From a virus: 64,000 nt of DNA. Below the pieces are notes generated by a model that searched no databases, was not told where the DNA came from, and was given only the letters and a program-made list of their open reading frames with translations. The stretch spans positions 128,001-192,000 of the IMG/VR virus record IMGVR_UViG_3300045988_154312; one strand, 5' to 3'. The position numbers were made by a program, and so were the translations under genes. Of the stretch, positions 1 through 64,000 are shown piece after piece (the stretch's first letter is position 1; each line of letters opens with the position of its first letter).

Positions 1-1173
1 TTACCCGACACGATTATAGTCGATCAGCATATTACCGAAAGCGATCATTGGGCTAAAACATTATGCGGTGCCGAAATCGCTTTATATTTCTGCCGAGCTA
101 TCGAACGAGCATTAGGCTATAATTATTATCATACGAATAAATTAATTTATTTGGCAGCTATCGGAGCCATTGCCGACGTAATGCCTATGGCTAGTATTGT
201 TAATCAAGCTATTGTGCAAAAAGGTTTTAAACAAATTAATGAAGGCAATGTACCGAACACACTAAGACAATTCGTTAAGAACATGGGTTCGCCTCGAATG
301 AATAGTGAATTCGTATCGTGGGACTTAGCTCCTCGTCTTAATAGCTGTGCTCGATTATTCGATATTAAATCTTCGATTGAATTATTAGACATTAGTGAAG
401 ATGCAGAAGACGTATGTAATAATGTCGAAGCATACAATAATCAACGTAAAGAGCTAACTAAAGAATATACCGATATTATTAAGAAAGTTTATAACGAAAG
501 TTATGATGAAAACTGTAATATTGCACTAGTTGCTTTAGACTATGCTCCATTAGGCATACTTGGTATACTAGCTGGTAAGTTAGAAGACTATAGCGGATTG
601 CCTTCGTTTGTTGGTATCGACGATCAAGAGCAATTAATTCATGGTTCGGCACGAAGTAATTCATATCCACTAAATGTATTATTAGCTAACGATGAAAATG
701 TATATTCATTTGGTGGACATGCGGCCGCTTGCGGCTTTGCTATTTATAATGACAAAGTCGAAGAATTTAAACAATCGTTAACTGATAAAATTAATGAATT
801 AAATAAACATGCTGTTGTCGAATCAGTTCGTAGCAAACCAGAAGAACTTATTTATTTTACGTTATCTGATTTAACAAAAGAAGCTTATAATTCATTTTAT
901 TTATTAGCATATGATAACGTATCGTTTGAAAAGCCTAAAATCTGTATTAAAGATTTAACGATTATGTCGATAAGCATAAGTAAGAATAACGATAAGAATA
1001 TTAAGTATACGTTATTTGACGGTAAAAAACAAATCGATTTCTGGCACTGGGGCGCTGGAGATCTTGGCTTTAGACAAGGAGACAGGGTTCGTATTATTGG
1101 CGATATAACTAAGAATTTCATGAAGCCTAAGTTATATACATTACGAATCGATAAGATTATCAAGGAGGAATAA
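1..1173 (+). CDS. RecJ-like DHH/DHHA1 phosphoesterase, C-terminal part (gene starts upstream of window)
   Basis: Frame 1 is open from nt 1 (LPDTIIVDQHITESDH...). DHHA1-type GGHAAACGF motif. Stop lies 2 nt before the Pol III alpha gene. Confidence 0.65.
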   Translation, partial: LPDTIIVDQHITESDHWAKTLCGAEIALYFCRAIERALGYNYYHTNKLIYLAAIGAIADVMPMASIVNQAIVQKGFKQINEGNVPNTLRQFVKNMGSPRMNSEFVSWDLAPRLNSCARLFDIKSSIELLDISEDAEDVCNNVEAYNNQRKELTKEYTDIIKKVYNESYDENCNIALVALDYAPLGILGILAGKLEDYSGLPSFVGIDDQEQLIHGSARSNSYPLNVLLANDENVYSFGGHAAACGFAIYNDKVEEFKQSLTDKINELNKHAVVESVRSKPEELIYFTLSDLTKEAYNSFYLLAYDNVSFEKPKICIKDLTIMSISISKNNDKNIKYTLFDGKKQIDFWHWGAGDLGFRQGDRVRIIGDITKNFMKPKLYTLRIDKIIKEE

Positions 1174-1175
1174 TC

Positions 1176-4100
1176 ATGTTTACACATTTACATGTGCATA
1201 CAGCATATAGCTTTTTAGATGGCTATTGTCATATACCTAAGTTAGTCTCGAGAGCAAAAGAACTAGGTATGACAAGCTTAGCAATTACTGACCATAATCA
1301 TATGGGTGGTATTTATGAGTTTCAAAAAGAATGTCAAAAGCAAGGTATTAAACCAATTCTTGGATTCGAAGGTTATCAAACTTGGAATACTGAAGAATTA
1401 GCTAAGGATGTTGATAGTCGTTGGGCTGATGCAACCACCGATGCTTTTCGAGAAGGCGTCGTTACCGAAGAAGAAGCACAAGCTGTTATCACGAAGAAAA
1501 AAGGTTTTAAAGGTATTAAAGAAGTTAAAGAACGTATTAAACCCTTTATGTATGATACTCGCCAATATCATTTAATTTTATTAGCTATGAACCAAACTGG
1601 TCTTAATAATTTAATTAAGCTTCAAAGTGAAGCGGCTAAAGTTTGTACATATAACGGACGATTCTTATTCGATATGGGAATGCTTCGTAAATATAGCGAA
1701 GGTGTTATTTGTACATCGGCTTGTGTTGCTAATATCGTAGCTAAAACTTTTAATAATGGCGATCGACAATTGGCCGAAACTTTATTAAAAGAATATAAAG
1801 ATATTTTTAAAGATCGATTTTATTTAGAAGTGCAACCAAATAATTTTAATGATCAAGTTAACGTTAACAATTTTTATATGGAAATGCACGATAAATATGA
1901 TATTCCTTTAATAGCTACTAGCGATGTACATTATGTATTAAAGTCTGATAATAAAGATCATGACGTATTAGTATCTATCGGTACTGGTACTGATATATAT
2001 AATCCTAATCGAATGAAATACGATCATAATTATTGGCTTAAAAGTGAAGAAGAAATGCAAGCTGGTTTTAAAGATATACTTAATAAAACCGAAACCGATC
2101 GTGAAACAGCTTTAAAAAAATATGCTTTATATCTTGAAGCTATGAATAATACACAAGTTATTGCTGACATGGTCGAAGACGTAGTATTAGGTAGTTCGAC
2201 TCCACTAATGCCTAAACTTCCTAATTCTAATAATACTAAAAAGGAATTACGTGAACTTGCTTATAAAGGCTTGTATGAATTAGCTAAACGATATAAATAT
2301 ATCGCTGATGACATTGTTAATTATGAAAAACGATTGGCTTATGAATTAAATATTATTAACTATAAAAACTTTGCTGATTACATGCTGATCGTTCGTGAAT
2401 TTATTAATTGGGCAGATACTAATAATATCATGACAGGTATGGGTCGTGGATCAGCCGCTGGTAGTCTTGTTTTATGGTGTATTGGTATAACAAAAAATGT
2501 TGATCCTATCAAGTATGATTTATTATTCGGTCGTTTCTTAACCATTGACAGAACAGGACTACCTGATATAGATTCAGATGTGTCGTACTTTGGTCGTGAT
2601 AAAGTTATTGAGCATATTAAAGATTTATACGGCTTTGAGAATGTAGCACATATTGGTACTTATACACAACAAGGTGTTAAATCTGGGTTGAAAGATGTTG
2701 GACGTGCATTAAAAATTCCGTTTGAAAAAATGAATTTATTAAGTAAACAAATTGATGATTTTGAAGAGGTCGTACCACCACAACCTAAGTTTAAAGATTA
2801 CGATGCTTTAAAAGATGGTAACGAAAGTGAAAAATCTTTATATAAAAAATGGCAAAAATTAGAATCTGAAAATAAAGAATTATTTAGATTAGCTCGTAAT
2901 TTTGAAGGTCTTAAACGTAACTTTGGTGTTCATGCTTCTGGTGTACTAGCTATGCCTTGTCGTGTTGACGATTATTTCCCGACACGTACTGATGAAAATG
3001 GTGTTATGATTACATTGTTTACAGGTGTTGAATGTGAAGAATTAGGTACGGCAAAACTCGATATTCTTGGATTAAAAACATTATCGATTATCGAAAAGAC
3101 ACTTGATCATCTTCATAAAGATGTTGATTGGCTATATGATAATTTCGATATCGAAGATAAAAAATTGTATCAAATGTTAGCTTGTGCTAAATCAGATTGT
3201 ATATTCCAATTAGAATCTGATATGTTTAAAAATTATCTCCAAGAAATGAAGCCGACATGTTTCGATGATATATCTGCAACAACGGCATTATTGAGACCCG
3301 GGCCTCTTAGTGCAAATATGCATCATCAATATGCAAAACGCAAACAAGGATTAGAAGAATCAGCTCTTCCTTTACGTGGTATCGATAACATTGTTAGCAA
3401 TACTTACTCAGTGATCCCGTATCAGGAGCAAATGATGATGATATCAAAACAAGTATCTGGTTTTGATGATAACCAAGCAGATTCACTTACTAGGAAAATA
3501 TTTGCCAAAAAACAAGTAGCTAAAATGCCTATGTTAGAACGTTGTCATATTTATGGTAAGAAAAATTGTGAAGGTCCTGAAGGTTGGGAAAATAATAATG
3601 AATTACCTTGGTATGATCCTAAAGGTAAATATGGTCCTGAAATTAAAGGTGCATTAGCTAATGGCTATACTGAAAAAGAAATGAAAGACTATTTTGAATT
3701 AATACAAGGTTTTAGTTCGTATTTGTTCAATAAGAGTCATGCTGTAGCTTATTCATTTACTAGTATGCTAACAACATGGTTAAAATTATATTATCCGGTA
3801 GAATTTTATTCAGCATTCTTATCAATGCAAGCTACCGAAGATTTATTACGTTATATCCCAATTATTAGAAAGGAAGGTATCGATGTCAAAGTTCCGGACA
3901 TCAATATATCTAATCGGGATTTTACTCCTGATGGAAATAATATCCTATTTGGTCTTGGGTCCATCAAAGGTGTTGGTGAAGCTTCTATCCCAGCTATTGT
4001 AGATAATAGACCATATACTTCATTAGAAGATGCATTAGACAAAATAGGCAAAAAAGCCTTTAATAAGCGTGTTGGTGAAGCCTTAATTATGTCGGGTGCT

Positions 4101-4523
4101 TTTAATAATTATAAGACTAATCGTAACGAACTATTAAATGAATTCCATGAAATTCGTAAAGATAAAAAAATCGAACCGTTAGATGTCGACGCTTTTAACG
4201 AAGATATTATTATGGATTATGAAATGCAATCGTTAAGTTGCCCGGTAACATGTACGCCAGAATGGTTTGATTATGAAGATGGGCACGATGTATTTAAAGT
4301 ACCGATTAAGATTACGAAGATCGATGAACGCAAAGATCGTAAAGGCAATCTTATGGCATTTTGCGAAGGCGATGTCGGCGGTGGCGTTATTATCGATCTC
4401 GTTATCTTTAGTTCGATATATTTACAAAATATGGGAATTATTCGAGCAGGACATACTACTTTATTTGATGGTGAAAAACAATCGAACGCTAAATTAAAAG
4501 TTAAAAAAGTAAGCTTGTCTTAA
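1176..4523 (+). CDS. dnaE: DNA polymerase III alpha subunit, DnaE type (PHP domain)
   Basis: N-terminal PHP signature FTHLHVHTAYSFLDG...ITDHNHM. 1115 aa with GVHASGV, LRPGPL and FNKSHAVAYS motifs typical of Pol III alpha. Confidence 0.93.
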   Translation: MFTHLHVHTAYSFLDGYCHIPKLVSRAKELGMTSLAITDHNHMGGIYEFQKECQKQGIKPILGFEGYQTWNTEELAKDVDSRWADATTDAFREGVVTEEEAQAVITKKKGFKGIKEVKERIKPFMYDTRQYHLILLAMNQTGLNNLIKLQSEAAKVCTYNGRFLFDMGMLRKYSEGVICTSACVANIVAKTFNNGDRQLAETLLKEYKDIFKDRFYLEVQPNNFNDQVNVNNFYMEMHDKYDIPLIATSDVHYVLKSDNKDHDVLVSIGTGTDIYNPNRMKYDHNYWLKSEEEMQAGFKDILNKTETDRETALKKYALYLEAMNNTQVIADMVEDVVLGSSTPLMPKLPNSNNTKKELRELAYKGLYELAKRYKYIADDIVNYEKRLAYELNIINYKNFADYMLIVREFINWADTNNIMTGMGRGSAAGSLVLWCIGITKNVDPIKYDLLFGRFLTIDRTGLPDIDSDVSYFGRDKVIEHIKDLYGFENVAHIGTYTQQGVKSGLKDVGRALKIPFEKMNLLSKQIDDFEEVVPPQPKFKDYDALKDGNESEKSLYKKWQKLESENKELFRLARNFEGLKRNFGVHASGVLAMPCRVDDYFPTRTDENGVMITLFTGVECEELGTAKLDILGLKTLSIIEKTLDHLHKDVDWLYDNFDIEDKKLYQMLACAKSDCIFQLESDMFKNYLQEMKPTCFDDISATTALLRPGPLSANMHHQYAKRKQGLEESALPLRGIDNIVSNTYSVIPYQEQMMMISKQVSGFDDNQADSLTRKIFAKKQVAKMPMLERCHIYGKKNCEGPEGWENNNELPWYDPKGKYGPEIKGALANGYTEKEMKDYFELIQGFSSYLFNKSHAVAYSFTSMLTTWLKLYYPVEFYSAFLSMQATEDLLRYIPIIRKEGIDVKVPDINISNRDFTPDGNNILFGLGSIKGVGEASIPAIVDNRPYTSLEDALDKIGKKAFNKRVGEALIMSGAFNNYKTNRNELLNEFHEIRKDKKIEPLDVDAFNEDIIMDYEMQSLSCPVTCTPEWFDYEDGHDVFKVPIKITKIDERKDRKGNLMAFCEGDVGGGVIIDLVIFSSIYLQNMGIIRAGHTTLFDGEKQSNAKLKVKKVSLS

Positions 4524-4541
4524 TGACAAGCTCTTTTTTTT
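4512..4541 (+). terminator. Intrinsic terminator after dnaE
   Basis: Stem agcttgtc/gacaagct with 5-nt loop, followed by a T9 run. Confidence 0.8.
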
Positions 4542-4605
4542 GAATGTAATATAAATTTGTAAATTAGATATTTTTTTGTAAAATTAATGAAAAGGACATT
4601 TAATT

Positions 4606-5349
4606 ATGGCTGATATAAAAGGTAAAGTTCTTGTCGAGAATGGTACTGGCGGTAAAGATTTATTTAACCCTAGCACCACAGCCGACCAAGTCGTATTTAG
4701 CGACGGTGAAACTCTCGAACAGAAATTTAAAAAATGGATTCCAAAGCATGCGATTCTTTCCGATCGTTCCGGTAATTCTGACCGAAGCGATTTGAGTGAA
4801 GATACTCGTAAGTTTATGGGTCATCCTGTCGAAGATTTTTTATTGCGTGATGAATTGTTAACGACATTAACAAAAGCTGCCGATACTAATTGTTGGAAAC
4901 AAAGTGTTAATAGCGTTGCCGATTTGTTTACGACATATCCCGATGCAGTATTAGGTGATATTGCTGCAGTTAATAGTGGCGATACAGCCGGTTCTATTTA
5001 TCGATTTAATGGTACTGACTGGGAGATTTTAGTTAGAAATGGAAAAAGTATTTTACCTAATGCTGTTGTTGATAAAATTAATCAAAGCATTGTTCTTCAA
5101 AAAGTAGAATTTGGTTCTAATAAATGGGTTAAAAATGCTACTGATAATTATCAACTCACGTTAGAATTACCGAATGCCGAAGTCGTTAAAGTCGTAATTT
5201 ACGACGGACAAATTAAAAAAGCTTCGACAATTACTTCTGAAGTAACAGATTCTCAAGTATTATTACGAAGCGTATATCCTGAAAGAGGATATGTTTTATA
5301 TTATAATACTCAAATGAGTAATGTTATTGAACATGGTGACACGGTATGA
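4606..5349 (+). CDS. Putative tail-fibre/structural protein
   Basis: First gene of the fibre block, preceded by AAAGGACAT-N6-ATG. Contains an IYRFNGTDWEIL motif resembling the NG(T)xW motif of downstream fibre and spike proteins. Confidence 0.5.
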   Translation: MADIKGKVLVENGTGGKDLFNPSTTADQVVFSDGETLEQKFKKWIPKHAILSDRSGNSDRSDLSEDTRKFMGHPVEDFLLRDELLTTLTKAADTNCWKQSVNSVADLFTTYPDAVLGDIAAVNSGDTAGSIYRFNGTDWEILVRNGKSILPNAVVDKINQSIVLQKVEFGSNKWVKNATDNYQLTLELPNAEVVKVVIYDGQIKKASTITSEVTDSQVLLRSVYPERGYVLYYNTQMSNVIEHGDTV

Positions 5350-6143
5350 TTCAAAAATTAATTCAGCAAATTGGTTTGCAGAAAATCAATGCTAAGATTA
5401 ATGAATTCGATGCTGAAATTAATAGACTTAAAGAATTATCTGATAATAGACCGACTAAACAAAATATCGGTAGTTATATAGAAAATGCTATGCGAGATAT
5501 TCGTAGCGCTATTAAAAATGCTAAAAATAATTTAGCAGCTGCTATCGAATTAATAAAAAATAAAATTAAGTTATATTATACGAAAGACGAAAGCGACGCT
5601 TTATTTGATCGTATTCAAGACTTAGGTAAATTTTTATTGAAAGATCAAGATATTACGTTATATAAAAATTTAAACGTCGGTAAATCTATCGAATTAAACA
5701 ATACGTCTGGTCCGGTTATTACGTTCCCTGACGGCTCGTTAGAAATTCGTCCCGGTGTTTTAAAAATAACGAATAACGGTAACAACGTATTTGAAATACG
5801 AGATAATGTCGTATATAATAACGGACAAGAAGTCGTTACGGGTATTTCTAGAATTAGCCCAGGTAACTGGATCGAATTGCCTAATAGTCGTAACTTAGGC
5901 GTCGGTCAATCTGTATATTATGGCAACGCTATTAACGACGACGCTAATCAGATGTTAATTCTTATGAAATATACTGATAGAGTCGATAATGATCATATGT
6001 ATATCGATCATATATTAATAGAATTATCATTAGGCATTCAACGATATAACCCATCGTACTGCAATATTAATTTAGCAAATAATTATATTAAGCTAGAATC
6101 TAATAGATGGAACGGTACGATTTATAGAGTATTTTATCGATAA
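5346..6143 (+). CDS. Fibre-like structural protein (paralog family, C-terminus ...VFYR)
   Basis: ATGA overlap with upstream gene. N-terminal coiled-coil region with YYTKDESDALF motif shared with 6156 and 7019 genes. Confidence 0.6.
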   Translation: MIQKLIQQIGLQKINAKINEFDAEINRLKELSDNRPTKQNIGSYIENAMRDIRSAIKNAKNNLAAAIELIKNKIKLYYTKDESDALFDRIQDLGKFLLKDQDITLYKNLNVGKSIELNNTSGPVITFPDGSLEIRPGVLKITNNGNNVFEIRDNVVYNNGQEVVTGISRISPGNWIELPNSRNLGVGQSVYYGNAINDDANQMLILMKYTDRVDNDHMYIDHILIELSLGIQRYNPSYCNINLANNYIKLESNRWNGTIYRVFYR

Positions 6144-6155
6144 GGAGATATATTC

Positions 6156-7022
6156 ATGGAACGAATGAAAGAACAATCTACGTCGGTAAAAGCTACGCAA
6201 GAAATTAATAAAATTATCGATGAATATAATGTATTAGAACAAGAAAATAATACGAATAATATTACGGCTGGTGAATTTATTAATAAGTTTAATACTATTA
6301 ATATGGAATACAATGCAGCCCGTAAAGAAATTAGTAAGTCGTTAGTCGATGAAAAAGCTAGTTGGCTAGAAAAAATAAAGAATTATTTTACGAAATCAGA
6401 AGACGATGCTCGTTATTTAAATAGTTTTAATAAAGATAATTTTATATCGAAAGCTACCGATTGGATTTTAAACCATACATTAACAATGAATAATGCCGTT
6501 ATTAATGCTCATAAAAGTGATAATACACTAATGACAATTAATGGCGTTAAAATTATTATGGACGGCGATTGGCTTAAAATGATTAATCCAGATGGTTCAG
6601 AATTATTTGCTAAGAATATTAATGACGGAACAGAACGCGCATTGAATCGTGATCTATTTAAATTAATAGAACGTAAATATATCCCGGCAACTTGGAACAT
6701 CATAGAGAATAGTCGTGTAGATAATGTAGGCGGTACGATAACATTACCATCTGGTTGGAACGATTTAATCGTTATTGTCGATAATACGACGTCTGATTTT
6801 ACATATTGGGACAAACAAAATGAACATAAGTTAGCTCCGTCATATGTATATATGTGTAGTGCTGAAGTACCGATTAAATTCTTTACGCCATATGCTACAG
6901 CCGGTTTAGAAGTTACTAAAACTTATGTTATGTTAACAGCAAAAACAGGTTGGGTAGGCGAAGATTATGACGGTAATAAAAGTCGTGATTTCGGAAAGAT
7001 CTTGAAGGTGTTGTGGCGATGA
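6156..7022 (+). CDS. Fibre-like structural protein (paralog family, C-terminus ...VLWR)
   Basis: SD AAGGAG. YFTKSEDDARY motif. Architecture parallels its neighbours. Confidence 0.6.
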   Translation: MERMKEQSTSVKATQEINKIIDEYNVLEQENNTNNITAGEFINKFNTINMEYNAARKEISKSLVDEKASWLEKIKNYFTKSEDDARYLNSFNKDNFISKATDWILNHTLTMNNAVINAHKSDNTLMTINGVKIIMDGDWLKMINPDGSELFAKNINDGTERALNRDLFKLIERKYIPATWNIIENSRVDNVGGTITLPSGWNDLIVIVDNTTSDFTYWDKQNEHKLAPSYVYMCSAEVPIKFFTPYATAGLEVTKTYVMLTAKTGWVGEDYDGNKSRDFGKILKVLWR

Positions 7023-7906
7023 TCGAACATTTAAAAAATAAAGTAACGACTTTTTTACAAGTTAAAAAAATAAACGAAATCATAGATTCTCTAATTCAAT
7101 TCGACAAAACTATTTCTAGTAATGCTATTCAAGATTTAATTAATCAATATAATTCTCGTCTCGAGAATATGAAACATTATTTAAACGATAAAGTTTCTGA
7201 AAGTATTGACGATTTAAAAAATTTAGTTAATTCGACATTAGCTAATTATTATACTAAAGATGAATGTAACGATCGATTCGTTAAGCTTAGTGAGTTAAAT
7301 GATTTTATTCGATATGAAAATCCAGAAACTAGCGGTAAGTTAATTATTAATTCTGGAGATAATCCTTGTATTAATTTTACACAAGGATCGATTAGTACAT
7401 TATTTAATATCGACGAATATTCTATCGAAGCATTTCCGTTTGCTATTAAACGTGGAGATAAAACATTATTAGAATTTAATGCATATGGTTTAGTGACTAA
7501 TAAGACTATTATTACGACAAATAATTATCGTAATTATATTAAGCTTCCACAATGGCGTAGCAATCAAGAAATGAATAAAGAAAATTATGATAAATGGAAC
7601 GAAGCTTACGCTTATATATATAATGGTTGGAATTACCAGCCAGTATTTATGTTAGTTCATAATGCATTCTTGCGTGGTTATAAACCATGGAATGATCCTA
7701 ACGATGGTCCACCTTCAAATTTATCTGTATCATTTTTTAACTATTATGCTTGGGATAAAAATCATACGATTATTCAACGTTTAGAACTTAATCCATATGA
7801 TTATAAATTTTATGTAAATGAAATTTATCGTCAAAGAAGAAAACATCATAGTAGTTATAATCATTTATGGTGGAATTGCGGAGAATATACAATAAAATGG
7901 CGTTAG
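7019..7906 (+). CDS. Fibre-like structural protein (paralog family, C-terminus ...IKWR)
   Basis: ATG at 7019 overlaps the upstream TGA (ATGA). YYTKDECNDRF motif. The GTG at 7013 is an alternative start. Confidence 0.6.
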   Translation: MIEHLKNKVTTFLQVKKINEIIDSLIQFDKTISSNAIQDLINQYNSRLENMKHYLNDKVSESIDDLKNLVNSTLANYYTKDECNDRFVKLSELNDFIRYENPETSGKLIINSGDNPCINFTQGSISTLFNIDEYSIEAFPFAIKRGDKTLLEFNAYGLVTNKTIITTNNYRNYIKLPQWRSNQEMNKENYDKWNEAYAYIYNGWNYQPVFMLVHNAFLRGYKPWNDPNDGPPSNLSVSFFNYYAWDKNHTIIQRLELNPYDYKFYVNEIYRQRRKHHSSYNHLWWNCGEYTIKWR

Positions 7907-8412
7907 ATTTAAATACATTAAAAAATAACCTCAACGATTTAATCAATAGAATTAATAATTTAGAATCATCTGCTATTCATATCGATGGTTATTTAACGTC
8001 ACTCGATATTAATGAAATGGCATATTCTACTAACGAAACGATTAAAAATTTAGATGTCGATACGATTATTGTTGATGAGAATATATATATTAACGATAAC
8101 AGTATCGATAACACATCTATTAAGATTAATAAACATGATTTAGTTTTTAATGATACGTTAATATACGATAATAAAAAATTAAAATATGATAACGATATGT
8201 TGTTGCCTAAATTCGAAGAATATACTGGCGACTTAGTTAAAGGCGAATATTATATCGTTATTAAAGATACGATTAATAAACCATATCTTATTAATTATCA
8301 TAGTAAAAATTTTATTTGCAACGATTTTAAAATCGAAAATAATAAAATCATCTGCGATAAACAGTATATGATAAGGAAGCGAGGTAACGCTAATGATTCA
8401 AACATTAAATAA
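7897..8412 (+). CDS. Fibre-associated hypothetical protein
   Basis: In-frame ATG at 7897 (MALDLNTLKNNLNDLINRINNLESS) overlaps the upstream gene end by 10 nt. Confidence 0.5.
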   Translation: MALDLNTLKNNLNDLINRINNLESSAIHIDGYLTSLDINEMAYSTNETIKNLDVDTIIVDENIYINDNSIDNTSIKINKHDLVFNDTLIYDNKKLKYDNDMLLPKFEEYTGDLVKGEYYIVIKDTINKPYLINYHSKNFICNDFKIENNKIICDKQYMIRKRGNANDSNIK

Positions 8413-8920
8413 AGATAACGTTACCTTAATCGATATTCAAAATAAAATATCTGAAATCCAAGATTATCTTGCTGAATCTAAAAACAATATTATCGATCAA
8501 GTCGTCGATCTTTCTTTAGCGAATTATAAATTCCAAGATAATTATCATAAAAAGAATATATCGTCTGATTATAATGTCGACACAGTATCTGTTAATAGTA
8601 TTAGTGGCAATATTAATATCGATGAGAATAAAGTAATGATAGGCGGTAATATTCTCGTCGGTAATTCTTATAATAATAAAGAATTAATGATAGCCCGTGG
8701 TAATTCATATCGATGGAATACATTATCATACAATAATTCGGCAATCAATTTAAATGGCACTATCGAATTATTATTAGTAGTTAGACAAGGAACAAATATA
8801 ATTACGTATTTCGTATTAAATGAAGATGGTCGATATTCTATAAGCGGAATCGACTTCGAAATTCTTGACGATATGCTGTTTATCGATCATTCTAATTTAG
8901 TTGCTATTTATTATCGTTAG
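8393..8920 (+). CDS. Fibre-like structural protein (C-terminus ...IYYR)
   Basis: GAGGTAACGCTAATG start context, identical to that of the 9500 gene. Aromatic-Arg C-terminus as in neighbours. Confidence 0.55.
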   Translation: MIQTLNKDNVTLIDIQNKISEIQDYLAESKNNIIDQVVDLSLANYKFQDNYHKKNISSDYNVDTVSVNSISGNINIDENKVMIGGNILVGNSYNNKELMIARGNSYRWNTLSYNNSAINLNGTIELLLVVRQGTNIITYFVLNEDGRYSISGIDFEILDDMLFIDHSNLVAIYYR

Positions 8921-8933
8921 AGGTATATAATCT

Positions 8934-9494
8934 GTGGAAAATTTATCATTAGATGCATTAAACGAAACGATTATGAATTTGTGTAATGATGTCGATGATA
9001 TCATGACAAAATCAAAAGAAAAAGTTTCGGATTATCTAAAAACTAATGGCGTTACAAGTGGTAATATAACATCAGAGTACATCCTTAAAAACAATACGAT
9101 TGATATATTAAATGTTGATAATTTATTTGTAAAAGATCTACGAATAGGCGGTAAATCTTTTATTAAAAACAATATTATTACTTATGGTAATAATACGTTA
9201 AAATTAAATAACATTTTATTATCAAATGATAAGCAGGTGCTGTTTTCTGACGACACCTGCTTTACTTCTTGTTACGATGGAATTTACTCTGTATATTTAT
9301 TAAAAGGTAAGGCTGAAATTGTCGTATCGGCAATGTATGATAATAAGAATATAGGCGATATTATCATACCGGTATCGTTATTAAAAGAAGGCGAAAATGC
9401 TTTTAAAGGCATTATCGTTATTAAAAATAATGACGAATGCTCTATTATTCCGAACGAAAATAAGCTTACTTTTACTAATGTTATTATGAGGTAA
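8934..9494 (+). CDS. Fibre-like structural protein (C-terminus ...VIMR)
   Basis: GTG start after AGAGG. Similar size and layout to neighbouring fibre paralogs. Confidence 0.5.
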   Translation: MENLSLDALNETIMNLCNDVDDIMTKSKEKVSDYLKTNGVTSGNITSEYILKNNTIDILNVDNLFVKDLRIGGKSFIKNNIITYGNNTLKLNNILLSNDKQVLFSDDTCFTSCYDGIYSVYLLKGKAEIVVSAMYDNKNIGDIIIPVSLLKEGENAFKGIIVIKNNDECSIIPNENKLTFTNVIMR

Positions 9495-9499
9495 CGCTA

Positions 9500-9919
9500 A
9501 TGAAGCAATTTATCGAACAAGCTTCATTAAACGAAACGAGTATTAAGTATCTTGTTTACAAATTAAACGAAGTAATTCGTGTCGTTAATAATAAACCCGA
9601 TATTCATGACTTAGAATATTGGACAGATACGATTAAACAATTTGAACAAGACGGTACGATTAATACTTATACCGATCTTCTTGAAGCTTTAAAAAAGAAG
9701 CCTGATTTTAATCAGGTTAGAGATACGGTACGAGATGAGTTAATTAAATATGTCGATCAAGTTAATCAACGTATTTATCAGCCGACTCTCGATCAACTGT
9801 TACGAGTAATCGGCGATGGTTTGCAAGAATATATTAAACAAAACGTCGACGATTATTTAAATAAAGCAACGAACGATTTGCGTAATCGTTTGTCTACCGA
9901 AATTATTCATTGGAATTAA
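9500..9919 (+). CDS. Hypothetical protein in fibre block
   Basis: ORF with GAGGTAACGCTAATG start context, tightly packed. Confidence 0.55.
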   Translation: MKQFIEQASLNETSIKYLVYKLNEVIRVVNNKPDIHDLEYWTDTIKQFEQDGTINTYTDLLEALKKKPDFNQVRDTVRDELIKYVDQVNQRIYQPTLDQLLRVIGDGLQEYIKQNVDDYLNKATNDLRNRLSTEIIHWN

Positions 9920-9931
9920 GGAGATTTTTGA

Positions 9932-12900
9932 ATGTCTAAAAAAATTGTTACCCGTGCATACTTCGGTCTTTATAATCCAGCTCGTAAAGGTTTGACTATC
10001 GATACAGATAATGATAATTCTGGTAGTCAACTAGCTGTCGATAATAAAGCTGTCGAAGACGTAACAAAACAAGCTACTGCCAATAAAGAAGCATCTGCTG
10101 CTAATAAAGTATTAGCTGAAGCTAATAAAGCTGCTGTTGCTAAAGTAGCTGCCGATCTAGCTGCTAAACAAGCACAAGACGTTATTACGTTCTTAAGCAA
10201 AGTCGAAGCTGCTGCACAATATCAACCAAAAGGCGAATACGTTACCGATGCTAAAGTCGACGGAAAAATTACGGAAGCACAAGGTAAAGCTGACCAAGCT
10301 GCCGATGCTAAATTCGCGACTAAAGCTGAACTTGAAACGGCTACTGGCGGCGTGTCTGCTCAAGATTTAAAAACATTAAAAGATGCGATCGATCTTTTAA
10401 AAGATAATCCAGATAGCATTGCTGAAATTGCTAAGAAAGCTGATAAAGATAAAATATATGATAAAGATGCTATCGATAAGTTAATTAAAAAACTTAACGA
10501 TAAAGATACCGATCTTGAAAAAGCTATCGCTAAAGCGGCTATTGCTGACGACGTAGTTAAAGCTGCCGAACTTACTGAAAAAGTAAAAGCTATTGTTGAT
10601 TTAACTCCATATGCTAAAACTGCTGAAGTCGAAGCTACATATGCTAAAAAATCTGATTTAGCCGATAAAGCTGATAAAAATGCTGTTAATACTGAGCTTG
10701 CTAAAAAAGCAAATGCTAGTGATTTAACTCCACTTGCTACTAAAGAAGAAGTAGCTAAAAAAGCTGATGCCACAGCTCTTGCTACAAAAGCCGATCAAAC
10801 AGCTTTGGATAATCTTAAAGCTGAAGCTGATGCAAATAAAGCTGCTGTTGCTGCTGAAGTTGCTGCTCGTAAATCTGCCGATACTCTTAACGATGCTAAA
10901 GTACAAGGTATTGCAGACGATGTATCTAAGATTAAAATTGATGCGGCTCAAGCTAAAGTAGAAAACGAAAAAGCATTAAGCCGCAAGGCGGATCAAGAAG
11001 CTGTTAATACGGCATTAGCAGAAAAAGCTACAAAAGCCGAAGCTGCTGAAGCTAAACAAGCTGCTGCTGATGCTGCAAAAGAAGCTGCTAAAGCAAATAC
11101 AGCTCTTGCAGATAAAGCTGATGCTACTGCACTTGAACCATTTGCTACTAAAGAAGCTTTGAAAAGTGCTAAAGATGAATTAGCTCAAGCTATCGAAGCT
11201 GCTAAGACTGTTGCTGAAGAAGCTAAAGCCGAAGCTAAAACTGGCGAAGCCGTAACCGAAGCTAAGACTAAAGCTGCCGAAGCCGATGCTAAAGCTAAAG
11301 AAATCGAAGCTGCTCTCGTTAATTACGTAACTAAAGCTGTAGCCAACGAAACATATCAACCTAAAGGTGAATATGCTACAAAAGCTGAAGTACAAGCTAT
11401 CGGTTCTTTAGATCCAACTACGTTACAATCTTTAAAAGATTTAGCTCAACAATTAGCAGGTCATGCTGATTTAACAGCCGTTCTCGATAAATTAAATAAA
11501 GTATTTACTAAAGACGAAGTTAATGAAAAACTTGCGGCTAAAGCCGACGTAACTGCTCTTGCTGAATATGCAGAAAAAGCAGATATCGAAGCTAAAGTCG
11601 AAGCGAAAGCCGATAAGACTAAAGTAGCCGAAGATATCGAAGCTGCTAAAGCTGTTGCCGATGCTGCCGTTCGAGAAGTAAATACGACTGCTCAACAAGC
11701 AAAAGCTAAAGCGACTGAAAACGCTGCAGGTCTAGAAGAATTAAAAACTAAGACTGATAAAGCTGTTGAAGATCTTGGTAAATTAACGACTAAAGTTAAC
11801 GACCTTGCTCTTAACGGCGGCGCTGGTACAGGCGCTAGCCTAGATGCACAAGCTGTTGCCGATAAAGTTAAAGAAGTAGTCGACGGTATCGTAGCTCAAG
11901 AAAAATATATTAGCGAAGCTAAACTTAATCAAAAACTTGCCGATAAAGCTGATGTAAGTGCATTGACTGCAGTTCAAACAAAAGCCGATAAAGTAGCTTC
12001 TGATTTGTTAAGCAAAGCCGACGTAAGTGCTCTTGCCGATAAAGCCGATAAATCTGTGTTCGAAGCAAAAGCTACCGAAATCGATACGAAGTTAAATACT
12101 CTCGAAACAGCTATTATTCCTAATTTAATCGATACTAAACTCACTGCTAAGTTAGCTGGATATCAAGAAAAAGGCGAATATATTACTAAAGAAGCTGGTG
12201 ATCGTGATTATCAACCTAAAGGTGAATATGCGACAGCTGCTGCTTTGGAAGAAGTTAAAACTAAAGCTAATGCTAATGAAGCTTTGATTAACGGCCTCGA
12301 TAAAGATAATTTAGTGCATACTGCCGATCTCGATATATATGCTAAATCTGCTAAAGTAACAGAAGATATTGCGGCAGCCGTAGGTGGTCTTGGCGAAACA
12401 TATGTCGCAAAAGCCGACGCCGAAACATTCGCTAAAAAAGCTGAAGTAACTGCAGAAATTGCTACAAAAGCTACTGAACTTAAAAAATATGCTGACGATA
12501 CATTCGCGACAAAACAACAACTCGATAATGCTGTTATCGCTGCTGGCGGTGGCGGTGGCTTGACTCAAACTCAAGTCGAAGGTATTGTCGATAATAAATT
12601 GGGCACATTAAAAGATGCTGTCCAAACTATTGCTAACATCCAATCCGGTGTTAACGATAATAAATCTTCTGTCGAATCTATTCTTTCTGAATTAGCTAAA
12701 AAAGCAACGAAAGATGAGGTAGCTGGTAAAGTAGCGACTACCGATTTCGAAGATGCAAAACAAACTCTTAATACAGCTATTACAGCACAACAAAATGCAT
12801 TAGCTGCTGCTAAGACTGCGTTAGAAAAAGCTATTAACGATAAGTCTCAAGAAGCGGCTGCTGCTTATCAAACTAAAGTAGATTTCGCTACTTGGACTCG

Positions 12901-13771
12901 TGACGTATACGGTACCGAAATTGCTCGTATCAAAGACGATATGATGACAGCTCAAGAAACTGATGCTGCTATCGATGCTAAACTTGCGACTAACCTCGAA
13001 ACTCTTAAAGGTATTTTCCAAGTTAAAGGTAATTATTTAACTCGTGAAGATTTAACTAATACTCTTAAAGACGGTTATATCACTAAGAACGAATCTGATC
13101 GTTTATATCAAGGCGTAGGTAATTATGCTACGATCGAATATGTCGACGATCAAATCGGTAAAAATAAAGTTAAGATCGATGAAGTAAATACAACTATTGC
13201 TAATAAACTCGATGTGAGTGCAGCTACTAGCTTGTATCAAACTAAAGGCGATTACGTATTACGTAGTGAACTCGATACGTTAGCAACGACTCCGACTTTC
13301 ACGAATGCTATTAATACAGCTATAGCTGGTAAAGGTTATCTCGATAAAGAAACGGCCGACGGCTACTATGCTCCTAAAGGTCAATACGTAACGACTGAAA
13401 ATATCGAAGATGCTATTGCTACGAGTGCTGCCGTAACAGCAAAACAAGATGCTCTTACTTTTGGTTCTGGTTTATCTTATGATTCTAACACTAAAACATT
13501 AACAGCATCTGGCGTATCTGTCGACTTAAGTCCTTATACTCTTAAAACCGATGCAGTTCTTAAAACTGTATATGAAGCTAAAATTGCTGAACTCGAAACA
13601 AAAATTCAACAATTAACAGTTAAGTCTGGTGCGACTACCGATCGTCCTGCTACTCCTGTAGCTGGTCAAATGTACTACGATACCGATTTAAATGCTCCGG
13701 TATTCTATAACGGTACCGAATGGAAACCTATGGTAGGTAGCGGTACTGGCGTTGCGGTCGAAGCCGACTAA
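9932..13771 (+). CDS. Long Ala/Lys-rich coiled-coil fibre protein (1279 aa)
   Basis: SD AAGGAG. Dozens of KAD/KAE heptad-like repeats. Recurrent YQPKGEY-type motif. C-terminal RPATPVAGQMYYDTDLNAPVFYNGTEWKP motif shared with the 21525 spike. Confidence 0.8.
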   Translation: MSKKIVTRAYFGLYNPARKGLTIDTDNDNSGSQLAVDNKAVEDVTKQATANKEASAANKVLAEANKAAVAKVAADLAAKQAQDVITFLSKVEAAAQYQPKGEYVTDAKVDGKITEAQGKADQAADAKFATKAELETATGGVSAQDLKTLKDAIDLLKDNPDSIAEIAKKADKDKIYDKDAIDKLIKKLNDKDTDLEKAIAKAAIADDVVKAAELTEKVKAIVDLTPYAKTAEVEATYAKKSDLADKADKNAVNTELAKKANASDLTPLATKEEVAKKADATALATKADQTALDNLKAEADANKAAVAAEVAARKSADTLNDAKVQGIADDVSKIKIDAAQAKVENEKALSRKADQEAVNTALAEKATKAEAAEAKQAAADAAKEAAKANTALADKADATALEPFATKEALKSAKDELAQAIEAAKTVAEEAKAEAKTGEAVTEAKTKAAEADAKAKEIEAALVNYVTKAVANETYQPKGEYATKAEVQAIGSLDPTTLQSLKDLAQQLAGHADLTAVLDKLNKVFTKDEVNEKLAAKADVTALAEYAEKADIEAKVEAKADKTKVAEDIEAAKAVADAAVREVNTTAQQAKAKATENAAGLEELKTKTDKAVEDLGKLTTKVNDLALNGGAGTGASLDAQAVADKVKEVVDGIVAQEKYISEAKLNQKLADKADVSALTAVQTKADKVASDLLSKADVSALADKADKSVFEAKATEIDTKLNTLETAIIPNLIDTKLTAKLAGYQEKGEYITKEAGDRDYQPKGEYATAAALEEVKTKANANEALINGLDKDNLVHTADLDIYAKSAKVTEDIAAAVGGLGETYVAKADAETFAKKAEVTAEIATKATELKKYADDTFATKQQLDNAVIAAGGGGGLTQTQVEGIVDNKLGTLKDAVQTIANIQSGVNDNKSSVESILSELAKKATKDEVAGKVATTDFEDAKQTLNTAITAQQNALAAAKTALEKAINDKSQEAAAAYQTKVDFATWTRDVYGTEIARIKDDMMTAQETDAAIDAKLATNLETLKGIFQVKGNYLTREDLTNTLKDGYITKNESDRLYQGVGNYATIEYVDDQIGKNKVKIDEVNTTIANKLDVSAATSLYQTKGDYVLRSELDTLATTPTFTNAINTAIAGKGYLDKETADGYYAPKGQYVTTENIEDAIATSAAVTAKQDALTFGSGLSYDSNTKTLTASGVSVDLSPYTLKTDAVLKTVYEAKIAELETKIQQLTVKSGATTDRPATPVAGQMYYDTDLNAPVFYNGTEWKPMVGSGTGVAVEAD

Positions 13772-13796
13772 TTTAAATATATTATATAGCTATGTT

Positions 13797-13822
13797 CCCC
13801 GTCGTAATAGCGGGGATTTATA
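13797..13822 (+). terminator. Hairpin terminator (CCCCGT-N7-GCGGGG type)
   Basis: ccccgtcgtaatagcgggg followed by atttat. Near-identical element at 23670. Confidence 0.55.
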
Positions 13823-13840
13823 TGAGGAGTATACTTAATA

Positions 13841-14269
13841 ATGGCTGAAGTTAAAAAATTTTATTACGTAAATGATCCGGATATCATTCTTAAAGATACA
13901 AAGGGTATCGCAAGTGATCCGACAGCACGTTATTTGCTTAGCGCACATGAGGTTGTTGAACGTTTAGGAAATAAACTCGATACGATTGATTTACCTACAC
14001 ATGTTCAAACATATCTTCAAGCTGGCGACGGTATTCATTTCGAAGAAGTTATTGGCGAAGATTCAGAACATACGCCACATCTTGTTATTAAAAGTACTGG
14101 TGGAAGTGGCGCAGCCACGGATCTTAGTGCTTATGAAACACAAGCACAAGCAGAAGCTAAGTACTTAAAACTTGACGATATCGAAACTAAATTGAAAGAA
14201 AAAGGCTTTATTACGCAAAGTGATTTGCAACCTATTCTCGATGCAATTAAAGCATTAAAAGGTGAATAG
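13841..14269 (+). CDS. Hypothetical structural-block protein
   Basis: SD GAGGAG. 142-aa ORF with coherent composition. Confidence 0.6.
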   Translation: MAEVKKFYYVNDPDIILKDTKGIASDPTARYLLSAHEVVERLGNKLDTIDLPTHVQTYLQAGDGIHFEEVIGEDSEHTPHLVIKSTGGSGAATDLSAYETQAQAEAKYLKLDDIETKLKEKGFITQSDLQPILDAIKALKGE

Positions 14270-14292
14270 TTTTTATTATATAGGGGAGAACA

Positions 14293-14826
14293 ATGACATT
14301 AATAAATGCATTAGCATTATTATATAATATTGCTCCTCAAGCAGTCGAAACTTTCTTAACGATGTATACGATTATATTCTTTATGTTAATAATCGATACA
14401 TTGTTAAGATTGTTCGCTCTTACTTTTTCGAAAAAACCTTTGTGGCATTATCGAACTATTATCGATGTATTTTGGGGAGGCTGGGGACAGCAAAAATCAA
14501 GCCGCGTATTTTATCGCGGCTTTCTCTTCAAATTATTCGAATATAGTATTTTAAGTATTTTCGCATTTTTATTAGATGTGATCGTAATACCGTCGAATAT
14601 TCATATACTATATTTTCAGGATGTATTCGATATTATATCTTGGATATGTTATGGTTATATAGTATTAACCGAGTTATTTAGCTTTAAGGAAAACATGAAA
14701 TTAATTCGTTATAATAACGAAATTATTAATAGTCTTCCGAAAGACGTTATCGATCGCATTACCGATGTCGACTTAAATGTCGTGAAGTTTAAATTAAAAG
14801 AGAAAAAAGGTAAGAATGTAAAATGA
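14293..14826 (+). CDS. Putative holin (Phage_holin_4-like multi-TM protein)
   Basis: Several hydrophobic helices. LIIDTLLR...K and LTELFSFKENMKLIR resemble the D..tG...K and E.iSilEN motifs of TcdE/LL-H-type holins (recalled from memory). Confidence 0.5.
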   Translation: MTLINALALLYNIAPQAVETFLTMYTIIFFMLIIDTLLRLFALTFSKKPLWHYRTIIDVFWGGWGQQKSSRVFYRGFLFKLFEYSILSIFAFLLDVIVIPSNIHILYFQDVFDIISWICYGYIVLTELFSFKENMKLIRYNNEIINSLPKDVIDRITDVDLNVVKFKLKEKKGKNVK

Positions 14827-15080
14827 GTAAAATATTTAAAATGATGCTATTTGAAAACGATGGACTTAGTTATACTCGTGTTATTTCCTTTACGTTATTA
14901 TTGTTATTAGTCGGCGTTACGTTATATTTAGTAATTACCGGACATAACTGGCAACATTACGATACGTTAGCTAATTTAACTGGCGGCGGTTCGGCTGCGA
15001 CACAGATTGCTAATAAATTTATTAATAGTAAATATAATAGTGAAGTCGGCACGTATAAGGAAAAAAACGATGCGGAGTAA
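14823..15080 (+). CDS. Small single-TM membrane protein
   Basis: ATGA overlap with holin-like gene. One TM segment (ISFTLLLLLVGVTLYLVI). Confidence 0.55.
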   Translation: MSKIFKMMLFENDGLSYTRVISFTLLLLLVGVTLYLVITGHNWQHYDTLANLTGGGSAATQIANKFINSKYNSEVGTYKEKNDAE

Positions 15081-15690
15081 ATATTATATTAAATGGTTAG
15101 TACTATGCGGAGCTAATATGCTCTGCATGGCACTATGCTATTTAACAAACTGGTTCGTCGTATTATTTGCAGATAAGTATGGTAATTTACCTAAAATATT
15201 TAAATTATGGCAAACCTACGATAACTGTTTAGACATTGCTTGGATGATATACGAAGGAAACGTACCGAAATTTGCTCGATACGATTTTAATAAACATTAT
15301 TTATATCATTTCGAGAATAAAGGCGACGGGTATATGATGTCAGGATATGTCGACCTACTCGACGAGAATTTTACGATTAAAGAAAAATTCCAGCGGTATA
15401 TATGTCGATGTGCTTGGTTATATCGAAATTGCGGTTATGGATTCGCCTATTATATTTTCGGTAAGCATGTGCGTTATCGCGACGTAAAAATAATTATCGA
15501 TCAGAAAAATTTTTTCTTCGCAATCGATATGAGAAATAATATATTTTGTCTTAAAGACGATCGACAATGGTGTCGATATTTTAAGAAAAGCATTTATTTA
15601 GGATATAAATTTGCAGGCGTTAAAGGACGTAAATATCCATTACGATCTATGCTTGCTAATCGTATTAATCTGTTTAGACTTGTTAAGTAA
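15070..15690 (+). CDS. Hypothetical protein with N-terminal hydrophobic segment
   Basis: In-frame ATG at 15070 (MRSKYYIKWLVLCGANML) overlapping the upstream stop. Confidence 0.5.
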   Translation: MRSKYYIKWLVLCGANMLCMALCYLTNWFVVLFADKYGNLPKIFKLWQTYDNCLDIAWMIYEGNVPKFARYDFNKHYLYHFENKGDGYMMSGYVDLLDENFTIKEKFQRYICRCAWLYRNCGYGFAYYIFGKHVRYRDVKIIIDQKNFFFAIDMRNNIFCLKDDRQWCRYFKKSIYLGYKFAGVKGRKYPLRSMLANRINLFRLVK

Positions 15691-15713
15691 TTAACAAGGA
15701 AAGGATTAATTAA

Positions 15714-16907
15714 GTGAATAAATTAAAAGTCGAATCTTTAAAAGTCAATGTTTTAAAAGCATTGCAACTAAAAAAGGCGAAAGCCGATAATAAATATAAA
15801 GACGATCAGGTATATATTCAAGAACCTGACGAAATGATTCAAAATTTTGAAGATATTCAAAATTTAAAAGAATCGAAACAAGATAAACTTAAAGCTGGTA
15901 ATTCAATTACGATTAGCAGCGATAATGAAATCAATGCCGAAATCGACCTTAGCCAGTATCATACTAAAACACAAACGGCTAAATTATTTATGGGCCGTGA
16001 CGAAACATATACGAAAGAAGAAATCGATGAAAAGACCGGTATGAAAGGTTTACGTGCCGGCGATAATATTTCGATTACCCAAGAAAATGGAAAGCCTAAA
16101 ATATCTTCGACAATTGCTTATAAATTAAAAGATAAGATTATGTCAATTGGTAATACGATTTTAGGTAAAGGTACCGCAGTTGGTGTTAATGCTTCGGCAA
16201 CTGGTGAAAATAGCGTAGCTCTCGGTGCCGATTCGCTTGCTACGCTCGCCAATCAAGTATCGGTCGGCAATACTGAAACTAAACGTATAATTAGTAACGT
16301 AGCTGACGGTGTCGAATTAAACGACGTTGTTACAGTTGGTCAATTTAATAAGAAGATAAGTGCGGCACTCGATCAATTGAATCGATTAGCTAGTCAATTA
16401 TATCCAGTCGGATCTATCTATATGAATGTAAATAACGTCGAGCCTTCTGCTATTTTTGGCGGAACATGGGAAAAAATGCCAGCAGGTCGTATGCTTGTTA
16501 ATAGTAGTGACGATTTTGTTCTAGGTCAGATCGGCGGCGAAAAAGAACATCGTTTAACAGAAGACGAATTAGCTATTCACAACCATGGAGGTGGTGAAAT
16601 GGCCGGTGGCCATACTCATACTCGTGGTACGATGGAAATTACCGGTGATTTTGTCGGAGCTATGCAAAGTAATTATGATTATTCAGTTCATGGTGCATTT
16701 TATTATGAAAAAAATGAATTGATTGGACCTTGCGCGGAAAGAGGAGATCCTCGTCAACGTGTTTGGTTTAAAGCATCAAAAACATGGACGGGCGAAACGA
16801 GTGAAAGTGGAGCTCATACTCATAACATTACTCCTTCTGGTAAAAACCAACCACATAATAATATGCCGCCATATATTGTTGTTAATATGTGGAAACGTAT
16901 CGGTTAA
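15714..16907 (+). CDS. Tail fibre protein with YadA-like repeat/neck motif and phage tail-collar domain
   Basis: GENSVALGADS...RIISNVADGVELNDVVTVGQFN is YadA/Hep_Hag-like. LYPVGSIYMN...FGGTWEKM...GGEKEHRLTEDELAIHNH...PHNNMPPY is a tail-collar (MdpB-like) signature. Confidence 0.75.
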   Translation: MNKLKVESLKVNVLKALQLKKAKADNKYKDDQVYIQEPDEMIQNFEDIQNLKESKQDKLKAGNSITISSDNEINAEIDLSQYHTKTQTAKLFMGRDETYTKEEIDEKTGMKGLRAGDNISITQENGKPKISSTIAYKLKDKIMSIGNTILGKGTAVGVNASATGENSVALGADSLATLANQVSVGNTETKRIISNVADGVELNDVVTVGQFNKKISAALDQLNRLASQLYPVGSIYMNVNNVEPSAIFGGTWEKMPAGRMLVNSSDDFVLGQIGGEKEHRLTEDELAIHNHGGGEMAGGHTHTRGTMEITGDFVGAMQSNYDYSVHGAFYYEKNELIGPCAERGDPRQRVWFKASKTWTGETSESGAHTHNITPSGKNQPHNNMPPYIVVNMWKRIG

Positions 16908-16927
16908 TTTAAATAAAGGAAATATAT

Positions 16928-18052
16928 ATGTCTGAACAAATACAAAATATCTCCGAAGAAATTTTAAAATATAAAGATAAATTTTTCTTTAAAATCCTTA
17001 GTGAGGTCCTTAAAGAAAAGAAAGCACCGTTCCCTGAAAATACAAAATATTATTTAAAATTATTACTTAATAATATATCAACAGATCCTAGTTCAATTTC
17101 ATTAAGTTCTATTAAAAAAGAAAATAATAATTATATCGTATCGTTAAATGGTCCATTCGATAGTTATGTCGAAATCAACGGGATTCCGACTCATTTTAAT
17201 AGCAAAGGTAATATAGTTGATTTTAGCGTACCGGCATTAATTAAAGCCGACGATATTCTTAACTTTTATATTTCGGTCGTTAATTTCCCTTATAAAAAAG
17301 AAAAACCTGCTAATTATACTAACGATAAAACGGCTCAGAATATGATCGACACAATCGAAGTTTCTAGTTTATTAGACACTTTCGAAAAAATCGACGAACC
17401 TACTATCGGTGTATTAAAATATCTTAATAGCGTTGTCGCTAGTTATAATGTCGAAGCTCAATGGATTAATAAAGCAGATGTTCAAAATGATACTGGTAAA
17501 GGACTAATTAGACTTACGAATAGTTCTAATGTACCGGTAAAAGTAGTATTTAATAATCAAGAACATATTATTTTAGAAAATAATCATGTCGATATTCCAT
17601 TCGATTTAGATGAATTTTTGGAAACTTATAAAAATTCTGGCTATAATCAAGCTGTCGTAAAGAATTCAGAAGGAACAGAAGTATCGACTGTTGCCGTTAC
17701 GAATCTTTTGACTCAAGACGAATTGAATAATGTTCGAATCAATATAAATGCTGCGCTCGATAGAACTAGCGATAAAGAATTCCCGGCAAAAATGAAAGTA
17801 TCTCTTATAAATCCTAAATTCTTCGGCGAAGCCGGATACTATGTTAATTTCTTAGGTTCCGTTATAAAAGTACCGTCTCAAGCTGAAGGCACTGCCGGTA
17901 TTTCTGTATCGAAAGCCGAAGTGTTAGCTATGGATGAAAAGAAAAATTCATTATTCGTCTGTGATAAAGATGGTAATATGATTGGTAAACAAATTGCTCC
18001 GATAGCTTTTATTACTAGTAACTTAAAAGTAATAAAAGCATTGATTAAATAA
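16928..18052 (+). CDS. Fibre/baseplate-associated protein, N-terminal paralog of 18066 gene
   Basis: The N-terminal ~95 aa align with the next gene (EISEQIKALKD...PFPEKFEHY versus NISEEILKYKD...PFPENTKYY). Confidence 0.6.
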   Translation: MSEQIQNISEEILKYKDKFFFKILSEVLKEKKAPFPENTKYYLKLLLNNISTDPSSISLSSIKKENNNYIVSLNGPFDSYVEINGIPTHFNSKGNIVDFSVPALIKADDILNFYISVVNFPYKKEKPANYTNDKTAQNMIDTIEVSSLLDTFEKIDEPTIGVLKYLNSVVASYNVEAQWINKADVQNDTGKGLIRLTNSSNVPVKVVFNNQEHIILENNHVDIPFDLDEFLETYKNSGYNQAVVKNSEGTEVSTVAVTNLLTQDELNNVRININAALDRTSDKEFPAKMKVSLINPKFFGEAGYYVNFLGSVIKVPSQAEGTAGISVSKAEVLAMDEKKNSLFVCDKDGNMIGKQIAPIAFITSNLKVIKALIK

Positions 18053-18065
18053 ATAAGGAATATAT

Positions 18066-20912
18066 ATGTCAAATAAAATTACAGAAATTTCTGAACAAAT
18101 TAAAGCATTAAAAGATATTACGTTTGGCGAAATTTTTACGCAACAATTAAAAGCATCGAAAATTCCTTTTCCAGAAAAATTCGAACATTATATCGAACAA
18201 TTAATCGAAAATGCTCAATTTACTCAAAATTCTAAATTAGAAGTATTATCGGCTGATAAGCAAAGTGATGGCTGGCATATAGATTTAATGGGACAACCAT
18301 TTAGCTATATTGAACTTGATAATGAACATTATAATTTTCCAGCTAGTGGACGTATGAATATCGTTACTCCATTAAAAGAAAGCGAACCGTTTTTTGTCGC
18401 TAAATATACATGGCTTCCATATGACGAATCTTTTGAAACTAATTATACTAAGCCACAAAACGATCAATATTTTAATAGTATTATTAATTCAGTTAGTTTC
18501 CCTGAAAAACAAGACAAAGGTACTATCGAAGTTGGTTATTTGATTGGAACTGGTAATAAAGATCAATTATTATTTATTGGAGGTCAACCTTCTATTTCTG
18601 GCAATATATATAATGGTTATACTATTCAAGGATTGCTTCCAGAATTTACATTTACAGTTGGCAATAAAGAATTTACGTCTGATTCTAGCGGTATGATTAC
18701 GATTACGACAAAAGAAGTTTTTGAAATCGTTAATGCTTATAACGAACAAAGAAGTACATTACCAGTTGTTGGTAAATACAACGGTATTTTAAAAGATCAT
18801 ATCGTAAAAGAAGATGAAGCATCTTTTGAAGAATCTTATAATTTTTTAGATACAGATATATTTAAACCTAGCGACAGTAGTAATAGTACGTATTATAATA
18901 AAACTAACGTACCGTTAGAAGTCGAATATTTAGGTGAAACTTCTACGATTCCGGTCGACGGTTCTAAAAAACTTAATACGACGTTCAATACGGTCGAACA
19001 ATTAAAAACTATTAAAGCTAATGCTACCGATAAATTTAAAATTAAAAATACGTTTAATTATCCTTGGAATAAAGAATTTACAGTTAGTAATTTGACTAGT
19101 ATATTAGATAAAGATTTATTTGTTAATTATATTAAGAGTAGTCAAAGCTTAGATGTATCGATCGAAGCATTAGGCCAAACATATGGTAATACTAATAATT
19201 ATGGTATTTATTCTATTTATAATGGCAATAGTTTTTATCCGACTAAAGAATTTTTAAAAACTATTCCCGCTAGCGCGACAGAATTAGGTATTACGATTAA
19301 AGATACATTCAATTATCCTTGGAAAACATTTATTAAATGCGATACCGTAACACAAACTATCCTTGATAAAGATTTTTTAATTAATAAAATTAAAAATAAT
19401 CAAAATAGTACAGCTTTGACGACCGAAATATTAGGACAAACGTTTAACGACATAAGCAGTGCTTATTCTTTTATTAATAGTAATAGTGCCACTCCTTCTA
19501 AAGAATTCTTAGAAACTGTCGATGAACATACGACAGAATTAGGCGTGACTATTAAAGATGAATTTACATATCCTTGGAAGAAATTTTTACATGTTCAAAG
19601 CTTTGACAAATTCTTAGATAAAAATTATATTATTAATAATTATAGTATTTATTATTCAACGTATGACGATATCGGTTATTATTTTACAGGATATCCTAAT
19701 TATAGCTATACATTTAATAATAAAGAATTAGTACTTAATAGTAGTTATCAAACAGTTATTTCTTATAAAGATATATATAATTATTTAAAAAATAAAAATA
19801 ATAGCATTTTATCATTTACAGTCAATATTAACTCTAATTATTATAATAAAACTATTAATATTGACAATCTTATTAATTTCAATAATATTATTGATAAATT
19901 ATTTTATGTCGATGTTAGTAATAAAACTATAACAAATAAAGCTGGTATTAAAAAATTAAAAGCTTATACAAATAGTCCTAATAACGGTATTGTTTATACA
20001 TTACCTGAAGAAGAAACATTCTCTTATTATAATTTATTACCGACAGAATTAAAATTTAAAAATAAATTTAATGATGTTAATTTTACTTATATGAATATTG
20101 CTGATGACGACTGTATAAATTCAATATTTTTGAGTCAGTATGTTGCAGCCGTTACTTCTAATATTCTAGCAAAAGAAGTATGCTTTAATAACTTAAGTCC
20201 AAGTTATAGCGATGAACATCAAAAATTAAGTTTAAATTTAGCTGATAATTTTTCTGATCTTAAACAATATATAGCCGATCATTATGAAATTGTTACTGCT
20301 AATGGAAATAAATACAATATTACAGAAACGTCTGATGGATTTATTATCGACGATAAGATTAAGAATGAAATGTTATTTGCTAGCGATGGTCTTACTATTT
20401 CTTTAATTCATAAAAATGATACTAATAATGAATTTATTAAGAAAGAAAATGAAACTATTTATAGCTATAATATTACAGGCAATGCTAATTTAGCAATATC
20501 TATTTATCAAAATTTAAACACACTAAATAAAGTGTATGACAATACTAAAAATGGATTTAATTTTGAAGAAATACTAAACATTTATGTAGATGATTATAAT
20601 TCAGCAGAAACAGCAAATGATGTGCCTAATATAGATTTTACAAAATTTATAGGTATGAAAGCATTATCTTTTATTCATAAAGAAAATGATCAAGAAAGAA
20701 AGCTTATTGAATCTGGTGAAGTTATTACATCTATTAATTCATTAAAATATTATTTTGATAAAAACGATAATAATTATGCTCATTTTATTGTAAATTATAA
20801 TACGGCATCTGAATCTAATAAAATATCTGATATTAAAATTAATGATAATTATGGTTTAATTTCAGGCATTCTTTATGGCTACAACGCAGATAATTTAAAG
20901 GATAAGGCATAA
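18066..20912 (+). CDS. Large fibre/receptor-binding-like protein with three internal ~90-aa repeats
   Basis: Repeats centred on IK(N/D)(T/E)F(N/T)YPW(N/K)K at nt ~19041, 19303 and 19556. Asn/Tyr-rich C-terminal half. Confidence 0.65.
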   Translation: MSNKITEISEQIKALKDITFGEIFTQQLKASKIPFPEKFEHYIEQLIENAQFTQNSKLEVLSADKQSDGWHIDLMGQPFSYIELDNEHYNFPASGRMNIVTPLKESEPFFVAKYTWLPYDESFETNYTKPQNDQYFNSIINSVSFPEKQDKGTIEVGYLIGTGNKDQLLFIGGQPSISGNIYNGYTIQGLLPEFTFTVGNKEFTSDSSGMITITTKEVFEIVNAYNEQRSTLPVVGKYNGILKDHIVKEDEASFEESYNFLDTDIFKPSDSSNSTYYNKTNVPLEVEYLGETSTIPVDGSKKLNTTFNTVEQLKTIKANATDKFKIKNTFNYPWNKEFTVSNLTSILDKDLFVNYIKSSQSLDVSIEALGQTYGNTNNYGIYSIYNGNSFYPTKEFLKTIPASATELGITIKDTFNYPWKTFIKCDTVTQTILDKDFLINKIKNNQNSTALTTEILGQTFNDISSAYSFINSNSATPSKEFLETVDEHTTELGVTIKDEFTYPWKKFLHVQSFDKFLDKNYIINNYSIYYSTYDDIGYYFTGYPNYSYTFNNKELVLNSSYQTVISYKDIYNYLKNKNNSILSFTVNINSNYYNKTINIDNLINFNNIIDKLFYVDVSNKTITNKAGIKKLKAYTNSPNNGIVYTLPEEETFSYYNLLPTELKFKNKFNDVNFTYMNIADDDCINSIFLSQYVAAVTSNILAKEVCFNNLSPSYSDEHQKLSLNLADNFSDLKQYIADHYEIVTANGNKYNITETSDGFIIDDKIKNEMLFASDGLTISLIHKNDTNNEFIKKENETIYSYNITGNANLAISIYQNLNTLNKVYDNTKNGFNFEEILNIYVDDYNSAETANDVPNIDFTKFIGMKALSFIHKENDQERKLIESGEVITSINSLKYYFDKNDNNYAHFIVNYNTASESNKISDIKINDNYGLISGILYGYNADNLKDKA

Positions 20913-20915
20913 TAT

Positions 20916-21509
20916 ATGACATACGAAGAACAATTAAAACAAGTTCGTAATAACGTTATTAAAAACGTATATCCCGTTATACAACGACAAGGTTCTTCGA
21001 ATACTATGATTACTCTTCATTGGACAGCTGGTCATTACGACCAGTTGTTCGATGACTATCATATGTGTATCGATGGATCTGGAAATGTACACGTAATGCA
21101 AGATTTAGATAATAAGGGTGCGCACTGCTATCGAGAAAATACTAATAACCTCGGTATTTCTGCATGTTCTAATTATGGATCTGAATTAAATGGCGACGGT
21201 TATACCGGATACTCAACATATAACCCTGGTTCAGAACCTGTTAATGCCTTACAACTCGAAGCAATGGCGACTGTCGTATATCTATGTTGCGTGACATGGA
21301 GCTTACCATTGAGTCAAGTATTTACTCATGGCGAACGCTGCTTAGCTCGCCAAGATTTATACGATTATCCGGCAGAACGTTGGGATCTCGATATTCTCGT
21401 ACCAGAGTGTCATGTTCGTACTGAAGACGGTTTACATACTGCAGGCGGCAACTGGATTCGTAATCGCGCTCGTGAAATCGCACGGATGAACGGTGTCGAT
21501 TATTTATAA
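20916..21509 (+). CDS. N-acetylmuramoyl-L-alanine amidase (Amidase_2/PGRP-like) lysin
   Basis: TLHWTAGHY...YHMCIDGSGNVH...GAHCYRENTNNLGIS...VFTHGE pattern of type-2 amidases. No obvious wall-binding domain. Confidence 0.6.
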   Translation: MTYEEQLKQVRNNVIKNVYPVIQRQGSSNTMITLHWTAGHYDQLFDDYHMCIDGSGNVHVMQDLDNKGAHCYRENTNNLGISACSNYGSELNGDGYTGYSTYNPGSEPVNALQLEAMATVVYLCCVTWSLPLSQVFTHGERCLARQDLYDYPAERWDLDILVPECHVRTEDGLHTAGGNWIRNRAREIARMNGVDYL

Positions 21510-21524
21510 TAGAAAGGTTTTTTA

Positions 21525-23657
21525 ATGTCTATTATTTCTGAAATTGCTCAAGGCTTAAGCTCGATCATTAAAAAAAATGACGAACTTTTTATGAAAAAAG
21601 CTGATGCTCAAAGTTTATTAGGCTCGACAAAATCTCTTAACGTCGTTATGGAAGGTGTCGATAATACAGGCGCTACCGACGTAACGGCTAAATTAAACGA
21701 AATTTTTCTCAAAGCATCTAAAGAAAAATACGACGAAGTAATTTTCCCGGACGGTACTTACAAGATCGAAAATGTCGTAAAGATTTTCTGCCCAGAAAAA
21801 AAGAGTCGTTCTTTAGTCGTTAGATCTGAAAATACTTATGGTGCTACTATTTTATGCGATCATACCGATGCATCTCAAGGCGATATCGGATTTGTATTGA
21901 CTCGTAATGCACCGGAAGATTTAGACGATATTACTAATGCTTATAATACCGCGATCGATGGTTTTATTTTTAAAGTTAAAGATCAAGACGCCGAAGGCAG
22001 CAGTTTTAAATTTATCGGTACGGCTGGTGACTTTAATCAATTAGTATTCACTAATCTAAAATTATTAAATCTTCGGATGACTAATACTAAAGATTGTACA
22101 GGTAATAATATCGATTTAGCTGCTCAATGTAATAACTTGACTATCGATAACGTAAAAGCCAATTACGGTATGTATGCTATATATCTAGAATACAGTGATG
22201 GCATAAACAACAATATAAGTAATATCGTTTCTAATAACTGTACTTTCTGTATCTGTACATACTCATATGCTGATTTCGAAACCATTACTCTTCATTTTGA
22301 CGATACTGTCGATTTAAATAATGGTACTACGGCTAATTTTTATGCTAATAAAATATCGAATTTTAAATTAACGGGTAGATGGGCTCTTAATCAAAATCCA
22401 TTATATATTAGTGTTGGACCAAGAGCCGAGATTAGTCATGTTACGCTCGATATTACGCTTGACGATAATGTCGACCATGTACTCGTCGAGAAAAAACCTT
22501 CGGCATTTATCTATTTAACTTCACCAGAAAATGCTAAAATCGAAGTAAAAGTAAACAATCTTAAATTTGATAAATTCCAAGAAAACTTTGATAGCTGGAT
22601 ACAAAAAGGTACTAAATTCTCTTGGATTAATTCTCCAGAAGTATCTATCTCGCCTAACGGTATAGCCGAATATCCTACATTAACTTTATTTAACAATCTA
22701 GGTTCTGTCGATGAATATAGCTCGAGAGGTTTCCTTAATAGAAAATATGAAATTAAGGTAGAAGACGATGCTAAGACAAGAATCTATTTAGGTTACGATA
22801 GAACTATTCATGAGCAAAATCCTAGCAGTCGAGATGAATTAGCCGATAGTGAAGGTTCGGCTATTTTCTTCGGTGCTAATGGCGTTCCTTATAAAGACGC
22901 TAAAGATCATGATTATAGTAATTATACTGCTGGCGTTGCCGGCGATGTATATTTAGAATCTAAGCCTAATAGATCCGGTCATTTTGGTTATGTATCGACC
23001 TACAGATATACGACTAAAACCGAGTATTTAGCGGCAGCGGATAAACCTATTTCTGTTACGAATCATGGCGACAGAACAATGACTTTTGGTTTTAATAAAT
23101 TCCCGGTATGGGATAACGGTACGTTAAAAGATACGCCGATTACAGTCGGTAGTATGATGAATGTATTAGGCAAAGGTGGCTTTAAGGTTATCGAAACTGA
23201 TGTCAATGCTAAGACTATGAAATGTGAAATTCCTGAACCTTATAAAGCTGATGTTATTACTTCATTAGCCGATTTAAGTATGGAAATTTATTTCATGCCA
23301 AATAAACCTATTAATACTATGGGTACTATGACCTACGAAACGATTCCGATTATTCATTCTGGCCCGACGGAAAAAAGACCGACTGAGCATATTGCAATTG
23401 GTCAACAGTATTTCGATACGACACTCGGAATGCCGATATTCTGGAACGGTACTAAATGGATTATTAGTGCCAGCGATGTCGACGAAAAATTAAAAGATTA
23501 CGTTCGCATCGATAAGCTTATGGCAAGTGATATTACACAAGCACCAGCGTTTGCTGGACAAATAGCTAAAGTAGATAGTGCACTTTATATTGCAGAATCG
23601 ACGACTAGCACTAATTCTTGGCGAAAAGTTATGTTAGAACCTAACGATACTTTATAA
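21525..23657 (+). CDS. Tailspike/depolymerase-like beta-helix protein
   Basis: N-terminal GVDNTGATDVTAKLNEIF...VIFPDGTYKI (pectate-lyase-3-like start). C-terminal RPTEHIAIGQQYFDTTLGMPIFWNGTKW motif. Confidence 0.65.
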   Translation: MSIISEIAQGLSSIIKKNDELFMKKADAQSLLGSTKSLNVVMEGVDNTGATDVTAKLNEIFLKASKEKYDEVIFPDGTYKIENVVKIFCPEKKSRSLVVRSENTYGATILCDHTDASQGDIGFVLTRNAPEDLDDITNAYNTAIDGFIFKVKDQDAEGSSFKFIGTAGDFNQLVFTNLKLLNLRMTNTKDCTGNNIDLAAQCNNLTIDNVKANYGMYAIYLEYSDGINNNISNIVSNNCTFCICTYSYADFETITLHFDDTVDLNNGTTANFYANKISNFKLTGRWALNQNPLYISVGPRAEISHVTLDITLDDNVDHVLVEKKPSAFIYLTSPENAKIEVKVNNLKFDKFQENFDSWIQKGTKFSWINSPEVSISPNGIAEYPTLTLFNNLGSVDEYSSRGFLNRKYEIKVEDDAKTRIYLGYDRTIHEQNPSSRDELADSEGSAIFFGANGVPYKDAKDHDYSNYTAGVAGDVYLESKPNRSGHFGYVSTYRYTTKTEYLAAADKPISVTNHGDRTMTFGFNKFPVWDNGTLKDTPITVGSMMNVLGKGGFKVIETDVNAKTMKCEIPEPYKADVITSLADLSMEIYFMPNKPINTMGTMTYETIPIIHSGPTEKRPTEHIAIGQQYFDTTLGMPIFWNGTKWIISASDVDEKLKDYVRIDKLMASDITQAPAFAGQIAKVDSALYIAESTTSTNSWRKVMLEPNDTL

Positions 23658-23669
23658 TAAACAATATAT

Positions 23670-23696
23670 CCCCGTACTTAGTGCGGGGATTTTTTC
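23670..23696 (+). terminator. Intrinsic terminator (CCCCGT-N7-GCGGGG type)
   Basis: ccccgtacttagtgcgggg followed by attttttc. Confidence 0.75.
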
Positions 23697-23743
23697 TGTA
23701 ATATAGTAGTATATATTTTAAATCTACGAAAGGACATATTCAT

Positions 23744-25054
23744 ATGCCAGAAACCAATATATACGATTATGAGTTCACCGTTAACGAAAGTGAACCGAAA
23801 CGTGCTGACATGTTAAATAGACTTAAGGATAGGGTTAAGCATGTCGACAAAAAAGAAGTAATCGCATCCGACGAATTTGTCGACGGCGAATCGAGCTTCG
23901 ACGAAGATAAAGCATTAAGTGCTTTCTTATTATATAAGTTATTCCCGACTAAAGTAAATCTGTTAAGAGAACATTATACTAAGGGCGAAGTCGATGGTTT
24001 GTTAAGCGATCTCGTCGCTAAATATTATTTAAAAGATCAGATCGATTCGATGCTTGCCAATTTAAAGAATGATTTAAGAGCTTCGCTCGATACGACAGGC
24101 GACGGTCTAAAACAATTAGTTAATAGTCTTAAATCTGACTTAAGTAAACATCGTACGCTCGAAGAACTAGATCATCCTGACGCTAGCGTTACGACTCGTA
24201 AGATTCGCGATCATGCGATTACGAAAGACAAGCTCTCTTCCGATTTACTATTAAATATCGATGCTAAAGCTAATAAGGCGGGTGATACGTTTACCGGTCT
24301 CGTAACGTTTAACGAAGGTCTAAAAATCCCGTCCTTAGACTTACTAAATACGAATACGTTTCACAGTATTAGTTCAAGTTTAAATAATCGAGGCGAATCC
24401 GATTTAGATGTCGGTACGTACGATACGACTCATCAAGTAAATTTATGTTCGACTAATAACCCGGGTTGGCTCGATGCTAATCGTAATTTTAAGCGTTTCT
24501 TGGTTCAGAACGATCTCGACGATATTAATAATAAGATCAATGCTATTAATACTAAATTAAATAGTAGTAGTAGTAATGATCGATTATATAAACTTAATTT
24601 TGAACTTGTCGACGGCAATAAAATACAAGCATTTTTAATTAAGCCTAATGAACGTGGAGAAAATAATCGTTATGTTTGTGTTAAATTAGCAAGAGTCCCA
24701 AATAACTTTTCTGGATTATTCTATCATACATCAACAGTAGTAAGAGGAAGTGGCGGAGGAGAACATAATGATTATAGTTATGCTTATTCGACAACGCATG
24801 TTAATATTTTAACAAAACAAGACTTAAGTATATCGTTAGAAGATGCTTTTAATCATTCTCGCTCACAAAATGAGAGTGGATATACTAGAAGACATGATAT
24901 TGATCCTGTTCTTCTTATTTATGATGGATACATTTGTTATGTGTTTAAAGATGTAAATGGATATCCTCGCTTAAATATTAATAATGGTTTATGGCACGAT
25001 TATGCAGGATATAAAGAATATTATTTAAATAAAAATTTCTTTGTTATTTCTTAA
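23744..25054 (+). CDS. Tail fibre protein with switchable C-terminal tip (expressed orientation)
   Basis: AAAGGACAT-N6-ATG start context. Codons 269-278 lie in IR-L. The C-terminal ~158 aa are homologous to the minus-strand cassette 25051..25500. Confidence 0.75.
   Translation: MPETNIYDYEFTVNESEPKRADMLNRLKDRVKHVDKKEVIASDEFVDGESSFDEDKALSAFLLYKLFPTKVNLLREHYTKGEVDGLLSDLVAKYYLKDQIDSMLANLKNDLRASLDTTGDGLKQLVNSLKSDLSKHRTLEELDHPDASVTTRKIRDHAITKDKLSSDLLLNIDAKANKAGDTFTGLVTFNEGLKIPSLDLLNTNTFHSISSSLNNRGESDLDVGTYDTTHQVNLCSTNNPGWLDANRNFKRFLVQNDLDDINNKINAINTKLNSSSSNDRLYKLNFELVDGNKIQAFLIKPNERGENNRYVCVKLARVPNNFSGLFYHTSTVVRGSGGGEHNDYSYAYSTTHVNILTKQDLSISLEDAFNHSRSQNESGYTRRHDIDPVLLIYDGYICYVFKDVNGYPRLNINNGLWHDYAGYKEYYLNKNFFVIS
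24548..24578. repeat. IR-L of invertible segment
   Basis: AATACTAAATTAAATAGTAGTAGTAGTAATG, with a perfect reverse complement at 25506-25536. Confidence 0.9.
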
Positions 25055-25500
25055 GAAATGATATATAATCCTAAGTTAAAATTATTTCCGGTATCAAATA
25101 AATTATTATCGTAATCTGGAACATATTGTGAATAGAATCTAATACATATATATCCATTTTTTATAAATATTGTATTGTTTATTTCGTTATCTGCAGATCT
25201 AGATTTACGAGTCCATCCTGTCCTATAAAACTGTGTAAAGAAACTAGTAATATCTTTTTCTTGAACGAATTCATCTTTTAATAAAATATTTACATTAGTT
25301 TGATAAGCAACTTTGATATGTCCATCATCATGTCCACCTGTCCAATAACTATGTTGAGATCTCGTATGGTAATAAATACCAGAAAAACTATTCGGAACTT
25401 TACACAAATACAAATTAAAAATATAACCACCATGGCGATGATCAATTTTTTCAATACGCATCTTAGTTCCTTCAACGTATTCTAACTGCATTTTATACAT
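25051..25500 (-). CDS. Alternative tail-fibre C-terminal cassette (silent orientation)
   Basis: Homologous to the C-terminus of 23744 gene (KVPNSFSGIYYHT, NGYICIRFY, ...IIS). The frame stays open upstream through IR-R, reading NTKLNSSSSN-GS-MYKMQ. Confidence 0.7.
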   Translation of the reverse strand: MYKMQLEYVEGTKMRIEKIDHRHGGYIFNLYLCKVPNSFSGIYYHTRSQHSYWTGGHDDGHIKVAYQTNVNILLKDEFVQEKDITSFFTQFYRTGWTRKSRSADNEINNTIFIKNGYICIRFYSQYVPDYDNNLFDTGNNFNLGLYIIS

Positions 25501-25505
25501 AGAAC

Positions 25506-25536
25506 CATTACTACTACTACTATTTAATTTAGTATT
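25506..25536. repeat. IR-R of invertible segment
   Basis: Reverse complement of 24548-24578, 31/31 identical. Confidence 0.9.
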
Positions 25537-25615
25537 CTAGTAGTAACTATATCCTCTATATGATATACTAATAGTATATAAAAATATTATTGTTTTCATA
25601 TGGAGGATATTTTTT

Positions 25616-26014
25616 ATGAAACAGATTACTCTAAATAATTTTTCTTCTTATATTAGAAGTCGTATTCCTGAAATTAAACTTAAATCCGATATGTTAACTT
25701 TCCTTGTCGACATGTGGCATAAGTATAAATACGGCGAATTTCTATTAAAAGATGTCGTATATAATTACGACGACTATTTCTTTTTAACGAGTAACGTTGA
25801 AGATGATCGTATCATCTCGTATACGTTAGAAGCATACGATATTATTAACGATATCAAAAAAATTAAATATATTGAATATAAATTTATATCGATCGAACGA
25901 CTTCTTCTCGAAAAGAAACCTCAAAATCAAAAAGAAGCTTATAAACTCTTTATCGATGAATTAGTATTATTACTATTAATGGGAACATCTGGTGATGATA
26001 TCAGAAGACAGTAA
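25616..26014 (+). CDS. Hypothetical protein
   Basis: SD GGAGGA. 132-aa ORF with no recognisable domain. Confidence 0.55.
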   Translation: MKQITLNNFSSYIRSRIPEIKLKSDMLTFLVDMWHKYKYGEFLLKDVVYNYDDYFFLTSNVEDDRIISYTLEAYDIINDIKKIKYIEYKFISIERLLLEKKPQNQKEAYKLFIDELVLLLLMGTSGDDIRRQ

Positions 26015-26408
26015 TCTATCCCGTTATATCGACACGTTAGTCGACATGTATTATCCGCCGTTTAGTTTATTCTTTACTAGGTTTAAAAAGAATAATATTA
26101 AAGAGATTATTAAACACGATATCGTCGGTAATTATCTTTATGAACATCCTGGTTTAGATGATAACGATATACGTAAGAAATATATCTTTATCACCGTGAT
26201 TAAATTCTTATCACTTCGTAATTACGAACATATCGACTACGAGATTTATACGCTACGCGGCGAGATTCAGACATTATTATTTAAAGAACAAGCTAAACAA
26301 TTGGCCGAAATATTTATCGAGAATAAAAGTCAACAGATAGCATTTAACAAATATAGAACAAAAATTAAAAAAGACGTCGTCATGCACTATCTTAATAAGA
26401 GCCTTTAA
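25992..26408 (+). CDS. Hypothetical protein
   Basis: GTG/ATG start at 25992/25995 overlapping the upstream gene end, followed by a terminator. Confidence 0.55.
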   Translation: MMISEDSNLSRYIDTLVDMYYPPFSLFFTRFKKNNIKEIIKHDIVGNYLYEHPGLDDNDIRKKYIFITVIKFLSLRNYEHIDYEIYTLRGEIQTLLFKEQAKQLAEIFIENKSQQIAFNKYRTKIKKDVVMHYLNKSL

Positions 26409-26427
26409 CGAGGCTCTTATTTTTTTA
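26397..26427 (+). terminator. Intrinsic terminator
   Basis: aagagcc/ggctctt stem followed by a T7 run. Confidence 0.75.
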
Positions 26428-26894
26428 TTCTTTTTTATCGAATATATGTTCGCTATAATGATATAAATTGTGGTCGATGTATTTTTTAAACAAGGATCAT
26501 AAGTATATGTATGGGAGTATACGTTTTCTCAGTAAGTGTATATAAATGAGAAAACCCAATAAGTAAGAAAACTTGGGATTTTTTGCGAGGGGGTAAGTAA
26601 ATCTATATAAAAATAAAAATATTTATTCTCGATAAGAGCTTGTAAATGAGAAAAACATTATATATGTAAAACTTAGGATATTTTCTGACGGGGTAAGTGT
26701 TTTATATATATATGGCCGATTGACCAAAGTTCGCCCCCCCGCCTTTGATTCTAGGTGGTGTTTGGACTGAACGATGGTCAATCGGTCGTGACCTTCATCA
26801 TTGTGATGGGGTCAATTTAATTAAGACATTGTGTAAAACAAAACACTTCCTTCACAATGTCTATATCTAATTGATGGGAGGAAAGGAACTAAAA

Positions 26895-27176
26895 ATGAAA
26901 AAGTTAGTAGTAATGGTAACAGTTGTAGTATTGATGGCTGTAGGTTTCATCTGGTGGTTAACACCAGTGCAACCCCATCACTACATGTTGCATGTAGTGA
27001 AAGGAGGTGAAACCATTACAAGCATCGTATTGGATGCAAATAGAAATTCTAATATCGATTATGATATTAGAGAGGCTGCAGCAACAGCTGTAGCTGAGTC
27101 CAAGAAGATGGAAGGAGGTATAGCCTCTTATCTCATCCATCCGGGAGATAAGGTAGCAGTACCGATCTATAAATAA
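26895..27176 (+). CDS. Small membrane-anchored LysM-like protein (YneA-like architecture)
   Basis: SD GGGAGGAAAGG. N-terminal TM (LVVMVTVVVLMAVGFIWW), then HVVKGGETITSIV...IHPGDKVAVPIY, LysM-like and similar in layout to B. subtilis YneA. Confidence 0.45.
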   Translation: MKKLVVMVTVVVLMAVGFIWWLTPVQPHHYMLHVVKGGETITSIVLDANRNSNIDYDIREAAATAVAESKKMEGGIASYLIHPGDKVAVPIYK

Positions 27177-27262
27177 GATCTGTGCTACTACCAAGTCCAG
27201 CTGTATGACTATAAACTATAGCAACTTTGTTCTGTTCGTTACTAGTAAAGGAGGTGAAGTAA

Positions 27263-27649
27263 ATGAACAGAGATCGTCTCGTAGCTAAAGCCATCCTCGA
27301 TGCTCAAGTAGCATCCGATGGTGGTAAAGGTATCCGCGAGATCATGCATATGAACAAGAGTGCATGGTATCGCGGATACGATGTAAAAGACAACTATATC
27401 GAGAAGGCACTAACACTGATCAATTCTGATTGGAACAGTGCGTTTCGATATAGAGTCGTTCATAATGGAGAAAATCTGCTCGTTTACTTTACTTGTAGGG
27501 TAAACGGGCAGAAGCTCCAAGTATCGTTTCATACTTATGGTTTCACTAAGTTTAAACGATACTTGAAAAGAAATGACGCCTATCATCTAGTATGGGATCG
27601 CGAATCCAGTCGCGATTCCGCCGTAGAGATATGGCGTCATTTTAAATAA
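27263..27649 (+). CDS. Hypothetical protein
   Basis: Strong SD AAAGGAGGTGA. GC-richer codon usage. Confidence 0.65.
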   Translation: MNRDRLVAKAILDAQVASDGGKGIREIMHMNKSAWYRGYDVKDNYIEKALTLINSDWNSAFRYRVVHNGENLLVYFTCRVNGQKLQVSFHTYGFTKFKRYLKRNDAYHLVWDRESSRDSAVEIWRHFK

Positions 27650-28019
27650 TTCAAGTGTCCATGAAAGGAGGTGATGCTACCATGGACACACGTAAGAGCT
27701 GGCAATCTCGGAATATACTGCCCAGGAGTTGACTTGCCTGGTGGTCTGCTATACGTAGCAGGGATGTGACAACACAAAAGATAGCTTTAGTACGTGCGGA
27801 GTGGGGAAAGCATGATCGCATGCACACAATGATGGCGTACTCAGGCCTAATAAGAGTCTTTCGACAATACAATCTTATTAGGCATCAGGGTGTGAACAGC
27901 AAGTACGATCTTTTGATCGACTCCTGAAGATGATATTAAAGCTGTTCGTTTTTGGAAGTGAAAGTTATGAAAGATGTGTAAGCGTCGTGAGTTAGGACGC
28001 TATATAAATACTAACTCAT

Positions 28020-28063
28020 TCTTTATATAAGGATCTTATATATATAAGGTCTTTATATAAGGA
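28020..28063. repeat. Three abutting AT-palindrome-containing repeats upstream of 28144 gene
   Basis: TCTTTATATAAGGA / TCTTATATATATAAGG / TCTTTATATAAGGA in tandem, about 80 nt before the start codon. Confidence 0.6.
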
Positions 28064-28143
28064 ATATACTTTTTTATTCCTTTGTTTTTTTGGCCCAATA
28101 TTTAAGGGCTTTTAGTTTAGGGCACAAGCCCGAGGAGGTAGCT

Positions 28144-28740
28144 ATGACTACTTTAAATTTAAGAAAATTTTTCTGTTTCGGTATTGAAAACGTGAAAGGT
28201 GAAACCTTCCACGGTACAAAGGAGGCAAAACTTGCCATGAATGTGGCAACCAGCATTATGGAATTTTACCATAATGCTGGTTTTGAAAAAGTCGTTGCAA
28301 CTAATTGTAACGACAACATCTTCGTGAAGGATAGCACTGGCAGACTGCTAGCCTTCGTGACAGAAGTCTGCCATCTCGAGGCGAACGGTTCGAAAGAATA
28401 TAGAACCGCTTATTGGGCATGGAATGAGGTGAAACGCCAAGCCCAAATTGTAGCCGAAAAAGCGGCGGCGAAGAAAGCTTCGGCGAAGGTCGACGCCGAA
28501 GCAAAAGAAGGTCGTGAAGTTGCGACCGAGAAAAATGCTACCATTAAGGGTAGCATCGAGGTTAGATCTCCTCAAAAAAAGACTACCTATTATGCGATTC
28601 GGAAGGGTCGCACAATAGGAATCCTCACCGATTGGGGTGAGGCATCGGAATCCGTTACCGGATATTCCGGTGCGGTATTCAAGAAGTTCAGCGTCCTAAA
28701 GGATGCTGAAGAATATATGAAAGGTGGTGATGACGAATAA
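28144..28740 (+). CDS. Protein with C-terminal RNase H1-type RNA:DNA hybrid-binding domain (no RNase H catalytic domain)
   Basis: SD GAGGAGG. C-terminus TYYAIRKGRTIGILTDWGEASESVTGYSGAVFKKFSVLKDAEEYM matches the Cauli_VI/RNase H1 N-terminal domain pattern. Ala/Lys linker upstream. Confidence 0.7.
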   Translation: MTTLNLRKFFCFGIENVKGETFHGTKEAKLAMNVATSIMEFYHNAGFEKVVATNCNDNIFVKDSTGRLLAFVTEVCHLEANGSKEYRTAYWAWNEVKRQAQIVAEKAAAKKASAKVDAEAKEGREVATEKNATIKGSIEVRSPQKKTTYYAIRKGRTIGILTDWGEASESVTGYSGAVFKKFSVLKDAEEYMKGGDDE

Positions 28741-28778
28741 TCACTCCCTGTTTCGTTGTACTGAGAGGAGGTGAATAC

Positions 28779-29069
28779 GTGAAACAGTACAACTATAAAC
28801 ATTGCCCTGTTGTCAAACTAGCATGTGGTGAAGTCCACGTGCTAAGTGGCGACAAGGGTAGAAAATTCTTGAGCTGGTTCATATACGTCCATAAAGCGGA
28901 CGTGTATGATCCGCTTAAGGAACGCGTCTGGGTGATCGAATACGGTCGCCCAGACGAAATCAAGAAAGAATGTCTCGTTGCTGCTATCCAACCGTATGGC
29001 TGGAAGAACATCGGGACATTCAAAAAGACATACTCTAAATATTTGGAGTATGTCTCCAACAAATCCTGA
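28779..29069 (+). CDS. Hypothetical protein
   Basis: GTG start after GAGAGGAGGTGA. Confidence 0.55.
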   Translation: MKQYNYKHCPVVKLACGEVHVLSGDKGRKFLSWFIYVHKADVYDPLKERVWVIEYGRPDEIKKECLVAAIQPYGWKNIGTFKKTYSKYLEYVSNKS

Positions 29070-29220
29070 GCCAGCATCAGCGCCCGACCACCGAGGCGCT
29101 AGTAATAAATATCGGAATAATATTTCTAATAAAAGCTATCTGTCAAAAATTGATTAATTAAAAACTCGGCAGTAGATAGATAGCTAATAATAAATTAATA
29201 CTGCCGAGGAGGAGTTAAAG

Positions 29221-32200
29221 ATGAAAAAAGTAAATGTTACAACAAATAACACAATAGTTAAAGCTGCAGGCATGGAGCTAGTTGCTCCAACCGTAGCAGT
29301 AGTTATTAAAGAAAATGCACGTGTATCAAAACGCGTGCGTAAATCTTTAGTTTGCAAACGTCGCGAGGAAGTAAAGAAGGCGAAAGCCTTCGCCGCTTAC
29401 GTTACGGCATTAAAGAAAGTAGCTCAAAACGAGCCAGCCGTAGTTCCTAGCGACAATCGCAAGTCGCAGAAAAAACGTGCTGGAAGAGCTCAACAACGCT
29501 GCATCGTTGCGGCAAAGGAGCTGTTGCAACAGCAACGCTCTAATGAGCTGGAGGCACGCAAGCTTCGTCGAGAAAAAGGCCTAGTATTCAAACCGATTGG
29601 TTTGATTACACGCAAAATTTCACCAATCGAAAAAGCTGCTTTATCTGTTAAACCTTCCCAACATTTATTGGAAAGCGTGAATGTATTGGACAATCGTCCA
29701 AGCATTAACGTGCGTTGCGTAGTGGCGCACAAAATGAAGAAATCCTTCATTTATACGATGAAGGTCACATCGATTAATCGGTGTGGAATCTTCAGCGACA
29801 TCGACGTTAAGGCTGGCGCCGTTGTCGAAACAGGAGTCTTCAATGCTAAAGGTAGTATTGAAGATTTCACAAAATCCTTAGTCAAAGACATCTGTCTCGA
29901 TACATTTGTCTTTGACTTTGGCGAGTTAAAAGGAAGCGACATCACGGACGCTTTTGAAGAGCTTGCCGAAATGAAAGGGTTTGCTGATCTATTACCTACA
30001 GCAGCAAGCCCTTCTCAAATTCGCGGCAATCAATTAATTCTTTGCCGTGAAGATCTAGGGTATGCCGTTATTGACCGTGTTCATTTATTGACCGGTAAAT
30101 TAACAGCTGGTAAAGGCGAGTTGTCTGTAGGTAAAGCAGCTAAGCTCTTGACACGAGCAGGACAACCTAACGTAGCTGGCAAAGAATTGAAAATCGACTT
30201 AGATAAAGAATATTTTATCGTAGTCGACTCTTTCAATAAAGGAGATAATTTCGACGGCCAAAGCTTCCACAACCACGAATGGTTCTGTGAAGGCTACGGG
30301 TTGCCGTTCTTCTTTGATACTTATCATCAATCTCGGTTGATGTATATGGCGAAAGAAGGATCTCAACCTTTGAGCCGCGAAGTAATCAATCGCTGGGGTA
30401 AGGAACTTGTTGTTAGCGATAAGGCCTATATTTGCGGCAATAACGCTGCTAAAATTGGCCGTGCCAAAGACTTCAAGAATATTTGGGTCGTTGGCAACGT
30501 TGACGGCGAATGTATTTCTATCCATGACTTGAATGGTTGGAAAGCTTCGCCTGCAGAGCAACAAGCTGCAGAACAGGAAATCTTGAAAGTTATGGCCTTC
30601 ACTCATGAAACTCCTGCAGTAATTGGGTCTCAACCTTTACAATTTACGATGATCGATAAAGCTCATCGTAGTTTAATTGCAGAGTATGCAGTTAAACAAA
30701 AAGTGGCTGAATTTGAACGCAGTATCGAAGCAGTTCTAAAAGGCGGAGATACTGGTTTAGCTATCGATGCAGGCCTTATGGTCGATTACAATAGTTCTAT
30801 TAAGAACAACGTGATCTTAGCATCTAAAATGGCTGCTATTGCCGACAAAGCTGCTAAGATCCTCGAAGGTCCTTCTTTCGAGGGTCAAAAAGAAAGTAGA
30901 TCTTTAAAAGGTGTAGTAGACCCTACATTGCTATTCCTTGACAAAGGTCTATTAAAAGAAGGTGAAGTTGTCGTTTCTGATCGTACATACAAAGCGATGA
31001 AACGAAACGATGGCTTACACCAACTAGTATGCGTGATCTTTAGAAATCCACATGCTGGCGAATTCTACCGTGCACGCATAATTTCTGTTTCTATGTTCAA
31101 GAAACGTATTCTTGGTTTACAAGTTAAATACAACTTGTTCACAGAAATAGAATTAGCAGTTGTTCTTAATGCAGTAAAAATGCTTAACGACAATTGCTTG
31201 ATCACGACAGGTACTGATTATTTCAAATCCTGTTGTGGCGGCAGCGACTATGATACAGATAGCTACGTTGTATGTGTATACGAAGACGCTGCTATCTTCT
31301 CTCATCGCATTGAACGTTCTGTTCATATTCCAAGCGAAATGGGAGCAGACAAGATCGTTGTTTGGAACAGACACGATCAATTGGTTGTCGAAGTGTGGAA
31401 AAATGCCATGAAAGCAACTAAGACAGATGTTGGTAGTTATGCAACAATCATAGCAAAATCTTCGGGCTTACTTGCAGAGCCAGCTGGCAGCGCTGAAGTT
31501 AAAAATGCATTTAAACTTATTAAGGAAGACGCATTAAGCGCTCGAAAAGTTGCTATCGACAAAGAGTTGATTAGCGGCGATGAGGAGGTTCAATATGAAG
31601 GCTTCTATGAAGAAGGCAAAAATATTGGAGAAAAGGATATTAGCAACGAAAAATTGCAAAATATCTACTTGTCTTACGTTCAAAGCCATCTTACTCCTCG
31701 TGAAACAATGAGATGGTTGTTGGATATCTTGTTAACTGGTCCAGCTGCTATGGGTATGATTATCGATATCCCTAAAACACAGCTAACAGTTAATATACCA
31801 TCTGGCGATCTTTTCGAACGCTTGAGCTTAATGCGCAAGAAGTTCCAGCCTAAGATCGCTGAAAACGATGGCAAGTTTGTGGCTGCTACATTTGACTTTA
31901 AAGTTAAAAAATATGTAGCAAGTGCAAATCCATCTACTTGCGGTGGTTTTATTACATCTCTTGGCGGTCAAGAGAGATATTATATCTCCGACGTCTTGTA
32001 TAGAGACATTATGGTACCTACAGCCAAGGCTATGGCCGAAGTTATGAACCGTGTAGCCAAAGAATTAGGTTATAAAGGTCGTAGCGAAGGCGAAAGAAAT
32101 CTTGAAAATAAGGTTGTCGAAATGGGCAATCTTATTCTCGAAGATTGCCGCAAGTCCATTTTCAGCGTCGACGCTGATGGCGTAACTGTCAATAATTTAA

Positions 32201-33690
32201 AGACAGCTTTGCCATACGTCGCTGATATGGTGGCAAGTGCTCTTGGCAAGGGCAACAAATATTCTTTAGCAAAAGAAGCAGGTTTTATCTATAGCGAAAA
32301 CTGTTTCGCTAAGGAATATCTTGATGAATTGGCTGATCAATTCGGCGAAGAAAGATTGTACGTGCCTGTAACTGTTTACGGCCGTGATAACGTTGCATTA
32401 AATATGTACCGCTACCACGACTTCGAAACAGGTCGTGAAGGAGAGTACGTATCTTTCTTCGACGGAATTAGCAGCGACAACTGCTTGTTCTTAAGCGAGA
32501 AGATTTGCGGTCAATTCGAACTTTTCCGCAAAGGAAACACAGCTTACGTCATGAAAGACGTAAGAGATTCCTTTAATGCAGTAGAATTGAAAGGACGAAT
32601 CGCGTTGAGAACTCGTACGGAAAATGCATCCGATGAGATCTTTAAACTCGTTAAGTGGAACGCTTTTGCTCCTGTGGAACAAAAGGCAGAATTCTATTTA
32701 ATGAGCAGTAGCTGTGCTCGTTCTAAAGGAGCTTTGTGGTACGGCAAGAATAAAGAAGCCATTGGTGATGGCTTGTTCATTCTTGCTTCTGGCAGCAATA
32801 AAGTTCCTAAAGGCACACCTATGCAAGTGTGCAAGTTTGATAAAGAAGGCGGTAAATACGTCTTCAATCAAACTGGCGAAGGTAAATTTGCTATTAAGGT
32901 GAACATTGATGAGTTGTGCTTCAACTATATCGATGAAAACAAAGATAGCAAAAAGAACACTATTCTCTTGTTGATGACAAAACAAGAGTCTTGTGTTGTA
33001 TTGCCAGATCCAGAAAAACCTTTAGTAGAAGAAGTTAACGAAACTCCTACTGTTGAAGTCGTAGCAAAGGCCGGAGACTCTGCTACGAAGAGCGAATGGT
33101 TAAGCATGGATAACTATAAGCGCGAAGAAGGCGCGATGGTTATCTGTGCGACTGGCCATCGTTCAGATAAATTAGGTTGCGGCAAGGGAGATGATTGGAG
33201 CTCCAAATCTCCTAAGCTACAACCTGTTCGCGATAGAATCGAAGCGAAACTTCGTTCTATCCTCGATTTTCAAGTCCTAGCGGGCGAAAAGAAATTTGAG
33301 TTGATCAGCGGTATGGCGTTAGGCGTTGACCAACTGTTCTTTAGCGTAGGGAATCAGTTACGCAAAGAATATGCTGAGCAAGGTATTACAATCGTATTAA
33401 CGGCTGCAGTGCCTTGCATTGAGCAAGACGGCATATGGAAAGACGATTGCAAAATCTCATATGCTGCTATGCTTAAGGCAGCTGACAAAAAAGTTCGTAT
33501 TTCTAATAAGAAGTACGAAGACGATAAAGGCTGCATGCAGCGCAGAAACCGTTTCATGGTAGACAATGCCGATATGGTATTGGCTTACCATGATGGAAGC
33601 GAAGGCGGTACTAAGAACTGCATCGACTACGCAAAGAGCATCGGTGCAGTAATAGAGAACGCCTTCGAGGGTCCGGAGGAAAATAAATAA
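29221..33690 (+). CDS. Giant protein with an RdRP/YonO-like two-barrel polymerase signature (DxDxD) fused to a C-terminal YpsA/DUF1273 SLOG domain
   Basis: SD [17 protein letters not shown] (aa 608-614), then [14 protein letters not shown] (D676/D678/D680). The last ~185 aa align motif by motif with B. subtilis YpsA. Basic N-terminal ~130 aa. Confidence 0.85.
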   Translation: [1489 protein letters not shown]

Positions 33691-33713
33691 CCCTCCGGGT
33701 CCCCCCTTCTACG
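33690..33713 (+). promoter_or_regulatory. Hairpin (accc-TCC-gggt) + CCTTCTACG element directly after the polymerase stop codon
   Basis: The same CCTTCTACG 9-mer follows a GC hairpin at 36709-36738, also directly after a stop codon. Confidence 0.4.
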
Positions 33714-33912
33714 TTAACCGAAGTAAGACGTGGGAGGAACGACAATTACATATGAAGATACAGGAGTATATTTATCATTCTACGATAGATGTGCTCTGGC
33801 ACTGCTGTGCCGAAATTTTATTTGAGATTTATAAGGGATTTTCCCTGCCGGGGGCCTCCTGACGGAGAGTCCCCTGCGGGGCAAGTCCTATATAAGTCGA
33901 AGTTGTGTTTCC

Positions 33913-33933
33913 GGACTCCGTCCCGAAACATTC
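33913..33933 (+). promoter_or_regulatory. Hairpin-TCC-GAAA motif copy (variant)
   Basis: ggac-TCC-gtcc followed by cGAAACATTC. Confidence 0.35.
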
Positions 33934-34003
33934 TTTGAAGCAGTTATGCATATATATGCGTAACTGTCTTTAGTGAAGATATTGGGCGTTCTGCGATAGA
34001 AAT

Positions 34004-34025
34004 GTCGCTCCGCTCCGAAATCATC
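34004..34025 (+). promoter_or_regulatory. Hairpin-TCC-GAAATC motif copy (degenerate stem)
   Basis: gtcgc-TCC-gctcc-GAAATCATC. The flanks match the consensus but the stem is weak. Confidence 0.3.
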
Positions 34026-34480
34026 TATGAGGAATTTTTATTCCTTATCGTCTTGGACCACGGAGACGTTAAATACACGCTGAGTGGTCGTCTTTGGGGG
34101 AAGCCGGACGTTAAAGGAGCTTCCCGATTTTTATAATATTATATGTGGACGGTCCATATTGAGTTATGGCGTGAGTTCGTGGTCACAGCCGTTCACATAT
34201 AATATTATCTTTCAGCTGAGCGGTAGACCCGCCGATATCGTCCTAACTTTGTCCTTAGTGGCAGTCATAGGAAGTAGAATCGGCGGGACTACAAAATGCT
34301 TCCGGTGTGGCTTATTATACACGACCGGGGGGACCGTCAGGAGTATATTTGTTACTTCTGGCGGTATATAAATTATCTATTAATGGTTAGTGGCGACCGT
34401 CCACTTTAAAATACCGGCAGGAGAAAAAGATAAAGTTGATTTAAGTTTTAAAATCATACGATAAGTATGATATCTGTAAT

Positions 34481-34771
34481 ATGTTCTTAGACTTTCTTAG
34501 CGGAAGTCTAGATTTTAAAGAATCTTCGTTAGAAGCAAAAGTAACGAATTTGTTCTTTGAAGAAAACGGAAATCTTCTAATTAATGTATCTGCTATGGCG
34601 GATACATCAATAGGAAGATTAAAATCTCTTTTACAATTCAAATTCACAGGAGAAGTTTTGTCCTGCGAGTTTGAAGGTATTGACTACACTGTTCCCCATG
34701 CACAAATCATGGGAGAATTGGTAGATGCAATAGAAAAATTGTGTCTACCTATGTATGAGGAGGAAGAATAG
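34481..34771 (+). CDS. Hypothetical protein (possibly N-terminal part of a TAG-interrupted gene)
   Basis: 96-aa ORF with no SD. Same frame as 34844..35155 and separated from it only by TAG 34769-34771 plus open codons. Confidence 0.4.
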   Translation: MFLDFLSGSLDFKESSLEAKVTNLFFEENGNLLINVSAMADTSIGRLKSLLQFKFTGEVLSCEFEGIDYTVPHAQIMGELVDAIEKLCLPMYEEEE

Positions 34772-34843
34772 ATAAAGACCATCGATTTCAAATATAACGC
34801 AGAAAAATACTGCGTTAAAAATTTCTTAGACGATTCTGGATTA

Positions 34844-35155
34844 TTGTCCAGAAAAGTCTGGTTCGATGACCGTGAGGGGTGTCCTCACGACCGAAAGGAC
34901 CTCAGTATTGTTTCTGTTGTAGATAACATGGCAACATGTGCCTACACAGAGTTAGACAGGAATATCGGTGAATTTGTCGAGCTCACCGTAGAAGTTCCTG
35001 TCGGAAATCTTCACCTTCGCGGTTCAGAAGCCGTTGAGGTGGAATATGAACGTATCCTTTCTACTATAGATGAAGAAGCCGCGGCAATAATCCGCGGCTT
35101 AGTGTGGGAGAAGGAAAAAGATGCAGCTGTTGCCGGCTATAACGGCTGCATCTAA
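34844..35155 (+). CDS. Hypothetical protein (start uncertain)
   Basis: Only a TTG start and no SD. The frame is open back to the TAG at 34769. Followed by a strong terminator. Confidence 0.45.
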   Translation: MSRKVWFDDREGCPHDRKDLSIVSVVDNMATCAYTELDRNIGEFVELTVEVPVGNLHLRGSEAVEVEYERILSTIDEEAAAIIRGLVWEKEKDAAVAGYNGCI

Positions 35156-35171
35156 TTTAATAGTTTATTCT

Positions 35172-35204
35172 AGAGAGCTCCATATGGGGCTCTCTTTATT
35201 TTTT
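35172..35204 (+). terminator. Intrinsic terminator
   Basis: agagagc/gctctct stem, then ttatttttt. Confidence 0.7.
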
Positions 35205-35222
35205 AATAGGAGGCATACTGTT

Positions 35223-35552
35223 ATGTTAAACCGCACTGAACATTCTGTAAAAATTTATAATACCATTGGCGTAGAAACGCCAGATATGGTATTAGAACAA
35301 TACAAAGGGGAACCTATTAGAGTTTCCTGCGAATCTCGTAAAGTCGATACCATCGAAGGTATTGATATTTATGAAAATATTTATGGTGAGGTCACTGGCC
35401 TCCCAGAATTTGCGGAAGGCGTATACTACGTCGTTTCCGCTATGGTGCGTCAAGCACTACCCGGGAGAAAAGACTTACTTTCTCCTGGTCAATTAATTAG
35501 GAATGAGGCCGGACAACCAATAGGTTGCCTAGGTCTTGTTCGCAACAGTTAA
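35223..35552 (+). CDS. Hypothetical protein
   Basis: SD TAGGAGG, then ATG at 35223 (MLNRTEHSVKIYN...). Terminator downstream. Confidence 0.65.
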   Translation: MLNRTEHSVKIYNTIGVETPDMVLEQYKGEPIRVSCESRKVDTIEGIDIYENIYGEVTGLPEFAEGVYYVVSAMVRQALPGRKDLLSPGQLIRNEAGQPIGCLGLVRNS

Positions 35553-35559
35553 GTATTTT

Positions 35560-35609
35560 AGCTTTAGTCGTAGGTATATTATATATCTATGGCTAAAGCT
35601 TTATTTTTT
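35560..35609 (+). terminator. Intrinsic terminator
   Basis: agctttagtc/ggctaaagct stem (one G-T pair), then ttatttttt. Confidence 0.7.
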
Positions 35610-35966
35610 GTTAATAAATATTATAATTATACTATTAATAGAGACATTGATGGCGTAATTATGATATTTATATTTTTTTTATAAATATCGTCCGGCGACA
35701 GGTGTCCGCCCACATTGTTTCGGCACTCACGAAATCACGTTTTTTTATAATATAACGTGAGTGTTATGTGGGCGGTACCGTATTTGCCTTCCGACGCTTG
35801 CGACGTTGGGCTCTGGGCCCGCGTTGCTTCGTCTCTGGTCGGCAAATACTCACCTGTCGCCTCTATATGTATTCCGGCAGTGTCCCTTCGGGTCGTATGT
35901 ACGGAATATATTTTTTTCTTATGTATGCGATCCTGCTGTGGTCGTTTACTAGTGTGTTTTTTATAT

Positions 35967-35987
35967 GACGCTCCGCGTCGAAATGTT
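35967..35987 (+). promoter_or_regulatory. Hairpin-TCC-GAAAT motif copy
   Basis: gacgc-TCC-gcgtc-GAAATG, 77 nt upstream of ATG 36044. Confidence 0.5.
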
Positions 35988-36043
35988 TTATGAGGGTATT
36001 TTGCCCTCAGTATTTTATTTGTTTCATAGAGGAGGAAATTGTC

Positions 36044-36421
36044 ATGAAAAAGATTACTGTTATTAGAAAAAACGGCGTAATTGCCGATGTTGTAGTAAGT
36101 GGCACTGAAGAGCAAGGTAAAAACTTGTTTTTAGACCATCCGTTGTTCAAGAATTATTTCGTTCGGGAAGCTAGAGTATTTGCCCCAGAAACCGAATGTT
36201 GGCGGTTCAGCGTTCCTAACCATGACGACATGGAAGTGTCTGTAATCAGAAGCTCCATGACTTATGGAGGAGCAGAAGGGCTATTCGAGTTGGCGATGCT
36301 TCGCAATGATAGATGCATATATGATACGCCTATCACCAACGATGTAGTTGGTTGGCTAGATGAACAAGATGTACTGGACATCTTAGAAGATGTTCAACGC
36401 ATCTACGGAGAGGAGGCATAG
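36044..36421 (+). CDS. Hypothetical protein
   Basis: SD AGAGGAGGAAA, then ATG 36044 (MKKITVIRKNG...). Confidence 0.65.
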   Translation: MKKITVIRKNGVIADVVVSGTEEQGKNLFLDHPLFKNYFVREARVFAPETECWRFSVPNHDDMEVSVIRSSMTYGGAEGLFELAMLRNDRCIYDTPITNDVVGWLDEQDVLDILEDVQRIYGEEA

Positions 36422-36422
36422 C

Positions 36423-36710
36423 ATGAAATTTATTCTTTTCGGTGAAGCTATGCCGAAGACAGAATTTAATAGCCCAGACTGCTACCATGCGTTACAATAT
36501 GTTTTGAACACCTTCTTCAAGGATTGTGTCGTTGCAGAAAATGTGACATCCTTAGAAGAAGATGTCGTAGCGGTCTGTATTCGTTCGTGGGCAAACATCA
36601 GTTCTGAAGAAGAACCGGTATCCTATGAACGTCATCCTGCATATTTATTGGACGAAGGGAGATATAACAAATTATCTCCTAGTACTCTAGCAATCATTGC
36701 TGGAGATTAG
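36423..36710 (+). CDS. Hypothetical protein
   Basis: ATG 36423 directly after the upstream TAG. SD GGAGAGGAGG lies inside the upstream gene end. Confidence 0.6.
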   Translation: MKFILFGEAMPKTEFNSPDCYHALQYVLNTFFKDCVVAENVTSLEEDVVAVCIRSWANISSEEEPVSYERHPAYLLDEGRYNKLSPSTLAIIAGD

Positions 36711-36738
36711 CCCCCCGCCGGGGCTAAACCTTCTACGG
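36709..36738 (+). promoter_or_regulatory. Hairpin + CCTTCTACG element directly after a stop codon
   Basis: agcccc-ccgcc-ggggct, then aaaCCTTCTACGgg. Confidence 0.4.
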
Positions 36739-36829
36739 GATTACTATGTCGATATTTACGGCATGGTGCTCCTGTTGAAGAATATATATAGTCTTATGTA
36801 CGGCTATGTACATTTCTCTATGTATCACA

Positions 36830-36853
36830 CGCCCCCGCCGGGGCGAAATCTTC
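36830..36853 (+). promoter_or_regulatory. Hairpin-GAAATC motif copy (4-nt loop variant)
   Basis: cgcccc-cgcc-ggggcg-AAATCTTC, 73 nt upstream of ATG 36904. Confidence 0.5.
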
Positions 36854-36903
36854 TTTGAGGGGTTCTTCCCTCATATTCGTCGTTCTGTGAAGGAGGAGAA
36901 AAT

Positions 36904-37068
36904 ATGTTTATCACAGGATTATATAATTATACGTTATTAACTCCAAATGGAGCTTATATTTCCGTACAAAGTACGGACGGTGTGTTTGATATTCTTCGTG
37001 AGAACGAAGGGTGTCAATTTATATCTAAAACATTAGTTGGTTATCAAAGTTGTGCAATGGCTGATTAA
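36904..37068 (+). CDS. Small hypothetical protein (54 aa, below ORF-track cutoff)
   Basis: SD AGGAGGAGAAAAT-ATG. MFITGLYNYTLLTPNG...AMAD. A hairpin follows the stop. Confidence 0.55.
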   Translation: MFITGLYNYTLLTPNGAYISVQSTDGVFDILRENEGCQFISKTLVGYQSCAMAD

Positions 37069-37153
37069 TGTAGAGGTGCTGGTAAGAGATTGCCGGCACC
37101 TTGCTTTAATTTAGTATTTGATATTTCATTATAAACATGAGGAGGTATACATC

Positions 37154-37300
37154 ATGTTAAAGAAACAATTTATTGGTTGGTTAAACGATTTTTACGCGGA
37201 AAATCCTATCACTTTCCGCATCTTTTGGTTTTTGGTGGGCTGGTTTATCGGCTCCACTGTCAAGATGGCTGTACTACAACATCGTCTAGCAAAACGCTAG
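37154..37300 (+). CDS. Small membrane protein (48 aa)
   Basis: SD GAGGAGG, then ATG 37154. Hydrophobic FRIFWFLVGWFIGSTV segment. Confidence 0.55.
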   Translation: MLKKQFIGWLNDFYAENPITFRIFWFLVGWFIGSTVKMAVLQHRLAKR

Positions 37301-37339
37301 CGGTGTAATGATTTCGCTGGAGGGTTAACTTTTGAAGTT

Positions 37340-37360
37340 TCCCCTCCGGGGCGAAATCTC
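37340..37360 (+). promoter_or_regulatory. Hairpin-TCC-GAAATCTC motif copy
   Basis: cccc-TCC-gggg-c-GAAATCTC, followed by ~340 nt without an ORF. Confidence 0.5.
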
Positions 37361-37698
37361 CTGTGACCTTCTCATTAATAGTAGGTCATGTTTTATTTCA
37401 TATAAAGCTTTATATGGAATGCTATGAGGTGTATGTTAATGTACTCATAATACCTCCCTTTAATAGATGCTTAACAATCTGATATGTATCTCATAGCATT
37501 CGATATAAGGTTTTATATACCTTAAAGTAAAGCCGTAGACTTAAAAAGTCTTAAGCTGTAGAAGCCGTTGGGACCGGCTCAAAAGAATAAGGACTTTTAG
37601 TCAAACTTCTTAATAAGATGATTTAATATCATCTTTAAAATTGTATAGTCAAATGTTTTATTTGTTATACAAAGTTCCTAACCTTACGGGAGAAGACA

Positions 37699-37719
37699 GC
37701 CCCTCCGGGGCGAAATCTC
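37699..37719 (+). promoter_or_regulatory. Hairpin-TCC-GAAATCTC motif copy
   Basis: gcccc-TCC-ggggc-GAAATCTC, 219 nt upstream of ATG 37918. Confidence 0.5.
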
Positions 37720-37832
37720 TCATGGGGCTTTCTGTGTGGAGGTCCCTTTCATACTTTTCTCCTCTCTCTCGCGGTGAGAAACTGCGGGAGATATGAGCGT
37801 TAGATGAGCGTTGACTTATCTAGCGTTGATAT

Positions 37833-37868
37833 CTCTTGCATGTGTGTTGATGCAAGAGGAGATTTTTT
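37833..37868 (+). terminator. Terminator-like hairpin inside the 5' leader of the 37918 gene
   Basis: ctcttgca/tgcaagag stem, then gagattttttc, about 50 nt before the start codon. Confidence 0.4.
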
Positions 37869-37917
37869 CACCACGAGAAGCTCAGTCGTGGTACTTTCAA
37901 AGAAAGGAGACATTTAT

Positions 37918-38625
37918 ATGTCTAAATTTGCAAACGTTGTATGTTATTTGTTCGGCTCCAACTCTAATGGTTGGGCACAAATGTTATCCGCTGTTGTAGA
38001 GGGTGTTCCTGGTGTCCGTGACACCAAACCTGTCAGAATTGAAACAGCAGGTCAATCTTATGTGGGTATGGGCTGTAATGCCGTAGCCCAAATCTTGGAG
38101 TTGTTCGCCAACAAGTCCGTTAATTACGGACAGTTCACTGGTGAAGTAGTGACTAGCGACGCTGTCGCTATCCGCTGTTATTCTATCATGAAAGCTATTA
38201 AAGATGGCTTAACGCCAGCTAAAGTAGCTGACCATGTTATGAAAGAAGCGGATACAGCTGAAGACCGCGAGCAGTTTAAGCGTCTTGCTATGGCAATCAA
38301 AGACTGTCAAAGCCAGGGTGTGCGTCTTCGCATTAGCCGTCTTTCCCAAGAGCACAGTTATGCTCTTGAGGTGCCAGAAGGAGTAGAACTCCAAGCTGGC
38401 GACGTGGTCAAATTTGACCGCGGTGTATCCGAAGACGGTGTCAAACTTGCGTATGGAGTGCAATCCAGCTACGCTTATGAAGTGGCTGAGGTCAATGATG
38501 AGCTTAAAGCTCTCAGACCTAAAAACACTCCAAATAGCAAGCACAGAATGGCGTGCGTTAACGCCACTCTTAACTTGATTCGCGAAATCAAGGCAGAAGA
38601 GGTCTCCGCAGAAGACCTCATCTAA
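37918..38625 (+). CDS. Hypothetical protein
   Basis: SD AAAGGAGA, then ATG 37918 (MSKFANVVCYLFG...). The upstream in-frame extension lacks an SD. Confidence 0.65.
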   Translation: MSKFANVVCYLFGSNSNGWAQMLSAVVEGVPGVRDTKPVRIETAGQSYVGMGCNAVAQILELFANKSVNYGQFTGEVVTSDAVAIRCYSIMKAIKDGLTPAKVADHVMKEADTAEDREQFKRLAMAIKDCQSQGVRLRISRLSQEHSYALEVPEGVELQAGDVVKFDRGVSEDGVKLAYGVQSSYAYEVAEVNDELKALRPKNTPNSKHRMACVNATLNLIREIKAEEVSAEDLI

Positions 38626-38629
38626 CATT

Positions 38630-38656
38630 GGGGGCATTTTGCCCCCTTTATTTTTA
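38630..38656 (+). terminator. Intrinsic terminator
   Basis: gggggc-atttt-gccccc, then tttattttt. Confidence 0.8.
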
Positions 38657-38678
38657 TTAGTAAAGGAGGGAGCCCCTG

Positions 38679-39167
38679 ATGGCTACTTTTAATATTAAGC
38701 ATTCCAACCAATCTATTCTTGACTATATGAGAGAAAAGATTACGGTTGAGTATAATGGCTCTGTCGAAGATGTCGACGGAGGCATTAAAGTTGAGGTTGA
38801 TGACAATCACCTTAAAGACATTACGGACGCATTCAGCCGTGCGAAACGTAATGCCATGTTCTCAGGCTGGGTAAAATCTGCCACTAAGTTTGTTGGCAGA
38901 CAAGCTGACACTGTGAAAGATGTCGGCATCGGTGCAGTTGGCATTAGCGCCAAAGGTATCTTTGGTGGTCTTAAAAAGACTGCTGAAGTAGCTATGGGTG
39001 CTACTGCTGTAATCGTAAACGAGGGTAAAGAAGCTTGGAAAGAAGCTTCTGTGAGCGATGAGCTCAGAAACCTCAAGAAATCCTTCGGTAGTACTGGCAA
39101 TGATACAGAAGGTATCGAAATCATTAAGGAAGATACTGTAGAAAATACTGCTGGCGAAAGAGCCTAG
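38679..39167 (+). CDS. Hypothetical protein with Gly/Ala-rich hydrophobic core
   Basis: SD AAAGGAGGGAG. VGIGAVGISAKGIFGGL...AMGATAVIV segment. Confidence 0.65.
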   Translation: MATFNIKHSNQSILDYMREKITVEYNGSVEDVDGGIKVEVDDNHLKDITDAFSRAKRNAMFSGWVKSATKFVGRQADTVKDVGIGAVGISAKGIFGGLKKTAEVAMGATAVIVNEGKEAWKEASVSDELRNLKKSFGSTGNDTEGIEIIKEDTVENTAGERA

Positions 39168-39367
39168 CAGTATAGACGATTGCTATTAATCGTCGGTAAA
39201 TATTAATAGCAGTTGCTCTAGTTGTCAGGGGCGAGTGTAGGTGACAACCTTATTCTAGTTATTTAGGATATTCCTAACTAGAACTGATAAGATAACTATG
39301 AATATCCTTATTATACAGTAATTTTATGCTTTGGACTGTATAATAGAATAAAAAGCACTAGAAATAG

Positions 39368-39420
39368 GGTTTAGTCTAGAGGAGCAGGGTTTGCTCTTCT
39401 AGGCTAAACCTTTATTTTTT
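39368..39420 (+). terminator. Long-stem intrinsic terminator
   Basis: 18-bp stem ggtttagtctagaggagc/gctcttctaggctaaacc (two G-T pairs), then tttatttttt. Confidence 0.7.
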
Positions 39421-39648
39421 CTTATGTTGAATATACATTTAGGTAATACTGTTGTTACAGCGTTAGCTAAATGTATATTTTTTTATAATTCGCGAAAAGC
39501 ATACCGCCTGAGTACGTATGGCGTAATTCGGGTGTCAGCTTTAGCGAAAGTCCATTTTTTTGGACACTTTTGGCAGGGGCTAATTTTTTTAGTGACTGCT
39601 TTTTTTTATCGGAACGATTACGTTTCCGATCGCCAAGAATTATTAAGG

Positions 39649-40443
39649 AGCGAGCGTCAGCGAGCGAATGTATATTTGTTTGTATATAAGCCCGAGCGAG
39701 CGAAGCGAGCGGAGGGCGTTTATTAGGTTCTCTGTGTACTCTCTTCCAAGAGAGTAGTTTTGTTTATTATTTGTATTGTAAGGCGAGCGAAGCGAGCCGT
39801 TAATATTCTTTGTTTACTTTCTTCTTAAGAAAGTAAGTATTGTATTATTTATTAGTAGTAGTTCTCTGCTATCTCTCTTGTAAAGAGAGTAGTTATGTAT
39901 TATATATATTTATATATGTAGATTCTCTGTTATCTCTCTTCTCAAGAGAGTAATTAGTTATTTATATATATATGTATCATAATAGTATTAACGCAGCGAG
40001 CGAAGCGAGCGGAGTATCTGTTATGTATAGTATATAGTTATTCCCGACGAGTGAGGAGGATACGACGAGCGAGTTGTAGTGTCCTAGCGTAAGCGACGAT
40101 CATAAGAGTATATATTTATATATTATATATAGGGCGAGCGAAGCGACCGTCAGGGAGCGGAGCGAGCATAGTATTATTATATAATATATTATAGGGAGCC
40201 TCAGCGACCGGAGTATATATATAGTCTTATAGGAGCTAGATAGGCAATAAGGATTGATAAGGATTTAGTATATCGTGATATAGTATATCGTATTATACTA
40301 TAGTAGTATATAGTCGATCCTTATTTACAGTAAGAAGGAAAAATCGGCCTTGAATTTCTGGAACCGAAGGTTTTAAAAAATTACGATATTTTCCGCCCGG
40401 GAGTATCTGTATCATATATATAGTAGGGAGCGTTAGCGACCGA
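39649..40443. repeat. Dispersed GC-rich repeat family (GCGAGCGAAGCGAGCGGAG and AGGGAGC-N3-AGCGACCG variants)
   Basis: Copies at ~39693, 39782, 39993, 40132, 40195 and 40425 embedded in TATATA-rich DNA. Confidence 0.7.
39728..39952. repeat. Four TTCT(C/T)TG-flanked hairpin repeats with covarying stems
   Basis: 39728-39757 (tactctctt/aagagagta), 39807-39837 (tactttctt/aagaaagta), 39862-39892 and 39923-39952. Confidence 0.75.
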
Positions 40444-41524
40444 TGGTATCATATATATACGTTAGTATATATTAAGTATTTTCTGCCGTCGGTATTTTGT
40501 TAAAAGAGAGACTAGTATATGTAATAATAGCCGCTTAGGATATTATGGTTTATATATAATATGTTTTTAGTTAATGTTTTTACTGTACATATTATATGTA
40601 CAGGTATTAAAAACTTTTAGGGTGGGATATCTTATAATAATATTGAACGTCAGTGAAATGTTATTATAGATTTAAATCTTATATTAGATATAATTTTAAT
40701 GAGAGCTATTAATGTGAAGAATAGGGAGCGCCGCGAATCTATTCAGCTATTAAAATTCTTAGTCGACACGATAGTATAGTATGGTAGAGATCGTGTCGAT
40801 AGGTTACGAGTGCTAACGAGTTATATGTAGAATTCGTTATTAAGAATAGTGTTATCGATGTAGCTTGCGAAGAGAAATAGTATTCTTTAGAATTCGTAAC
40901 AATATATCTAATGCGTTTGTGTGTCTATCGATATATATCAAGAAAATATATACCGACGTGTGCGAATGGAGTTTACGAAGTGTGGCACGCAATCAATTTT
41001 TATATCTCGTAACGAAGCCGTTTACGGTTCGTATTAGTATTATATATAGCGAAGCGAACAATGTAAGCGGAATGTAACTATATAATATTTAATACGAATT
41101 ATACCAAAGTATTAGAAGTTAGTAAGCGTCTAATAAGTAGGTGGTTTTTTGTTTGGGATCCGCCGTTATCTTAGTATTTCATTTACTAGCTAAGGTATTT
41201 AAAAGTCCCTTGCGTTTATTTTAGTCGAGTTATTATTTAATATATATTATATATAATAATAACGAAGAGCCATTACTGTTAAGAATGGATAGTAGACGAA
41301 ATTGGGAACGGGCCCCAATAATAGTTATTAGATTTTTAATATAATAACGTTAATGGTTCGTCGTGTACGATCCTCTGCGAGTTGTTTATCTTCACAGCAG
41401 ATTAATTACTATTAAGAGTTTGGAGCATTTTTAAAATGGGACAACATTTTGTTAGTATTCTTTGTCTATATTATATATATAAAAAAAAGACCCCCATGGG
41501 GCCGTTATATATTGTTTTGTATCT

Positions 41525-41561
41525 GGAGCGGTGAAACTTCGTTTCACCGGTATATTACTCA
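41525..41561 (+). promoter_or_regulatory. U1: GGAGC-[9-bp stem, TTC loop]-GTATATTACTCA element
   Basis: cggtgaaac-ttc-gtttcaccg with invariant flanks. One of three tandem copies. Confidence 0.45.
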
Positions 41562-41684
41562 TGCTTGAGTAAGAGTTATTTAAAAAATAAAAAAATATGT
41601 CAGAAAATAAAAAAGACCCCGAAGGGCCGTTTTTATATAATTATTTTTTTAATGTTCAGCTGTCGCTATCAATAATAAATTATT

Positions 41685-41722
41685 GGAAGCGGTGTAACGT
41701 AGTTACACCGGTATATTACTCA
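41685..41722 (+). promoter_or_regulatory. U2: GGAAGC-[9-bp stem, GTA loop]-GTATATTACTCA element
   Basis: cggtgtaac-gta-gttacaccg. The stem differs from U1 by compensatory changes. Confidence 0.45.
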
Positions 41723-41846
41723 CTTTAGATGCTTAGTTGTCAAAAAATAAAAAAATATTTTTTATTTAATTATATATATAGCAAACAATAAAAAAAAACA
41801 GCCTTAGATTTTTATATCCAAGACTGTTTTGTGTGTGTAAATTTCA

Positions 41847-41881
41847 GGAGCGGTGAACTGCGTTCACCGGTATATTACTCA
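41847..41881 (+). promoter_or_regulatory. U3: GGAGC-[8-bp stem, TGC loop]-GTATATTACTCA element
   Basis: cggtgaac-tgc-gttcaccg. Confidence 0.45.
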
Positions 41882-41985
41882 TATTAGTATATCATTAATT
41901 AATTTTGTAAAAATAATTAAATATTCATTATTAATGCATAATTGAAAGTACGGATATTTTTAAGTAAAAAAAATACAAAAAATTA

Positions 41986-42011
41986 AAGTCAGATAATATC
42001 TGGCTTTTTTT
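41986..42011 (+). terminator. Intrinsic terminator-like hairpin
   Basis: aagtcagat-aat-atctggctt, then a T run. Confidence 0.5.
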
Positions 42012-42633
42012 AATTTTGGTGTCGCCTGCGGTATATATAGGAAACAATAAAACATAATATACAGAATATGTATATTTATGAATACGAGCTTTTTTCAAAA
42101 GCGTTCTTCGACCATAGCTTACTCCGAAAAGTTTAAATGAAACGTCGTAAGCGTAGTAGTGACGCGGGTTTTTAATAATTTTATGTATAAGATTATTTAG
42201 GGTTAGGAACGATCGATATAAAAATTGCTCCCTTAACAGTTCTTATTCATCTCTTATATATACTATATATATAATATAATAATATTTATTTTTTTAAATA
42301 GTCCGCCGTCTCCTCACGAGCGCCAACACCAGTTATTTATTGCTTTATATACTATATATATAGGTAAAGCTATGGCTTTGTTCGTGCAGAAGATACGGCT
42401 CTTGGACTATAGGTGATACTGACTATACAGTATGCTCCCTTGGGGGGTGGGGGGAGTCAGTAACACTCTCAAGTTAGTTATTTTTATCTAAAAACTAATA
42501 AAAATCGTTTATGGCTATTAAAATGATCATAAGTCCGCAACACTTTAAAATCTCCCTTTAACAGCTAAAAACTAGTATTTTTTAAAATATCAAGTTGCTT
42601 TTATTTGCTATATTTTAGCCTATTTTCATATTA

Positions 42634-42689
42634 GATGTATTTGGTCCGATGTATTTGGTCCGATGTATTTGGTCCGATGTATTTGGTCA
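42634..42689. repeat. 4 x 14-bp perfect tandem direct repeat (iteron-like)
   Basis: GATGTATTTGGTCC x3 plus GATGTATTTGGTCA, followed by ~250 bp of almost pure TATA-type DNA. Confidence 0.9.
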
Positions 42690-43015
42690 CATAATATATT
42701 TAATTAGCGTAGCGTATTACTATATATATCATTAATCTGTTATAGCAACTTTATTAGTACTTAATAGCTGTATATAGTCATATATATAGTTTATTGTTAT
42801 ATTATATATATGGTTTAATATATATTATTAGTATTAAGTTATATTATATATTGCTATACTATGTATATATAATAGTATTAGTATATATGTATTATGTTAT
42901 TATATATTGTATTAAGATATATAATTAAGAGAAACTATTAAATGGAAAGATGCGGGCGATTTTGTATATGGTATTTTATATCAAGTCGTTCACGGATCCG
43001 TATATGGATTTTTAA

Positions 43016-43204
43016 ATGTATTGTATTTTGTCGGAGGAAAATATTATTTTAATAATATCAGCAGTAATTATGTTTTTACTATATAAATTAGGCAATAAAT
43101 TATTTAAAGAGCACTATTATAACAGTCGATTAAAAACTATATATTTAATTTTATGTTTTATAATAGTATGCATATTAATTAGACTATTATATTTATATAT
43201 ATAA
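43016..43204 (+). CDS. Small hydrophobic protein (uncertain)
   Basis: 62-aa ORF with two hydrophobic stretches and no clear SD. Confidence 0.35.
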   Translation: MYCILSEENIILIISAVIMFLLYKLGNKLFKEHYYNSRLKTIYLILCFIIVCILIRLLYLYI

Positions 43205-43222
43205 GATTAATATTCTTTAGTG

Positions 43223-43243
43223 CGTGCTCCGCACCGAAATCTC
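43223..43243 (+). promoter_or_regulatory. Hairpin-TCC-GAAATCTC motif copy
   Basis: gtgc-TCC-gcac-c-GAAATCTC, 63 nt upstream of ATG 43287 (first YY-tail gene). Confidence 0.5.
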
Positions 43244-43286
43244 CCGTAGTCCTTTTTTGTTGTATAGGAGTTAATGAGCGTAGCGA

Positions 43287-43487
43287 ATGAATCAATATTT
43301 AGTCGATCAGATTGTCGACCATAGCGACTGGATACGGTATACGCGTCCAAGGAAGATGTGTTATTCTGACGATATAAGCAAGAAATATGATCTAGATAAT
43401 ATAATCGTAGCAATTAGCGAAAGTTATTATAAATATAGTGCTGAATTATATTTACAATATTATATGTATTTAATAGTAGCAGAATAA
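43287..43487 (+). CDS. YY-tail family small protein
   Basis: C-terminus ...YSAELYLQYYMYLIVAE. Confidence 0.55.
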   Translation: MNQYLVDQIVDHSDWIRYTRPRKMCYSDDISKKYDLDNIIVAISESYYKYSAELYLQYYMYLIVAE

Positions 43488-43503
43488 ATGGAGGAAACTA
43501 ATA

Positions 43504-43767
43504 ATGAAATATTTAATACAAGAAAAAGTTGTCGGCGATATTAATCTTGAAATCGAAGCTTCCGATATGGTTAAAGCTGTTAAATTAGCTAGAAAATATA
43601 TCGAAGATAATTATAAAGATATTTTTATCGACTACGATTGTTTCCAAGAGAAACAAGTGTTTGGTTGTTCTGATCGAGAATTTAATAAAGACAGTAAAGA
43701 AGGATTTATTATGATTATTCGTGAAGACAAAAAAACAATGAGTCATTTTGAAATAAAAGTTAAATAA
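43504..43767 (+). CDS. Hypothetical small protein
   Basis: SD GGAGGAAA. 87 aa. Confidence 0.65.
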   Translation: MKYLIQEKVVGDINLEIEASDMVKAVKLARKYIEDNYKDIFIDYDCFQEKQVFGCSDREFNKDSKEGFIMIIREDKKTMSHFEIKVK

Positions 43768-43774
43768 AGTCGTT

Positions 43775-43978
43775 ATGAATAAGAATGAATTAATCGATAA
43801 TATTATCGATGCGGCCTGGATAATAAAAACAAAATATCCAAAATATATGCCGTCCCGAAACTTTCATATAGTCGACGTTATTACAAAAATTACTGTATAT
43901 AGTAATGGTAGTCAAGAAATTAACGGTATGATTTATTATAGCTATTATTTATTTTTAGGACATTTAGATTATGAATAA
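43775..43978 (+). CDS. YY-tail family small protein
   Basis: C-terminus ...NGMIYYSYYLFLGHLDYE. Confidence 0.6.
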   Translation: MNKNELIDNIIDAAWIIKTKYPKYMPSRNFHIVDVITKITVYSNGSQEINGMIYYSYYLFLGHLDYE

Positions 43979-44174
43979 ATCAAAGTTTTTCAATGAATTG
44001 GTATATTATAATATCGATAAATGTAAGATAAATAAATATGAAAAATATAATGTCGTTTATAATACTGGTTATAGTATTCTTAGGAATTATATTATTTATC
44101 GTAATGGCGACGAAAAATATAGTGCAAACATATATGTTTATTATTATCTATATTTAAGTTTAGAACATATATAA
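43971..44174 (+). CDS. YY-tail family small protein
   Basis: C-terminus ...YSANIYVYYYLYLSLEHI. Overlaps upstream gene end. Confidence 0.6.
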   Translation: MNKSKFFNELVYYNIDKCKINKYEKYNVVYNTGYSILRNYIIYRNGDEKYSANIYVYYYLYLSLEHI

Positions 44175-44186
44175 AGGAGGGATTAT

Positions 44187-44414
44187 ATGGAATGTTATAC
44201 TATATCTAAAAGAGAAATATTTATATCAGAAGTCAGAAGAATGACATCTAACGTTATGTGCATTTCATATTTCCCCCATCGGAATATTGAGCCGGCATAC
44301 TTTAATTTAATGGAAGGAATGTCTTATGACGGCGTAAAAAAAGATCCTTTATTCTTATACGATTATTATATATATTTATCTCTTCTAGAATTAGGATATT
44401 ATAATGAACCATAA
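44187..44414 (+). CDS. YY-tail family small protein
   Basis: SD AAGGAGGG. C-terminus ...LFLYDYYIYLSLLELGYYNEP. Confidence 0.65.
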   Translation: MECYTISKREIFISEVRRMTSNVMCISYFPHRNIEPAYFNLMEGMSYDGVKKDPLFLYDYYIYLSLLELGYYNEP

Positions 44415-44622
44415 ATTAAATAATATAGTTAGTAGAGAAAATTCAAAATTGCCTAATAAGATTTATAATAAATATATAGCAAGGCCAGATATTCAAGGCG
44501 ACTTATTAGTATATTATGATCTCGTATATGAATATGTATCTAATGGTATTGCATTATATGATTATTATATATTTTTAAATTATGTAGAATTAGGATACGA
44601 TAATGGACTGCAAAATAAATAA
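44404..44622 (+). CDS. YY-tail family small protein
   Basis: ...LPNKIYNKYIARP...IALYDYYIFLNYVELGYDNG. Confidence 0.6.
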   Translation: MNHKLNNIVSRENSKLPNKIYNKYIARPDIQGDLLVYYDLVYEYVSNGIALYDYYIFLNYVELGYDNGLQNK

Positions 44623-44797
44623 TATAATTTTTAATCATAATTTATTGTTACCTGATGAACTTTATAATAAATATATAATAAAACCAAATTTTTATAGTCG
44701 TATGGTAGTTTATTTCGGTCTTAGATATAAATACATATCTAATTCAAAAGAACTATATGACTATTATATATATTTATCATTAACAGGAACATTATGA
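44603..44797 (+). CDS. YY-tail family small protein
   Basis: ...LPDELYNKYIIKPNFY...KELYDYYIYLSLTGTL. Confidence 0.6.
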   Translation: MDCKINNIIFNHNLLLPDELYNKYIIKPNFYSRMVVYFGLRYKYISNSKELYDYYIYLSLTGTL

Positions 44798-45003
44798 AAG
44801 AATATCATTTATCAGAAGTATTAAGAATAACTTATCTTGTATACACTAAATATAATCGTAAGTATGATATAGATCTTAATTTTTTAATGTGTAGAAAATG
44901 AAATAATATTATCGTATATATAAATGAATATAACGATACGTATTCTGGTAACTTATATTATGATTATTATATATATTTAAGTTTAATGGATAACAGTATA
45001 TGA
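44794..45003 (+). pseudogene. YY-tail family member interrupted by in-frame TGA (close paralog of 52103..52312)
   Basis: MKEYHLSEVLRITYLVYTKYNRKYDIDLNFLMCRK*NNIIVYINEYNDTYSGNLYYDYYIYLSLMDNSI. TGA at 44899-44901 where the paralog has TTA (Leu). Confidence 0.6.
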
Positions 45004-45197
45004 ATTGGAAAATGAAGTATTATCTAATAAATTTTGAATATGATATAGTGAGCAATTCATTTAGATGTAATACACAAAAATATATACTAGTTAATAATTC
45101 AAAATTTTTATATAATATAAATCTTGATGACGATACAAGGAATAGTGGATTTTATTATTATTACTATATATACTTAATGTTTATTGACAAGAGCTAA
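45000..45197 (+). CDS. YY-tail family small protein
   Basis: C-terminus ...NSGFYYYYYIYLMFIDKS. Confidence 0.6.
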   Translation: MNWKMKYYLINFEYDIVSNSFRCNTQKYILVNNSKFLYNINLDDDTRNSGFYYYYYIYLMFIDKS

Positions 45198-45209
45198 TAA
45201 GGAGAATAT

Positions 45210-45572
45210 ATGAAATTTGATCGATGTTTATTAAACGACAACACATATCTTTTCTTAGGCTATGATAAAGGACAAGAAGTATATTGCTTGCGAAATATTA
45301 TATGCATTAGAATTAAAGGAGTTTTAATGGTCGACGCTAGTTTGTTAAGAGTAAGAAAACGCAGCGCCGATAGTTTTGATATTAAGATGACATTACATAT
45401 TAATAGTAATAATGAAGTGTATAGATCATCCTATATATCGTTAAAACATCCTAATAAAAGTATTGTTATTAGAGATGACGACAGTCATCGTAAGGAATAT
45501 ATATTAGCATTAAGAAACTATATTATGGAATATAACAATATAGAACTATTAAGGAGTGAAAATATGTGTTAA
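45210..45572 (+). CDS. Hypothetical small protein
   Basis: SD AAGGAGAA. 120 aa. Confidence 0.65.
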   Translation: MKFDRCLLNDNTYLFLGYDKGQEVYCLRNIICIRIKGVLMVDASLLRVRKRSADSFDIKMTLHINSNNEVYRSSYISLKHPNKSIVIRDDDSHRKEYILALRNYIMEYNNIELLRSENMC

Positions 45573-45886
45573 ACTTAATTTCAAAGTATCAAGACGATAT
45601 TAAAAACTTTATTATTAATAAATATAGTCTAGGTAAAAAAAAATATAATTTCGATTATTTTTGTGAATCAGTTTTTAATTTAAAAGAACTTGATCTTTAC
45701 TATAAAAATGCTTGTCATTGTAAAATTATAAAATATAGTTGGCATCATGATAAAGAAGATCCATATCCTAAAAATATTGTTATACAATTTGAAAATAAAG
45801 AAACATTAAAAGATGTATCTCTTGATGATTTATTTTTAACAAAAAGTTCGTTAAAACAATACAATTGGTTTTTTAAAGAGAATTAA
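45566..45886 (+). CDS. Hypothetical protein, paralog of 50086..50538 C-terminal domain
   Basis: GTG start after AAGGAG. Shared CKI(I/V)KY.W...LFLT..SL..Y.WFFKE. Confidence 0.6.
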   Translation: MLNLISKYQDDIKNFIINKYSLGKKKYNFDYFCESVFNLKELDLYYKNACHCKIIKYSWHHDKEDPYPKNIVIQFENKETLKDVSLDDLFLTKSSLKQYNWFFKEN

Positions 45887-45901
45887 TAAGAAAGAACGCA
45901 C

Positions 45902-46231
45902 ATGAAACATTTATATTGTAAAGAAAAATTCGACAAAGAAAAATATGATCATATATTAAAATTAAAAGTATTAATATCTCAATGTAATTGCGGTAGTATG
46001 CTTCTATATCTTAATAAAATAATGGTTAAATTAGAAGCAATTGAACGCATCGAGTTCGATAAAAATAATGAATATCAATTAACATTATATATTCATTATC
46101 AAAAAAACAATAAAGATCTTTATGAAATCATCGAAGTAAAATTTGAAGATTATGAAGAATTCGAAGAATATAAAGAAATGATCGGCGACATTTTCTGTTA
46201 TACATTTATTAACGAAGAAGCGACTTATTAA
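45902..46231 (+). CDS. Hypothetical small protein
   Basis: 109-aa ORF in co-directional array. Confidence 0.6.
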   Translation: MKHLYCKEKFDKEKYDHILKLKVLISQCNCGSMLLYLNKIMVKLEAIERIEFDKNNEYQLTLYIHYQKNNKDLYEIIEVKFEDYEEFEEYKEMIGDIFCYTFINEEATY

Positions 46232-46242
46232 GGAGTAAAATT

Positions 46243-46557
46243 ATGGTACTAGAATTCTTAAGCGAAACCGATGCTCTTAATGCTTTTACATTTCATGGAC
46301 AAGATGTATTTAAAAGATTAAGAGAGCATCCATTATTCGTAGAAATTGAAAAAGAATATACACCGATAAAAGGCGAATCTATATTTAGTATCGGCTATGA
46401 TTCTGGACTAGAAAATCGTTATGTTACACGATTTATTAAAATAAAACGATATAAGAATTATGTGCGATTAATTCCAGAAAACGATACATATAATTGGATC
46501 GCAAAAGAATTAATCGATTTATTTATTTCCGATATGAAGTATAATGTTATTGTATAA
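46243..46557 (+). CDS. Hypothetical small protein
   Basis: SD AAGGAG. Confidence 0.65.
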   Translation: MVLEFLSETDALNAFTFHGQDVFKRLREHPLFVEIEKEYTPIKGESIFSIGYDSGLENRYVTRFIKIKRYKNYVRLIPENDTYNWIAKELIDLFISDMKYNVIV

Positions 46558-46569
46558 GGAGTAAAAACT

Positions 46570-46779
46570 ATGAAAAATTACGACCATGTTATAAAAAACA
46601 AAATATTACCTGGCGGCAAGCTTATATCTGATTATCAGATTATGACAGGAAACGGCTTGAACGAAGTGGAGTTGGAATATATCGACGAAGTCGGTATTTT
46701 GCCAGTAGCCCCAAAAGATCAATGGATTATCCCGAAAGGCTACGTAGTTGATTTAGATGGCTGCGTTAAAAAAGCATGA
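46570..46779 (+). CDS. Hypothetical small protein
   Basis: SD AAGGAG. Confidence 0.65.
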   Translation: MKNYDHVIKNKILPGGKLISDYQIMTGNGLNEVELEYIDEVGILPVAPKDQWIIPKGYVVDLDGCVKKA

Positions 46780-47084
46780 GAGATAAAAGTTACGCAATAG
46801 TATTTTATCACTATGATAAGAATAATAATTTTCATTACGGCGTTATTTCTTGTGAATACGGTTTTATGCGTCAATTATATTCTGCGTATTATACATATAT
46901 GACAGCTAGTATTGACTGTATGATTTCGATAATCGATGCTAACGAATTAAAGTATTTAGAAGAAATGGAACTAGCTTATGACGATCCAAATTATTATGCT
47001 AATGAAATACAAATGGCTATCGAAGAATGTAGCGTAACAGAATTGATTAAAAAATTAAATAAAAGAAGGGAAACTATACTATGA
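46776..47084 (+). CDS. Hypothetical small protein
   Basis: ATGA overlap with upstream gene. Confidence 0.6.
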   Translation: MRDKSYAIVFYHYDKNNNFHYGVISCEYGFMRQLYSAYYTYMTASIDCMISIIDANELKYLEEMELAYDDPNYYANEIQMAIEECSVTELIKKLNKRRETIL

Positions 47085-47302
47085 AAATATTATTAGCAGG
47101 ATTAATTATTGCTTTATTTACAGTATCAGCTATTGCCGCAAAAATATTAGGTATCGCAACAGTAATTGCTTTTGTATTAGCGTTAATCGGTTTATTCGAT
47201 GTACAAATGAGTACGGCTATTAATTTATTATTATTAACAGTCGGCGCCGGAACTTTTGCAATTATTTTAATGGCTATCGGTAAAGTATTAGCATTTAGAT
47301 AA
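47081..47302 (+). CDS. Small two-TM membrane protein
   Basis: ATGA overlap. Almost entirely hydrophobic (LLAGLIIALFTVSAIAA...LLLLTVGAGTFAIILMAIG). Confidence 0.6.
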   Translation: MKILLAGLIIALFTVSAIAAKILGIATVIAFVLALIGLFDVQMSTAINLLLLTVGAGTFAIILMAIGKVLAFR

Positions 47303-47303
47303 T

Positions 47304-47480
47304 ATGAATAAAAAACTATATCATGATATAACAAAACATATATATAGTATAAGTCTTAATAGAGATTTCGATAGATTTTTAATAGTACTTAATCTTAATA
47401 TAGATTTAACTAAAATATATGATAGCGAGATATACTATACTTTATATAAATATTATCTATATATAATGATTAAGATATAA
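47304..47480 (+). CDS. YY-tail family small protein (58 aa, below ORF-track cutoff)
   Basis: MNKKLYHDITKH...DSEIYYTLYKYYLYIMIKI. Confidence 0.5.
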   Translation: MNKKLYHDITKHIYSISLNRDFDRFLIVLNLNIDLTKIYDSEIYYTLYKYYLYIMIKI

Positions 47481-47490
47481 AAGGTTTTGT

Positions 47491-47688
47491 ATGAAAAATA
47501 GATTAGAACAGATCTTAGTAAATATTGAATACAATATGAGAAATGACTATTACTGCTATAGTATTATTAAAAAATATCGTATAAATAATAATATTAGATT
47601 TAATCTTGGCGACGAAGATAGCTTTTTATTTGTCGATGAAAATTATTACTACTATTATATATATTTATGTATATTTAATATATCTTAG
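47491..47688 (+). CDS. YY-tail family small protein
   Basis: C-terminus ...DENYYYYYIYLCIFNIS. Confidence 0.6.
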   Translation: MKNRLEQILVNIEYNMRNDYYCYSIIKKYRINNNIRFNLGDEDSFLFVDENYYYYYIYLCIFNIS

Positions 47689-47715
47689 TATTAATATATA
47701 TTTAACGAGGTGATT

Positions 47716-48330
47716 ATGAAAAGTTCAAACGATACGAGTTTAGATTACTCGTTAAAACATATGCTAAATAAAAACGACTATAAGATTGTGTATTATGGTC
47801 AACATATTATGAAAAATGACGATTGTTATTTGTATGACTATCATACAGAAATAGAGCATAAAAATAGTCCTTATCTTATTAGTATTTTTCGAGAAGGTAA
47901 GGCGTCGCGTTTTTACGAAGATAATAAAGATTATTATTTCGTAAAAATCGTAAATCAATTAAATAACGATCAAATATCTTATCAAAGAATTAGCGAACGT
48001 TCTGAAGACGTAATTAAATATATCGTTAATAAATTATATGTTTTTAAAAATAATCAAGATATAGATTTATTAAAAGAATTTAAAGATCGATATACTAATA
48101 TATTTGTTACAGAAGACAATAAAATATGTTTATTATTTGTTGCCAACAATAAATTCACAAATTTTATTATTAAATATGAAGACAAAGAATATAAATTTAT
48201 TATTTCGTTAGACGGTTGTGATAGAGCCGAAAGAACTGCTAATAATAGAATAGAATTAATTAATCGTATCGAAGAACGATTAATGGAATTTGATGATATT
48301 ACAGAAGGCATTAGGAGCGATATAAAATAA
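47716..48330 (+). CDS. Hypothetical protein
   Basis: ATG 47716 after GAGGTG (the GTG at 47710 is an alternative start). 204 aa. Confidence 0.6.
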   Translation: MKSSNDTSLDYSLKHMLNKNDYKIVYYGQHIMKNDDCYLYDYHTEIEHKNSPYLISIFREGKASRFYEDNKDYYFVKIVNQLNNDQISYQRISERSEDVIKYIVNKLYVFKNNQDIDLLKEFKDRYTNIFVTEDNKICLLFVANNKFTNFIIKYEDKEYKFIISLDGCDRAERTANNRIELINRIEERLMEFDDITEGIRSDIK

Positions 48331-48659
48331 TGGCTATTGAATTTAAATTTGATGAAGATATAAAGTTAATATATCAAGATTTTACGTACGATATATTTAT
48401 TGACGATCATTGCACAAAATATGAAATATATGATAGCGGAAATGCCGTAACTGGATATATTCGTTTATTTATATTAAATAAAGAAACTAATTATATTAAA
48501 ATTCTTAACGATATTTTTATCGAAATTGATCGTAATAATAATTTTATCTATATAGATCGAGATAATATTAGAGATGAATTATATCTTGTCCAATTATTAG
48601 AATTGAACGAAATTAAAAAATCTATATATAACTATATCGACAATATATCAGGATATTAA
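48330..48659 (+). CDS. Hypothetical small protein
   Basis: TAATG overlap with upstream gene. Confidence 0.6.
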   Translation: MAIEFKFDEDIKLIYQDFTYDIFIDDHCTKYEIYDSGNAVTGYIRLFILNKETNYIKILNDIFIEIDRNNNFIYIDRDNIRDELYLVQLLELNEIKKSIYNYIDNISGY

Positions 48660-48667
48660 TATGAAAA

Positions 48668-48874
48668 ATGAACGATAAAATAAGAAAAATAATTTTTAAT
48701 TATAATCTACAAATGCCTTGTGAACTTTATAATAAGTATATAATACGCTCAAATATGTATAATCGTATGATAATTTGTTTTAGTGCTAAACATAATTGTT
48801 CATCTAAAACAAAAGAATTATATGATTATTATATATTTTTAAATTGTATGGATATAATTAGACGAAATTACTAA
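48668..48874 (+). CDS. YY-tail family small protein
   Basis: ...MPCELYNKYIIRSNMY...KELYDYYIFLNCMDII. Close paralog of the 44603 gene. Confidence 0.6.
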   Translation: MNDKIRKIIFNYNLQMPCELYNKYIIRSNMYNRMIICFSAKHNCSSKTKELYDYYIFLNCMDIIRRNY

Positions 48875-48889
48875 TAAGGAGGCGATCAT

Positions 48890-49222
48890 ATGAACTTCGA
48901 ATATAATAAAGAGAAATACATGTATAAAAATATTAAAGACGAATTACCATTCGATGATGATAGTTATATGTGGCGAAGTGATGAATACGGGCTATATGGC
49001 GTTGAATTTTATCCGGTAGAAGCACCAGGATCAAACGGTAAATTAGCTCAATGCTTCGGAAAGAATTTAGCTTTAGAAAGTTATGCATCTTACGATTCTA
49101 TGTATTTAACAGAGAAATCTGCAATCGACTTCGAAATCGATAAGATTATTTTTAAAAATATCACGAATCAAAAAGAACTTAATTATATGTATGAATTATT
49201 AATGTTAAAACAAAATGAATAG
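48890..49222 (+). CDS. Hypothetical small protein
   Basis: SD AAGGAGG. Confidence 0.65.
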   Translation: MNFEYNKEKYMYKNIKDELPFDDDSYMWRSDEYGLYGVEFYPVEAPGSNGKLAQCFGKNLALESYASYDSMYLTEKSAIDFEIDKIIFKNITNQKELNYMYELLMLKQNE

Positions 49223-49418
49223 TCAAAAAATAAAACTTTTAAGAAATACTTGTGAAGGCCATATTTTAAATTTGGATAATCATATATATATAAAATATGC
49301 ATTATCGACAAACATTGAAAAAGATGGACTTGACCGTATTGAATCTGACGATGTTCTTTTTATGGGTCTTAGTTTTATATATAATTATTACATATATTTA
49401 AGTTATGTAGAATTATAA
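49215..49418 (+). CDS. YY-tail family small protein
   Basis: C-terminus ...LSFIYNYYIYLSYVEL. Confidence 0.6.
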   Translation: MNSQKIKLLRNTCEGHILNLDNHIYIKYALSTNIEKDGLDRIESDDVLFMGLSFIYNYYIYLSYVEL

Positions 49419-49432
49419 AAAGGATTAATAAT

Positions 49433-49762
49433 ATGTATAATAGTAATTGTTATTTAAATTTTAGGACTGATTTATTTGCCGACACTTTTTTTAACGTAAT
49501 TCAAAAACATCATGACCTAGAAATTCGTTGTGAACAAGCATTATGGGTACCGTTCGATTATTTATTGTATAAGAATACTATTACAATAAAATATAAAAAT
49601 CAATATAACGAAGAACTAACATTAATTCTCAATAAAGATAACGAAATAATAAAAGCAACGACCGTCGTTAAAGAAAAATATCCAGAAGACGGCACCGATT
49701 CGTTTTATTTTATCAATGCATTTCAAGAAGTAATGTTCAACGATTATTTTTTAAAGGATTAA
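49433..49762 (+). CDS. Hypothetical small protein (paralog of next gene)
   Basis: Ends ...MFNDYFLKD. The next gene ends ...FYNDYFIGE. Confidence 0.6.
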   Translation: MYNSNCYLNFRTDLFADTFFNVIQKHHDLEIRCEQALWVPFDYLLYKNTITIKYKNQYNEELTLILNKDNEIIKATTVVKEKYPEDGTDSFYFINAFQEVMFNDYFLKD

Positions 49763-49766
49763 TATT

Positions 49767-50084
49767 ATGTATATAAGATTTAAAACAAAAAAATTCGCTA
49801 CTGAATTTATTGATGCAGTAAAAAAGAGCGCAGGAAAATCATTCTATTTTAAAGAATTCGGTACATGGGATTTTTATTATATCAACGAAAAAGAAAACGG
49901 AATCGTAATATCATATCGAAATAGAAAAACAGATTATATTATAATAATAAATATTTTTATTGATAAGTATATGAAAAATCAAATAATTTTTAATACGTAC
50001 GAAGGATATGATTCTATATATACTCCGTTATTTTATAATGAATATAAACAATTATTTTATAACGATTATTTTATCGGTGAATAA
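49767..50084 (+). CDS. Hypothetical small protein (paralog of previous gene)
   Basis: Similar length and shared N- and C-terminal motifs. Confidence 0.6.
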   Translation: MYIRFKTKKFATEFIDAVKKSAGKSFYFKEFGTWDFYYINEKENGIVISYRNRKTDYIIIINIFIDKYMKNQIIFNTYEGYDSIYTPLFYNEYKQLFYNDYFIGE

Positions 50085-50085
50085 A

Positions 50086-50538
50086 ATGGATGAACACATA
50101 ATAGAAAATAAAAACTTTTGGGATATTATGTTTAATGAATTAGATAAGACTACCAATGAAGATTGGAAAAAATTTGTCGAAAAGCATGACGAGGAAAGGA
50201 ATAAAAAAATGGATAAACAATTATTTTTAAGATATCGAGATCATTTTGATAATCTTATCAGAGAAAAATATCTTCTCGACAACAAAACATATGACTTCGA
50301 TAACTACGATATCGAAGATTTTGAATTTGAAAAATTAGATTTTTATTATGACGACGGCCGTGAATGTAAAATCGTAAAATACGATTGGGACGGCGAAGGA
50401 AAATGGTCTTATATTAATAACATTACAATTCGTTTTTCTAACGGCGAAATAATGGAGCACGTAAGCGGATATCATCTTTTCTTAACAGTAGAATCATTAG
50501 AAAAATATGGCTGGTTCTTTAAAGAAGACGACTATTAA
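50086..50538 (+). CDS. Hypothetical protein, C-terminal domain paralogous to 45566 gene
   Basis: In-frame ATG 50086 (MDEHIIENKNF...) directly after the upstream stop. Confidence 0.6.
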   Translation: MDEHIIENKNFWDIMFNELDKTTNEDWKKFVEKHDEERNKKMDKQLFLRYRDHFDNLIREKYLLDNKTYDFDNYDIEDFEFEKLDFYYDDGRECKIVKYDWDGEGKWSYINNITIRFSNGEIMEHVSGYHLFLTVESLEKYGWFFKEDDY

Positions 50539-50552
50539 TAGTATTTTGTCAA

Positions 50553-50720
50553 ATGAACGATAAACTAATAAGAATGATAAATAAGTTTCATAGGCACCAT
50601 TGTGAATCATATACTGGATATTATCGAACATATAGTATTAGATTTAATGTATCTCCTAACTATGTTAAATATATGCCCGATATATTATTTCATTATTATG
50701 AGTATTATACTTATATATAA
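50553..50720 (+). CDS. YY-tail family small protein (55 aa, below ORF-track cutoff)
   Basis: MNDKLIRMINKF...MPDILFHYYEYYTYI. Confidence 0.45.
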   Translation: MNDKLIRMINKFHRHHCESYTGYYRTYSIRFNVSPNYVKYMPDILFHYYEYYTYI

Positions 50721-50731
50721 AGGAGAGATTT

Positions 50732-50944
50732 ATGAGATATAAAGTCGTATTTACTAAATTTAAAGGATTGAATCATTTCGAAGAAACCGAAAGTGCCAGC
50801 GACATAATCAAAGAATTCGTTAAACAAAACAATGCTTTAAAAATAAGAAATATTTTTACCGAAGATAATATTACCTTTGGTAAAGTTCAAGATCTCGATG
50901 GTTTTGATTACGGTATGATTATTATTAAAGAAGTTGCATCATGA
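50732..50944 (+). CDS. Hypothetical small protein
   Basis: SD AAAGGAGAG. Confidence 0.65.
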   Translation: MRYKVVFTKFKGLNHFEETESASDIIKEFVKQNNALKIRNIFTEDNITFGKVQDLDGFDYGMIIIKEVAS

Positions 50945-51126
50945 TTAAAATAATAAATCAAAAGTTAGTCGATGCCGTTTTTAAATACGATGATTATGAG
51001 CCTAACGATCTTGTTCAATATTTAACGTGCGAAAATTTCGAAGAAAAATATTATACATATATGTATACTAATGGTGAATATTATTACTATTTTTATCTAT
51101 CAATAGGATTAATTTGTAATCTATAA
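50941..51126 (+). CDS. YY-tail family small protein
   Basis: ATGA overlap. C-terminus ...NGEYYYYFYLSIGLICNL. Confidence 0.6.
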   Translation: MIKIINQKLVDAVFKYDDYEPNDLVQYLTCENFEEKYYTYMYTNGEYYYYFYLSIGLICNL

Positions 51127-51148
51127 AAGCGAACATATATCCGCTTTT
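51125..51148 (+). terminator. Weak terminator-like hairpin
   Basis: aaaagcg/cgctttt stem with a short T run. Confidence 0.35.
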
Positions 51149-51185
51149 AAGAATTTATGCAGTTTAATAATAATAGCAGGATTTT

Positions 51186-51214
51186 TTGTAAAAAAAAGTA
51201 TTTTATGATATAAT
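51186..51214 (+). promoter_or_regulatory. Sigma-A/sigma-70-like promoter with extended -10
   Basis: TTGTAA, 17 nt (ending TGA), then TATAAT. Lies in the only sizeable gap of the small-gene array. Confidence 0.5.
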
Positions 51215-51247
51215 AAAAGGTTATGATATACTAATAAGGAGAATAAT

Positions 51248-51478
51248 ATGACTGAAAAAGAAGCAATAATTATCGAAGAAATATATTTAATAGAAAATTA
51301 ATTAAAAGAAAAAACATTAGATTATTTTCTCGATAAATATTATGGCGGTAAAACCTTAGAAAAATTACAACCATTTCAACGAGAAAAAATATTAAAATGG
51401 ATGCAGTCATGTCTCGAAAACGAAGAGATGGCTCTCGATAATATTAGTAGTTGGGCTTTAGAACATGGATATTTCTAA
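51248..51478 (+). pseudogene. Small gene interrupted by in-frame TAA at codon 18
   Basis: SD AAGGAGAA. MTEKEAIIIEEIYLIEN*LKEKTLDYFLDKYYGGKTLEKLQPFQREKILKWMQSCLENEEMALDNISSWALEHGYF. TAA at 51299-51301. Confidence 0.5.
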
Positions 51479-51481
51479 ATC

Positions 51482-51703
51482 ATGACTGATAAATTTATAG
51501 AAAAAGTATACATTACGTTACAAATTAAAATATCGTTAGATATATTTAATCAGGATCTCGAGCGTTTTTTAATGGAAACAAATGCCAGAAAATTATATCG
51601 TATATATATTTTAACTAATAAAAATCAGAAATATGATGATTACTATGGCTATTATCTATACTTATTACTATGTACCGATACTTTATTGGAAGGAATAATA
51701 TAA
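51482..51703 (+). CDS. YY-tail family small protein
   Basis: ...KYDDYYGYYLYLLLCTDTLLEGII. Confidence 0.55.
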   Translation: MTDKFIEKVYITLQIKISLDIFNQDLERFLMETNARKLYRIYILTNKNQKYDDYYGYYLYLLLCTDTLLEGII

Positions 51704-51903
51704 TGTATACTGATAAGCTAGTAAAATATATGTCTTTAAAAAACGATCAGTATTATAAAGACGGTAATACTAAATATCTTTCGCTTAATAATTTAAATAA
51801 TCCTAAAGCGATATTTTCATATAAAGCGTATCAGGATCAAGAAGGAATAGCATATAGTGCCAATATATACTACTGGTATTATCTATGCTTAATATTAATA
51901 TGA
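51703..51903 (+). CDS. YY-tail family small protein
   Basis: TAATG overlap start (MYTDKLVKYM...). C-terminus ...YSANIYYWYYLCLILI. Confidence 0.55.
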   Translation: MYTDKLVKYMSLKNDQYYKDGNTKYLSLNNLNNPKAIFSYKAYQDQEGIAYSANIYYWYYLCLILI

Positions 51904-52106
51904 ATGGAAAAACAAATGAATTTAAGTTTTCATTAAAATTATTTGATCGTAAAATAAAAAGTAATAGCATATATATAAAATTAACACCAACAATTAATTG
52001 TCGAACAGTATATATTTTATTTATTAAAAATATAAAATATCGTAAATTATATTATTATTATATATATTATACATATTTATCATTATTAGATGTAGACACA
52101 CTATGA
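51900..52106 (+). CDS. YY-tail family small protein
   Basis: ATGA overlap start (MNGKTNEF...). C-terminus ...RKLYYYYIYYTYLSLLDVDTL. Confidence 0.55.
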   Translation: MNGKTNEFKFSLKLFDRKIKSNSIYIKLTPTINCRTVYILFIKNIKYRKLYYYYIYYTYLSLLDVDTL

Positions 52107-52312
52107 AAGAATATCATTTATCAGAAATATTAAGGATATCTTATCTTGTATATACTAGATATAATCGTAAGTACGATATAGATCTTAATCTTTTAATATG
52201 TAGAAAATTAAACAATACTGTCGTATATATAAATGAATATAACGACAAATATTCTGGTAACTTATATTATGATTATTATATATTTTTATTGTTGTTAGGT
52301 AATATCGAATGA
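52103..52312 (+). CDS. YY-tail family small protein (intact paralog of pseudogene 44794)
   Basis: C-terminus ...YSGNLYYDYYIFLLLLGNIE. Confidence 0.6.
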   Translation: MKEYHLSEILRISYLVYTRYNRKYDIDLNLLICRKLNNTVVYINEYNDKYSGNLYYDYYIFLLLLGNIE

Positions 52313-52503
52313 CTAATAAAATGATAAAAGAATTAAATATATATATGAATACAATACAGGATAGTAGGCATTTAAGTATGCGATATATTAGAATACTTGA
52401 TAATATATCGATGCTACCAACATATTTTAAATTTAATCGTGGCCCATGTCAGTATTTATCTTGGTATTTTTTATACTATTTTTATAATCAGGAATTAAAA
52501 TGA
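52309..52503 (+). CDS. YY-tail family small protein (divergent)
   Basis: C-terminus ...YLSWYFLYYFYNQELK. Confidence 0.5.
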   Translation: MTNKMIKELNIYMNTIQDSRHLSMRYIRILDNISMLPTYFKFNRGPCQYLSWYFLYYFYNQELK

Positions 52504-52715
52504 TTGCGAACAATAAACTCGACGGCGTATTAGAATATTTTACAGAAGACATGTGTTATCATGACGAAATAGAGCCTGGTAGCGAACCATTTTTAATGTT
52601 ATATAATACACATGTTATTTTCGATTTAGATGACTGTCCAAATTTATATTATTACTATTATAGTTTTTATATATATGTTATGTTAATTAAGGAAGAAGGT
52701 CTATATGAAATTTAA
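52500..52715 (+). CDS. YY-tail family small protein
   Basis: ...CPNLYYYYYSFYIYVMLIKEEGLYEI. Confidence 0.55.
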   Translation: MIANNKLDGVLEYFTEDMCYHDEIEPGSEPFLMLYNTHVIFDLDDCPNLYYYYYSFYIYVMLIKEEGLYEI

Positions 52716-52917
52716 AGTATTACTATTAACAGTTCTGTTAGGTGTATCCGTATTAAGTATTAATGCATACGATTCCGATAAAAAAGAGTGTAATCAATAT
52801 TTAGACTGTAAATATTATCAAAATGTGAATATTATTAACTTACATTATGAAAATGACGGAAAATCTGTTAAATTGGTACAACCTAATAACAGTTTTCATT
52901 ATAAAAAAACAAAATGA
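52705..52917 (+). CDS. Small secreted protein (signal peptide)
   Basis: MKFKVLLLTVLLGVSVLSINA-YDSDKKE: classic N-terminal signal sequence. Confidence 0.6.
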   Translation: MKFKVLLLTVLLGVSVLSINAYDSDKKECNQYLDCKYYQNVNIINLHYENDGKSVKLVQPNNSFHYKKTK

Positions 52918-53138
52918 TCAGCAAACAAAATAGAGCTCTGTCGATAACTTATCGAGGTATAAAATTATACGAGAATTTTAATAAATATTCTATTGTTAAT
53001 AATTTAAAAATTCACGACAAATTAACAAATATATGTGTATATAATGACAATGAACGCATGTTTAGTGCTAATATGTATTATAGTTATTATGTTATATTAC
53101 ATTTAATTGACGAAAAATTTAAAAGGAGAAGGACATGA
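52914..53138 (+). CDS. YY-tail family small protein
   Basis: ...FSANMYYSYYVILHLIDEKFKRRRT. Confidence 0.6.
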   Translation: MISKQNRALSITYRGIKLYENFNKYSIVNNLKIHDKLTNICVYNDNERMFSANMYYSYYVILHLIDEKFKRRRT

Positions 53139-53602
53139 ATTGTGAGAAGAATTTGAAAATTAAGTCTTCGGGCTTAACAAAGTTGTTGCGATCTATGAAT
53201 TACAATACGTCTGTCGTCGTTATTAAAACAGATTACGGTTATAAAACAACGTTAATGGCTTTACGTGACGATGGTAATTTTTTACAATTAACAGTATGCT
53301 TAAATTATCATGGTAGCATTGTCGATACTATACATATTCGTATGAATAATACTAAGAAAGATTTAAAATACGAAGATTTTATTTATTTTAAAGCTAACGA
53401 TCCGTATACTGAACGTAAGGACTTATCCGAAGCTATTGCTAATTTAATTATTAATACGAATAGAAAAGTCGATATGTTTTATACTTTTTCATTAAAAAAT
53501 ATTAAAACAGCCTTATTAGACCCAGTATTAATTAGACAATATTTATCTGTGCAACGACAAATGAATAGAATTACTAATACTATTAATGAAGTAAAGATTT
53601 AA
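53135..53602 (+). CDS. Hypothetical protein
   Basis: SD AAAAGGAGAAGG. 155 aa. Confidence 0.65.
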   Translation: MNCEKNLKIKSSGLTKLLRSMNYNTSVVVIKTDYGYKTTLMALRDDGNFLQLTVCLNYHGSIVDTIHIRMNNTKKDLKYEDFIYFKANDPYTERKDLSEAIANLIINTNRKVDMFYTFSLKNIKTALLDPVLIRQYLSVQRQMNRITNTINEVKI

Positions 53603-53604
53603 AA

Positions 53605-53865
53605 ATGGTTTATAATATTATTAAATATAGCAGACATAATAACGATACATATGTATATATACAAAAAATGCCTGGCATTTATAATCGAAATCTAAGTTTA
53701 TATTTTGCATATATATATAGTATATTCGACTTTAAGTTTCGATATAGTATTGTTAAAGATATAGATTTTCAAGCATATGTTAATTTTAGATTATTAGATG
53801 AAAGTATTAATCCTAAAAATGTCGACATCTTAAATATATTAAAGAGTAAAAATTATGAAATATAA
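53605..53865 (+). CDS. Hypothetical small protein (paralog of next gene)
   Basis: Shares layout with 53855 gene (...KMP...SLY(F/I)(A/T)Y...(D/T)...(Q/E)A(Y/L)V...). Confidence 0.55.
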   Translation: MVYNIIKYSRHNNDTYVYIQKMPGIYNRNLSLYFAYIYSIFDFKFRYSIVKDIDFQAYVNFRLLDESINPKNVDILNILKSKNYEI

Positions 53866-54139
53866 AATATTATTAAGAAAGATGCCAGTCGATGAATATG
53901 CCTATGAATTATGTTACGATGCTTTTAATAGTAATTTTAATAGTTCTTTATATATAACATATTTGTTGTTTAATATGTATCCAAAAAGTAGTGTATATTT
54001 AGTTAGCAATACAAAATTAGAGGCATTAGTGTCAATACCTACCCCTGATTATATATTTATGGAAGAGTTAGAAAAACATAATTTATTAAGTATTATAGAA
54101 AGAAATAAAGATGAATCTATTAAGCGAGACAGAATATAA
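53855..54139 (+). CDS. Hypothetical small protein (paralog of previous gene)
   Basis: Overlaps upstream gene end by 11 nt. Confidence 0.55.
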   Translation: MKYKILLRKMPVDEYAYELCYDAFNSNFNSSLYITYLLFNMYPKSSVYLVSNTKLEALVSIPTPDYIFMEELEKHNLLSIIERNKDESIKRDRI

Positions 54140-54476
54140 ATTAAAAGAGCTTGGCCTCACATTAGACGATATTCAGTTTGTGATGTGTACGGAATCTGAA
54201 TACGGTAGCGACTTTATTTTTATGAACAAAGATACGTTTATTGGAAAGGCTACCCTCGTTAATTACGATAATGGATATGGATCTCAAGAGATTAAAAATA
54301 ACTTAACAATTTATACTAAGACTCATATCATTTATCGATTTGAATACGACGGAGCAGAATGCTGGAAATATATTCCGACAATTACTGGCCTTGACGAATT
54401 CTTACAGGATGAAAAAAACTGGAAAGAATTTAAGCTTGAATCAAAGGATTATTATGAAAAACAAATTCCGTTCTAG
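54111..54476 (+). CDS. Hypothetical protein
   Basis: 121-aa ORF with less biased composition. Confidence 0.6.
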   Translation: MNLLSETEYKLKELGLTLDDIQFVMCTESEYGSDFIFMNKDTFIGKATLVNYDNGYGSQEIKNNLTIYTKTHIIYRFEYDGAECWKYIPTITGLDEFLQDEKNWKEFKLESKDYYEKQIPF

Positions 54477-54667
54477 AATTAATAAATGGATTAAAACTAA
54501 AATCTCATCAGTATTGCTTCCATATTATACATGGATAGTATTTGAAAAGCAGGAAAAAATTGGTGAAAAAAATTTAAATTATACCACATTTATTTCTTTT
54601 TCTTAGAAAAATATTTATAATTATAATAAAGAAGAGAAATAATTGTGGATTTTTTTATAGGAAAAAT

Positions 54668-54970
54668 ATGAGTGAAACATATATAATTTCGTCATATGCA
54701 AAAAATGATAGGGATCGATTATGTCGGTTTAAAACATATAAAGCTGATAATATGTTCGTTCGAGCATACCATCTAGCATATTATGTATATATTAGTTATG
54801 CGTATGAGAAATATCGTATTTGTATATATCCAGAAGGAACGATAGGCAATCGATACGATATAACGTTCGAGCAGATTGCTGAAATGTACGATATTGTTCA
54901 TTGTATTAAAAATAAAGAGTATAGCAAAAAAATGAATTCTAAAAAACGTAAGTGGTTGAAAATATTTTAG
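54668..54970 (+). CDS. Hypothetical small protein (internal YY-like motif AYHLAYYVYISYAYE)
   Basis: 100-aa ORF following a ~190-nt gap. Confidence 0.55.
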   Translation: MSETYIISSYAKNDRDRLCRFKTYKADNMFVRAYHLAYYVYISYAYEKYRICIYPEGTIGNRYDITFEQIAEMYDIVHCIKNKEYSKKMNSKKRKWLKIF

Positions 54971-54980
54971 GAGGTATTTA

Positions 54981-55283
54981 ATGGGTTATACGTTAAAACA
55001 TAGTATTGAAAAAACTGCCAAAATTATTAATAATCTTGATATTAATCAGTTTAATGGCGATCGTCAAAACTATTATATTGAGTCAGTAGAGTTTGTTAAC
55101 GAAGGTATATTCCCATCAATTCGTTTTATTATTAGAAATGACCAGACTGGTGCAATTGATAAACGTTGCGGTATGTTGCGCAAAATTCCGAATAGTAACG
55201 AAGTCGAATATCGTGACGGAACAGTTAAAATGTATGACGGTATCATCTGGACATTTTTAAAAGAAGCAGGTATAACATTATGA
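54981..55283 (+). CDS. Hypothetical small protein
   Basis: SD TAGGAGG. Confidence 0.65.
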   Translation: MGYTLKHSIEKTAKIINNLDINQFNGDRQNYYIESVEFVNEGIFPSIRFIIRNDQTGAIDKRCGMLRKIPNSNEVEYRDGTVKMYDGIIWTFLKEAGITL

Positions 55284-55474
55284 ATCATAAAAATTATTAT
55301 GATATCTGTGATTCAGCTCAAAAAATTTATGATAATAATCCTGCATTTTTTCCAGGAAATAATATTAAGAATGATGCAAAAACTAAAATGAGAGAATTCA
55401 ATGTTATTGGTGACGAATTTAATGCTTTATTCTACTATGAATATATTATGTATTTAATCGGAAAAAATTTATAA
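55280..55474 (+). CDS. YY-tail family small protein
   Basis: ATGA overlap. C-terminus ...FNALFYYEYIMYLIGKNL. Confidence 0.6.
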   Translation: MNHKNYYDICDSAQKIYDNNPAFFPGNNIKNDAKTKMREFNVIGDEFNALFYYEYIMYLIGKNL

Positions 55475-55926
55475 TGTTTAAAACTCAAAAAGAATTAGTT
55501 GAAAATTTATTTTATGTAGGATATAATCCTAAGCTTATTCTATGTAATTTGAAACAAGATCGTATTATTAGGATTGCTTCAAAAAGTGAAAGCATGTCGA
55601 GCCCTAAAAACGGCATATGTATTATTGAATTTAAACTAAAAGATCATCGTTTAATACATCATACAGGTTATAATTTAAATTATACGAGGACTCCGATCGT
55701 TAATTTTATTATCGATGTAAAAAATAAAAAAATTAAAGAAATAGAATTTAAATATCGAGCAGCAAATAATTCCGGCTATATAAAAAATTTTTCGAGTATC
55801 GATAATATTAATTATTTGTTCGATAAAAATCTATTAATTTATCATGATTATATTGTCGGATTTCTATTTGTAAATTATGTTAAGAAAACTGTTAAAAATC
55901 TTAGTAAAAACTACGAGGAGGAATAA
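55474..55926 (+). CDS. Hypothetical protein
   Basis: TAATG overlap. 150 aa. Confidence 0.6.
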   Translation: MFKTQKELVENLFYVGYNPKLILCNLKQDRIIRIASKSESMSSPKNGICIIEFKLKDHRLIHHTGYNLNYTRTPIVNFIIDVKNKKIKEIEFKYRAANNSGYIKNFSSIDNINYLFDKNLLIYHDYIVGFLFVNYVKKTVKNLSKNYEEE

Positions 55927-55992
55927 ATATGTTTAAGAAATTCATGAATGAATTGCGTTGGTATATTGAAGAACTATTAAAGGAAATTTAAT

Positions 55993-56211
55993 ATGAAATA
56001 TCGATTAATATTTAACAAATTAAAAATCGAAATAGTATGTGACTGTAATGATTTAACAAAGACAATCGATACTGTTATTATGAATCATAATAAATATGTT
56101 AAAAACAATCACGAATTGAATTATCAAATATATGGCAATGGTCATGGTAGTAATGTCGAAATATATTATAATGGCACATTACTCGAGATTGTTGAAGTAT
56201 CAAAAGCATGA
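55993..56211 (+). CDS. Hypothetical small protein
   Basis: 72-aa ORF in array. Confidence 0.55.
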   Translation: MKYRLIFNKLKIEIVCDCNDLTKTIDTVIMNHNKYVKNNHELNYQIYGNGHGSNVEIYYNGTLLEIVEVSKA

Positions 56212-56603
56212 TTAACTGGTTTAAATTATTATATTCGATTAATCATTATAGTCCGATGGTTCGTATTAAATCATCTACTAAAGATTATTCAACTATTTAT
56301 TATTTATTAAGAATAGATGATGAACCATTATATTTTACATTTTTTAACAGTTCCGATACCATTGATTTTCAAGTCATGTTTTTTACATATAATATTCGTA
56401 GAAATATTCGTGAATATTCTATTACGTTAGCTGCTTTTCAGAATAATGGAAAAATGCATCAAGTATATACTATAGATAATCATTTATTGTATAATATAAT
56501 TAATAAAAGTATGTGTAAGCATTTAATATATTATATGTACTTAGAAACTGATAAAGCTCGACAATTAATTGACGAAATATTAGAGGAATATAAAGATGAA
56601 TGA
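56208..56603 (+). CDS. Hypothetical small protein
   Basis: ATGA overlap. Confidence 0.55.
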   Translation: MINWFKLLYSINHYSPMVRIKSSTKDYSTIYYLLRIDDEPLYFTFFNSSDTIDFQVMFFTYNIRRNIREYSITLAAFQNNGKMHQVYTIDNHLLYNIINKSMCKHLIYYMYLETDKARQLIDEILEEYKDE

Positions 56604-56784
56604 TTTTGGAAAAGTGTTATCGACATATTTTATGTATGATAACAATATCGAAAATAAAAGCCCGACTGATCTTTGTATTGATCTATATAATATAAAACAA
56701 GAATTAGATGCGATCGAAGATGAAAGAACAGTCCGCGAATATTTAAAATTAGCAAAGCTATTAAGAAAAATAGGGCAGCTATGA
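56596..56784 (+). CDS. Hypothetical small protein
   Basis: Overlapping start. Confidence 0.55.
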   Translation: MNDFGKVLSTYFMYDNNIENKSPTDLCIDLYNIKQELDAIEDERTVREYLKLAKLLRKIGQL

Positions 56785-57170
56785 AGTGGGACAAATTTAT
56801 AAAAGAATATAACGATTTAACTGAGTATTTATATAATTATTGGCTTTTTAAAGGTAAAGAAAATAAAAAATTAAATTTATTTTTATTTCAGCATCCGCTT
56901 AAAATTAATTATATTAAATATTATTATTCATATGAAATTGCTCAAAATCAAATTAATTTTCAAATTAGTGTAAAACAATCTGGAAAATCAGTCGATTGTT
57001 TTAATCTATTTTTTAATGAAAAAAATAATATTCGATATGCATTAAGAGAAAATGATTTTTTTAATCGACAATCATTATCTAATATAAACGTCCATAAAAC
57101 TATATTTTTATGGACGTATTTTTTAATGCTTTCAAAAGTTGCTGAATATGAAATAGGAGAATGTTTATGA
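56781..57170 (+). CDS. Hypothetical small protein
   Basis: ATGA overlap. Confidence 0.55.
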   Translation: MKWDKFIKEYNDLTEYLYNYWLFKGKENKKLNLFLFQHPLKINYIKYYYSYEIAQNQINFQISVKQSGKSVDCFNLFFNEKNNIRYALRENDFFNRQSLSNINVHKTIFLWTYFLMLSKVAEYEIGECL

Positions 57171-57538
57171 CTTTATTCGATAAATCAAACGCAATTGCTT
57201 CCATTCTAGAACGTCATAAAAGTCTTAATATTTTAGATGACATTACTGATATGGAAATTTATAATCAAGACTTTAAAATTTATTTTTTAGTCGCTAAAAC
57301 TATGCTAGGATTAAATAATGAATTACCAGAAGTACTATATTTTAGTATTGAAGATGGTGACGATGTAGTATACTTCGATTTATTCGTCGAAAAAGATAAA
57401 GACGAAGATTATGATCCTGTCTTTATTACGACTGAAACAGAAGATAATATTATAAACTATAACAATTCTTTAGAAGTATTATTCCCAGCTTTAATAGAAT
57501 TAGCATATTATAAATTAAAGGAACGAATGTTTAATTAA
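57161..57538 (+). CDS. Hypothetical small acidic protein
   Basis: Overlapping start. Confidence 0.55.
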   Translation: MFMTLFDKSNAIASILERHKSLNILDDITDMEIYNQDFKIYFLVAKTMLGLNNELPEVLYFSIEDGDDVVYFDLFVEKDKDEDYDPVFITTETEDNIINYNNSLEVLFPALIELAYYKLKERMFN

Positions 57539-57586
57539 TAAGTTAAGCTAGGGCTGTCACTAATTTACCACCATTTACTTTACGGT

Positions 57587-57607
57587 TGGGCTCCGCCCCG
57601 AAATCTC
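57587..57607 (+). promoter_or_regulatory. Hairpin-TCC-GAAATCTC motif copy
   Basis: gggc-TCC-gccc-c-GAAATCTC in a GC-rich intergenic patch, 66 nt upstream of ATG 57654. Confidence 0.5.
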
Positions 57608-57653
57608 TTCACACGTTTTCTAATGTGGTTTAGTTAGACGAAAGGAATATATT

Positions 57654-58007
57654 ATGCAACAGGTAACATTTGAATCTAAAGAACAAGCTAAAGAGTTTTT
57701 TATTGCTTTGGGTGAAAATCTTAAAGCCAGTCAAAACAAAATTTTTGAATTTAGTGGTCAACAATGGAACTTCGATAAAACTCCAGAAGTAACACCTAAT
57801 ATTATTAATGCTGTATTAGTATCTGAAAACAACGTACTATATGTAACAGCTAATTTAAGTAATGATACAGTATATTCCGATATTGATTTAGAAGATAATA
57901 TCTCTGGATTTAGTTATAATCAATTACAAAAATCTGTATTATTGTCTAATTTAGTATATATTATATTAGAAGATTATACTCAATTTATGTTCTGTAAAAA
58001 TGAATAA
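57654..58007 (+). CDS. Hypothetical small protein
   Basis: SD GAAAGGAA. Confidence 0.6.
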   Translation: MQQVTFESKEQAKEFFIALGENLKASQNKIFEFSGQQWNFDKTPEVTPNIINAVLVSENNVLYVTANLSNDTVYSDIDLEDNISGFSYNQLQKSVLLSNLVYIILEDYTQFMFCKNE

Positions 58008-58383
58008 TAAAACCAGTTCTAGATTACTTAGTGCAATGTTTTTTAACGTGAGCTTTTTCCAATCGAGAATACCAGCATTAATAATAGGTGACCGACGTTT
58101 TAAAATCGATTTTGATGTTGACGATGGATCTAATATTATTGTACGAACATACGATGATTTTTTTAACGAACAAGTTATATTTTTTAGTACGAGGTTAATG
58201 GCTGTCGAATCGATGACTCAGCTCTCGACAAAAGAAGAAGATGCATTATTTTCTGGTTTAATACATCGTACGGTTATCCCGAAAAAATTATATTCAGAAT
58301 TCGATACGTACAGAATATTAAAACAATTTAATTTATACGTGCAGTATATAATATTTTCATTTAACTATATGCACTGGAGGTGA
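58000..58383 (+). CDS. Hypothetical small protein
   Basis: Overlapping start. Confidence 0.55.
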   Translation: MNNKTSSRLLSAMFFNVSFFQSRIPALIIGDRRFKIDFDVDDGSNIIVRTYDDFFNEQVIFFSTRLMAVESMTQLSTKEEDALFSGLIHRTVIPKKLYSEFDTYRILKQFNLYVQYIIFSFNYMHWR

Positions 58384-58387
58384 TAGT

Positions 58388-58672
58388 ATGATTCAATTAG
58401 GTTTTGGATCTGATAAAGAAACAAAAGATGTATATAATAATTTAAAAAAATTAATTGAAAAAAATATGTTCCCAGAATATGCTATTACAAATTTCGAAGA
58501 AAATAAGGCATGTGATTCTTTTTCATTTACGATTGAATACGACGAAGAATGTATATATTCATATACTATATGGTACGAAGCCGGTATCTTATATATCGAA
58601 CCAGAAAAAGAAGATTACGGCACGGAAGATATTGCATTTATTTTATATCCGATTGCCGAAATGTTATTGTAG
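58388..58672 (+). CDS. Hypothetical small protein
   Basis: SD TGGAGGTGA. Confidence 0.6.
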   Translation: MIQLGFGSDKETKDVYNNLKKLIEKNMFPEYAITNFEENKACDSFSFTIEYDEECIYSYTIWYEAGILYIEPEKEDYGTEDIAFILYPIAEMLL

Positions 58673-58686
58673 AAAGGTCGACGTAT

Positions 58687-58779
58687 ATGTTAGCATTATT
58701 ATTAGCCATATTTTTAATGGTATATTTAGCATTAGCTATTGGAGGAACATTAGCTGGCTGGGACGAGAAAGAAAAATAA
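58687..58779 (+). CDS. 30-aa single-TM peptide (uncertain)
   Basis: In-frame ATG 58687 after GAAAGG: MLALLLAIFLMVYLALAIGGTLAGWDEKEK. Confidence 0.4.
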   Translation: MLALLLAIFLMVYLALAIGGTLAGWDEKEK

Positions 58780-58780
58780 T

Positions 58781-59014
58781 ATGGATCAGTTCTATATAGA
58801 TTTTGCATCATTAATAATATTCATAATAATATTTTTAATGTTTATATTAATTATATATCTTTTACATACTACATATAGAATATATAAAACAAAAAAAGTA
58901 TTAGATTCATTTGACTATACACTTAAGATGTATTATCGAATGTTTTTTAAATTTTGGACAATATCAATATTATTTTTCGTATGTGGCATAATCATTAAGA
59001 GTATATTAGAATAA
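58781..59014 (+). CDS. Small two-TM membrane protein
   Basis: LIIFIIIFLMFILIIYLL and ISILFFVCGIII segments. Confidence 0.5.
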   Translation: MDQFYIDFASLIIFIIIFLMFILIIYLLHTTYRIYKTKKVLDSFDYTLKMYYRMFFKFWTISILFFVCGIIIKSILE

Positions 59015-59325
59015 TGTATTTAAAAGATCTAATAAATTGTGTAAACAATTGTAAGATAAATGATGAAAAAAATATATATCTATTAAAGAATGAAAGATTT
59101 CAAATATTTATGCTTATTTCTATTGTAGATAGTAGTTTACGATTTTCAATATATGATCTTCATTCGTCAAACACAACTGTTTTAGAACTAGAAGCACAAA
59201 ATAAACATAGTTTGCATGAATGGCATGGATATACTGTATGGTTAGAAGATTTTAAAAAGAAACTACCTAATATGTGTACATACTTAGCATATTTGTATGT
59301 TTTTAATATAAACAAAAATGAATAG
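59014..59325 (+). CDS. Hypothetical small protein
   Basis: TAATG overlap. Confidence 0.55.
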   Translation: MYLKDLINCVNNCKINDEKNIYLLKNERFQIFMLISIVDSSLRFSIYDLHSSNTTVLELEAQNKHSLHEWHGYTVWLEDFKKKLPNMCTYLAYLYVFNINKNE

Positions 59326-59962
59326 AATAAAAATAGAAGATAAAATATTTTTTAAGCGGTTCGAAGTATTTCGAAGTAGTAATCGTAATCGTATTACGAT
59401 GAGGCGACGAAAATATAAAATTCATCAATATTATACGACCGAAGGATCTCGATACGAAGTATTAGATCGAAACGAAGTTTGTATCGGAGTTTTTAAAATC
59501 GACGAAGTCGAACAGTTTATGTATTCTGTCGATTTAAGCGAAGAAGATTTGCTATTAATTATTAAAGGTATAGAAAATGTTATTTATTCATATCGTATTC
59601 CGTTAAAGTACGATGGCTATTCGTCTTTAGCATATATTGAAGAAGCTGTTAATCAGTTACAATTTAATAATGTTATTGTTATCGGAGATCATAAAGTAGC
59701 ATTTGAATTAAATCGAGTTAACGACACTATCGGAGAAATTAGAATCGAAGCTAGAACTACTAATATCGATATGTATAATATGCAGATGATATTACAGTAT
59801 CAGTTCTACGATAATTGCATGCATATATTTTGGTATAAAACATTAGTAAAAAGCAAAGAAAAAACATATAAGATATACTATAAATTCTTAATAGCTTTAT
59901 GTAGCTTAATACAATATCAATACATTAATTGTATATTAAGCGTAGAAAGAATTCCGTTTTGA
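59318..59962 (+). CDS. Hypothetical protein
   Basis: 214-aa ORF. Confidence 0.55.
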   Translation: MNRIKIEDKIFFKRFEVFRSSNRNRITMRRRKYKIHQYYTTEGSRYEVLDRNEVCIGVFKIDEVEQFMYSVDLSEEDLLLIIKGIENVIYSYRIPLKYDGYSSLAYIEEAVNQLQFNNVIVIGDHKVAFELNRVNDTIGEIRIEARTTNIDMYNMQMILQYQFYDNCMHIFWYKTLVKSKEKTYKIYYKFLIALCSLIQYQYINCILSVERIPF

Positions 59963-59969
59963 GGTAAAT

Positions 59970-60269
59970 ATGGATACATATATTAGAATTACAGACTGGG
60001 CAATATGCCAGCATTTTGAAATGTTAATTAATACTCATCGAACAACTGGTAAGTTTACTATCGAAGACTTAGACAATGTATCGTGTGAAATTGCATATGA
60101 CAATGCATATCATCGATTACATATATTAATCGACGAAGATAATTATTTTATTAGCGCAATATATGATGCTAATGTAAAAACATTATATTGGAATGTTGAA
60201 AATAATATTTCGTTTGACGATTTTGAAAAAGTATTACAGGGAGCTCAATATGTTAACCCTGTCGCTTGA
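59970..60269 (+). CDS. Hypothetical small protein
   Basis: SD TGAGGT. Confidence 0.55.
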   Translation: MDTYIRITDWAICQHFEMLINTHRTTGKFTIEDLDNVSCEIAYDNAYHRLHILIDEDNYFISAIYDANVKTLYWNVENNISFDDFEKVLQGAQYVNPVA

Positions 60270-60471
60270 AACACTTGAATATATAAAAATATTTTTAGAT
60301 ATAATTTTAGGAGCGTTGTTAGGCGCAGGTATACATTTTTTACTTACAAAATATGTCGATAAAATATATAACGTATATAATGAAGACGGCGATATTAAAT
60401 TATTGTTAACAGTATTGCCATCGACTATTATCGTATTAATGCTATGGAGTATTATTGTATGGATGAGATGA
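60250..60471 (+). CDS. Small two-TM membrane protein
   Basis: In-frame ATG 60250 (MLTLSLETLEYIKIFLDIILGALLGAGIHFLL...). Confidence 0.5.
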   Translation: MLTLSLETLEYIKIFLDIILGALLGAGIHFLLTKYVDKIYNVYNEDGDIKLLLTVLPSTIIVLMLWSIIVWMR

Positions 60472-60746
60472 AATTACAATTAGAAGTATTATATAAAATC
60501 TTAACATTAGATTTTCATAAATTCTATCGTCGGCAAAAAGGATCGTATGACCTAACTATTAAAAAAATAAGTGATGCTGCTCTCGTTACGGTTGACTGGA
60601 ACGAAAACAAAGATTTCGTTAAATTCCAGATTTACTGGAATTCAGAAGAAAGACACGTAAACTTTAGTTTTAATTTCGATACGAATAAAACAGATGCATT
60701 ACTTATCGTAAAAGATTTGTTGCGAGGCAATGAAGATAATGATTGA
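60444..60746 (+). CDS. Hypothetical small protein (start may be ATG 60459 or 60468)
   Basis: ATG 60468 would give an ATGA overlap with the upstream stop. Confidence 0.5.
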   Translation: MEYYCMDEMKLQLEVLYKILTLDFHKFYRRQKGSYDLTIKKISDAALVTVDWNENKDFVKFQIYWNSEERHVNFSFNFDTNKTDALLIVKDLLRGNEDND

Positions 60747-60763
60747 TATAAGGAGGTATTTTT

Positions 60764-61048
60764 ATGGGAATGATTAACGAAATTACTAATAAATTAATTG
60801 GCGTTAAAGGCCGTATTGCATTTGAACACAAAGGATATATTGTTTATATCGATAATTCTCGTAAGAAAGAAGTCGATAGCGGCGATATTCAGATCTTTAA
60901 AGATCGCGAACAAGTATACGATTATTCTATCGCATATCCTTGTAAAGAATGTAAATCTAAAGGTATTTACAACAATAAAAAAGATAAATTTATTAATAAT
61001 ATCGATCTAGAAAAACTGTACGAGATTATTATGACAACGGATTTATAA
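60764..61048 (+). CDS. Hypothetical small protein
   Basis: SD AAGGAGG. Confidence 0.6.
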   Translation: MGMINEITNKLIGVKGRIAFEHKGYIVYIDNSRKKEVDSGDIQIFKDREQVYDYSIAYPCKECKSKGIYNNKKDKFINNIDLEKLYEIIMTTDL

Positions 61049-61049
61049 C

Positions 61050-61697
61050 ATGATTTTTCTAAAAGATAAATATCGAATTGTTCTAGATAAAAGAAACGTA
61101 ACATCAATTATCGTTACGGCATTAACTGTGCTATTTTTTGTGTTTTGTGATCTTAATTATGCTACCGATAATGAAAAACTGGTATTATATCAAACGCCGA
61201 TATTAATTATCGTCGTAAGTATTATTACAATCGATATGTTACCTAGTAAAGTTAATCCATTTCATGCTGATAGTTTAATATTAAGTAGAATTGATGAAAA
61301 ACAAGCTGATAAAGTATTCGAAATATTTAAAAATACTTTCGATTTTATAATACATGAAATATTCTATTCTCCACATGAAATGCATTTAGAAATTGAGAAT
61401 ATTTCGATCGGTCAATTAAAAGATATAACATTATCAATTAATGCTAGATACGTAATGGATACAGGCATTAGAACTATACTTATTGATATAGCGATATATA
61501 AATTAGATAAAAATAATTCTTTAGTGTCTTTTTTTATACCATTGTCATCTAATGTTCCTAAATCTATTAATGAAATGCGAATTTCTAAAAATTTAGCACA
61601 ATGGACAGATATTATTATATTTACTAAAACAATAGAATATTATTTATTAAATCATCAATATAACGGAGCTATTAAAAATGAAAAAAGAAGAATTTAG
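61050..61697 (+). CDS. Hypothetical protein with two N-terminal TM segments
   Basis: 215-aa ORF. Confidence 0.55.
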   Translation: MIFLKDKYRIVLDKRNVTSIIVTALTVLFFVFCDLNYATDNEKLVLYQTPILIIVVSIITIDMLPSKVNPFHADSLILSRIDEKQADKVFEIFKNTFDFIIHEIFYSPHEMHLEIENISIGQLKDITLSINARYVMDTGIRTILIDIAIYKLDKNNSLVSFFIPLSSNVPKSINEMRISKNLAQWTDIIIFTKTIEYYLLNHQYNGAIKNEKRRI

Positions 61698-62082
61698 ACA
61701 ATTATGTTGGCTATTTCGACTATTTTTAATAGCTATCGATATTGAAAATTATCAATCAAAAGATTTTAAAATCGGCGAATTTAAATATGCTCTTAGATTA
61801 ACAGCTGTCGAACATATTCTTCATATCGAGTTGTTAAAGAAAAATAATCCGATCGTTGCTTCGTTATCAGGTGTTGATTATTTTCCGCAGGAATCGTTAA
61901 GTTTTAATTTTAGAACGAACGATATATTAAACGATTATTTCGAATTATTCTTTGACGGTAGTAAAGTAATTGAAGAAAATCTTAATATACTGTATAATAT
62001 ATCATATAATATATGTAATCCTGTAGAAATAATGAAAGGACTAGTTAATAACAATGGTCGGAAGAATAAAATTTACTGGTAA
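61678..62082 (+). CDS. Hypothetical small protein
   Basis: Overlapping start. Confidence 0.55.
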   Translation: MKKEEFRQLCWLFRLFLIAIDIENYQSKDFKIGEFKYALRLTAVEHILHIELLKKNNPIVASLSGVDYFPQESLSFNFRTNDILNDYFELFFDGSKVIEENLNILYNISYNICNPVEIMKGLVNNNGRKNKIYW

Positions 62083-62368
62083 GCTAAGTGCTATTAATAG
62101 AATTAATAATGAATTATTGAATAAAGATATGTTCGCAGGCAATTGTATCGTTAAAGAAAAAATTCGTTGCGATAATATTTTAATGCTAACAATCGAAACT
62201 GATTACGATATTAATTCTGCATATTTAGTTTCATTAAGCGATACATATCATGTGAATATCGAATATAGTATTAGCAATCATGTCGATCATATAAAACATA
62301 GTGGTATTATTGTATTCGAACATAATAAAGCTGAAATCGTAGAAGAAAAGAAATTTACATATGAATAA
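62054..62368 (+). CDS. Hypothetical small protein
   Basis: Overlaps upstream gene by 29 nt. Confidence 0.5.
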   Translation: MVGRIKFTGKLSAINRINNELLNKDMFAGNCIVKEKIRCDNILMLTIETDYDINSAYLVSLSDTYHVNIEYSISNHVDHIKHSGIIVFEHNKAEIVEEKKFTYE

Positions 62369-62819
62369 AAAATTAAATCGAAAAGTATTTTTCTCGATCA
62401 AACATAATATGTTAATGAATTCATTTTGTCGAGACTATAAGTTTAAAAACTTTGAAATTTCGGCTTATAAGACAAACATAAGATTGTTTAATAAAGAAAC
62501 CAAATTGTTAAAAATTGCTAATAGTTGTAAAACGTTAGAAACGTTAGTTAATACATACGAAGAATTAAGACAAGTCGGTATGATTATATGGCTATTAGGC
62601 TTTTACGCATTTCAATTAGATAAAGATTTAGATGTTAAAAAACATTTTAAACTATTCGAAGAAATCGAAAAAGTAACATTAACACAACCATTAAACTTAA
62701 GTCCAGACGATATTCAGATCCGTCAGTTAAGAGAGTCGTTAGAACAAGCAGCCAATAGAATTAATGCACAAATAAATTTTTGGTCGAATATACTTCCCGA
62801 AAGGAATGGTGGTCGATGA
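62361..62819 (+). CDS. Hypothetical small protein
   Basis: Overlapping start. Confidence 0.55.
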   Translation: MNKKLNRKVFFSIKHNMLMNSFCRDYKFKNFEISAYKTNIRLFNKETKLLKIANSCKTLETLVNTYEELRQVGMIIWLLGFYAFQLDKDLDVKKHFKLFEEIEKVTLTQPLNLSPDDIQIRQLRESLEQAANRINAQINFWSNILPERNGGR

Positions 62820-63493
62820 ACGGAAGTTTACGTAATTTATTTAAACGTCATCGTCAAAACTTTAATCCAGAAAGTTTATTACGCGATCTAAAAAAAGATC
62901 AGAATAAAAAAAATCTGGTCGATAAAATTAAAGAAATGGAGGAAACTAGGAAAGCAGAAGTGTTAGAACCTGAACGAAACAACTATCCTCAGTGTAAGGT
63001 CGATTTGGTCGCACAAGTACAAAAAGAAATCGAAGAAGAAAATACTCCGAATGAACCGGCGGACGATATTCAAGAAATTTCAGTACATGCTGATTGTCCG
63101 ACCGTATCGTTAGATAATTGGACGACAGAAGAACTTGTGCGATCGATTCAAAAAGGTAAAGAAGCCGCTAAACATATCTTACAAAATTATGAGTTCTGGA
63201 ATAGTATGGTCAAAGAATGCGATCAGGCATTAGGCGATTTGCGTCATTTCGCAGAATTCTACGACGATGCGACACAAGAAGAAATTAATAAAGTATATAC
63301 CTTAATGACAGAGTACAGTCGTAAACGTCGTGTATATAAAGACCGTGTCGAAATCTTTAAAGACATGTTTGCTGGCAAAACTAGATTTGAAAATATCTAT
63401 GCACCAGTTAATCAAATGTCTAATAAATTTAATAAGATGAATATTGAGCGTCAGTATTCTCCACGGATACTTAAGGACTTGTTCGAGCGTTAG
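62816..63493 (+). CDS. Hypothetical protein
   Basis: ATGA overlap start (MNGSLRNLFK...). Less AT-biased composition. Confidence 0.6.
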   Translation: MNGSLRNLFKRHRQNFNPESLLRDLKKDQNKKNLVDKIKEMEETRKAEVLEPERNNYPQCKVDLVAQVQKEIEEENTPNEPADDIQEISVHADCPTVSLDNWTTEELVRSIQKGKEAAKHILQNYEFWNSMVKECDQALGDLRHFAEFYDDATQEEINKVYTLMTEYSRKRRVYKDRVEIFKDMFAGKTRFENIYAPVNQMSNKFNKMNIERQYSPRILKDLFER

Positions 63494-63515
63494 TCACGTT
63501 CTACATTATCCTTCT

Positions 63516-63536
63516 GGGGCTCCGCCCCGAAATCAC
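63516..63536 (+). promoter_or_regulatory. Hairpin-TCC-GAAATCAC motif copy
   Basis: ggggc-TCC-gcccc-GAAATCAC. Stem polarity is reversed relative to the 37699 copy (gcccc/ggggc). 73 nt upstream of ATG 63589. Confidence 0.5.
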
Positions 63537-63551
63537 TTTTGTGTTCTTTAC

Positions 63552-63582
63552 AAGAAGCTAGGTTTAACTAGCTTCTTTTTTT
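63552..63582 (+). terminator. Terminator-like hairpin between the motif and the next start codon
   Basis: aagaagctag-gtttaa-ctagcttctt, then a T run. Confidence 0.5.
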
Positions 63583-63588
63583 GTATAT

Positions 63589-63942
63589 ATGGATAGTTAC
63601 GATAGAATAATAAAACGATTAATATCGGCAAAAATCCCTAAGAGATTCCGAGATATCCGTGAATATCTTATTGACGATAAAGATTTTAAATATAAACATA
63701 CGTCGATCACATTATTCGATCGGGATTGGAGAATTTCAGGATACGTGCCGAATACTTTTGTCGTAACTGATTTTTCAGCAAATCATACGATGAATCATTA
63801 TATCGATTATAATACAAAACGATATTTAATTCATAAGCATTGTAAAGTATTTGATAGCCGAAAAGAAGTTACGAATGAGGAAGCATATAAAGCTAAAATT
63901 CTATTATTGTGGTTAGTATATTTTTATTATACGGGGTATTAA
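63589..63942 (+). CDS. Hypothetical small protein
   Basis: 117-aa ORF. Confidence 0.55.
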   Translation: MDSYDRIIKRLISAKIPKRFRDIREYLIDDKDFKYKHTSITLFDRDWRISGYVPNTFVVTDFSANHTMNHYIDYNTKRYLIHKHCKVFDSRKEVTNEEAYKAKILLLWLVYFYYTGY

Positions 63943-63944
63943 AA

Positions 63945-64000
63945 ATGAAATACTATCTTGAAGTCGAGAGTGATATTCATCACCCAACAGCAAAAGAAAT
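63945..64000 (+). CDS. Hypothetical protein, 5' fragment (continues beyond window)
   Basis: ATG 63945 two nt after the upstream stop. Open to the window end. Confidence 0.35.
   Translation, partial: MKYYLEVESDIHHPTAKE

Follow-up and report, generated by a model that had tools for sequence, protein, structure and literature searches.

Bacillus phage G carries about 35 copies of a small zinc-ribbon protein, a lineage-specific expansion that was called unprecedented, and a transcription-factor or DNA/RNA-binding role was proposed for these proteins from context only (Iyer et al. 2021, PMC7824862). The DNA analysed here, a 64-kb stretch that we refer to as the window, belongs to an uncultured ~230-kb phage that carries 21 intact copies and 1 broken copy of a protein of ~65 residues. 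The first-pass annotation had judged this a large expansion for a phage, and the 22 copies support that judgement; the comparable case of phage G had escaped its notice. In both expansions, the genome of one jumbo phage holds a very small domain in tens of copies. However, the present family has neither conserved Cys/His residues nor a zinc-ribbon match, its predicted fold is α/β with a Tyr-rich helix, and it comes from a different, uncultured phage clade.

The SPO1 host-takeover module, the T5 pre-early genes and the small early genes of T4 are small early gene clusters. As in these modules, the genes here are dense, co-directional and overlapping, and encode proteins of <100 aa without database matches in an AT-rich accessory region. 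The early modules consist mostly of unrelated single genes, whereas ~22 paralogues share one fold here; the comparison concerns gene content, and early timing and terminal position are no part of the likeness. In polymorphic toxin systems, which Zhang and colleagues are said to have treated in 2012, immunity proteins reportedly occur in tandem arrays. Those arrays also contain small soluble paralogues with a conserved core and variable surfaces and charge, and undergo gain, loss and recombination. In contrast to them, the present array matches no Pfam immunity family and is adjoined by no toxin genes, and unlike bacterial toxin loci it lies in a lytic-type phage genome. Among the large eukaryotic DNA viruses, the MGF families of African swine fever virus and the poxvirus expansions are multigene families. 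They resemble the present one in that virus-specific paralogues arise and are lost by birth and death within a variable part of the genome and that copy numbers differ between strains, but the proteins described here are much smaller, belong to a bacterial virus and have no tie to a known host pathway.

All 22 starts listed in the first-pass annotation were ATG codons, and the open reading frames (ORFs) encoded 55-75 aa, except that at 44794 (35 aa). The genes were co-directional and overlapping, as had been claimed: all lay on the + strand, with overlaps of -4, -8, -11 and -20 nt, and many were translationally coupled via ATGA-type overlaps. Two runs, 43775-45197 and 51482-52715, were tightly packed. 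First-ATG calls placed two starts at 51670 and 51885, but the N-termini of orthologues (P0006; L004-L009) agreed with 51703 and 51900.

The array lies within a 22-kb block in which the genes overlap, run in one direction and have no family match. The 23-27% GC of this region would favour a composition artefact, in which the shared tail arises from AT-rich codons (TAT, TTA, ATA) and the ORFs are non-homologous or not genes at all. The HMMER bias terms of the members, which reached 24 bits, point the same way, as does pairwise BLAST with composition correction, which linked 11 members in two clusters; with a profile from these 11, the remaining members did not rise above shuffled decoys. The family is thus visible only as a whole. 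When each member was scored with a profile of the remaining 20, all 21 outscored their own same-composition shuffles (z 3.5-13.5); 20 of them exceeded 500 of 500 shuffles, and 52309 was equalled by 2 of 500. Among 832 six-frame stop-to-stop segments from the whole window, the family profile matched nothing but the 21 members and both halves of the broken copy, which had been kept out of the training set, and the next-best segment in any frame reached 8.0 bits. Within the family genes, all 10 occurrences of the YYxYY DNA pattern were in frame. Between 42 and 64 kb, it was found 11 times on the + strand and twice on the - strand, and the count was ~12 times the 0.9 that a second-order Markov model predicted. 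Synonymous sites in the motif were free, with dN lowest there: the Tyr helix had the highest dS (0.70) and the lowest dN/dS (0.18, against ~0.4 elsewhere). Among Tyr codons, the share of TAC was 10% within the tail, compared with 7% elsewhere. Orthologues were also kept across many phage genomes, and the structure models described below were confident and mutually consistent. The shuffles, the six-frame scan, the frame and strand counts and the motif dN/dS refuted the artefact, which has next to no chance of being correct. The family proposed in the first-pass annotation is genuine and previously unrecognised, and its tail is not a by-product of AT-rich codon bias.

No matches to the family were found in Pfam, PHROGs, NCBIfam, PADLOC or PDB sequences. 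Foldseek found no fold relative in the PDB; its power is low on domains of ~65 residues, so a relative could be missed. At 50% identity, the family formed only 21 clusters among 1.84 billion proteins. The 79 database matches were all 64-94 aa long, without Pfam domain or name, and came from contigs of up to 237 kb. The family is confined to one clade of uncultured ~200-238-kb phages, whose related loci carry 9-17 family copies each; eight loci comprised ~30 orthogroups, ~10 of them kept in order. It is a previously undescribed family that is conserved in related phages. Some of the contigs broke just upstream of the array, and others read through.

AlphaFold2 (AF2) predicted a long helix at the N-terminus, followed by two short helices, a β-hairpin and a C-terminal helix. 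The models of 43775 (pLDDT 87, pTM 0.71) and 52914 (pLDDT 86, pTM 0.70) had the same compact topology at 25% identity, and independent BFVD models of three paralogues of Myoviridae sp. ctJ2i1 superposed at TM 0.66-0.77. The YYxYY[LIM]YL motif formed the C-terminal helix of the predicted domain, with a motif pLDDT of ~90. Beyond what the first-pass annotation had noted, similarity spanned the whole protein and not the tail alone, with I9, [KR][YF]22-23, N28, [LI]36 and [VI][YF]41-42 conserved across 102 members. Only two of the conserved positions, one K/R and one N, were neither hydrophobic nor aromatic. Most other positions varied, and the members ranged in net charge from -12 to +7.5 and in pI from 4.1 to 9.7. 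The C-terminal helix was conserved as hydrophobic or aromatic nearly all round, with only profile positions 56 and 62 varying, and Tyr outnumbered Phe by 410 to 11 at five motif positions (background Y/(Y+F) 0.55). Topology and conservation are what suggest that the Tyr helix is buried.

The best explanation of these features, which we hold to be about evenly balanced between right and wrong, is that a conserved scaffold with diversified surfaces provides a set of intracellular binders that act in host takeover or anti-defence. The polycistronic accessory-gene array would be a source of scaffold proteins in the phage, and each paralogue would bind a different host or competitor target. Such binding could lead to host takeover or neutralise defence or toxin proteins. 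The Tyr helix may in addition offer the paralogues a common contact surface, either for self-association or for a partner that they share, as the marked preference for Tyr at the expense of Phe suggests. Plausible putative roles are host takeover, anti-defence and superinfection exclusion. The preference for Tyr would also fit nucleic-acid-binding regulators or architectural proteins, in which the paralogues are specific transcription factors or DNA/RNA binders and exposed tyrosines stack on bases. Such a role has its closest reported precedent in the phage G expansion (PMC7824862), several members are basic (pI 8.6-9.7), and the array adjoins 4 kb of repeat-rich non-coding DNA in which GCGAAGCGAGCG motifs are iterated. 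However, half of the members are acidic, with net charge down to -12, no conserved basic patch is present, and neither sequence nor fold matched HTH, winged-helix, RHH or zinc-ribbon proteins, which makes this reading improbable.

Self-assembling or virion-associated proteins would instead use the Tyr helix to co-assemble into homo- or hetero-oligomers, such as internal or ejected proteins, decoration or an intracellular scaffold, with translational coupling setting the stoichiometry. The nearly all-round conservation of the helix, the selection for Tyr and the ATGA-type overlaps are consistent with this. Nonetheless, the array is not in the structural module: the tail and baseplate genes lie apart at 9.9-25 kb, and the array neighbours are without family match. 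Close relatives also differ in how many copies and which genes they carry, unusual behaviour for structural parts of fixed stoichiometry, and the AF2 monomer fold is confident (pTM 0.7). We consider such assembly rather unlikely. An aromatic, hydrophobic tail that inserts into the membrane, as the first-pass annotation had suggested, could serve superinfection exclusion, holin- or antiholin-like activity or lysis control, and the array region also holds a few genes whose translations read as true membrane or secreted proteins (43016-43204, 47081-47302 and 52705-52917). The hydropathy scan ran counter to this, since no member had a transmembrane-like segment, the 19-residue Kyte-Doolittle maximum was at most 1.28 and GRAVY was negative in all. 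The hydrophobic stretch is only ~12 residues, no signal peptide was visible in the members, and the motif is predicted to be a helix packed in a compact soluble domain. Membrane insertion is thus very unlikely, and the family probably consists of small cytoplasmic proteins of ~65 residues.

Orthologues had dN/dS of 0.09-0.64 (pooled 0.33), indicating purifying selection. The diversifying selection suggested by the first-pass annotation drew slight support, and only from the recent paralogues 44404, 44603 and 48668 (dN/dS 0.64-1.2, few sites). With orthologue dN/dS <1, the available resolution gave no sign of an arms race still under way. Gene loss, fusion, deletions and crossovers were all seen in the family; chimeras exist, and one crossover fell at the motif itself. 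The pattern is one of birth-and-death evolution, with old paralogues retained as orthologues in ~230-kb relatives and recent duplicates relaxed.

Individual members differed in how widely they were kept (z below is the leave-one-out value). The gene at 43287-43487 (66 aa, pI 4.9; z 4.8, profile 35.6 bits) had orthologues in L004, L005 and L007 at 83-89% amino acid identity (dN/dS 0.25-0.38). That at 43775-43978 (67 aa, z 11.8), used for the first structure model, had them in six loci (dN/dS 0.15-0.64), and 43971-44174 (67 aa, z 7.0) in L001, L003, L004, L006, L007 and L009. A strong Shine-Dalgarno sequence, AAAGGAGG, lies upstream of 44187-44414 (75 aa, z 8.0), whose orthologues are P0009, P0016, P0030 and P0046 (dN/dS 0.38 versus L001). 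The LPxxxYNKYI subgroup comprises 44404-44622 (72 aa, z 8.1), 44603-44797 (64 aa, z 13.0; 98% identical to P0001) and 48668-48874 (68 aa, z 13.5), with BLAST E values of 2.5e-16 between the first two and 9e-20 between the last two. The orthologue of 45000-45197 (65 aa, z 7.8) in L001 was 74% identical (dN/dS 0.33), and those of 47304-47480 (58 aa, z 4.8) in L004, L005 and L006 were 55-60% identical. For 47491-47688 (65 aa, z 5.7, profile 43.9 bits), no orthologue at ≥45% identity was found among the related loci compared. A gene similar to 49215-49418 (67 aa, z 6.7) lies at L001 15694-15924. The protein of 50553-50720 (55 aa, z 5.3, profile 46.9 bits) stops directly past the Tyr motif, and 50941-51126 (61 aa, pI 4.2, z 4.7) had orthologues in five loci (79-84% identity, dN/dS 0.18-0.33).

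The second run opens with 51482-51703 (73 aa, z 7.6; five loci, dN/dS 0.21-0.39), followed by 51703-51903 (66 aa, z 5.3; dN/dS 0.31-0.51) and 51900-52106 (68 aa, pI 9.7, z 5.4), whose protein is identical to P0006, with the same start called. After 52103-52312 (69 aa, z 8.6) comes the most divergent member, 52309-52503 (64 aa, z 3.5), which has a degenerate motif, SWYFLYYFY, and P0024 as a close relative in the alignment. The very acidic 52500-52715 (71 aa, net charge -12, z 4.5) had orthologues in four loci (dN/dS 0.09-0.18). The basic 52914-53138 (74 aa, pI 9.7, z 11.0) provided the second AF2 model, and 55280-55474 (64 aa, z 6.8; dN/dS 0.12-0.22), in a 90% cluster of 158 members, ends the array.

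The broken copy at 44794-45003 is a full-length gene interrupted in frame by a single TGA at 44899-44901, where both the paralogue 52103 and the intact L003 orthologue have TTA. The two halves matched profile positions 1-31 and 32-62 in one common frame, with 17.1 and 35.9 bits. The intact 52103 had ~90% nucleotide identity to 44794-45003 in an alignment judged by eye, and BLAST gave 88% identity between L003 and 52065-52288 of the window; dS between the broken copy and its L003 orthologue was 0.12. The broken copy arose recently from the 52103 type and has just been inactivated. A sigma-70 promoter scan returned 157 sites against 158.6 expected and was uninformative in this AT-rich DNA. The phage itself encodes a YonO-like RNA polymerase candidate.

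The Tyr family comprises 22 small paralogous genes at 43287-55474, named here by their start coordinates. All 22 starts proposed in the first-pass annotation are ATG codons that open ORFs of 55-75 aa, the exception being 44794, with 35 aa. The genes lie on the + strand throughout and often overlap by 4, 8, 11 or 20 nt, in agreement with the co-directional, overlapping runs described there. Packed runs of family members extend over 43775-45197 and 51482-52715, and the G+C content of the region (23-27%) is the lowest in the window. The reading of 44794 as a pseudogene was also correct. A full-length copy, interrupted by a single TGA in frame (44899-44901), occupies 44794-45003, and the halves on either side of the stop align with positions 1-31 and 32-62 of the family profile in the same frame. 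The equivalent codon is TTA both in the intact orthologue at the related locus L003 and in the paralogue 52103, and most local genes end in TGA through ATGA overlaps; recoding of this TGA was rejected on these two grounds. The copy differs from its L003 orthologue with a dS of 0.12 and a dN/dS of 0.24. Because this divergence is small, the inactivation is recent, or the stop could be a sequencing error. The sole sizeable gap within the array, 51126-51482, lies between its two runs. It contains a hairpin (AAAGCG...CGCTTTT) followed by a promoter-like site at 51186-51214 (TTGTAA-17-TATAAT, extended -10). Two tiny ORFs come next, one of about 17 aa that has a good Shine-Dalgarno sequence and one of about 45 aa.

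Similarity among small Tyr-rich proteins might merely reflect base composition, a caveat raised in the first-pass annotation itself. BLAST with composition correction gave pairwise links for only 11 members, in two clusters, and a profile built from these 11 seeds did not raise the remaining members above 3,000 shuffled decoys. In its place, we used leave-one-out profiles, each built from the 20 other members, and 500 shuffles of each member's own sequence. All members exceeded their own shuffles (z 3.5-13.5), and 20 of the 21 scored above 500/500; the score of 52309, the most divergent member, was reached by 2/500. The specificity of the family profile was examined on 832 segments between stop codons, each of 30 aa or more, from six frames of the whole 64-kb window. 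The matches were the 21 members and both halves of the pseudogene only, and these halves were absent from the training set. The next best segment scored 8.0 bits, even though neighbouring genes are just as rich in AT and Tyr. Within the family genes, the DNA pattern encoding YYxYY is present 10 times in frame and 0 times out of frame, and between 42 and 64 kb it is found 11 times on the + strand and 2 times on the - strand, with 0.9 expected under a second-order Markov model. These results, together with dN/dS, confirmed that the Tyr family is more than composition. An artefact of composition is refuted and retains next to no probability.

Orthologues gave dN/dS values of 0.09-0.64 (pooled 0.33), and the recent duplicates 44404, 44603 and 48668 gave 0.64-1.2. 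The reading frame was conserved in 8 loci. With dN/dS below 1 among orthologues and the frame kept, the ORFs are protein-coding genes under selection and not spurious. Between orthologues, the block containing the Tyr helix, the YYxYY[LIM]YL-type C-terminal stretch, had the highest dS (0.70) and the lowest dN (0.125), with a dN/dS of 0.18 compared with about 0.4 in the other three blocks of the protein. The constraint on the Tyr motif acts at the protein level. Since synonymous divergence peaks there, a DNA-level signal in the tail, such as a promoter or the ribosome-binding site of the next gene, was excluded. The five Tyr positions of the motif hold 410 Y and 11 F, counts that are not phylogenetically independent; in neighbour proteins Y/(Y+F) is 0.55, and Tyr and Phe codons are equally AT-rich. 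This preference for Tyr over Phe suggests that the hydroxyl groups matter, and therefore the Tyr helix may also be a contact surface.

The family similarity covers the whole protein. A profile of 102 members, taken from seven related loci as well as the window, shows conservation of a hydrophobic residue at position 9, [KR][YF] at 22-23, Asn at 28 (96/102), [LI] at 36, [VI][YF] at 41-42 and the tail Y54-Y55-x-Y57-Y58-[LIM]-Y60-L61. The remaining positions are highly variable, with an identity between paralogues of about 17-30%, and the members span pI values of 4.1-9.7 and net charges of -12 to +7.5. The AlphaFold2 model of 43775, based on a 76-sequence alignment (pLDDT 87, pTM 0.71), consists of a helix at residues 3-20, short helices at 26-29 and 33-38, a hairpin at 40-43/48-50 and a helix at 52-66. 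The same topology was obtained for 52914 (pLDDT 86, pTM 0.70), whose identity to 43775 is 25%. Among the independent BFVD models from 'Myoviridae sp. ctJ2i1', three paralogues had TM values of 0.66-0.77 to the 43775 model, and a fourth had 0.46. Because the models agree in topology, the Tyr motif is best described as the C-terminal helix of a small domain predicted to be soluble, and not as a membrane tail. A membrane protein would be recognised by a stretch of about 19 residues averaging more than about 1.6 on the Kyte-Doolittle scale, or else by a signal peptide. None of the 22 members has a membrane-spanning segment by this measure, the maximum 19-residue hydropathy being -0.13 to 1.28 and GRAVY negative in 22/22, and the N-termini are polar. 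The membrane-inserting tail proposed in the first-pass annotation was thus not supported, as the models place the motif in the C-terminal helix and the hydropathy does not exceed 1.28.

The curated families and solved structures searched gave no counterpart. Ten window members searched against Pfam and PHROGs yielded nothing below E 0.04, and 55 diverse members searched against Pfam and PHROGs v4 yielded 0 families at E<=0.01. With all 21 members, NCBIfam and PADLOC returned just isolated single matches (E>=0.0085). The best E value of the family profile against PDB sequences was 0.2, and Foldseek comparison of the two models with the PDB gave best E values of 1.6 and 4.3, with TM <=0.36. There was no match to anti-defence families represented in Pfam, PHROGs, PDB and BFVD, one PHROG anti-restriction match being non-significant (E 0.092). 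The scanned neighbours included no HTH gene that could represent an Aca-type regulator. As for Imm/SUKH-type immunity families, there was no Pfam immunity match, and the neighbours were without toxin domains. No description of the Tyr family was found in the literature. A review of jumbo phages provides a precedent for the lineage-specific expansion of a tiny protein, namely the zinc-ribbon expansion in phage G (PMC7824862). The Tyr family differs from it in having no conserved CxxC-type pairs: the zinc-ribbon signature of two such pairs is absent from the 68-position profile, and at conserved positions neither Cys nor His ranks among the commonest residues. Arrays of small early phage genes are a second precedent. 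The phenomenon therefore has precedents, whereas the Tyr family and its predicted fold have none. To our knowledge, phages rarely carry large expansions of a single small protein; this one is old, kept by selection and common to the whole clade. With no detectable relatives and no fold match, the family offers a compact, well-defined entry into unannotated jumbo-phage genes.

A profile search of 5.8 billion proteins returned 79 matches, all of 64-94 aa, without a Pfam domain or a name, on contigs no longer than about 237 kb. When 1.84 billion cluster representatives were searched exhaustively with HMMER, only 21 clusters were recovered, one of which, the database protein P0096, is an apparent repetitive false positive. 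Exact sequence matches revealed that the window is part of a genome of about 229,922 bp, present in eight assemblies and annotated as 'hypothetical protein' in NCBI third-party records. Among 50,697 GenBank phage records, nothing was found by megablast, either with the array or with 26-40 kb, or by tblastn with two members. The alignment of the whole family was too weakly conserved to retrieve related loci, so a single member was used as the query. The loci L001 and L003-L009 are syntenic and carry 9-17 members each, all on the same strand. Clustering resolved about 30 orthogroups, of which about ten retain their order across phages, and the array is mosaic between relatives. The database protein P0098 is a chimera of two paralogues, one contributing the body and the other the tail, and its junction falls exactly at the YYIYL motif. 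At locus L006, 6972-7220 encodes a fusion between the N-terminal half of a 45000-type copy and the C-terminal 40 aa of an unrelated 48330-type neighbour. These chimeras suggest recombination at a conserved coding stretch, and the sequence comparisons point to birth-and-death evolution of the family, with diverged copies long retained. The clade seems to be common in public metagenomes; at 90% identity, its DNA polymerase falls into clusters with 470 sequences and its amidase into clusters with 1579.

Taken together, the analyses establish that these small soluble proteins form a real family under selection, which is restricted to one phage clade, has a conserved core and hypervariable surfaces and evolves by duplication, loss and recombination. 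We give about an even chance to the reading that the paralogues are variants of one scaffold, with different members binding different targets inside the infected cell, either to take over the host or to neutralise defence or toxin proteins. A more specific form of this proposal, which we hold only tentatively and consider rather unlikely as a whole, is a new fold used as a diversifiable binder scaffold in a prevalent uncultured clade of ~230-kb phages. Members would share the Tyr-rich helix as a surface for docking or oligomerisation and would differ in the host targets, from defence or housekeeping, that their variable N-terminal helix and hairpin recognise. The array would then supply the phage with a repertoire of inhibitors or adaptors, enlarged or reduced by recombination at the conserved motif.

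Other roles appear less probable than this scaffold reading. Nucleic-acid-binding regulators have been proposed for the zinc-ribbon expansion of phage G (PMC7824862). For the Tyr family such a role is improbable: HTH, winged-helix and RHH folds were found neither as Pfam HTH/RHH matches nor as Foldseek structure matches, and helices 2 and 3 of the models have merely 4-6 residues. We judge self-assembling or virion-associated proteins to be equally improbable. A structural or regulatory role would still make this a new family, of narrower interest. Membrane-acting proteins, as the aromatic tail might imply, are contradicted by the hydropathy and by both AlphaFold2 models, and are very improbable. 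If the members are target-specific inhibitors as in the scaffold reading, they could lead to the host pathways or defence systems that have to be neutralised by these phages. The ~30 orthogroups of one 65-residue scaffold also constitute a natural sequence variation set, and the scaffold could be of interest to protein engineering.

The phage is uncultured and myovirus-like. The window encodes a DnaE-type polymerase whose identity to the Firmicutes phage enzymes is only 31-35%. It also encodes a RecJ-like protein, baseplate and tail-fibre proteins and an amidase with homologues confined to this phage clade. A scan of genome contigs for a host with the amidase was empty, and there are no tRNAs in the window. 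The 1489-aa protein encoded at 29221-33690 on the + strand matches Pfam RdRP (PF05183) over residues 558-706, has a C-terminal YpsA/SLOG domain and contains a DYDTD (DxDxD-type) motif within 'GGSDYDTDSY'. We regard it as a candidate single-subunit RNA polymerase of the YonO/crAss type with a SLOG domain fused to it. The array lies within a 22-kb block of co-directional genes, in which a Pfam scan of 20 neighbour genes gave 0 matches. Counts of sigma-70-type promoters were equal to the random expectation from shuffles.

Directly upstream of the array, the region at 39.2-43.3 kb is ORF-poor and repeat-rich, yet about 80% conserved in relatives. A full-length match to OTKONC RNA (Rfam RF03053, model positions 1-159 of 159) lies on the + strand at 41289-41459, its 138.5 bits being just below the gathering score of 141.4 (E 4e-23); no mention of this RNA was found in the literature. 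A GCGAAGCGAGCG-type motif recurs about 10 times within 39200-43280, which also has several terminator-like hairpins on the - strand. Three direct repeats of about 160 bp occupy 41520-41913, each with a GGTGxAAC...GTTxCACC hairpin, and a perfect 14-bp x4 tandem repeat is located at 42634-42688. The region may serve as an origin or in packaging, or may hold a cluster of small RNAs. An early host-takeover module of the SPO1 or T5 type would be expected at a genome terminus or in the terminal repeat, with early promoters. Three related contigs stop at the equivalent of 42.3-42.8 kb in the window. A physical genome end at the array was not upheld, because three other related contigs read through this point.

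Duplication in the block extends beyond the Tyr family, since two further paralogue pairs are present: 45566-45886 and 50008-50538 (43% identity over 103 aa, E 2e-25), and the adjacent 49433-49762 and 49767-50084 (25% identity, E 3e-4). Elsewhere in the window, residues 281-401 of the 436-aa protein encoded at 23744-25054 (+) are 31% identical (E 6e-11) to the ORF at 25051-25500 (-), which lies immediately downstream on the opposite strand. A 77-nt inverted repeat (24548-24624 and 25460-25536, 75% complementary) brackets this pair. The layout of 23744-25500 resembles that of an invertible alternative tail-fibre tip, for which no invertase was identified. Three neighbouring genes at 5346-7906, starting at 5346, 6156 and 7013, encode related proteins of 265-297 aa, and the proteins starting at 16928 and 18066 (16928-20912) have an N-terminal region of about 160 aa in common. 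The 1279-aa and 710-aa proteins (9932-13771 and 21525-23657) are 50% identical over about 36 aa at the C-terminal end, a stretch that matches phrog_20787.
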